Source of the DNA: Sedimentisphaera cyanobacteriorum
Lineage (GTDB): Bacteria; Planctomycetota; Phycisphaerae; Sedimentisphaerales; Sedimentisphaeraceae
NCBI RefSeq assembly: GCF_001997385.1
Contig: NZ_CP019633.1
Coordinates: forward strand, 570,001 to 602,000
Direction: 5' to 3'
Length of the DNA: 32,000 bases
Both the position numbers and the translations under genes were made by a program. The notes beneath the pieces were generated by a model. The model had not been told where the DNA came from, made no database searches, and saw only the letters and a list, made by a program, of their open reading frames with translations. Below are positions 1 to 32,000 of the stretch, piece by piece (position 1 is the first letter of the stretch; the number at the start of each line of letters is the position of its first letter).

Positions 1-340
1 ACCATCCCTGAATATATTATATCTCTCAGGCTCAAAGTCAAAAGAATAGTATGTTTAATCGATTTGCTTTGAGCGTCATTAGGCTCAGAATTATGTCATT
101 TTTAATCTTTTCTGTGAAATGCAGTAAAGTTTATTTGTAAATCAGGGTTTTGTGCCTTTCACTTATAGATAAAGAATTAATCTGGCCTTGATTAAGACCC
201 GCAAAATACCCAGTTTGAAATATTCAAAACTGTAATGAATCAATTAACTGAAAATTGGCTTGAACTTATTAAGCTGCTCTTCCTTTTTTTTTTGCGAGTC
301 GGCTAGCTGCCTGCCATATCTATAGATTACAGCTGAAAAT

Positions 341-369
341 AAAAAAGGCCGAACGAATTTCGTCCGGCC
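341..369 (-). terminator. Rho-independent terminator downstream of nifJ
   Basis: The minus strand reads GGCCGGACG-AAATT-CGTTCGGCC (9-bp stem including one G-U pair) followed by TTTTTT. It lies 32 nt after the nifJ stop codon. Confidence 0.7.
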
Positions 370-401
370 TTTCTGTGATTTATTTTTTCTGAGAGAAAAG
401 T

Positions 402-3400
402 TTACTGCTTATCGCATTCCATATTGGCGAAATTTTCAAGCAGGCAGAATTTCCTCTTGGCGTCTTTAGAGCCTTCTTCCATCAGCTTTTCAGCCGCCTC
501 AGGGTTGCTCTTCATCAGTACCTTCCAGCGGTTTTCGCCTTTGGCGAATTCATCAAATCCCATAGTCGGGGCTTTGCTGTCGAGCTTGAGCGGGTTCTTG
601 CCTTCAGCAGCAAGGTCAGGGTTGAACCTGTAAAGAGGCCAGTGGCCGCAGTTTACAGCCTTCTTCTGCTCGTCAAGTCCGCAGGTCATATTGATGCCGT
701 GAGCGATACAGTGTGAGTATGCAAGGATGATACTCGGGCCGTTGTAGGCTTCCGCTTCAACAAACGCCTTCACCATCTGATTCGGATTCGCTCCCACTGC
801 CACCTTGGCAACGTATATGCCGCCGTAGGTCATTGAGATCATTCCGAGATCTTTCTTCGGCATCTGCTTACCGCCTGCGGCAAACTTGGCCACAGCACCC
901 AGCGGCGTAGATTTAGACATCTGCCCGCCGGTGTTTGAGTAAACCTCTGTATCGAGTACGAGCAGGTTTACATCGCTTCCGCTCGCAAGCACGTGGTCAA
1001 CGCCGTGGCTGTCGATATCGTATGCCCAGCCGTCGCCGCCGAGAATCCATACGCTCTTATGCACAAGATAATCAGCAAGAGTTGCTATTTCTTTGCCCAG
1101 CTCGCCGCAGCCTTCGCAGGCAGCCTTAAGCTTCTTAACTCTCGCCCGCTGGTCTTCTATGCCGGACTGGTCTTTCGTGTAAACGTTCGCTTTAATCTGC
1201 TCTGCGAGCTCTGAATCAACGCAGCTGTTTTCCACTGCCATATCGAGCTTTTCGATTGCCTGCTGCTTGAGGCGGTCTGCTGTAAGACGCATACCCATAC
1301 CGAATTCTGCATTGTCTTCGAATAAGCTGTTAGACCATGCCGGGCCGTATCCGTCTTCTCTCTTGGTGTAAGGAGTGGTCGGGAGGTTCCCGCCGTAGAT
1401 TGAGGAGCAGCCTGTAGCGTTCCCGATTACTGCACGGTCGCCGAACAGCTGTGAGAGGAGCTTAACATAAGCCGTCTCGCCGCAGCCTGCGCAGGCTCCG
1501 CTGAATTCAAACAGCGGCTCTACAAACTGGCTTCCCTTAACAGAAGCAACTTTGTATTTATCAGGATCGGTGTTAGGCAGAGACAGGAAGAAGTCCCAGT
1601 TTTCGGCTTCTGAATCGCGAAGCGGTTCCTGATGTTCCATATTGATTGCCTTCTTGCCTTCGATTTCCTTGCTCTTGCTCGGGCAGTTCTCAACGCATGC
1701 CCCGCAGCCGGTACAGTCTTCCGGAGCCACCTGCACGGTGAATTTCATGCCCTTGAGGTCTTTGCCTTTGGCATCAACGCTCTTGAATGTCTCAGGTGCG
1801 TTTTTAAGGCTGTCTTCTTCGTATGCCTTAACGCGAATAGCCGCATGCGGGCATACCAGCGAACACTGACCGCACTGAATACACAGATCAGGCTCCCATA
1901 CAGGGATGTTAACAGCAATATTGCGTTTCTCGTATTTGGTTGTTCCTGTGGGGAATTTCCCGTCCACAGGCATCTTGCTCACCGGCACACTGTCGCCCTT
2001 GCCGGCGAGAATTGGTGCAAGCACATCTTTAACGAATTCAGGTGCATCGTCCGGTACAACCTTCGCCATCTCTTTCTTGCTTGTTGCATCGGAGGGCACA
2101 TTAACCTTCTGAACGCTGTTTACAGCAGCATCTACTGCATCAGAGTTCATCTGCACAACTTTCTCGCCCTTCTTGCCGTAAGTCTTCTTGATAGCGTCCT
2201 TGATAGCATCAATAGCCTTTTCAGCAGGTATCACTTCGCTGATCTTGAAGAACGCTGTCTGCATTATCACATTGATTCTCGCTCCGAGCCCGAGCTTTTC
2301 AGCGATGCCGATAGCATCGATTACGTAGAAATCAAGCTTCTTGTCTATAATCTGCTGCTGGACTTCTTTCGGAAGTGTGCACCATACATCAGACGCATCG
2401 TGTGAGCTTGTCAAGAGGAATGTAGCCCCGTCTTTTGCGTTGCTGAGCATATCATACTTCTCAAGGAAGCTCGGATTATGACAGGCTACAAAATCTGCCT
2501 GACTGATAAGATATGGCTTTCTCAGCAGGCTTTTGCCGAAGCGAAGGTGAGAAACCGTAACAGCACCTGCCTTCTTCGAATCGTAAACGAAGTAGCCCTG
2601 TGCGTAGTTTTCTGTGAGTGAGCCGATGATTTTGATTGAATTTTTGTTTGCACCTACAGTACCGTCAGAACCGAGGCCGTAGAACATTGCCTCAAACGCA
2701 TCAGACTGAAGATTGAATGACGGGTCGAAGTCAATGCTCTTATTGGTTACATCGTCTTCAATACCTACAACAAAGCTGCTGATCGGTTTATCAAGATCGA
2801 GGTTCGCAAACACGCCTTTAACCATTGCCGGTGTAAACTCTTTAGAGCCAAGGCCGTAGCGTCCGCCTACTGTAACAGGGTAGTTCTTGATTTCAGTAAG
2901 GCCTTCTGCCATTGCCTCGCCGAGAGCCGTGCGAACATCAACATAAAGCGGCTCGCCTACAGAACCCGGTTCTTTTGTCCTGTCCAGAACGGCAATCTTC
3001 TTAACTGTTTTCGGAAGGGCATCGATGAAGTGTTTTACGCTGAAAGGACGATACAGACGCACTTTCAACACGCCCACTTTCTCGCCTGCTTCAGACATCT
3101 CTTCAACAGTTTCGTGTACTGTATCAGCGCCTGAGCCCATAACGATAATTACTTTCTCGGCGTCCTCTGCACCCACATAATCAAACAGTTTATACTGGCG
3201 GCCTGTAAGTTCGCAGAATTTGTCCATGGCCTTCTGGACTATTTCCGGAGTAGCGTTGTAAAACTTGTTTACAGTCTCACGCCCCTGGAAATATACATCA
3301 GGGTTTTGGGCTGTACCTGAAATTACCGGATGGTCAGGGCTGAGGCCTCTCTGCCTGTGCTCGCGTACCTTATCGTCATTTATCAGAGCCTTCATGTCAT

Positions 3401-3965
3401 CAAGGGTGAGTTCTTCAACCTTCTTGATTTCATGGCTTGTACGGAATCCATCGAAGAAGTGTACGAATGGAACTCTTGATTCAAGCGTTGATGCCTGAGA
3501 GATCAGAGCCATATCCATAACTTCCTGCACGGAATTGGAGCAGAGCATTGCAAACCCTGTCTGGCGGCAGGCCATCACATCTGAATGATCGCCAAATATA
3601 CTCAGCGCCTGGCATGCAAGAGATCTGGCCGAAACATGGAAAACTGTCGGCAGAAGTTCGCCGGCAATCTTGTACATATTCGGGATCATTAAAAGAAGGC
3701 CCTGAGAGGCGGTGAAGGTGGTAGTAAGTGCACCTGTTGCTAGTGCGCCGTGGACAGCGCCAGCTGCTCCGCCTTCGGACTGCATCTCAGTTACCGAAGG
3801 GACAGAGCCCCAGATGTTCTTTTCCCCGACTGCTGATTTTGCATCAGAAATCTCACCCATTGGCGAGGATGGGGTGATAGGATAAATCGCAATCACCTCG
3901 TTGGTAGCATGTGCTACGTGCGCCGCAGCAGTGTTACCGTCTATATTTACCATTTTTCTTGACAT
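402..3965 (-). CDS. nifJ: Pyruvate:ferredoxin (flavodoxin) oxidoreductase, single-polypeptide PFOR
   Basis: 1187-aa ORF with two ferredoxin-type 4Fe-4S motifs (CIQCGQCSLVCP and CTGCGACVENCP) and a TPP-binding GGDGWAYDI motif. Length and domain order are typical of NifJ/PFOR. GGAG lies 5 nt upstream of the ATG. Confidence 0.95.
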   Translation of the reverse strand: MSRKMVNIDGNTAAAHVAHATNEVIAIYPITPSSPMGEISDAKSAVGEKNIWGSVPSVTEMQSEGGAAGAVHGALATGALTTTFTASQGLLLMIPNMYKIAGELLPTVFHVSARSLACQALSIFGDHSDVMACRQTGFAMLCSNSVQEVMDMALISQASTLESRVPFVHFFDGFRTSHEIKKVEELTLDDMKALINDDKVREHRQRGLSPDHPVISGTAQNPDVYFQGRETVNKFYNATPEIVQKAMDKFCELTGRQYKLFDYVGAEDAEKVIIVMGSGADTVHETVEEMSEAGEKVGVLKVRLYRPFSVKHFIDALPKTVKKIAVLDRTKEPGSVGEPLYVDVRTALGEAMAEGLTEIKNYPVTVGGRYGLGSKEFTPAMVKGVFANLDLDKPISSFVVGIEDDVTNKSIDFDPSFNLQSDAFEAMFYGLGSDGTVGANKNSIKIIGSLTENYAQGYFVYDSKKAGAVTVSHLRFGKSLLRKPYLISQADFVACHNPSFLEKYDMLSNAKDGATFLLTSSHDASDVWCTLPKEVQQQIIDKKLDFYVIDAIGIAEKLGLGARINVIMQTAFFKISEVIPAEKAIDAIKDAIKKTYGKKGEKVVQMNSDAVDAAVNSVQKVNVPSDATSKKEMAKVVPDDAPEFVKDVLAPILAGKGDSVPVSKMPVDGKFPTGTTKYEKRNIAVNIPVWEPDLCIQCGQCSLVCPHAAIRVKAYEEDSLKNAPETFKSVDAKGKDLKGMKFTVQVAPEDCTGCGACVENCPSKSKEIEGKKAINMEHQEPLRDSEAENWDFFLSLPNTDPDKYKVASVKGSQFVEPLFEFSGACAGCGETAYVKLLSQLFGDRAVIGNATGCSSIYGGNLPTTPYTKREDGYGPAWSNSLFEDNAEFGMGMRLTADRLKQQAIEKLDMAVENSCVDSELAEQIKANVYTKDQSGIEDQRARVKKLKAACEGCGELGKEIATLADYLVHKSVWILGGDGWAYDIDSHGVDHVLASGSDVNLLVLDTEVYSNTGGQMSKSTPLGAVAKFAAGGKQMPKKDLGMISMTYGGIYVAKVAVGANPNQMVKAFVEAEAYNGPSIILAYSHCIAHGINMTCGLDEQKKAVNCGHWPLYRFNPDLAAEGKNPLKLDSKAPTMGFDEFAKGENRWKVLMKSNPEAAEKLMEEGSKDAKRKFCLLENFANMECDKQ

Positions 3966-4335
3966 AATAACTCCATCGTTATCTGCATATTATATGTTTT
4001 TCTAAGCTCACTTGAACTTAAAGCTTAAAGTCTTATGAAAACTGCTCCCTGCTTAAATTGTTTGCAAAAGGGGAAAAACAGAGCTGGCAGGAACTGCAGC
4101 AGTTTTATTTTCCGGTTATAAGGCTTTATACATAGCCTTAAAAAACTCTTATGATTATATGTTTTTCGTGCTTAACATCAATACATTTCGTTATAGTTTT
4201 TCACAAAAGCAGGCAAAACACGCTATATGTAAGCTCAGCGGGGGTACGCTGAATAGTTTTTATTTGTTTGATTATTCTGCTGTTCTGCTCTAATTCAAAA
4301 TTTTTCTGCAAAAATGCTTAAACCTTTTTGCAGTA

Positions 4336-4794
4336 CTATTCCGAATTGCTCTTTACATACTCAGTTCCGTCCGGGCCAACAGCATGCAGCTCGAGCAGAA
4401 CCCCTTCATCTCTTGTCTCGGCATAGTGGGGTTTGTTTGCGGGTTCTGTGAAGAAGCTTCCAGCGGGCATTTCCTTTAGTTTTGATTTGTCAAAACATTC
4501 ACCAAATGCAAAGTATATCTTTCCGGAAAGCACTGTTACTCTTCGTATTGTGTTTGGATGTCTGTGAGGGTTTATCTTAAAGTTCGGCGGGAATTTTATA
4601 CGCTGAACATAAGGCTCAGCCTTAGAGCAATCTCCTATAAGGGCTGCTGTTTGAAGCGAATGCAGCTTAGGATTGCTCTGCCATTCAATCTCATCAGGCA
4701 GTATTTGAACAGCTTTTTCTGTTTTGCTCGAGGAGCATCCGGAAAGCAGAATAATAGCTGACAATACTAATACGTAAAGCTTTTTTGCTGCCAT
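4336..4794 (-). CDS. Exported cupin-domain lipoprotein, function unknown
   Basis: 152 aa. N-terminal signal peptide with lipobox LLSGC. Cupin-like core (PHRHPN...VLSGKIYFAFGE...PHYAE). GAGGA Shine-Dalgarno upstream of the ATG. Confidence 0.6.
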   Translation of the reverse strand: MAAKKLYVLVLSAIILLSGCSSSKTEKAVQILPDEIEWQSNPKLHSLQTAALIGDCSKAEPYVQRIKFPPNFKINPHRHPNTIRRVTVLSGKIYFAFGECFDKSKLKEMPAGSFFTEPANKPHYAETRDEGVLLELHAVGPDGTEYVKSNSE

Positions 4795-4926
4795 AATAAT
4801 TCCTCATCTAAAAGATTTCTTACTGTATTAAAGACAATAATACCACCATTCATCTAACTTTTCAAGGTGCTTTCCCTGACATGCAGCACATCTGTTAAAA
4901 ATTGATTTATATTTACGCTGGAATAA

Positions 4927-4978
4927 AAAAAACTGCGGTGGAATTGCCCGCAGTTTTTTGTGCATCTGAAGCCGATCA
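4927..4978. repeat. Left copy of the 52-bp target-site duplication flanking the IS1634-family element
   Basis: AAAAAACTGCGGTGGAATTGCCCGCAGTTTTTTGTGCATCTGAAGCCGATCA is identical at 4927-4978 and 6852-6903. Both copies directly abut the IS terminal inverted repeats. Confidence 0.85.
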
Positions 4979-6851
4979 CCTGACTTCGGCGGTAAATTTT
5001 CATAAGTCCTTGTCAATAAAGGACTCGATTTTTTGCGCAGGCACTACAAACCCTATTTCGGAAGGTTTTTCGGCGGGTGAAATTACATTTTGTAAGGCGT
5101 TGTATTGGTGCTGAGATTAACTGTTTTATAGAGTTTTCTTGCGTCCTCGTTAATCTTTGATGGCAGGACATATCTGCACTCTGTTTTCTTATCCCAGAGT
5201 ATGCTCAGCTGCACGTGGTTGAGGGCATTTACAATCCTCGCCACAGACATCGGCTCAAATCTCAGCCGAACCCTGTAGGCCAGATTTCTCGCGCAGGTTA
5301 GAGCGATAAAGCATATCAGTATATGGGCTTTGATTCGTTTCGGCGTCCAGTGGTATATCGGCCGTATCTTCAGATCGTGCTTGCTTATCCTGAAGCACTC
5401 CTCAATCAGCCAGAGCTGCCTGTAATGATCTACTACAGCCGAATCATCCATATCCTTGACATTCGTTATAACACCGTGAAGACCATCAAAATTCGCAGCC
5501 TGCGCGTATTTCTCTTCATCTATCCGGCAGTCTATATCGCCGGTAACACGCATAAACTTCTTGTAGCCGTAGTTGCTTATAAGTGATTTGGGGTTGCTGC
5601 TCTTTTCAAGCTTCTCCTGGAGCTTTCTTATAGCTTCATCCCTGTCGTGCTTATTCTTTTTAGCGAGTTTATCGCTGTAGGTAACAATAAGCCTTGTATC
5701 TTTGCCGTAATCAAAGCTTCTAAGCGGGGCATTGGATTCTGTAACCTTTGCTTTCCATTTATCAGTGAGGCTTTTAAGCCTCGCTGCCACAATATACTCA
5801 ACTCCCTGCTTTTCAAGGTAATCAAGATTAGCCTTGCTAAGCATTGCGCTGTCTGCGGTGAAGATAACACGCTTGAGGTTGTATTTCTCTTTGATCTTAG
5901 GGATAACAGTATGCAGCGTATGCCCTTCATACTGATTGCCGGGGAATACCTCATAACCTACTGGAAGCCCTTCTGATGTGGACAGAAGACCAAGGACAAC
6001 CTGCGGCTGATTGAACTTCATATCCTTGCTGTAGCCGTTCTTTTTGAGCTCATCTTCTGTAAATGATTCAAAATAAAGCGTGGTGCAGTCGTAGAAAAGA
6101 AGACTTATCTCTTCGCCGAGAAGGCCTTTAGCAGCACTGTGAGCACAGTTTTGAGCCTTGCTGATAATATCATCTGTGATATTATCCATCATACGGTAAA
6201 CGCTGTCTAAAGAAAGGTTAATGCCGAAGTCTTTGGAGAGATCCTGAACGCTGCTGCGTTTGCTCACTGGGTTTGCAAGCCTTGCCATTGTGATATGACG
6301 AAGGTTTTTGCCTGCAGACTCTTTGCGTCTATCGAAAAGATTGTTAAAGCCAAGCTCATTGTAGATGCTGCCGAATACCTCATGGATGCCTGTAGTTATG
6401 CGTGCCTGCTCCCTGAGATTGTTTAGATTGACCCGTAAAGGCTTATCATCAATGTTTTTGCGGGCATCTATTGCAGCTTCTGCAAGATGCTCAGGCTTGA
6501 AAAGTGCCGGCGTTTTCTCGGCCTCAAGCTTGGCCTTCTCGAATTCGGCAAAATCCTTGAGCCGCTTAAGCTCTTCTTCTGTGAAGGCTGTGCCGAGATG
6601 ACGAACTATACGCTGACGAGGCTGGTTCTTCTCGTTGCGATAACTCTCTACAATCTGTACCGACTGCTTCGGACTGTTTTTTGATGTCTTTACTCGTATA
6701 AACATAAATGCAGATTATACGAAATCAAAACATTGTGTCAAAAAAAATAAAAAATTAGGCACTACGAGCGAACCGAACTTAACAAACCCTCATAACAGCC
6801 TCAAAACCCACTTTTTGCAGAGTTTTCCACAATCATACCGCCGAAGTCAGG
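4979..6851 (-). mobile_element. IS1634-family (IS4-related) insertion sequence, 1873 bp, apparently intact
   Basis: Perfect 16-bp terminal inverted repeats: CCTGACTTCGGCGGTA at 4979-4994 and its reverse complement at 6836-6851. A single 540-aa transposase ORF fills the element. It is flanked by a perfect 52-bp direct repeat. Confidence 0.85.
5083..6705 (-). CDS. IS1634-family DDE transposase
   Basis: 540 aa. The N-terminus MFIRVKTSKNSPKQSVQIVESYRNEKNQPRQRIVRHLG and the overall length match my recollection of IS1634/IS4-group transposases. The ORF is uninterrupted. Confidence 0.8.
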   Translation of the reverse strand: MFIRVKTSKNSPKQSVQIVESYRNEKNQPRQRIVRHLGTAFTEEELKRLKDFAEFEKAKLEAEKTPALFKPEHLAEAAIDARKNIDDKPLRVNLNNLREQARITTGIHEVFGSIYNELGFNNLFDRRKESAGKNLRHITMARLANPVSKRSSVQDLSKDFGINLSLDSVYRMMDNITDDIISKAQNCAHSAAKGLLGEEISLLFYDCTTLYFESFTEDELKKNGYSKDMKFNQPQVVLGLLSTSEGLPVGYEVFPGNQYEGHTLHTVIPKIKEKYNLKRVIFTADSAMLSKANLDYLEKQGVEYIVAARLKSLTDKWKAKVTESNAPLRSFDYGKDTRLIVTYSDKLAKKNKHDRDEAIRKLQEKLEKSSNPKSLISNYGYKKFMRVTGDIDCRIDEEKYAQAANFDGLHGVITNVKDMDDSAVVDHYRQLWLIEECFRISKHDLKIRPIYHWTPKRIKAHILICFIALTCARNLAYRVRLRFEPMSVARIVNALNHVQLSILWDKKTECRYVLPSKINEDARKLYKTVNLSTNTTPYKM

Positions 6852-6884
6852 AAAAAACTGCGGTGGAATTGCCCGCAGTTTTTT
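6852..6884 (-). terminator. Bidirectional-looking rho-independent terminator after kduI (second copy at 4925-4959)
   Basis: AAAAAA-CTGCGG-(9-nt loop)-CCGCAG-TTTTTT, so a U-tract follows the stem on either strand. It lies about 30 nt downstream of the kduI stop and is duplicated by the IS insertion. Confidence 0.65.
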
Positions 6885-6903
6885 GTGCATCTGAAGCCGA
6901 TCA
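6852..6903. repeat. Right copy of the 52-bp target-site duplication
   Basis: Identical to 4927-4978 and begins immediately after the right IR of the IS. Confidence 0.85.
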
Positions 6904-6915
6904 TTTTTAAAGAAG

Positions 6916-7746
6916 TTATTTAAAGTCTTCTATGCCTGAGTGATCCATATCGTTGAAGTCTTGGTTTTCGCCTCCCATCCCCCAGCAGAATCGGTAGCCT
7001 GATGTGCCTGCTCCTGAATGTATAGACCAGCTTGGCGAAATAATTGCCTGTTTGTCCGCAGCTGCAATATGTCTCATTTCATCCGGCTTGCCCATAAAGT
7101 GGAATACGCGGTTCTCCTCGGACATGTCGAAATACATATACGCCTCCATCCTGCGCGGGTGCAGGTGCGGAGGCATTGTATTCCAAACACTGCCCTTGGC
7201 GATTTCCGTAAAGCCCATTACGAGCTGGCAGCTTTCTATCCCATCCGGATGGATGTATTTGTAAATTGTGCGCTCGTTGCAGGTATCTTTGGAGCCCAGA
7301 TGTACCTGAAGGGCATCTTCGATTTTTGCATGCTTAACCGGATACTCTTTATGGGCAGGGTAGCTGAGCAGATAAAAGCACGCCGGCTCTGAGCCGTTTT
7401 GGCTGCTGAATGTAATTTCTCTGCTGCCCCGTCCAATATAGAGGCACTCAAGCTTTTTCAGATCGAAAGACTGCCCGTCAACATCAATCGCTCCTTCTCC
7501 GCCTACGTTCAAAACGCCGAGCTCGCGGCGTTTGCAGAAAAACTCCGCACGAAGCTCATCAGCTGTGCTGAGGGTGAGTGATTTTTCTGCCGGAACCGCA
7601 GAACCTAAAATAGCCCTGTCAACGTCTGAGTAAACCATTTCGATAGTGTTCGGCTTAAAAAGGGTTTCTACCAAAAAATTATCTCGGATTTCCTGATTTG
7701 TCATTCTTGAGAATCTAACTGGATCTGGTGAATACCTTACTTCCAT
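6916..7746 (-). CDS. kduI: 5-dehydro-4-deoxy-D-glucuronate isomerase
   Basis: 276 aa. The N-terminus MEVRYSPDP...QEIRDNFLVETLF and the length closely parallel enterobacterial KduI (about 278 aa). It sits in an operon with kduD, kdgK and eda. Confidence 0.9.
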   Translation of the reverse strand: MEVRYSPDPVRFSRMTNQEIRDNFLVETLFKPNTIEMVYSDVDRAILGSAVPAEKSLTLSTADELRAEFFCKRRELGVLNVGGEGAIDVDGQSFDLKKLECLYIGRGSREITFSSQNGSEPACFYLLSYPAHKEYPVKHAKIEDALQVHLGSKDTCNERTIYKYIHPDGIESCQLVMGFTEIAKGSVWNTMPPHLHPRRMEAYMYFDMSEENRVFHFMGKPDEMRHIAAADKQAIISPSWSIHSGAGTSGYRFCWGMGGENQDFNDMDHSGIEDFK

Positions 7747-7833
7747 TTTATTGCTCCTGTCTGAATTTTAAGATTTAATTACTGCTCTGCTAATTAATTT
7801 AACAGTTTTGATTTTGCGAATATTTCATTCCGA

Positions 7834-8511
7834 TCAAAGCCTTGCCCTAATCTCGCTTATCTTTCTTATGATTTCTGCTGCCTTTTCGGTGAGCTTTTCG
7901 TACTCTTCTTCTGAAGTAAAGCTGCCTTTAATGAGCTTTGAACCTATCCCCGCAGCTGCGATTCCAGCCGAGAACCACTCCTCGAGGCTTTCATCCGTGG
8001 GTGAAACACCGCCCGTGGGCATCAGCTCTGTCCATGGCATAGGTGCTTTAATCGCCTTGGCGAAAGCAGGCCCTCCAACCTGAGCCCCGGGGAAGATCTT
8101 GCAGATTTCCACCCCCAGCTCGTGAGCGTTATGTATCTCCGTTGCGCTTCCGCAGCCCGGGCTGTAGGGGATTTTGCGTTTATTGCAGAGAAGGGCGGTT
8201 TCTCTGTCGAGTATCGGGGAAACGATAAAATCAGCTCCTGCAGCAATATACATAGCTGCTGTAGAGCCATCGCTTACTGAACCTGCCCCGATAATCAACT
8301 CAGGAAGCTTTTCATCTCTGTAATAGGCAAGCTCTTTGAACACATCAATCGCTCTGTCTCCGCGGTTGGTGAATTCTACAACTTTCGCCCCGCCTTCAGC
8401 GCAGGCAGCAGCAATCCTGCAAACCTTCTCGGCCTCAGGCTTATAAAACACCGGCACAAGACCAATGCTCTTGATAGCGGCAAGGGTTTCGAGTCTTGAA
8501 TGTTTAGCCAT
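7834..8511 (-). CDS. eda: 2-dehydro-3-deoxyphosphogluconate / 4-hydroxy-2-oxoglutarate aldolase
   Basis: 225 aa with KDPG-aldolase family features: VPVF...GGAKVVEFTNR, GAGSV, EICKIFPG (Schiff-base Lys region), PTGGV. Confidence 0.85.
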   Translation of the reverse strand: MAKHSRLETLAAIKSIGLVPVFYKPEAEKVCRIAAACAEGGAKVVEFTNRGDRAIDVFKELAYYRDEKLPELIIGAGSVSDGSTAAMYIAAGADFIVSPILDRETALLCNKRKIPYSPGCGSATEIHNAHELGVEICKIFPGAQVGGPAFAKAIKAPMPWTELMPTGGVSPTDESLEEWFSAGIAAAGIGSKLIKGSFTSEEEYEKLTEKAAEIIRKISEIRARL

Positions 8512-8532
8512 ATCTAATCTCCGTTAAATAAG

Positions 8533-9633
8533 TCAGCGTGCAATCCTTGCAGAGCCGCCCTCCACGAGCCTTTCAACTTCCTTAAGGTCTGCTGTTGTGG
8601 TATCGCCAGGCGTAGTCATAGCAAGAGCGCCGTGGGCTGCTCCGTAATTCACTGCTGTTTGCGGGTCTTTACCTTCCATAAGGGCATAAATAAGTCCAGA
8701 GGCGAAGCTGTCTCCCCCGCCGACGCGGTCTAAGATTTCGAGCTTTTCTCTGAGCTGGGCATCGTAAAACTTCCCGCCTGAGTAAAGCACAGCCCCCCAG
8801 TCGTTTTTAGAAGCGGTAACGGCATTTCTCAATGTCGTGGCCACTGCCTTGAAGTTTGGGAATTCGCTCACTGCCTCCCTGATCATCTTCTTGAAGTTTG
8901 CCGGGTCGAGCCTGCTGCAGTTTTCATCAAGCCCTTGAACTTCAAAACCAAGCGAAGCTGAAAAGTCTTCTTCGTTGCCTATCATAACATCCACAAGCGG
9001 GGCGATTTCTCGATTAACTTCCATTGCTTTTTCTTTGCCGCCGATATCTTTCCATAGCGATGCGCGGTAGTTCAAATCGTAGGATACAATTGTGCCGTAT
9101 TTTTTTGCGGTCTGCATTGCTTCAATAAGAGCTTCAGGAGTTGTCTCGCTCAGGCCTGCAAATATTCCGCCCGAGTGAAACCAGCGGATCCCGTCGATTC
9201 CAAAAATCGAATCCCAGTTGATATCGCCTTTTTTGATCTGCGATGCAGCGCTGCAGCCACGGTCGCTGCAGCCTCTTGCTGCTCGAAGGCCGAACCCTCG
9301 TTCAGTGAAATTCAGCCCAACACGTGATTTCCGGCCGATACCATCGAAAGGCACCCATTTAACGTATTCCTGGCTCACGCCGCCCTGATAAAGCAGATCT
9401 TCGAGCAAACGACCGACCGGATTGTCAACTATTGCCGCTGCCACTGCAGCCCGTTTGCCGAAGCAGCGTTTGAGCCCGCGTGCTACATTATACTCCCCGC
9501 CGCCTTCCCATACGTTAAACTGGCGGGTTGTGTGGATTCTGTTTTCGCCCGGGTCAAGACGAAGCATAATCTCGCCAAGTGAGAGGATGTCGTATTTGCA
9601 TTCTGATTCAGGACGTAAATTAATATCGCTCAT
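8533..9633 (-). CDS. kdgK: 2-dehydro-3-deoxygluconokinase (PfkB-family sugar kinase)
   Basis: 366 aa. PfkB signatures are an N-terminal GE..LRL/GGGEYNVA region and a C-terminal DRVGGGDSFASG motif. The context is between kduD and eda. Confidence 0.8.
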   Translation of the reverse strand: MSDINLRPESECKYDILSLGEIMLRLDPGENRIHTTRQFNVWEGGGEYNVARGLKRCFGKRAAVAAAIVDNPVGRLLEDLLYQGGVSQEYVKWVPFDGIGRKSRVGLNFTERGFGLRAARGCSDRGCSAASQIKKGDINWDSIFGIDGIRWFHSGGIFAGLSETTPEALIEAMQTAKKYGTIVSYDLNYRASLWKDIGGKEKAMEVNREIAPLVDVMIGNEEDFSASLGFEVQGLDENCSRLDPANFKKMIREAVSEFPNFKAVATTLRNAVTASKNDWGAVLYSGGKFYDAQLREKLEILDRVGGGDSFASGLIYALMEGKDPQTAVNYGAAHGALAMTTPGDTTTADLKEVERLVEGGSARIAR

Positions 9634-9669
9634 AATAACTCCTTTGCCTTTATCGAAATCGGGCGAAGA

Positions 9670-10437
9670 TTATCTGGCAAGCCAGCCCCCGTCAACGGCT
9701 ACAGTATATCCGTTCATATAGTCTGAAGCCTCAGAAGCGAGGAAAACAGCGGCTCCCTGGAGGTCTTCAGGTTTACCCCATCTGCCCGCAGGTATGCGGC
9801 CTAAAATTGCCTTGCTTCTCTCGGGGTCTTCCCTAAGCGGCTTTGTATTGTCTGTGGCCATATATCCCGGAGCGATTCCATTGGTGTTGATCCCGTGCTT
9901 GGCAAGCTCATTTGCCATAAGTTTCGTGAGCCCCATAACAGCGCTTTTCGAGGCTGTATATGAAGGAACAAAGACCCCGCCCTGAAAGCTCAGCATTGAA
10001 GCGATGTTTATTATCTTTCCGCCTCTGCCCTGTTCTATAAGCACCTTGCTCACTTCCTGGCTCAGGAAGAAAAGGGTGCGGAGATTCACGTTCAAAACAT
10101 CGTCCCAGTCTTTCTCGGAGAATTCTGTGAAGGGGGCTCTGCGTATAGTGCCTGCATTATTAACGAGAATATCAATCCCGCCCAGTTCGTGCTTTGCCCT
10201 GCTTACTATTTCAGATACAGGTTCTTTTGTCGTCAAATCCCCCTGAACAGCAATGCATTTTCTGCCGAGCTCTTCAATTTTTGTTTTGGTCTGCTCCATA
10301 CTGCTTTTAGCAGCAAGAGCTACATCAGCTCCGGCCTCGGCCAGTCCGATTGCCATAGCCTGCCCAAGACCTCGTGAGCCGCCTGTTACGATTGCCTTTT
10401 TTCCGTCCAATTTGAATTTGTCTAAAATCATTTTCAT
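9670..10437 (-). CDS. kduD: 2-deoxy-D-gluconate 3-dehydrogenase (SDR family)
   Basis: 255 aa. The Rossmann motif TGGSRGLGQAMA, the YxxxK catalytic region (YTASKSAV) and N-terminal similarity to E. coli KduD (MIL..F.L.GK.A.VTG) support the call. Confidence 0.85.
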   Translation of the reverse strand: MKMILDKFKLDGKKAIVTGGSRGLGQAMAIGLAEAGADVALAAKSSMEQTKTKIEELGRKCIAVQGDLTTKEPVSEIVSRAKHELGGIDILVNNAGTIRRAPFTEFSEKDWDDVLNVNLRTLFFLSQEVSKVLIEQGRGGKIINIASMLSFQGGVFVPSYTASKSAVMGLTKLMANELAKHGINTNGIAPGYMATDNTKPLREDPERSKAILGRIPAGRWGKPEDLQGAAVFLASEASDYMNGYTVAVDGGWLAR

Positions 10438-10471
10438 CTCCTTTAAAACATTAAACTAACAGTCTCTTCTC

Positions 10472-11233
10472 TTAATTCCTCGAATAACCCATTGCTTCGC
10501 TCAATTTCTCTGCACACTGAGTTACTTCTCCCGAAATACCTTCTATTCTTTGTTCAGGCAGACTGCTTGATGGGCCGGTTATCCCGATTGAAGCGCATAC
10601 TTCTCTGCTCCCGTTTTTTACGGGCGCAGCAATACAGCATACATTTTCATGATACTCTTGAGCATCTACGCTGCAGCCGTTCTCGAGAATTTTATTTACC
10701 TCTTTTTCCATCTCTTCGAGCGTTGTGATAGTGTTTTCGGTAAATTTTTCCGGATGGTGACTGCAGTAGTAGTTCTTGAGGCTGTCTTTGTGGATGTATG
10801 CAAGAAAAATTTTTCCTGTGGAGGAGCAGTACAAAGGAACAGTAGTCCCGGGTCTTGAGGCCACGCGTACAGGGTTGGGGCTGTCGTGAACTTCAAGGAT
10901 CAGCGACTGCCAGCCGGCAGGGACAGCAAGATGGCTTGTGCATCCTGTTTTGTTAGCAAGATCGCGTAGAAAAGGAACGCAAAGAGATCTTATCTCCATT
11001 GAGTGCAGTGAGTCCAGCCCGATTTTCACAAGCTGCGTGCCGGCGAAGAACAGCCCGTTTCTCTTTTCAGCCATTCCCTGAGCGCAGAGAGTTTGGAGTA
11101 TTCTGTAAACCGTGGTTCTTGCCGCTTCAGACATCTGTTCAATATCTGAAGCACTTAGCCCGTCAGCATTCTCGGCTAAAAGTTCTAAAATCCTGCAAGC
11201 CTTGATTATATTCGGAATCTGATATTTATTCAT
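10472..11233 (-). CDS. IclR-family transcriptional regulator (KdgR-like), first gene of the KDG operon
   Basis: 253 aa with an N-terminal winged HTH (ACRILELLAENADGLSASDIEQMSEAARTTVYRILQTL) and a C-terminal IclR effector domain. Only 34 nt separate it from kduD. Confidence 0.85.
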   Translation of the reverse strand: MNKYQIPNIIKACRILELLAENADGLSASDIEQMSEAARTTVYRILQTLCAQGMAEKRNGLFFAGTQLVKIGLDSLHSMEIRSLCVPFLRDLANKTGCTSHLAVPAGWQSLILEVHDSPNPVRVASRPGTTVPLYCSSTGKIFLAYIHKDSLKNYYCSHHPEKFTENTITTLEEMEKEVNKILENGCSVDAQEYHENVCCIAAPVKNGSREVCASIGITGPSSSLPEQRIEGISGEVTQCAEKLSEAMGYSRN

Positions 11234-11390
11234 ATTTGAAAACCCTTGTTTATATATGAAATATTTTATGAGAACTTGTCTATCCTGTCAACTTTGAAAC
11301 ATTGAAAACAGGGATTTTGAGCTGTGTTTTTTAACGCTCTTCACGTGTAAGATGAATTATCGGAAAGCTGGAATTGAAGGCAACTGCCTG

Positions 11391-12749
11391 CTACTTAGCC
11401 AAAAGTTCGTTGACTCTGCTGATATAGCTTTTCATATTGAATTTCCGCTCGAGCCCGCGGTCGTTCATATACCGTACCGAGCCGAATATTTTGCGTTTTG
11501 TCCAAGGCCTGTCGTGATTTCCGAAGCACCATGCAACACCAGCAAAGCTGTTTGGGTCGTTTCCATCCAAAGAGTAAACGTTGTTCAGTCTCAGAGCCCA
11601 GTCGAAGGCTGTTTTGGGATTGTTTGTCCATTCAAGAATCTTTTTCCCCCAGTACATCCGCATATATCCGTGCATTTTGCCCGTGATTGCCATTTCCTTT
11701 TGGGCAGCGTTCCAGTATTTGTCGTGTGTACGGGCTTTTTCAAGCTCTTCGTATTTATATACATACTCGCGCTTTGCAGATTTCTGCTCTTCGAGGGTTT
11801 CTCTTGCCCATGCCGGCAGGGCTGAATATCTCCAGAAATTTTCAGTGAACCAGACAAAATTGAATGCAAGTTCTCTTCGAACAAGCAGCTGCTCTAAGAA
11901 AGCATCACAGGGTTTGCCGCTTTCTTTAACCCTGCGGTAAATAAGGGCGGGGCTTATTTGACCGAATCTGAGGTACGGGCTCAGCCCCGACTGAAAATCT
12001 TCCGCAGGATCGTTGCGATTGTTTTCATAATTTTCGAGGCGATGCTCTATGAACTCGGCAAGCATTTTTTCAGCGCTGCGCTGTCCGCCGGGGTGTAAGA
12101 GGTGCCCTGTATAATTGAATCCTGCGGCCTCTCTCAAATCTGGACGGGCATCATGGATTGAGAATTCATCGCTTTGTATATCTGTCTCAAGTGAGCTTTT
12201 AACTGCTTCATTTTTTCCGCAAGGTGCGATGAAATTCTTAGCAATAGGCACAATTTTGCGTCTAAGCGTGGCTGCGCTGTATTCACGTTTGTTGGAAGCA
12301 GTTTCCACTGGCACGATGACATTTGCATCAACCTCAAATACAGGGCATTTGCATCTTCGAGTTATAACGCTCTCCCATTTATTTTCGGTATAAGCGTAGC
12401 CCCTGTCGAATATTAGTGATTCTGCTTCGCTGCAGTATTTGGGTATCGCTGCTGTGGGTTTATCCTTCTTGAGAACGAATTTTATATTTCTCTCTGCCAA
12501 ACTCGCCTCTACCTCTTTAAGCCCTTCAAGCATAAATCTGTAGCTGCGCTTTCCGCTCTGAGGGAATTTGTCTATAAGGCAGAACATTACAATCACAGGC
12601 ACTCCGGCGGCATTTGCCCTTTCAACTGCAAATTCAAGGGCAGGATTTTCTATTGTCCTAATAGATGCGTGCATCCAGTAAAGTACATACTCCCCTTCCT
12701 TACGGCTTGGGAGGTTATTGAGCTTTGTTATTCTCTCTTGCTGTGTCAT
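11391..12749 (-). CDS. phr: Deoxyribodipyrimidine (CPD) photolyase, class II
   Basis: 452 aa. Class II hallmarks as I recall them: N-terminal YVLYWM...R..ENPAL and C-terminal TGKMHGYMRMYWGKKILEW. Confidence 0.85.
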   Translation of the reverse strand: MTQQERITKLNNLPSRKEGEYVLYWMHASIRTIENPALEFAVERANAAGVPVIVMFCLIDKFPQSGKRSYRFMLEGLKEVEASLAERNIKFVLKKDKPTAAIPKYCSEAESLIFDRGYAYTENKWESVITRRCKCPVFEVDANVIVPVETASNKREYSAATLRRKIVPIAKNFIAPCGKNEAVKSSLETDIQSDEFSIHDARPDLREAAGFNYTGHLLHPGGQRSAEKMLAEFIEHRLENYENNRNDPAEDFQSGLSPYLRFGQISPALIYRRVKESGKPCDAFLEQLLVRRELAFNFVWFTENFWRYSALPAWARETLEEQKSAKREYVYKYEELEKARTHDKYWNAAQKEMAITGKMHGYMRMYWGKKILEWTNNPKTAFDWALRLNNVYSLDGNDPNSFAGVAWCFGNHDRPWTKRKIFGSVRYMNDRGLERKFNMKSYISRVNELLAK

Positions 12750-12908
12750 TTTATTTTCAGTAATTTATATCTCAGTTCAGAGCAATATAACATAATATAG
12801 ACTCAGCGGCAGCTTTTTAAAGATTTTTTCTGATTTGTTTTTGACTTACGAGTTCTTGTTTTGGATTTTGAATGCTGGAGTGGTGAGCGTTGAATTTTTT
12901 GAAAGCGT

Positions 12909-12933
12909 AAAAAAAGCCGGCCTTCAGGCCGGC
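12909..12933 (-). terminator. Rho-independent terminator after tRNA-Gln
   Basis: The minus strand reads GCCGGCC-TGAA-GGCCGGC followed by TTTTTTT, starting 6 nt after the tRNA 3' end. Confidence 0.65.
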
Positions 12934-12939
12934 TGAAAA

Positions 12940-13010
12940 CTGGGGTACAGGGATTCGAACCCCAACTAACTGAGCCAGAGTCAGTCGTGCTGCCGTTACA
13001 CTATACCCCA
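12940..13010 (-). tRNA. tRNA-Gln (anticodon CUG)
   Basis: Hand-folded 71-nt cloverleaf. Acceptor stem TGGGGTA/TACCCCA with discriminator G. D stem GTGT/GCAC. Anticodon stem ACTGA/TCAGT with loop CT-CTG-GC. T arm ends in a TTCGAAT loop. U1-A72 plus G73 is typical of bacterial tRNA-Gln. CCA is not encoded. Confidence 0.9.
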
Positions 13011-13027
13011 ATCTCTGGAGGCCAGAG

Positions 13028-13055
13028 AATATATAGAATTGGCCTTACGAATCAA
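13028..13055 (-). promoter_or_regulatory. Candidate sigma-70-type promoter for tRNA-Gln
   Basis: The minus strand reads TTGATT-16 nt-TATATT, with the -10 ending about 17 nt upstream of the mature tRNA 5' end. This is a sequence match only. Confidence 0.3.
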
Positions 13056-13233
13056 GCAAAATTTTAACATAATTTGAGTCTTTCTGCAAAAGGGCGGGCT
13101 GCTGAGCAAATGGAAGGAGATAAATGCAGGGCAAAAATTTAAATTACAACTTTTCTAAAGAAGCAAAACTTGTAAAATCTTGACAGTAAATTATACTTTG
13201 GAAACTTAGATTATTATATTACAAAGGTACGGT

Positions 13234-14142
13234 ATGAAACCATCTTTAGTAGTTATGGCAGCAGGTATGGGCTCACGATACGGCGGACTCAAACAGCTTG
13301 ATTCAGTTGGCCCGTCGGGTGAGTCTATAATAGAATATTCGCTTTTTGATGCAATAAGAGTAGGTTTCGGAAAGGTAGTTTTTGTTGTAAGAGAAGAGTT
13401 TAAGCAGATTTTCCACGATAAAATAGGCTCTGTTGCTCAAGATTTAGCAGAAGTTGATTATGCTTGTCAGGAGCTTGATGCGATGCTGTACGGCAGGGAA
13501 ATACCCGAAGGCAGGACAAAGCCTTGGGGCACAGGCCATGCGGTTCTTACAACTAAAGATCTGATAGAGACCCCTTTTGCTGTTATAAATGCAGATGATT
13601 TTTACGGCAAGCAGGCTTTTGAAGTAATGGCGGAATTTCTGTCTCATCCACGCGGCCATGGGGAATATGCAATGTCGGGATTCTCTCTTAAAAACACACT
13701 CAGCGAGTATGGAAGCGTTTCAAGAGGGCTTTGCTCAACTGACGGAAAACATTTCCTGAAGAAAGTTGAAGAATATAAAGAGATTTTCTGGAATAATGGC
13801 GAGGTCTGCTCACGCCTTGATAGCGGTGAACAGATAAAATTGAACCCGGAAACTATGACAAGTATGAACTTCTGGGGATTTCAGCAGGATATTTACGAAC
13901 ATCTCGAGCAGCAGTTTCATCAATTTATTGATGAGCATGGAAGTGAGCTCAAGAGTGAGTTCTTTATCCCAAACGTTGTTGACAGGCTTATAAATGAAAA
14001 TAAGGCGTGCGTTAATGTCCTCCCAACCTCCGGTACATGGTTCGGTGTTACCTACAAAGAGGATAAGCAGTTCGTGCAGGAGAATATAGCCAAACTTACG
14101 GAAAAAGGCATATATCCGGAGAATTTATGGGAAAAGAAGTAA
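13234..14142 (+). CDS. Nucleotidyltransferase (sugar-phosphate nucleotidylyltransferase fold), substrate unknown
   Basis: 302 aa. The N-terminal signature VVMAAGMGSRYGGLKQ is the GxGxR...K NTP-binding loop of the NTP_transferase superfamily. It also has a DDFYG acidic motif. I recognise no specific orthologue. Confidence 0.7.
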   Translation: MKPSLVVMAAGMGSRYGGLKQLDSVGPSGESIIEYSLFDAIRVGFGKVVFVVREEFKQIFHDKIGSVAQDLAEVDYACQELDAMLYGREIPEGRTKPWGTGHAVLTTKDLIETPFAVINADDFYGKQAFEVMAEFLSHPRGHGEYAMSGFSLKNTLSEYGSVSRGLCSTDGKHFLKKVEEYKEIFWNNGEVCSRLDSGEQIKLNPETMTSMNFWGFQQDIYEHLEQQFHQFIDEHGSELKSEFFIPNVVDRLINENKACVNVLPTSGTWFGVTYKEDKQFVQENIAKLTEKGIYPENLWEKK

Positions 14143-14330
14143 CAGAAACAGATAAAAAACTTGCTCAGCACTGCGTAAACTGCAAAATATGCCGTTATGC
14201 CAGAAAAAGGCAGAAGGGTATTATTTATTCACTGATTAAAATTGGTGAGAAATTCTGTCCGTTCTGCCGCGCCTACGAAAAGGTTTACGGCAAAAAAGCT
14301 TACGATACTGAGCAGGGAAATAGTGAATAG
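14127..14330 (+). CDS. Small Cys-rich hypothetical protein (CxxCxxC...CxxC)
   Basis: 67 aa. The ATG overlaps the 3' end of the upstream gene by 16 nt, with GGAG about 5 nt upstream, which suggests translational coupling. Five Cys are arranged C16-x2-C-x2-C and C44-x2-C, as in a zinc-ribbon or Fe-S knuckle. I recognise no homologue. Confidence 0.45.
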   Translation: MGKEVTETDKKLAQHCVNCKICRYARKRQKGIIYSLIKIGEKFCPFCRAYEKVYGKKAYDTEQGNSE

Positions 14331-14415
14331 TGTATTAACAGGCCTAATTTTAGGCCGCTGTTGCTGCTTTGGTTAGGCAGCAGAAAGTTGGCAGTGTTTT
14401 TATAAGGAAAAGATT

Positions 14416-16278
14416 ATGCTGATGGTTACAGATGTTGTAGAAATTGCTGTGATAATGGCCTATCTGGTCATTGTGATTATGCTGGGCTGGCTTGGTTACA
14501 CGAAAACCAAAACCGCTTCGGATTTTATGCTTGCCGGCAGAGGAACTCATCCCTTCGTGATGGCAATGAGCTACGGTGCTACATTCATCTCTACAAGCGC
14601 AATTGTCGGATTTGCCGGCGTTGCCGGAATGTTCGGGATGGGAGTACTTTGGCTTGTATTCCTGAACATATTTGTAGGCATATTCATAGCTTTCGTTTTT
14701 CTCGGCGAGAGAACACGCCACATGGGGCACGTGCTCAATGCCCATACCTTCGCTGAGCTTCTTGGCAGGCGGTACAACAGCAAGGCTGCGCAGGTTTTCT
14801 CCGGCATTATAATAAGCCTGTTCCTCCCTCTCTACGCAGCAGCTGTGTTTATCGGCGCATGCGAATTCATTACTTCACATTTCGGCATCTCCTACCACCT
14901 TGCTCTGCTGATTTTTGCTGTGATAGTAGCTTCATACGTGGTAACAGGCGGGCTCAAGGGGGTTATGTATGTAGATGCGATGCAGGGAACTATAATGACC
15001 GTCTGTATGATTACAATGCTTATACTATGCTATAAGATGGTAGGCGGGGTTGCAGAGGGGCATGCCCAGCTAACTGAGATGTCTGATGAGGTTTTCGTGG
15101 GTTTCAAGGCGATTGGTCATCAGGGCTGGACAGAGATGCCTAAGTTTGGCTGGGGAGACAGTCAGTATGACCTCTGGTGGATTCTTGTATCGAGCATAAT
15201 CTGCGGCGTAGGTTTCGGCGTGCTTGCTCAGCCTCAGCTCACAGTGCGTTTTATGACAGTACGCAGTAAAAGAGAGCTCAACAGGGGCGTCTTGATTGGC
15301 GGATTGTTCATATTGCTTATTCCGGGTACAGCTTACGTTGTGGCAAATATGTCGAACGTTTATTTCAATAAATATGAAACAATTACCGGCCAGCTGCTCT
15401 CTCGTACTGAAAGGGCGGATGTTATAGCGAAGAAAACAAGGGATGTGGAAAAAACGATTCCCTGCAGTCTTCTGCATATTGACGAAGACGGGGATAAAAA
15501 AGCCGATTTTCATGTCATTGAGAAAGGCCTCGGAAAGGCAGCTGCTATTATGCCAAAGGCTGAAGTAAAGCAGCTGGAAAATGGGCTTATTCAAGTTAAG
15601 CCCCGCGGAACTGCCTTTAAACGCGCCCTGACGCAAACAAGAAACGGCCGCTGGATGCTCAACGCAGACAGCGTGATACCAAATTATATCCGCTCTGCGA
15701 TGCCCACGTGGTTTTCTCTTTTGTTTCTGATTACCCTGCTCTCAGCGGGAATGAGTACGCTCTCAAGCCAGTTCCATACGCTGGGGAGCACCTTTGCCCA
15801 CGATGTATTCCGAAAACTGAGAAACAAAGAAACCAGCAGTGTTAAGGTAACAAGAACGAGCATTCTTGTAGGTATCATAATTGCTATGCTTCTGAGCCTG
15901 TATGCAAGGGGAGGCTTTATTGTTGCCCGGGCTACAGCAATCTTCTTCGGCCTTTGCCTCTCCTCGTTCCTTCCTTCGCTTGTGGGAGGGTTATTCTTCC
16001 GCAGAATGACAAAACCAGCAGCTCTCAGCTCTATGGCAGCTGGGTTCGGTGTTACGGTATTCTGGCTTCTTTTCGTTAAAGCCAAGGAGGCCGGGGCTAT
16101 AGGCCTTGTTCAGCGTTTTACAGGAGGCGAATCTTCTATCCTTGCAGGCTATCCGAACTGGCCGAACGTTGACCCGTGTTTTGTGGCTCTGCCTATCTCA
16201 GTTATAACTGCTGTTTTAGTAGCCGCATTTACTAAGCCCAATACAAGCGAGGAGCTGGAAAAATGCTTTGCAAAATAG
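14416..16278 (+). CDS. Sodium:solute symporter (SSS) family transporter, paralogue 1
   Basis: 620 aa and highly hydrophobic with many predicted TM helices. SSS-type motifs include SDFMLAGR near the N-terminus and a Na-site-like helix LLSAGMSTLSSQF. It carries a hydrophilic insert of about 115 aa at aa 313-428. Confidence 0.85.
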   Translation: MLMVTDVVEIAVIMAYLVIVIMLGWLGYTKTKTASDFMLAGRGTHPFVMAMSYGATFISTSAIVGFAGVAGMFGMGVLWLVFLNIFVGIFIAFVFLGERTRHMGHVLNAHTFAELLGRRYNSKAAQVFSGIIISLFLPLYAAAVFIGACEFITSHFGISYHLALLIFAVIVASYVVTGGLKGVMYVDAMQGTIMTVCMITMLILCYKMVGGVAEGHAQLTEMSDEVFVGFKAIGHQGWTEMPKFGWGDSQYDLWWILVSSIICGVGFGVLAQPQLTVRFMTVRSKRELNRGVLIGGLFILLIPGTAYVVANMSNVYFNKYETITGQLLSRTERADVIAKKTRDVEKTIPCSLLHIDEDGDKKADFHVIEKGLGKAAAIMPKAEVKQLENGLIQVKPRGTAFKRALTQTRNGRWMLNADSVIPNYIRSAMPTWFSLLFLITLLSAGMSTLSSQFHTLGSTFAHDVFRKLRNKETSSVKVTRTSILVGIIIAMLLSLYARGGFIVARATAIFFGLCLSSFLPSLVGGLFFRRMTKPAALSSMAAGFGVTVFWLLFVKAKEAGAIGLVQRFTGGESSILAGYPNWPNVDPCFVALPISVITAVLVAAFTKPNTSEELEKCFAK

Positions 16279-16448
16279 ATTTTGCAGAATTCCGGTTTAG
16301 GGTTTAATATTAAAGTATTGTTTATCTCTGAGGTTTATACCGAAGGGGTTATTTTACAATAGAATACAGGGCCTGCTGAAAGGCGGGCATAAATTATGCC
16401 GGAAACTTAACGCCGGCGTTCTTTTAAGCGTTTTTAAGGGGAAAAACT

Positions 16449-18311
16449 ATGCTTATGGTTACAGATGTTGTTGAAATTGCAGTGATAATGACTTATCTGG
16501 TTTTGGTTATTATGCTCGGCTGGCTTGGCTACTCCAAAACGAAGACAGCTTCGGACTTTATGCTTGCCGGCAGGGGAACTCACCCTTTCGTAATGGCTAT
16601 GAGCTACGGAGCCACATTTATCTCTACAAGCGCAATTGTAGGTTTTGCCGGCGTTGCGGGTATGTTCGGAATGGGCGTATTATGGCTTACGTTTCTTAAT
16701 ATTTTTGTAGGTATATTCGTAGCCTTCGTTTTTCTCGGCGAAAGAACGCGCCACATGGGGCACGTTCTCAATGCCCACACCTTCGCAGAGCTTCTCGGAA
16801 AGAGATACAGCAGTAAGGCGACGCAGGTGTTCTCCGGAATTATTATCAGTCTGTTCCTGCCGCTTTATGCTGCCGCAGTTTTTATTGGTGCATGCGAGTT
16901 TATCTCAGCACACTTCGGAATATCTTACCACCTAGCGCTTCTGCTTTTTGCTGTGATAGTAGCTTCATACGTGGTAACAGGCGGGCTCAAAGGCGTTATG
17001 TACGTAGATGCTATGCAGGGAACTATTATGACCGTCTGTTTGATTACTTTGCTTATCCTCTGCTATAAGATGGTAGGCGGTGTTGCAGAGGGGCATGCCC
17101 AGCTCACTGAGATGTCCGGCGAGGTTTTTGTGGGTTTCAAGGCGATTGGCCATCAGGGCTGGACAGAGATGCCCAAATTCGGCTGGGGAGACAGCCAGTA
17201 TGACCTCTGGTGGATTATGGTTTCGAGCATAATCTGCGGCGTAGGTTTCGGCGTGCTCGCTCAGCCTCAGCTTTCTGTGCGTTTTATGACAGTACGCAGT
17301 AAGAGGGAGCTCAACAGGGGTGTTCTGATTGGCGGATTGTTTATATTGCTTATTCCGGGTACTGCTTTTGTTGTGGCAAATCTCTCAAACGTTTATTTTA
17401 ATAAATATGAAACAATTACCGGCCAGCTTCTCTCACGTACTGAAAGGGCGGATGTTATAGCGAAGAAAACAAGGGACGTGGAAAAAACGATACCCTGCAG
17501 TCTCCTTCATATTGATGAAGACGGCGATAAAAAGGCAGATTTCAATGTCATTGAGAAAGGCCTCGGGAAGGCGGCTGCTATTATGCCAAAGGCTGAAGTA
17601 AAGCAGCTTGAAAACGGGCTTATTCAGGTTAAGCCCCGAGGTACTGCCTTCAAACGTGCTCTGACGCAAACAAGAAACGGCCGCTGGATGCTCAACGCAG
17701 ACAGCGTAATCCCAAACTTTATTCGATCTGCAATGCCCACATGGTTTTCTCTTTTGTTTCTGATTACCCTGCTCTCAGCGGGAATGAGTACGCTCTCAAG
17801 CCAGTTCCATACGCTGGGCAGCACGTTTGCCCACGATGTTTTCAGGAAGCTTAGAAATAAGGAAAACAGCAGTGTTAAGGTAACAAGAACGAGCATTTTG
17901 GTGGGTATCATAATTGCTATGTTTCTGAGCCTGTATGCAAGGGGAGGCTTTATTGTTGCCCGGGCTACAGCAATCTTCTTCGGCCTTTGCCTCTCCTCGT
18001 TCCTTCCTTCGCTAGTAGGCGGGCTCTTTTTCCGAAGAATGACAAAGGCTGCGGCTCTGAGCTCTATGACAGCGGGGTTCGGCGTTACGGTATTTTGGCT
18101 TCTTTTCGTTAAAGCCAAGGAGGCAGGAGCAATAGGCCTTGTTCAGCATTTTACCGGAGGCGAATCTTCTATCCTTGCAGGCTATCCGAACTGGCCGAAT
18201 GTTGACCCGTGCTTTGTGGCTCTGCCTATATCAGTAATCACTGCTGCTTTAGTAGCCGCATTTACAAAGCCCAATACAAGCGAGGATTTGGAAAAATGCT
18301 TTGCAAAATAG
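16449..18311 (+). CDS. Sodium:solute symporter (SSS) family transporter, paralogue 2
   Basis: 620 aa and colinear with paralogue 1, with no indels and 27 mostly conservative substitutions counted by eye. Confidence 0.85.
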   Translation: MLMVTDVVEIAVIMTYLVLVIMLGWLGYSKTKTASDFMLAGRGTHPFVMAMSYGATFISTSAIVGFAGVAGMFGMGVLWLTFLNIFVGIFVAFVFLGERTRHMGHVLNAHTFAELLGKRYSSKATQVFSGIIISLFLPLYAAAVFIGACEFISAHFGISYHLALLLFAVIVASYVVTGGLKGVMYVDAMQGTIMTVCLITLLILCYKMVGGVAEGHAQLTEMSGEVFVGFKAIGHQGWTEMPKFGWGDSQYDLWWIMVSSIICGVGFGVLAQPQLSVRFMTVRSKRELNRGVLIGGLFILLIPGTAFVVANLSNVYFNKYETITGQLLSRTERADVIAKKTRDVEKTIPCSLLHIDEDGDKKADFNVIEKGLGKAAAIMPKAEVKQLENGLIQVKPRGTAFKRALTQTRNGRWMLNADSVIPNFIRSAMPTWFSLLFLITLLSAGMSTLSSQFHTLGSTFAHDVFRKLRNKENSSVKVTRTSILVGIIIAMFLSLYARGGFIVARATAIFFGLCLSSFLPSLVGGLFFRRMTKAAALSSMTAGFGVTVFWLLFVKAKEAGAIGLVQHFTGGESSILAGYPNWPNVDPCFVALPISVITAALVAAFTKPNTSEDLEKCFAK

Positions 18312-18355
18312 AGGCATATCCCGGATGTGCTGATGAAGCGGTTTGAATCTGATTT

Positions 18356-18385
18356 TCGGGGCGCTGGCTGATACCCTCGCCCCGA
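18356..18385. terminator. Stem-loop between the convergent symporter-2 and prfA genes (possible shared terminator)
   Basis: TCGGGGCG-(14 nt)-CGCCCCGA. It abuts the prfA stop and lies 44 nt after the symporter stop. There is no clean U-tract on either strand. Confidence 0.3.
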
Positions 18386-19471
18386 TTATATATTATCGAG
18401 TCTCTGCTGCTTATCGTGCGTTTGAAGGGCTTCTACGATCTCGTCAAGCTCGCCCATTATAATTTTGTCAAGGTGATAAAGCGTTAGATTGATCCTGTGG
18501 TCAGTAACGCGGTTCTGCGGGAAATTGTATGTTCTGATCCTCTGAGAGCGGTCTCCAGAGCCGATCATAGCCTTTCTCTGCGAATCACGCTCGGCTCTTT
18601 CCTGCGAGATGAAGTGTTCATATATGCGGCTTTTCAGGATTCGCCAAGCCTTTGCCCTGTTTTTATGCTGGCTCTTCTCATCCCGCATACTCACAGTAAT
18701 TCCGGTGGGGATATGTTCAAGCTTTATAGCGCTGTTTATCTTATTAACGCTCTGCCCGCCCGGGCCGCCTGCACGACTGACATGTTCTGCTACATCGCTT
18801 TCTTTGATGTCCACCTCAATATCTTCCGGCTCGGGCATAATTGCAACAGTAGCAGCGGAGGTGTGTATTCGCCCCTGTGTTTCGGTTTCGGGAACTCTCT
18901 GCACCCTGTGCCCGCCGCCTTCATATCCAAGGCATGCCCAAACTCCGGGGCCTTTAATTCCAGCTACAACTTCCTTTACCCCGCCTTTTTCCGAGCCCGC
19001 AAACGAAATCGTTTCAACCTTCCAGCAGTTTGCTTCAGCGTATCTGGAATACATTGAGAAAAGGTCTCTGGCAAAAAGGGCGGCTTCATCTCCGCCTGTG
19101 CCGGGGCGTATCTCGATTATGACAGAGTCTATCGCTGCATCATCCGCCATCACAAGCTTATCTTTTAAGTCCTGAAGAACCTGCTCTCTTCTTTGTTCGA
19201 GCTCTTCGATCTCCGCTTCAGCCATTTCCCGCATCTCGGGGTCCTGCTCGTTTTCAAGGATCTCTTCGGAGCCCTTAATTCCTTCAGCGCATTCATTATA
19301 CTCCCTGTAAAGGCTTACCACAGGCTTCAGTTTGGCCTGCTCCTTTGTAAGAGGGATAAGTTTGGAATGGGCTGAAGCAATTTCGGGGTCTTGTATTTGT
19401 CTGTCAAGCTCATTAAGACGTGCTTCAAGCTCGGAGAGCTTTTCAAGAAGTCTGGTATTGTCTTCGCTCAT
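18386..19471 (-). CDS. prfA: Peptide chain release factor 1
   Basis: 361 aa with the GGQ motif (GGPGGQSVNK) and an RF1-type PxT tripeptide (PET) in RVQRVPETETQGRIHTSA. Confidence 0.95.
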   Translation of the reverse strand: MSEDNTRLLEKLSELEARLNELDRQIQDPEIASAHSKLIPLTKEQAKLKPVVSLYREYNECAEGIKGSEEILENEQDPEMREMAEAEIEELEQRREQVLQDLKDKLVMADDAAIDSVIIEIRPGTGGDEAALFARDLFSMYSRYAEANCWKVETISFAGSEKGGVKEVVAGIKGPGVWACLGYEGGGHRVQRVPETETQGRIHTSAATVAIMPEPEDIEVDIKESDVAEHVSRAGGPGGQSVNKINSAIKLEHIPTGITVSMRDEKSQHKNRAKAWRILKSRIYEHFISQERAERDSQRKAMIGSGDRSQRIRTYNFPQNRVTDHRINLTLYHLDKIIMGELDEIVEALQTHDKQQRLDNI

Positions 19472-19504
19472 TAAAACCTGAATAGATTAACTAACTCTTT
19501 AATT

Positions 19505-19538
19505 AAAAAAAAGACGCTGCCTGTATTAAAGGCAGCGT
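19505..19538 (-). terminator. Rho-independent terminator after rpmE
   Basis: The minus strand reads ACGCTGCCT-TTAATAC-AGGCAGCGT followed by C and T8, 21 nt after the rpmE stop. Confidence 0.7.
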
Positions 19539-19559
19539 TTGGTAAGCTAAGCTGTTAGG

Positions 19560-19793
19560 CTAATTCTTTTTCTTTTTTACTCTGTCAAGCAGGCTGTTGC
19601 CGTATTTTCTCTGGAAACGTTCAATACGTCCTGCAGTATCAACAAACTTCTGCTTGCCGGTAAAGAACGGATGGCACATTGAGCAAATCTCAACATGCAC
19701 CTCTTTATTCAGAGTGCTGCGTGTTTCAAACGTGTTTCCGCAGCCGCAGTGAACTGTTACCTTGTTGTATTTTGGGTGTATCTTGTCTTTCAT
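19560..19793 (-). CDS. rpmE: 50S ribosomal protein L31 (Zn-binding type)
   Basis: 77 aa. The sequence MKDKIHPKY...CGCGN...[12 protein letters not shown]...[11 protein letters not shown] is the classic L31 sequence with CxC/CxxC cysteines. Confidence 0.95.
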
Positions 19794-20007
19794 AATAATG
19801 CTCTCCTGCCTGTCTATAAGCTATGAGCCGATTAATTGTTACAATATATAGTTCGCTGCCGGTGCTTATTTGTTCAGCTTTCGTTTTGTTTATAAATTAG
19901 ATAGCTGAAAGAAATTGCTCTGCCGGCAAATTAACGAAAGCATAATTCTATTATTCTAAAAAATATTTTCAAGCAGTATTTTTTACTTTTTGGGGAATTT
20001 CTTTCTT

Positions 20008-20041
20008 AAAAACAGAAGGCCGCACCTCAAAGATGCGGCCT
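20008..20041 (-). terminator. Rho-independent terminator after pilT
   Basis: The minus strand reads AGGCCGC-(11 nt)-GCGGCCT followed by TCTGTTTTT, 33 nt after the pilT stop. Confidence 0.7.
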
Positions 20042-20074
20042 AATCTGAATTCTCTATCAGATGCAGATGAGAAT

Positions 20075-21166
20075 TTAAAAAACTATTGGAGCGAAGTCTT
20101 TTTCGTCGTAAACTTTTCCGAGGACTTTCTGCATTTGCGTTTGGTTTGATGCTTTAGCCACAGCGTCATTTTTATAAATCGCGCCTTTATAGAAAGTATC
20201 GAGTATGCTTTTGTCCAGAGAGTGCATTCCAATTTGTCGGGATGTTTCAATGATATTGGGGATTTCGTGAAGCCGGTTGTCTCGAATGCAGTTTTTTGCA
20301 GCAGAATTGCATACCAGCACCTCCGAACATGGAATCATACCCTCCATATCTTTTCGCTGGAAAAGGGTCTGCGAAACAACTGCTTTCAGTGTATTAGAAA
20401 GCAGGCTCCTTATATGGTTTTGCTGGCCGTCGGGGTAAATGTCTATAATCCTCTCGATTGTCTGTGCGGCATTGATTGTATGGAGGGTGCTCAAAACAAG
20501 GTGTCCGGTTTCAGCAGCGGTTATTGCAGCGGATGTGGTTTCGAGGTCTCTCATCTCGCCTAACATTATGATATCGGGGTCCTGCCGCATTGCATGCTTA
20601 AGCCCGGAAGCAAAATTTGTTACATCTCTTCCAAGCTCCCTTTGCTCAATATGGCTTAATTTATTTTCAAAGAGATACTCTATCGGGTCTTCAAGCGTGA
20701 TTATACGCTTGGCAGACTGCTCATTTATTTTATTTATCGTGGCTGCAAGAGTAGTGCTTTTGCCTGAGCCGGCAGGGCCTGTAACGAGCACAAGGCCTCT
20801 TGGAAGCCCCATTATCTCTTCAATTACCCCCGGAAGTTCGAGCTCATTAAGTTCTGGTATTGAATTGGGTATAACACGAAAGGACAAAGCGGGCTTGCCC
20901 CTCTGATAATGAACGTTAACACGAAACCGGTTTCGGCTCTCAAGCATAACAGCAAAATCTATATCCTTGTTTTCCTCGAGCTTATCACGGCCGCCTTCGT
21001 AAACAAAACGGTTTAGAAACGCCGTTAAATCTTCGGATGTTATTTCAGGAAAATCCAGGCTCATTATCACCGTGTTTTTTCTGACAACAGGCGCTAAACC
21101 GATATTAATATGAATATCGCTTGCCTTTTGCTCTACTGCTTTTTCAAGGGCTTCAGTTATCTTCAT
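20075..21166 (-). CDS. pilT: PilT-family type IV pilus retraction ATPase
   Basis: 363 aa. Walker A GPAGSGKST, Walker B/Asp box DIIMLGEMRD, His box GHLVLSTLHT, and a PilT-like AAKNCIRDNRLHEI motif (compare AIRNLIRE). The size is typical of PilT/PilU rather than PilB. Confidence 0.85.
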   Translation of the reverse strand: MKITEALEKAVEQKASDIHINIGLAPVVRKNTVIMSLDFPEITSEDLTAFLNRFVYEGGRDKLEENKDIDFAVMLESRNRFRVNVHYQRGKPALSFRVIPNSIPELNELELPGVIEEIMGLPRGLVLVTGPAGSGKSTTLAATINKINEQSAKRIITLEDPIEYLFENKLSHIEQRELGRDVTNFASGLKHAMRQDPDIIMLGEMRDLETTSAAITAAETGHLVLSTLHTINAAQTIERIIDIYPDGQQNHIRSLLSNTLKAVVSQTLFQRKDMEGMIPCSEVLVCNSAAKNCIRDNRLHEIPNIIETSRQIGMHSLDKSILDTFYKGAIYKNDAVAKASNQTQMQKVLGKVYDEKDFAPIVF

Positions 21167-22643
21167 TGCCTTTTTCTTTGCTCTTTCTCACAAGCTCTTT
21201 AAGATTTCTGCCATTAAAATTCGGTTGGGGGCATTCTGTTTTCTCTAAAATATTTTTTTCCTGCTTGCTCATCTTATGCTCGCCGGGGATAATCAGCGGG
21301 CGTATGAAAACCATCAGCTCTGATTCCTTAACCGTCTCATTTTCTGATCTGAAAGCAGGGGCGATCAGAGGGATATCGCCGAGTATTGGGGCTTTGGTGT
21401 AGTTTTTGGTGGTCTCAAACCGCTTAAGGCCCCCTAAAACAACAGTCTCCCCGCTCTTGAGAAGGGCGATTGTATCAAGACGCCTGGTATTTACCGTAGG
21501 TACGCCCTGTTGGTCGGGGCTTTGGTTTTCCACGATCCCAAACTCGGGTATTATCCGCAGCCTAAGCATATCATCTCTGGTGATGTGCGGGGTTACCTCA
21601 AGCTTTACGCCTACATCCTTGAACTCAGTGGAAGTCATAGACCCTCCCTGAGATGTCTCGCTTTCTTCTTTGTATGGAATCTCACGTACTATCTCAAAAT
21701 TAGCTGTTTCGTTGTCCAGCACGAGTATTTTCGGATTCGCAAGCAGTTTGGCGAGCCCTTCTTTATGAAGCATCGAAAGAATCATATCCACACTTATTGA
21801 ATCATTGAGAAATCCCAGTCTTATTGAACCTCCGGATTCCTTGTCAAAAGAACCCGCTGCAAACGGGTCTTCGCCGGTTTGGATGGGAGTCCCCTCAGGG
21901 GCTTCTCCGCTTAATATTTCATCGCTGTAATCGATCCCGTTTCCGGTTGTCTGATGAACCTGCTGCCCGATTGAATTTGAGGTTTCTGTTCCGGCATTCC
22001 ATTCTATTCCCAGTTCCACCGAGCTGTCGCCGGATACATCGTAAATCCTCACTTCAACAATCACCTGCTCTGTTACTCTGTCCAACTCCTCGATAAATTC
22101 ATCTATAGCTTTAATCCGGCTCTCTTTGTCGGTAACGGCTATATTGCTTGTCCCCGGGCTCACAGAAACCCTGCCAGTCTCTGAGATGTAGTCTTTCAGG
22201 GCGGAGGCAACATTAACTGCATCGGCATAAGTTATCCTGTAAACCTTGCTCACAGTTTTCTCGGGCGCATTGATTACTTCGCTCTCAGGAACAATCCGAA
22301 GCATAGTATTGGTTTTTACATAAGCATAGTTGTGCACAGCGAGGATATTCTCCAAAGCCTCGCCTACAGGGACATCGCTAAGCCTTGCATTTACCGTCCC
22401 TGTAACATCAGGGCTTTTCACCATATCAACATCTGCGTACTGCGAGATCATTCTGAGAACATCATCAATTTCCGTGCCTACAAAATCAACACTGATTTTC
22501 TTGCTCAGTTTTTTATCTATCGGTGCAGATTTCTGGGCATCTTCTTTCTCGGTTGATTTTATTTCTGCAAAACAGGGCATAGAGAAAATAATGAGCCCAA
22601 AAGCAATGCAGAGCATTCGTGAGGCAGATTTTGTGCGTTTCAT
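21153..22643 (-). CDS. Secretin (PilQ/GspD family outer-membrane channel)
   Basis: The C-terminal secretin domain reads LLANPKILVLDNETANF...VNTRRLDTIALLKSGETVVLGGL...APILGDIPLI...ELMVFIRPLII, preceded by N0/N1-like domains. I prefer the start at 22643 (MKRTKSASRMLCIAFGLIIFSMPCFA signal peptide) over the ORF-track start at 22700. The gene overlaps pilT by 14 nt. Confidence 0.85.
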   Translation of the reverse strand: MKRTKSASRMLCIAFGLIIFSMPCFAEIKSTEKEDAQKSAPIDKKLSKKISVDFVGTEIDDVLRMISQYADVDMVKSPDVTGTVNARLSDVPVGEALENILAVHNYAYVKTNTMLRIVPESEVINAPEKTVSKVYRITYADAVNVASALKDYISETGRVSVSPGTSNIAVTDKESRIKAIDEFIEELDRVTEQVIVEVRIYDVSGDSSVELGIEWNAGTETSNSIGQQVHQTTGNGIDYSDEILSGEAPEGTPIQTGEDPFAAGSFDKESGGSIRLGFLNDSISVDMILSMLHKEGLAKLLANPKILVLDNETANFEIVREIPYKEESETSQGGSMTSTEFKDVGVKLEVTPHITRDDMLRLRIIPEFGIVENQSPDQQGVPTVNTRRLDTIALLKSGETVVLGGLKRFETTKNYTKAPILGDIPLIAPAFRSENETVKESELMVFIRPLIIPGEHKMSKQEKNILEKTECPQPNFNGRNLKELVRKSKEKGNEDN

Positions 22644-22647
22644 AATA

Positions 22648-23325
22648 TTAATTCCTGCTGTCTTGTGTTGTGAGGATCTCACGGCTCCTGCCAACTTCAA
22701 TTTTGATTGGGTGGCCGTTGGTGTCTTCTAAGACCACGCTTTTCCTTGTAACTTTTGCAAGTCTGTAGCCTTCGAAAGTGCCGTCTTCATTTATCATTTT
22801 TCTGTTGATAAGAGCCATAGATTTACCTTCAGGATTCATCAAAACGCCCTTAACGAAAACCTTCTTCTTAACTACCTTGGACTCCTTTTTTTCAGCCTTT
22901 TCAGTCTCTTCGCGCTTGGGCTCCTCTTGTGGCATGAGAGAGTGTTTCTGTCTGAAAGCAAGTATCTTATTGAGATCGAGCATTGGATTCTTACATTTAT
23001 CGCTGCGGAATTCAGCAGGGCGGAATTCAGCAGGCTCCCATGCGCTCTTAAAGCTTATGTTTTCCAGAACTTTGATATCAGGCAGTCCCTTCTCCTTAGC
23101 GTCTTTAGCGGCCTCATTTTTAGTATAGAAGACGTTGTAATAAACCACTACCCCCAAAATGCATGCAAGAAAGGTTATAACTGCCGCTTCTTTTACTGTG
23201 CGCGGGTTGAGATGGCCTTCCTTGCCGATAAAATCCGAATCGAAAACGCTTTTCTTGTCGGCAATCTTTCCGCTTTCTGATAGGGCGGAAAAATCGGAGA
23301 CTGTTTTTTTCTTTTTGCCAAACAT
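22648..23325 (-). CDS. Bitopic membrane protein with a GspC/PilP-like C-terminal beta domain (putative secretin-interacting subunit)
   Basis: 225 aa with one TM helix (AAVITFLACILGVVVYYNVFY) and a Lys/Glu-rich linker. The C-terminal VKGVLMNPEGKSMALINRKMINEDGTFEGYRLAKVTRKSVVLEDTNGHPIKIEV resembles the HR domain pattern of GspC/PilP. GGAGGA Shine-Dalgarno. It ends 4 nt before the secretin start. Confidence 0.35.
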   Translation of the reverse strand: MFGKKKKTVSDFSALSESGKIADKKSVFDSDFIGKEGHLNPRTVKEAAVITFLACILGVVVYYNVFYTKNEAAKDAKEKGLPDIKVLENISFKSAWEPAEFRPAEFRSDKCKNPMLDLNKILAFRQKHSLMPQEEPKREETEKAEKKESKVVKKKVFVKGVLMNPEGKSMALINRKMINEDGTFEGYRLAKVTRKSVVLEDTNGHPIKIEVGRSREILTTQDSRN

Positions 23326-23396
23326 AATAAATTCCTCCGATTAAGTTTCTGTTTCTTTAATTGTGTAGAAAGTGAGTAAGATGTTTATGTTCTTAG

Positions 23397-24687
23397 ATTT
23401 TAATTTGAAGCGCAACGCTTCGCTAATTTAATCAGCCCGCGTGGCGGGCTGGAGTTTATCGCTTTTAGCTGCCTGAATAGATAAAGAATAAGGGCGGCGG
23501 TTAAGCCGCCTCTATCCAGTATAGATTGTTGCGGTGCTCGGGTTGCTCTCCAGCATTGCCCTATCCCCTGCAACAAGATAATCTATTATAGCGATGGCGA
23601 TTGCTTTTAAAAAGTAAAAAAAGAGTACCCATTACGGTTGTTTTCGATAGAATGTTTTTTTGACGAAAAATACTCTATTTAAGGAACCGCAATGGGCTAT
23701 AGACATCTTAACATTAATGAGCGGGAAAGCATTCTAAAAATGCGATCTGAAGGAAAAAATTTACTGGAAATCGCCATATATCTCGGCAGGAGCAAGGGCA
23801 CTATCAGCCGTGAGTTGAATCGAAACATGTCCTCAACCCATGATTATAAGCCCCACCTGGCCCAGCGATATTACAGCAAACGCAGGGCCGCATCCAAGCA
23901 GCCATATCGGCTTGAACAGAATGGCCGTCTTCGTCGTCGAGTATGCAGTAAACTCGAGCAATATCACTCGCCTGAACAGATAGCAGGCCGTCTTGAAATC
24001 GACTATCCAGATAATGCCCAAATGCGTGTAAGCCCTTTGACCATATATAGTTGGGTTAAACGAGACAAGGTTGACGGCGGTGTTTTTTACAAGTTTTTGC
24101 GTCAAGGCCGTCGCAAACGACGAAAGAAGCACGGCAGTAATGACAAGCGTGGCCGGATACCGAACAAACGTTCGATCAGTGAGCGTCCGGAGGTTGTTGA
24201 CAAGCGTAATCGCTTCGGCGATTGGGAGGGTGACAGCGTCAGCGGTAAAGGACACGGTTCATTTATTGCGACACATGTCGAGCGTGCAAGCCGCTATCTG
24301 CTCTCTGGCAGGATGAAAGATAAGAGTGCCCAGAGCATGAATGAAACCACCCGAAGGTTGTTCAGGAAGATACCAAAGTCCAAGCGTCAAACGATGACAG
24401 TTGACAATGGTAAGGAGTTTGCCCAGTTTAAAGAGATGGAAAAAACAGTCGGCCTATGCTGCTACTTTGCTGATCCATACAGTTCTTATCAGCGTGGAAC
24501 TAATGAAAACACAAACGGCCTGCTTCGTCAGTTCTTCCCTAAGGGAACTGATTTTAAGAAAGTTAGTGATAAGGAACTTGACAAAGTTGTCGCCTTAATC
24601 AACAATCGACCAAGGAAATGTTTAAAATATCGGACACCAAATGAAGTGCTCTGGAGCGATGAAAAAAGTTGCGCTTCAGATTAAAAT
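23397..24687 (+). mobile_element. IS30-family insertion sequence (~1.29 kb)
   Basis: Terminal inverted repeats match 19/20: ATTTTAATTTGAAGCGCAAC at 23397-23416 vs the reverse complement of 24668-24687. The right IR overlaps the transposase stop. I found no convincing 2-3 bp direct repeat, so the ends are uncertain by a few bp. Confidence 0.8.
23692..24684 (+). CDS. IS30-family DDE transposase
   Basis: 330 aa with an N-terminal HTH (GRSKGTISRELNRN), GDWEGDSV, and YFADPYSSYQRGTNENTNGLLRQFFPKGTDF. These are all classic IS30-family blocks. Confidence 0.9.
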   Translation: MGYRHLNINERESILKMRSEGKNLLEIAIYLGRSKGTISRELNRNMSSTHDYKPHLAQRYYSKRRAASKQPYRLEQNGRLRRRVCSKLEQYHSPEQIAGRLEIDYPDNAQMRVSPLTIYSWVKRDKVDGGVFYKFLRQGRRKRRKKHGSNDKRGRIPNKRSISERPEVVDKRNRFGDWEGDSVSGKGHGSFIATHVERASRYLLSGRMKDKSAQSMNETTRRLFRKIPKSKRQTMTVDNGKEFAQFKEMEKTVGLCCYFADPYSSYQRGTNENTNGLLRQFFPKGTDFKKVSDKELDKVVALINNRPRKCLKYRTPNEVLWSDEKSCASD

Positions 24688-24898
24688 TTTGATTTCCCAG
24701 ATAAGAAACTTTTTTATTGCCTCATTTGTCTGCGGGATATAACGAACAAAATAAAGTTTTATGGGTATAAATTGTTAAATAATGCTATTGTTTCTGCCTT
24801 CAAAAATTAAAATTTTATTTTCAAGAAGCAAAATAAGTGTTGCAGATTTTTAATCTGGTATCATTTCGTAATTGAAACATTAAAACAGGGAAATTGCT

Positions 24899-25447
24899 TT
24901 GAAAGCGGAGATTCAAAAAAATACTGATATGCATACTGGCGAGAAGTTTACAGACCTTCTCACCGGGAACCAGAGACAAATTCACGCTTACATAATAAGC
25001 CTTGTAGGTAATTTTAATGATTCTGAAGATATCCTTCAGGAAACCACTAAAGAAATGTGGCAGAAGTTTGAAGATTACAAACTGGGTACAAATTTTCTTG
25101 CATGGGGCAAGAAGATTGCCTACTACAAGGTTCTGGAGTACAGAAATAGAAATAAAAGGAAGAAGTTCGTATTCGACGACTACATACTCCAGCAGATAAG
25201 CAGAGAATCTGCCTCTGAGCTCAAGGACACAAACGCATATACTATGTTTCTTGAGGACTGTATCAAAAAGCTCAGGGAGTCGGATTTGAGTCTCGTTAAA
25301 TCTTTGTATGTAGAGCAGAAAACTGTTAAACAGCTCTGCGCGAGCCTAAACCGTTCTCATCAGAGCATCTACAGAAGCCTTGGGAGAATTCTGAACCTGT
25401 TAAGACAGTGCATTATCAGGGCATCAATGAGGGCAGGAAATGAATAG
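24899..25447 (+). CDS. ECF (group 4) RNA polymerase sigma factor
   Basis: 182 aa with region 2 (SEDILQETTKEMWQKFEDY...FLAWGKKIAYYKVLEY) and a region 4 HTH (TVKQLCASLNRSHQSIYRSLGRI). The start is uncertain: TTG at 24899 with GGGA upstream, or ATG at 24929. Confidence 0.85.
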   Translation: MKAEIQKNTDMHTGEKFTDLLTGNQRQIHAYIISLVGNFNDSEDILQETTKEMWQKFEDYKLGTNFLAWGKKIAYYKVLEYRNRNKRKKFVFDDYILQQISRESASELKDTNAYTMFLEDCIKKLRESDLSLVKSLYVEQKTVKQLCASLNRSHQSIYRSLGRILNLLRQCIIRASMRAGNE

Positions 25448-27170
25448 ACAAACAATATTAGAATTTAGAAGCCTGTGCATTAAGCTTTTCGACGGGTCGC
25501 TTGAAGAACATGAGAGTCAGAGGCTTAATGAGCTTATGTATCACCCTGGGCTTAGAAAGGTCTATTTCGGGCTTGTTAAGGTTAACCTTTCTCTTAAATT
25601 TGCCGGCGAATGCTGCCGCGAGTCTTCAGACCTATTGAATGAAGAAACCTTTGTTGAGCAGGTATGGGAGAGCCTTGCTGCAGAGGAGAAAAATGCAGAG
25701 CCTGTGCAGAGGTTTGAATCTATAGAAGAATCTCCCAGAAGAGTAAACAAGAAGGTTTATCAGCAAAAACAGCCAAGACAAATCAGCAAATTCAATCTCT
25801 ATTCGGCGCTGACCGGGGTTGCAGCTCTGATTTTTATCTTCATTTTTGCCAGCATCTCACCGGACAGAACAGCTGTAAAAGCTGCAGCGGTAAGAGATGC
25901 CCTCAATGCCGAGTTTGCAGATGATTCTGAAAGCTATTCTCAAGGCCAGAGCATATGGGCAGGTGAAACTGTAAGGATTTCCGAAGGCTTTATTGAGTTT
26001 GAAACAGCCCGCAATGTCCTTATAACGGTTGAAGCACCTGCTGAGTTTGAATTCAATAAGCAGGACGATATGCAGCTTGAATATGGGCAGGTTTATGCAA
26101 ATGTAGGCGAGAATGGAATCGGCTTTACTGTGCATACCGACAATATGCGGCTAATCGACCTTGGAACTGAGTTCGGCGTTTACAGAGACAAAAAAGGCTG
26201 GACAGAGGTTCATATGATAAACGGCGAAGCGGCTCTTGTGGCAGGCGGGTCTTGGTTTAAGAAAACCAAACAGCAGCTGTTCAAAGGACAGGCAAGAGGT
26301 GTTTCAAGCAACGGCACCAGTGTAGAAGAGCTCGATTCTGAACCTGAAAAATTCGCACGATACATAAACTCAGACCACAAGTCTGTATGGAGAGGGCAGA
26401 AGGCATTAGATCTTGCCGATATTGTAGGCGGCGGCAACGGCCTTGGCAGCGGCGAGTACAAATCCGGTATCAATACCGCTTCCGGCGAATATACTACCGA
26501 TATCAACAGGCTTAATTCGCTTAAGTTTTCAAATGGTCAAGGGTATTTGAACGTAGATTCTCTTTCATTTGTTGACGGTGTGTTTATTCCCGACGGCGAG
26601 TTTGGAGCAGTCCAGGTTACCAGCGAAGGTCATACATTCAGCGGGGTATCAGACACAGAGGGCAAATACTGGATAGGGCTTCTTAACGGTGCGTACCATC
26701 CGAGGCTGCAGGATGTTCTCCCGCATACATTAACTCTGCAGGGGGTAAAGCAGAGCTATCCTGAGAATTCTGCTTTGTTTATACATCCCAATCAGGGCAT
26801 TACATTCGATCTTGATAAGATTGAGCAGGTTGTTCAGGGTAAAGAATTTAGCAGATTTACTGCTGAATTCGGCCTTTCAGACAGCGTGTTTGACAATGAT
26901 AATTTCGTTGTGCCTCTGAATAATTTTGAGGTCTTTGAGGAAGGCCAGCTCAATTGCGATTTGCAGGTTCTTGTTGATGGTCAGCTTCGGTTCGAGAAGA
27001 GCAATCAGTCTCCGTCCCAAAAGCCGAGCAGGGTAGATCTTACCTTAAAGCCTGAAGACCGTTTCCTAACACTTATCGTTACTATTCCAATAGAAGACAA
27101 TCTGCCTGAGGCAGGTTTTGTATGGGCATTTATGAAAGACCCCCAGCTGCATGTTTGGGGCAATGAATAG
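25440..27170 (+). CDS. FecR-type transmembrane anti-sigma factor with an extended C-terminal extracytoplasmic domain
   Basis: 576 aa. It overlaps the sigma gene by 8 nt. It has a short cytoplasmic N-domain, one TM helix (LYSALTGVAALIFIFIFASI), a FecR-like segment (about aa 160-270, ...FTVHTDNMRLIDLGTEFGV...) and then about 300 aa of unassigned sequence. Confidence 0.8.
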   Translation: MNRQTILEFRSLCIKLFDGSLEEHESQRLNELMYHPGLRKVYFGLVKVNLSLKFAGECCRESSDLLNEETFVEQVWESLAAEEKNAEPVQRFESIEESPRRVNKKVYQQKQPRQISKFNLYSALTGVAALIFIFIFASISPDRTAVKAAAVRDALNAEFADDSESYSQGQSIWAGETVRISEGFIEFETARNVLITVEAPAEFEFNKQDDMQLEYGQVYANVGENGIGFTVHTDNMRLIDLGTEFGVYRDKKGWTEVHMINGEAALVAGGSWFKKTKQQLFKGQARGVSSNGTSVEELDSEPEKFARYINSDHKSVWRGQKALDLADIVGGGNGLGSGEYKSGINTASGEYTTDINRLNSLKFSNGQGYLNVDSLSFVDGVFIPDGEFGAVQVTSEGHTFSGVSDTEGKYWIGLLNGAYHPRLQDVLPHTLTLQGVKQSYPENSALFIHPNQGITFDLDKIEQVVQGKEFSRFTAEFGLSDSVFDNDNFVVPLNNFEVFEEGQLNCDLQVLVDGQLRFEKSNQSPSQKPSRVDLTLKPEDRFLTLIVTIPIEDNLPEAGFVWAFMKDPQLHVWGNE

Positions 27171-27216
27171 CAGTATCTGCAGTTATGAAAAAGTTAATAT
27201 ACAACAATAAAAGAGG

Positions 27217-28035
27217 ATGAAAATGAATTCTAGAAAAAAGGCTTTCACACTTATAGAGCTTCTGGTTGTTATTTCAATCATAGCTCTTTTAATGGCAATA
27301 CTTATGCCTGCTTTGAGCAAGGCAAGGGAGCAGGGAAAGAGGATGCTCTGCGCTAATAATCTAAAACAGTGCGCTCTTGCCGCTCAGATTTATTCTCAGC
27401 AGAACAGGGGTGTATATCCGCTTCAGGCAACCACTGAATGGGCGTGGGATATTTCCTACTGGACAACCGACCTGATTATCGAAAGCGGTGCTGAGCCGGA
27501 TATATTCTACTGTCCGTCAAACACAAAGATGTCTGCCGACAAGGACAGATACTGGAGATTTGCTGAGATCTTCCCGGAAGCACCAAGCACAAGCCTTGAC
27601 AGGGAAGAGCCGGATACCCTTTTTCACAGAAGAAATCTTTACAGGGTCTCTTCTTATTTCTGGCTTTTCGACAGCTACGACGTTCTAAACGATAAGGATG
27701 CCGGCAGGCCAGACTTGGAGGGAAGACCTACAACCGACTGGCTCGTTAAATCTCAGGACGTGGAAAATCCGGCTGAGAGAAAAATGATTGCAGATGCTGT
27801 GTTCAAGCAGAATGAGCTTTATACCCAGATAAAAGGCGGCAATTGGGACGGCTGGAAGAAGACTGACAGGACAAACCACGTTGACGGCAGCGGCGATCTC
27901 AACGGCTCAAATGCGGCTTTCGCTGACGGTCATGTCGAATGGCTTGGCGAAGAAGAACTTGAAAACCCAGACGGTACCGACAGAGTTCGCCTTAGAGTTG
28001 GCGGTTCCGGCGGTACTGTAGAGCAGATTTGGTAA
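27217..28035 (+). CDS. Prepilin-type N-terminal cleavage/methylation domain protein (pseudopilin-like, PVC H-X9-DG-like family)
   Basis: Class III signal [27 protein letters not shown]. The C-terminal ...[12 protein letters not shown] resembles the H-X9-DG / DUF1559-type tail. The second ATG at 27223 has better spacing from AGAGGA and may be the true start. Confidence 0.85.
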
Positions 28036-28129
28036 TTTTAATTTAATTTAATCTAATCAGTAAACAGCAGACTATTATTTTCTGTGTGTTGAAATTCTAT
28101 TTTAATACTAATTTTTAAGGAGATTCATT

Positions 28130-30523
28130 ATGAAAAGAAGCTTGCTTCTAACAATGTTTCTTGCGGCGCAAATGTTTATTTTGCAGTCGCTTGCGGTAGG
28201 CGGGACAGTTGCCTACTGGCGATTTGAAGGCGGAACGGCGGATGGAGATCCCATCCTGCATGGTGAAGTACCCGACGGCCAATTCTATCCAGGCGTAATG
28301 GACAGTTCCGGAAACGGCAATGCCCTTACTGTGTGGAATGAAGGTGCCCACATCTACAGCACAGCAGTTGGCTACAGCGAAGTTCCCCAGACAGGGGCTG
28401 CTAATCAGTTTAGTGCGAAGAACAATAACGGTTCCCCTGGAATGTGGACTGAGACCGGCTCTCAAATCAGCAATATGAGTCCGGCTGAGTTTACAATTGA
28501 GGCAACTGTAAGGCTGGAGAACGGCGGTTATCGCTGTATAGTCGGTAGAGACAGTTACGGCACTTCGCCGCACAACCCGGACCTTGCAGCGCTTTATCTT
28601 CAGGCTACTCCCGATAATGGCCTTGCGATAAAATTCTGTGATGTTCAGGGTTTTTGGCATGATGCTATTTCAGAAACCGGGGTTATTGAAACCTACGACT
28701 GGGGAACAAATCCCTCTGGTGCCGGAACTCCGTTTTACAGCATCGCAGCAGTAAGCGACGGCGAATTTCTCTCACTTTATCTCTACAGCCACGACAATCC
28801 CGAAGAAGGCTACAGGCTTATTGCTCAGGAGAATATGCTCGAAGAAACAGAAAGCACAAACACCGCCCTTACAGCTGGCGCCGGAGACGGCGGAGACTGG
28901 GACGCAGGCAACTGGACAGTAACAAGAGGGCTTTACGCAGGAGGCCATGGAGACCGTGCTTGGGGTTTTGTTGATGAGGTAAGAATCAGCGATTCTGCCC
29001 TTAGAGTAACAGATCTGCTCCAAGGCCCAACCCCTTACAATGGTGATGTTGCTCAGCAGTCTGACCCAGCCAACGGCGATGTTGACGTTTCGTTCAACTG
29101 GGACGCACCGGGCGAGGATGCCTCCGGAGACGGCTCGAATGCCGTTGAGCCGGATCTTGTAGATCAGTACGTGTTTATAAGCTCAGGCACTGAAGGAAAT
29201 TCTGAGCTCTATTACGCAGGCGCTACCGGAATAGACCCGGGTACAGAAGACCCGGCATCTTCATTCGGTCCTGTTGATCTAAACTACGACAGCACTTATC
29301 AGTGGGCAGTTGTAGGCGTTATGGACGGATACGAGCAGAGCCTCACCCCGGGCGTAAGCACACTTGCAGATGCAGACCCGAACAACAACATTCACGGCCC
29401 GGTCTGGGAGTTTGAGTCTATGGCTTCTGTTCCGATTATTGAGGAAGACCCGGAATACGATGCTGCAGCAGAAGGCGATAATGCTTCGCTCAGTGTTGAA
29501 GCTACCAGTGTTACAACACCTTCATTCCAATGGTACAAGTCTGATGATCAGGCAAATGATACGCTTGATGATGATAATGCTGTAGGCGACCCAGACGTTA
29601 CTCTCGAAGTTACTCAGGACGGCGAAAGCTACACCTGCACAATGACAGTGCCCGCTGCAGCCTTCGCAGATGAAGGCTATTACTACTGCGAGGTTACCAA
29701 CGAAAGCGCTGCCTCAGCTGTGTCTCAGGCCGGTCAGATTGAAATCGAGAAACTCGTCAACTGGTATGAATTTGAGAACAACATTATGGATTCTCAGGGC
29801 ACTAACCACGGCGTTTCAATGAGGACAGATCCAAACGCTCCGTTCGATTATGCCTCAGGTATGGTAGGACAGGCTATCTCTCTCAATGCTGACGGCGTTG
29901 GCGATTCATTCGAAATCGATCAGTCTGTAAAGGCTAACTTCACAATAGAAATGTGGGTTAAGACAACAGGCGATTCTCCGGGAACCGACGGCTGGTACAA
30001 CGGCTTAGGTCTCGTTGACGGCGAGCTGCCAGGAAAAGTTGATGATATGGGTACAGCCCTGCTTGACGGCAAATTTGCTCTTGGAATTGGTGACTACGAC
30101 GCAGAGATGCAGATGACGCTTAAGTCTGAATCAGACATCAACGACGACAGCTGGCATTACTGCGTTGCAACACGCAACTATGAATCAGGCGATATGAAGG
30201 TTTATGTTGACGGCGTGCTCGAGGCCTCTTTAAGCGGAGCCACAGGCCTGAAAGATGAACCTCAAACACTTAGAATCGGCGCATTGCATACCGGTATGAA
30301 TTTCTTCCCGGGCCTTATCGATGAGCTCAAGCTATACAACTACGAGCTTTCTGAGGTAGAAATTGCTGATAACTACACCTCTCTGACTGGCGAGTCTGTT
30401 TGCCTTACCTCTCAAGCACCTGATAAAGACCTTGATGTAAATAATGACTGCCGGATTGATATGGCGGATTTTGCCGGTTTGGCAGCAGAATGGCTCACAA
30501 GCGGGCTTTTCCCTGTTGAGTAA
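28130..30523 (+). CDS. Secreted LamG-domain protein, paralogue A (LamG / FN3-like / Ig-like / LamG / dockerin-like tail)
   Basis: 797 aa. Signal peptide MKRSLLLTMFLAAQMFILQSLAVG. N-terminal LamG-like jelly roll (VAYWRFEGG...DEVRISDSAL). An Ig I-set-like segment (PSFQWYKSDD...EGYYYCEVTNES). A second LamG (NWYEFENN...IDELKLYNYELS). The C-terminal DVNNDCRIDMADFAGLAAEWL fits the dockerin/EF-hand loop consensus. AAGGAG Shine-Dalgarno. Confidence 0.8.
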   Translation: MKRSLLLTMFLAAQMFILQSLAVGGTVAYWRFEGGTADGDPILHGEVPDGQFYPGVMDSSGNGNALTVWNEGAHIYSTAVGYSEVPQTGAANQFSAKNNNGSPGMWTETGSQISNMSPAEFTIEATVRLENGGYRCIVGRDSYGTSPHNPDLAALYLQATPDNGLAIKFCDVQGFWHDAISETGVIETYDWGTNPSGAGTPFYSIAAVSDGEFLSLYLYSHDNPEEGYRLIAQENMLEETESTNTALTAGAGDGGDWDAGNWTVTRGLYAGGHGDRAWGFVDEVRISDSALRVTDLLQGPTPYNGDVAQQSDPANGDVDVSFNWDAPGEDASGDGSNAVEPDLVDQYVFISSGTEGNSELYYAGATGIDPGTEDPASSFGPVDLNYDSTYQWAVVGVMDGYEQSLTPGVSTLADADPNNNIHGPVWEFESMASVPIIEEDPEYDAAAEGDNASLSVEATSVTTPSFQWYKSDDQANDTLDDDNAVGDPDVTLEVTQDGESYTCTMTVPAAAFADEGYYYCEVTNESAASAVSQAGQIEIEKLVNWYEFENNIMDSQGTNHGVSMRTDPNAPFDYASGMVGQAISLNADGVGDSFEIDQSVKANFTIEMWVKTTGDSPGTDGWYNGLGLVDGELPGKVDDMGTALLDGKFALGIGDYDAEMQMTLKSESDINDDSWHYCVATRNYESGDMKVYVDGVLEASLSGATGLKDEPQTLRIGALHTGMNFFPGLIDELKLYNYELSEVEIADNYTSLTGESVCLTSQAPDKDLDVNNDCRIDMADFAGLAAEWLTSGLFPVE
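28973..29413 (+). repeat. High-identity tract shared by the two LamG paralogues (copy in A)
   Basis: It starts with a 92-bp perfect match (28973-29064 = 31454-31545) and is about 90% identical overall by eye. The flanking N-terminal LamG-coding DNA is only about 65-75% identical. Confidence 0.85.
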
Positions 30524-30610
30524 TGGTGTTTGATTTTGAATGATAATGTTAGAAAGCCTGCAGGCGAGATCTAATATCCGCCGCAGGCAATAACAATAAG
30601 GAGATTAACT

Positions 30611-32000
30611 ATGAGTAAAAAATTACTTTTAACAGCATTTTTTGCGGCGCAGATATTCCTTCTGCAGTCGCTGGCGGTAGGCGATACTGTAGCTTACTGG
30701 CGTTTTGAAGATGGAATTGCAGATGCCCAGGTGCTGCATGGCGCAGGCGAGGGCCAATTCGCTGCGGATATCCCAGATTCATCAGGAAACGGAAATGCCC
30801 TTTCCGTATGGAATGAAACATTCGCGGGATATGGCTTCAGAAGCGAAGTTGGCTATGATACCGTACCGTACACAGGGCAGGCAAACAACTTAAGTGTTAA
30901 AAATACAGGCGGCTTACCTGGCATGTTCACTGAAACCGGCTCGCAGATAAGCACAATTGAGCCTGCTCAGTTTACGATTGAGGCAACCTTCAAACTTGAA
31001 AACGGTGATTACCGCGGAATTATCGGCAGAGACAGCCAAGGCAGCGTAACAGGAGATGCTGCACTTTCAGCCCTGTATTTTCAGGCTCTACCGAACAACG
31101 GCGTTGCTGTAAAATTCTGCGATGTTCAGGGCTACTGGCACGATGCAATTTCTGAGGGCGGATTGATAGAAACTTATGATTTCGGCACTAACCCCTCCGG
31201 TGCAGGTGTTCCGTTCTACAGCATGGCAGCAGTGAGCGACGGCGAGCTGCTCTCGCTCTACCTCTACAATCACGATAAGCCCGAAGAAGGCTACAAGCTC
31301 GTTGCTCAGGAAGATATGCTCCAAGAAACAGACAGCACAAATACTGCTCTCACATCCGGTACTGGAGACGGCGGAGACTGGGACGCAGGCAACTGGAGTG
31401 TAGGAAGGGCCATGTTCGACGGCGGCCACGCAGACCGCGCTTGGGGCTACATTGATGAGGTAAGAATCAGCGATTCTGCCCTTAGAGTAACAGATCTGCT
31501 CCAAGGCCCAACCCCTTACAATGGTGATGTTGCTCAGCAGTCTGATCCAGCCAACGGCGATGTTGACGTTACATTCAGCTGGGACGCACCGGGCGAGGAT
31601 GCCTCTGGGGACGGCTCTAATGCCGTTGAGCCGGATCTTGTAGATCAGTACGTATTTATAAGCTCAGGCGATGAAGAAGATACCGAGCTGTATTACGCAG
31701 GCGCAACCGGCGCTGACCCGGGCACAGATAATCCGGCATCTTCATTCGGACCTGTTGACCTCAACTACGACAGTTCGTATCTGTGGGCAGTTGTAGGCGT
31801 TATGGACGGCTACGAGCAGAGCCTCACTCCGGGCGTAAGCACACTTGCAGATGCAGACCCGAACAACAACATTCACGGCCCTGTTTGGGAGTTTGATGCG
31901 ATGGCATCTGTTCCTGTAATAGACGAAGATCCTGTTTACGATATAGTTCCAGACGGCGGCGACGCTTCGTTAACCGTTGAGGTTACGAGCGTTACAATGC
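30611..32000 (+). CDS. Secreted LamG-domain protein, paralogue B (3' end beyond the window)
   Basis: The frame is open from ATG 30611 to the window edge (more than 463 codons), so it is absent from the ORF track. My translation MSKKLLLTAFFAAQIFLLQSLAVGDTVAYWRFEDG... is colinear with paralogue A. It has the same AAGGAGATT Shine-Dalgarno context. Confidence 0.8.
   Translation, partial: MSKKLLLTAFFAAQIFLLQSLAVGDTVAYWRFEDGIADAQVLHGAGEGQFAADIPDSSGNGNALSVWNETFAGYGFRSEVGYDTVPYTGQANNLSVKNTGGLPGMFTETGSQISTIEPAQFTIEATFKLENGDYRGIIGRDSQGSVTGDAALSALYFQALPNNGVAVKFCDVQGYWHDAISEGGLIETYDFGTNPSGAGVPFYSMAAVSDGELLSLYLYNHDKPEEGYKLVAQEDMLQETDSTNTALTSGTGDGGDWDAGNWSVGRAMFDGGHADRAWGYIDEVRISDSALRVTDLLQGPTPYNGDVAQQSDPANGDVDVTFSWDAPGEDASGDGSNAVEPDLVDQYVFISSGDEEDTELYYAGATGADPGTDNPASSFGPVDLNYDSSYLWAVVGVMDGYEQSLTPGVSTLADADPNNNIHGPVWEFDAMASVPVIDEDPVYDIVPDGGDASLTVEVTSVTM
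31454..31894 (+). repeat. High-identity tract shared by the two LamG paralogues (copy in B)
   Basis: Counterpart of 28973-29413 at a constant offset of 2481 bp. Confidence 0.85.

Follow-up and report, generated by a model that had tools for sequence, protein, structure and literature searches.

Sedimentisphaera cyanobacteriorum is an anaerobic planctomycete. The window analyzed here, a stretch of 32,000 nucleotides of its genome, ends in five co-directional genes on the forward (+) strand, the products of which are GenBank AQQ08660 to AQQ08664. These are an ECF sigma factor gene at 24899–25447 (182 aa, TTG start, an exact match to AQQ08660.1); a FecR-type anti-sigma gene at 25440–27170 (576 aa, 100% identical to AQQ08661.1); a gene at 27217–28035 (272 aa, AQQ08662.1), the product of which is pseudopilin-like (DUF1559/H-X9-DG) and bears a class III (prepilin) signal; and two genes for secreted noncatalytic proteins of the Ig–LamG type, one at 28130–30523 (797 aa, AQQ08663.1) and its tandem paralog at 30611–32000. 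The latter is open at the window end: the 463 codons present match the N terminus of AQQ08664.1 (796 aa in full) at 100% identity. GenBank places the pseudopilin start two codons later, at 27223, which gives 270 aa. The sigma and anti-sigma genes overlap by 8 nt and the later gaps measure 46, 94, and 87 nt, so that the genes and spacings of an earlier, sequence-only reading of this DNA match the recomputed coordinates. Because the spacers are short, the Shine–Dalgarno sequences strong, and intrinsic terminators were called in none of the cassette spacers, the genes look co-transcribed.

The cassette is preceded by a complete IS30 element (23397–24687), which separates it from secretin and PilT-like genes. 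The back-to-back link to these genes that had been proposed is thus broken, and the adjacency is not kept in the orthologous locus of S. salicampi, where the cassette adjoins a GspE/GspF/pseudopilin/PilM operon. Between the right end of IS30 and the TTG start lies the regulatory region of the sigma gene (24688–24898, + strand). Compared with S. salicampi, this block has a mean column identity of 79%, with AGTGTTGCAGATTTTTAATCTG being identical. Within it, GTGTTG-N16-TATCAT (24837–24864, + strand) is a candidate promoter-like element; a second candidate copy, GTGTTG-N17-TAATTT (28086–28114, + strand), precedes the first LamG gene by 16 nt and is conserved in S. salicampi. The pattern GTGTTG-N15-18-TAnnnT occurs at two sites in the 32-kb window, both in the cassette—a circular count, since the pattern was derived from those two sites. 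Over about 80 loci, neither the sequences upstream of the sigma gene nor those upstream of the target genes yielded a convincing shared ECF-type −35/−10 motif. The GTGTTG hexamer is weakly enriched (25/179 versus 9/281; p = 2e-5, uncorrected for the 4096 hexamers), and the sigma upstream regions are AT-rich and enriched for TATAT-like sequences, which gives them the look of housekeeping promoters. In addition, the 87-nt spacer between the two LamG genes has a stable predicted fold (−24.9 kcal/mol, z = −4.0), namely an intercistronic hairpin lacking a U-tract at 30556–30588 (+ strand). In the equivalent S. salicampi spacer, the fold recurs (z = −2.05) and the stem sequence differs.

The family assignments of the two regulators are borne out by profile searches. 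The sigma factor matches Sigma70_r2 (4.8e-8) and, over its full length (residues 16–172), the "Rhodopirellula/Verrucomicrobium family" TIGR02989 at 142.8 bits versus a cutoff of 124.55. The anti-sigma factor matches FecR (PF04773) at 27.4 bits versus a cutoff of 24; its NPCBM match in Pfam is subthreshold, and many of its homologs pass this model and carry the NCBI name NPCBM/NEW2. The AF2 model of the anti-sigma factor (pLDDT 87) features cytoplasmic helices (3–84), a transmembrane helix (117–139), the FecR β domain (147–300), a middle domain (301–440), and a C-terminal jelly-roll (approximately 441–576). Foldseek matches comprise CBM51 (2vmg/2vmh, TM 0.61–0.66), the anti-sigma factor BDI_1681 (4m0n, rmsd 2.9 over 137 columns), and the PupR CCSSD (6ovk). 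FecR and a CBM51-like jelly-roll at the C terminus can both be confidently modeled, and because of this predicted CBM51 fold, the C-domain is plausibly a glycan sensor, as had been suggested. Since a single transmembrane helix is followed by a periplasmic sensor, the ligand would be met in the periplasm and not at the surface, where the sequence-only reading had placed it. The sensor half is widespread, with at least 1411 protein clusters at 50% identity (at least 1009 at E ≤ 1e-10) and several anti-sigma paralogs per genome; the full-length proteins among the matches listed have approximately 530 to 620 aa, and the module spans roughly residues 300 to 570. Across cassettes, the periplasmic domains are evenly conserved (0.37–0.40 identity) and do not track the cassette type. 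Arabinan-type cassettes have domains that resemble the window's no more than those of other cassettes do; this speaks against the CBM51-like domain setting specificity in a simple, direct way.

The first secreted protein carries Pfam matches to Ig_3 (residues 435–524) and Laminin_G_3 (601–746). Its AF2 model (pLDDT 83.7) features a signal peptide, a jelly-roll (25–295), a β-sandwich (305–400), an Ig domain (425–540), a LamG domain (541–740), and two terminal helices, in agreement with the LamG/FN3-like/Ig/LamG layout proposed earlier. The dockerin-like loop of that proposal is seen as a half-match at the C terminus, which stays subthreshold for Dockerin_1 (E 0.012, 16.2 bits versus a cutoff of 22.9). 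In the structure search it is matched best by domain 4, the arabinan-binding domain, of AbnA, a GH43 arabinanase (5hon_A; TM 0.78, rmsd 3.2 over 220 columns, where the aligned jelly-roll is either of the two), and the modeled protein thus resembles an arabinan binder. It is 91% identical to its S. salicampi ortholog, and it shares 75% amino acid and 78% nucleotide identity with the second secreted protein; the two genes contain a tract of 81 to 98% identity (approximately 28970–29450 versus 31450–31930).

The prepilin-like character of the third gene product—a 12-letter class III signal motif and FADGHV had been pointed out, and both are present—is confirmed by matches to N_methyl, to H-X9-DG TIGR04294 (20.4 versus a cutoff of 19), and, at the borderline, to DUF1559 (23.4 versus 23.3). 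GenBank annotates it as "type II secretion system protein G." It scores 30.7 against the GspG equivalog, below the cutoff of 88.85, and falls under every cutoff of the T2SS pseudopilin equivalog models. In the structure comparison, the N-terminal helix alone matches solved pilins or GspG, and no solved homolog of the globular domain was found. The family is large (more than 7000 homolog matches), and the gene is kept at the same cassette position in S. salicampi. Four of the five nearest outside homologs examined (42–54% identity) lie within GH43/GH51/GH127 clusters, the regulators of which differ (ECF, AraC, or LacI); this subfamily therefore appears linked to the enzyme set and not to the regulator. 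The fifth belongs to a trio of sigma, anti-sigma, and pseudopilin genes that has no CAZyme in its vicinity. In S. salicampi, another pseudopilin gene abuts GH51 beside a paralogous sigma/anti-sigma pair.

The sequence-only reading had described the cassette as containing no enzyme, an impression that arises because the window ends too early. The GenBank accessions continue without a gap from AQQ08660 (sigma), 08661 (anti-sigma), 08662 (pseudopilin), and 08663/08664 (LamG) to AQQ08665, a GH43 protein annotated as "exo-alpha-(1->5)-L-arabinofuranosidase." This GH43 shares the module of the LamG proteins, at 52% identity over 520 aa, as well as their C-terminal tag. The S. salicampi locus keeps the five-gene order and continues with GH43 and GH2, and more distant orthologous loci feature sigma, anti-sigma, and a LamG–Ig–LamG protein, followed by GH43/GH2/GH127/GH51 and others. 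With these enzymes, the locus is a PUL-like degradation locus and not an enzyme-free device. Judged by gene content, the five genes would form the front end of a PUL-like, ECF-regulated cluster for degradation of a sugar polymer, probably arabinan—an assignment that draws on fold similarity and on GH families that are polyspecific. The parallel drawn earlier with the ECF-regulated PULs of Bacteroidetes is apt. A sigma/anti-sigma pair heads the cluster; the classical SusC/D uptake system is absent from the bacteria with such clusters.

A survey of related cassettes covered the top 80 matches out of more than 557 (several loci per MAG), with labels from crude ORF calling plus BLAST and regular expressions and with genes of the same loci as background. 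In this set, an ECF sigma gene lies directly upstream of the anti-sigma gene in 84 of 89 cassettes, and the family order recurs above background. Pseudopilins occupy position +1 in 19 of 82 cassettes versus 14/583 background genes (2.4%; OR 12, p = 1.5e-10), Ig–LamG proteins account for 58/239 downstream genes versus 15/583 (OR 12, p = 8e-21), and PEP-CTERM proteins are likewise enriched downstream (OR 8, p = 4e-11). Other genes in the downstream stretch include those for GH2, GH31, GH30, GH43, GH51, GH127, GH13, and sulfatases. The near-constant partner is the Ig–LamG protein and not the pseudopilin, which is found in 24 of 70 cassettes, about one third; the slot after the anti-sigma gene goes to a PEP-CTERM protein in the orthologous arabinan-type cassettes that other genera carry. 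A pseudopilin "in place of SusC/D," as had been proposed, is therefore overstated. The C-terminal chassis of the Ig–LamG proteins is mutually similar in 1690 of 1711 pairs, whereas the N-terminal approximately 300 aa are similar in just 74 of 1711 and fall into 28 clusters of CBM-like modules (LamG, CBM96, F5/8C, X25, and CBM48). The small PEP-CTERM proteins often bear this hypervariable module: the ectodomain is shared in 17 of 27 same-cassette pairs versus 61 of 1920 different-cassette pairs.

We consider it likely that the five genes are the start of a PUL-like operon switched by the sigma/anti-sigma pair and directed at a glycan that probably contains arabinose, such as arabinan or arabinoxylan side chains. 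From what is known of these families, the sigma factor would be held at the cytoplasmic membrane by the co-translated anti-sigma factor. The periplasmic part of the latter—FecR, conserved middle domain, and CBM51-like jelly-roll—would sense the glycan, or oligosaccharides derived from it, within the periplasm, either directly or via the adjacent Ig–LamG protein. Released sigma factor would then raise transcription of the pseudopilin, the two glycan-binding proteins, and GH43 (plus GH2 in the sister species). A "specificity" jelly-roll, N-terminal or internal, would be common to the binding proteins and enzymes, as would a short dockerin-like tag at the C terminus; the tag suggests that they are anchored or sorted by a common route. 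The pseudopilin may serve the type II secretion or type IV filament machinery as an accessory linked to the substrate, aiding either export of the cluster cargo or capture of the glycan.

The indirect route of detection, in which the N-terminal Ig–LamG module binds the glycan and the chassis contacts the anti-sigma periplasmic part in a FecA- or SusC-like transducer role, is possible, if less likely than not. It would suit the presence of an Ig–LamG gene at one of the three positions after the anti-sigma gene in most cassettes (60 among the positions scored, namely 82 at +1, 70 at +2, and 48 at +3)—a placement likened to that of fecA in fecIRA—as well as the conserved chassis with its hypervariable N terminus and the evenly conserved anti-sigma domains. 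Divergence of these domains and of the chassis is correlated (Mantel r = 0.49; the known sigma/ASD contact gives 0.68, and other pairs give 0.41 and 0.39), but this correlation is confounded by common duplication history. Moreover, the predicted CBM51 fold of the anti-sigma factor itself suggests direct sugar binding, and the Ig–LamG proteins may not remain in the periplasm because of their apparent export or anchoring tag. For the pseudopilin, a role solely as cargo-specific T2SS pseudopilus adaptor that allows enzymes and binding proteins to be exported across the outer membrane in folded form, with no part in capture or uptake, is possible, if tentative. The class III signal and GspG/PilA-like N-terminal helix, the GenBank label, the secretin and PilT-like ATPase within the window, the Gsp operon beside the S. 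salicampi cassette, the Sec signals on all cluster cargo, and the link to the enzyme set are consistent with it; the equivalog scores, the globular domain without solved homolog, and the two thirds of cassettes that have similar cargo yet no pseudopilin argue against it.

The circuit originally envisaged—enzyme-free sensing and capture, with the pseudopilin in the role of SusC/D and the sigma factor driving a filament subunit and lectin-like exoproteins—is improbable. All five families are present and co-directional, pseudopilins are enriched directly after related anti-sigma genes, and the trio of locus L090 has no CAZyme nearby; however, glycoside hydrolases directly follow in both Sedimentisphaera species, and the pseudopilin is missing from most cassettes or replaced in its slot. 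That functionally unrelated neighbors were brought together by chance is very improbable. The ECF, FecR, DUF1559, and LamG families are indeed hugely expanded in PVC genomes, as the pseudopilin matches and anti-sigma paralogs illustrate, but the order is kept in two species, the enrichment over same-loci background reaches p values of 1e-10 to 1e-21, pseudopilin homologs track arabinofuranosidase clusters, and ectodomains are shared within rather than between cassettes.

The sequence-only reading held that the combination has no experimentally defined role, and our literature search likewise found no experimental work on the sigma/anti-sigma/pseudopilin/LamG layout. Planctomycetal CAZyme clusters are functionally uncharacterized according to a 2024 paper (PMC11131199). 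The probable arabinan cluster of S. cyanobacteriorum belongs to a large, modular, and experimentally untouched family of similar clusters.

The cassette on the plus strand of the window comprises five genes. It starts with the ECF sigma gene (24899–25447, 182 aa, AQQ08660.1), which overlaps by 8 nt with the FecR-type anti-sigma gene (25440–27170, 576 aa, AQQ08661.1). The pseudopilin-like gene (27217–28035, 272 aa, AQQ08662.1), the first Ig-LamG gene (28130–30523, 797 aa, AQQ08663.1), and the second Ig-LamG gene (30611 onwards, still open after 463 codons at the edge of the window, AQQ08664.1) follow, separated by spacers of 46, 94, and 87 nt as judged by the ORF coordinates. All five products are exact matches to the GenBank entries AQQ08660.1–AQQ08664.1, and the anti-sigma factor and the pseudopilin are 100% identical to proteins of Sedimentisphaera cyanobacteriorum (Phycisphaerae, Planctomycetota). 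The ORF check and the GenBank matches hence confirm the five ORFs called in the sequence-only reading, and profile searches agree with its family assignments for the sigma factor, the anti-sigma factor, the third gene, and the 797-aa protein. An Rfam search of the cassette gave no match. The spacer between the two LamG genes (−24.9 kcal/mol, z −4.0) features a strong hairpin without a U-tract at 30556–30588; the same hairpin occurs in S. salicampi with a different stem sequence and may serve in mRNA processing or stability.

The sigma factor is assigned by its profile scores to the ECF (group 4) sigma factors and, within these, to the TIGR02989 subfamily. It matches TIGR02989 over residues 16–172 with 142.8 bits (cutoff 124.55) and Sigma70_r2 with 33.1 bits (cutoff 24), and it contains the sigma-2 and sigma-4 regions only. 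As expected for a co-encoded cognate anti-sigma factor, the two genes overlap, and 84 of 89 related cassettes have an ECF sigma gene immediately before the anti-sigma gene. The anti-sigma factor matches FecR (PF04773) with 27.4 bits (cutoff 24). Its AF2 model (pLDDT 87) features cytoplasmic helices (residues 3–84), a single transmembrane helix (117–139), a FecR β domain (147–300), a middle domain, and a terminal jelly-roll (approximately 441–576)—and thus the cytoplasmic anti-sigma domain, lone transmembrane helix, and periplasmic FecR domain that characterize the FecR type. In Foldseek searches, the FecR part matches the Parabacteroides anti-sigma factor BDI_1681 (4m0n) and the PupR signalling domain (6ovk), and the C-terminal domain matches the CBM51 structures 2vmg/2vmh (target TM 0.61–0.66, probability 1.0) and, at target TM 0.54–0.59, 2vng/2vnr. 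The NPCBM profile PF08305 stays below its gathering score in the window protein (18–19.8 bits versus 23.9); many homologues carry a precomputed PF08305 match, and many are named "NPCBM/NEW2 domain-containing" by NCBI. The C-terminal domain is therefore predicted to have the CBM51 β-jelly-roll fold, with a putative role in sugar binding.

A search with the sensor half of the anti-sigma factor (residues 301–576) detects 1411 clusters at 50% identity, 1009 of them at E ≤ 1e-10. Among the best 150 matches listed, the full-length proteins have approximately 530–620 aa with the module at about residues 300–570, and the remainder are shorter, fragment-looking proteins. FecR-CBM51 anti-sigma factors are a large family of fixed architecture. 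No TonB-dependent transducer is found anywhere in the window, cassette included, or among the annotated related loci examined, and the TonB and Plug families are absent from the top Pfam families of 75 downstream cassette proteins; every locus examined therefore lacks the partner that defines FecIRA-type signalling. A second type of FecR anti-sigma factor, with a C-terminal Laminin_G_3 domain in place of NPCBM, is encoded in the related locus L002 (3298–5477, minus strand), where it is paired with an ECF sigma factor and adjoins a sulfatase and a radical-SAM maturase. Hence, these genomes hold more than one design of CBM-bearing FecR anti-sigma factor.

The third gene product is assigned, again by profile, to the DUF1559 / H-X9-DG family. 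It features a class III signal with Phe+1 and Glu+5 and a hydrophobic α1 helix, and it matches N_methyl (PF07963, 32.8 bits versus 21.2) and TIGR02532 (27.4 versus 16.3). The match to DUF1559 (PF07596) is borderline and confined to the N-terminal part (23.4 versus 23.3 bits); that to H-X9-DG (TIGR04294) reaches 20.4 versus 19, and the motif NH..G.N..F.DGH..W is conserved in the alignment. FTLIELLVV is invariant across 42 homologues, and the family profile matches the N-termini of PilA and GspG. An assignment as one of the named T2SS pseudopilins was rejected, with GspG at 30.7 versus 88.85, GspH at 19.6 versus 80, and GspI at 20.3 versus 44.35. A profile search of the PDB matched the N-terminal helix only and gave no solved homologue of the globular domain. 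Compared with the DUF1559/H-X9-DG proteins of PVC bacteria and with GspG–K, the protein shares the class III signal, the α1 helix, and the C-terminal H-X9-DG motif. It differs from them in being about twice the size of GspG, in scoring below all equivalog cutoffs, and in being encoded within a CAZyme cluster instead of a secretion operon.

Four of five nearest homologues examined outside the genus lie in clusters of the α-L-arabinofuranosidase type. Their surroundings comprise an AraC regulator, a PEP-CTERM protein, a LamG-Ig-LamG protein, GH43, and GH115 (L086, pseudopilin identity 54%); GH51, GH43, and GH97 (L087, 42%); an ECF/FecR pair, GH51, and GH127 (L088, 47%); and LacI, GH127, and GH51 (L089, 44%). 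The fifth, L090 (ctg13088c 955722–974555, 44%), is a bare trio of sigma factor, FecR-NPCBM anti-sigma factor, and pseudopilin with no CAZyme nearby, followed downstream by a cation-efflux protein and two-component-system genes. The pseudopilin subfamily thus follows the substrate and enzyme set, and not the regulator, which argues for a real, substrate-linked role; this could be export, capture, or another function. In the paralogous S. salicampi locus L091 (CP021023.1 252773–274482), two 174-aa ECF sigma genes flank the anti-sigma gene, and an adjoining pair of pseudopilin and GH51 genes lies upstream of the sigma/anti-sigma genes, not downstream. We know of no role for any of the thousands of DUF1559 members, and the cassette could give this family its first functional handle.

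The 797-aa protein matches Ig_3 and Laminin_G_3 in profile searches. Its AF2 model (pLDDT 83.7) features a signal peptide, a jelly-roll (residues 25–295), an FN3-like sandwich (305–400), an Ig domain (425–540), a LamG domain (541–740), and two C-terminal helices. Structurally, the model of the LamG protein is closest to domain 4 of Geobacillus stearothermophilus AbnA (5hon; TM 0.78, rmsd 3.2 over 220 columns, 21% identity), a match that may stem from either of its two jelly-rolls. In AbnA, this is the arabinan-binding accessory domain of a GH43 arabinanase; the window module, in contrast, sits on two non-catalytic proteins, and arabinan binding by it is putative. Overall, the tandem LamG genes are 78% identical, and a tract of approximately 480 nt (28970–29450 versus 31450–31930) is 81–98% identical, includes a perfect run of 94 nt, and covers the FN3-like domain together with the final part of the jelly-roll, which suggests gene conversion between the paralogues.

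Comparison of 59 Ig-LamG proteins separates a conserved chassis from a variable module. The C-terminal part is mutually similar in 1690 of 1711 pairs, and the N-terminal ~300 aa in just 74 of 1711, falling into 28 clusters; these N-terminal regions are CBM-like (LamG, CBM96, F5/8C, X25, CBM48). In 17 of 27 pairs of PEP-CTERM and Ig-LamG proteins encoded in one cassette, the PEP-CTERM ectodomain and the Ig-LamG N-terminal module are homologous (31–77% identity), compared with 61 of 1920 pairs from different cassettes. This sharing occurs at the related loci L005, L007, L010, L016, L018, L028, L040, L045, L047, L049, L059, L064, L070, L077, and L084. With the variable N-terminus on a conserved chassis, it indicates that each cassette seems to carry one specificity module that is presented on several chassis. 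A C-terminal tag, D-x-N-x-D-C-x-V-D-x-x-D-F-A-x-x-A-x-x-W, ends 39 of 62 Ig-LamG proteins and 20 of 91 other cassette proteins, compared with 23 of 746 background proteins, and is found on none of 25 pseudopilins and none of 35 PEP-CTERM proteins. In the 797-aa protein the tag is encoded at 30440–30523, and many more copies occur in L001–L085 on enzymes and non-catalytic proteins; the tag may serve in sorting or anchoring. Dockerin_1 (PF00404) gives a half-match only to the 797-aa protein (16.2 bits versus 22.9, profile positions 28–52 of 57). A cellulosomal type I dockerin, which requires a duplicated Ca-binding loop-helix, was rejected for this single, sub-threshold segment.

The sequence-only reading had described the cassette as free of enzymes, which reflects the truncation of the locus by the window end. 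Judged by consecutive GenBank accession numbers, AQQ08664 is directly followed by AQQ08665, an 874-aa GH43 protein annotated as extracellular exo-α-(1→5)-L-arabinofuranosidase. AQQ08665 carries the jelly-roll and FN3-like block of the LamG proteins (52% identity over 520 aa) and ends with the same C-terminal tag. S. salicampi features the identical five-gene order, with 87–91% amino acid identity to the window for the anti-sigma factor and the first LamG protein, and then GH43 and GH2. An enzyme-free system for envelope sensing and capture is ruled out by these neighbours. In more distant Sedimentisphaerales, the order is sigma factor, anti-sigma factor, LamG-Ig-LamG protein, and then GH43/GH2/GH127/GH51 and others, with the slot after the anti-sigma factor empty or occupied by a PEP-CTERM protein and no pseudopilin. 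The GH43 neighbour, the synteny in S. salicampi and the distant Sedimentisphaerales, and the match to AbnA domain 4 together suggest a PUL-like locus whose probable substrate is an arabinose-containing glycan.

Upstream of the cassette, the secretin and PilT-like genes (20075–23325, minus strand) are separated from the sigma promoter region by a complete IS30-family element (23397–24687) that encodes a 330-aa transposase (312 bits to NF033563) and terminates in 20-nt inverted repeats with 95% complementarity. The secretin-PilT operon had been placed back-to-back with the cassette; it is indeed nearby, but the IS30 element lies between them. In S. salicampi, this site is free of IS elements, and the divergent neighbour is a GspE/GspF/pseudopilin/DUF7305/PilM operon, so the adjacency of secretin-PilT and cassette is not conserved. 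A secretion or filament gene set adjoins the cassette in both Sedimentisphaera species, and the IS30 element may mark a rearrangement or the deletion of part of a secretion operon. Farther upstream, the window contains tandem genes for 620-aa sodium:solute symporters (SSF) with the same Pfam match pattern (14416–16278 and 16449–18311), a single tRNA gene (12940–13010, minus strand) as its sole Rfam match, and a hexuronate/KDG block (6916–11233, minus strand) of KduI, KDPG aldolase, PfkB kinase, short-chain dehydrogenase, and IclR regulator. This block adjoins a DDE transposase gene (5083–6705), and pyruvate:ferredoxin oxidoreductase is encoded at 402–3965.

When GTDB species genomes were scanned with an alignment of the anti-sigma factor, more than 557 relatives emerged, of which the best 79 loci were analysed together with loci fetched earlier. 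The resulting census is based on our own crude ORF calling with BLAST and regex labels, and covers a best-scoring subset to which individual MAGs contribute several loci. Two or more co-directional genes lie downstream in 70 cassettes; of these, 40 contain an Ig+LamG protein of approximately 700 aa, 34 a small PEP-CTERM protein (PF07589 matched by all 33 scanned), and 24 a prepilin/DUF1559 gene; six contain none of these three partner classes. Among the three, the Ig-LamG protein occurs most often, and the pseudopilin is an optional member of about one third of the cassettes. Relative to other genes of the same loci, the pseudopilin is enriched at position +1 (19/82 versus 14/583, OR 12, p = 1.5e-10), as are PEP-CTERM proteins (OR 8, p = 4e-11) and Ig-LamG proteins (OR 12, p = 8e-21) downstream; the gene order hence recurs beyond what copy number predicts. 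Other downstream genes include those for diverse CAZyme families (GH2, GH31, GH30, GH43, GH51, GH127, GH13, sulfatases), for FAD oxidoreductases, and for BNR, PKD, and PA14 proteins.

Promoter elements were searched for by dyad and k-mer enrichment in approximately 80 sigma-upstream regions and in 179 intra-cassette versus 281 control spacers. No shared −35/−10 dyad was found in the ~80 loci; the k-mer search yielded Shine-Dalgarno signals and a weak enrichment of GTGTTG/TGTGTG in cassette spacers, with TGTGTG in 22 of 179 cassette versus 9 of 281 control spacers. GT-rich runs, for example TGTGAAGTGTGTG, recur 5′ of PEP-CTERM genes (among others in L014, L016, L032, L040, L047, L048, L049, L077). 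A candidate element, GTGTTG-N16/17-TAnnnT, occurs in the window only at 24837 and 28086, the two sites from which the pattern was derived, and both sites are kept in S. salicampi; it is a lead, not a result. Upstream of the sigma genes, the sequence is AT-rich, and TATAT-like stretches are overrepresented. Spacers after the anti-sigma gene are often 20–70 nt long, the target genes have strong Shine-Dalgarno sequences, and no intrinsic terminators were called within the window cassette. All this is consistent with a common transcript that starts upstream of the sigma gene, with internal promoters possible.

How the signal is read by the anti-sigma factor was approached through divergence. The periplasmic domains are evenly conserved (0.37–0.40 identity), and the CBM51-like domain does not track with cassette type: periplasmic domains from arabinan-type cassettes are no closer to that of the window than are those from other cassettes. 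This leaves room for indirect sensing, in which the Ig-LamG protein acts as transducer to the anti-sigma factor. Divergence of the periplasmic part correlates with that of the Ig-LamG chassis (Mantel r = 0.49), compared with r = 0.68 for the known contact between sigma factor and anti-sigma N-terminus. Such a transducer would account for the correlation, but a shared duplication history could explain it equally well.

Bacteroides ECF/anti-sigma PULs signal across the envelope via SusC-like transducers (PMC2709373). The cassette resembles them in that an ECF sigma factor and a single-pass FecR anti-sigma factor head a co-directional glycan-degradation cluster, in the occurrence of many paralogous cassettes per genome with a CAZyme set each, and in the superposition of the window FecR domain on BDI_1681. 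It differs in the accessory genes, which encode Ig-LamG, PEP-CTERM, and pseudopilin proteins, and in the extra conserved middle domain and CBM51-like domain of the window anti-sigma factor. No SusC/SusD pair is found in the window, the orthologous loci, or the annotated related loci. The σI/RsgI systems of Clostridium thermocellum, biomass-sensing anti-sigma factors as cited in PMC11557425, share a membrane anti-sigma factor with an outward-facing C-terminal carbohydrate-binding module (here CBM51-like by fold), secreted glycan-active targets with a dockerin-type tail, and several paralogous sensor pairs per genome. Unlike these, the cassette features a group 4 ECF sigma factor and a FecR-type anti-sigma factor in place of SigI and RsgI, and a dockerin-like tag of a single sub-threshold segment; sensing would be periplasmic because Sedimentisphaera is diderm. 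By analogy, the cassette probably functions in the manner of ECF-regulated Bacteroides PULs and of the clostridial CBM-bearing RsgI/SigI sensors. It is not of the Bacteroides kind because it lacks SusC/D and a TonB-dependent transducer, and not of the clostridial kind because it lacks SigI and RsgI.

With FecIRA and PupIR, the cassette shares the overlapping sigma/anti-sigma genes, the cytoplasmic helical domain, single transmembrane helix, and periplasmic FecR domain with a PupR fold match, and sigma-gene upstream regions that look housekeeping-type rather than autoregulated, fecIR being housekeeping-driven. In contrast to these systems, it has no outer-membrane TonB-dependent transducer and no iron context, the window anti-sigma factor carries approximately 275 extra periplasmic residues ending in the CBM51-like fold, and the fecA position is taken by an Ig-LamG protein or pseudopilin. 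In Akkermansia muciniphila MUL2, PilM and a type IV-like pilin are required for mucin uptake, according to the account in PMC13174399 that cites Davey et al. 2023. Akkermansia belongs to the PVC group, has no classical SusC/D, and links proteins of the pilus type to the acquisition of glycans; MUL2, with PilM and pilin, constitutes an assembly locus and not a sigma-controlled CAZyme cassette, and the role of the pseudopilin in the cassette is only putative. MUL2 may thus serve as a loose PVC precedent for pilus-linked glycan uptake. A literature search gave no description of the cassette layout, and PMC6388578 and PMC7356697 contain no discussion of ECF/anti-sigma genes beside sulfatases in Kiritimatiellales.

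Planctomycetes and other PVC bacteria play a major part in the degradation of complex polysaccharides and can accumulate polymers in the periplasm. To our knowledge, they lack SusC/D, the sensing and uptake system of Bacteroidota. It is conceivable, if rather improbable, that each cassette of this family forms an autonomous unit for glycan acquisition that needs no SusC/D and has the type II secretion / type IV filament machinery of the cell as its base. A glycan-binding module specific to the cassette would be displayed in several forms, namely on the PEP-CTERM protein as surface anchor, the Ig-LamG chassis, and the enzymes, and the chassis would relay occupancy to the FecR-CBM51 anti-sigma factor as a protein transducer replacing the TonB-dependent one. 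The cassette-specific pseudopilin would equip a retractable filament—a PilT-like ATPase is present—which would capture polymer or pull it through the secretin into an enlarged periplasm. If true, this would explain the "selfish" polysaccharide uptake of planctomycetes.

Planctomycetal CAZyme clusters are functionally uncharacterised according to a 2024 comparative study (PMC11131199). The functional statements on the cassette are those that we infer from sequence, fold, and context. Since the strain, L21-RPul-D3, is cultured, the predictions can be tested directly: induction by arabinan-type glycans, binding by the two domains, contact between anti-sigma factor and Ig-LamG protein, and processing and localisation of the pseudopilin. 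The locus represents a recurrent, modular blueprint for the organisation of glycan regulons in Sedimentisphaerales, consisting of an ECF sigma factor, a FecR-CBM51 anti-sigma factor, a conserved Ig-LamG chassis whose binding module is exchangeable, a PEP-CTERM anchor that bears this module as well, and an optional substrate-linked pseudopilin. For glycan sensing and handling in Planctomycetota, the cassette family thus offers a large, modular, and testable blueprint.
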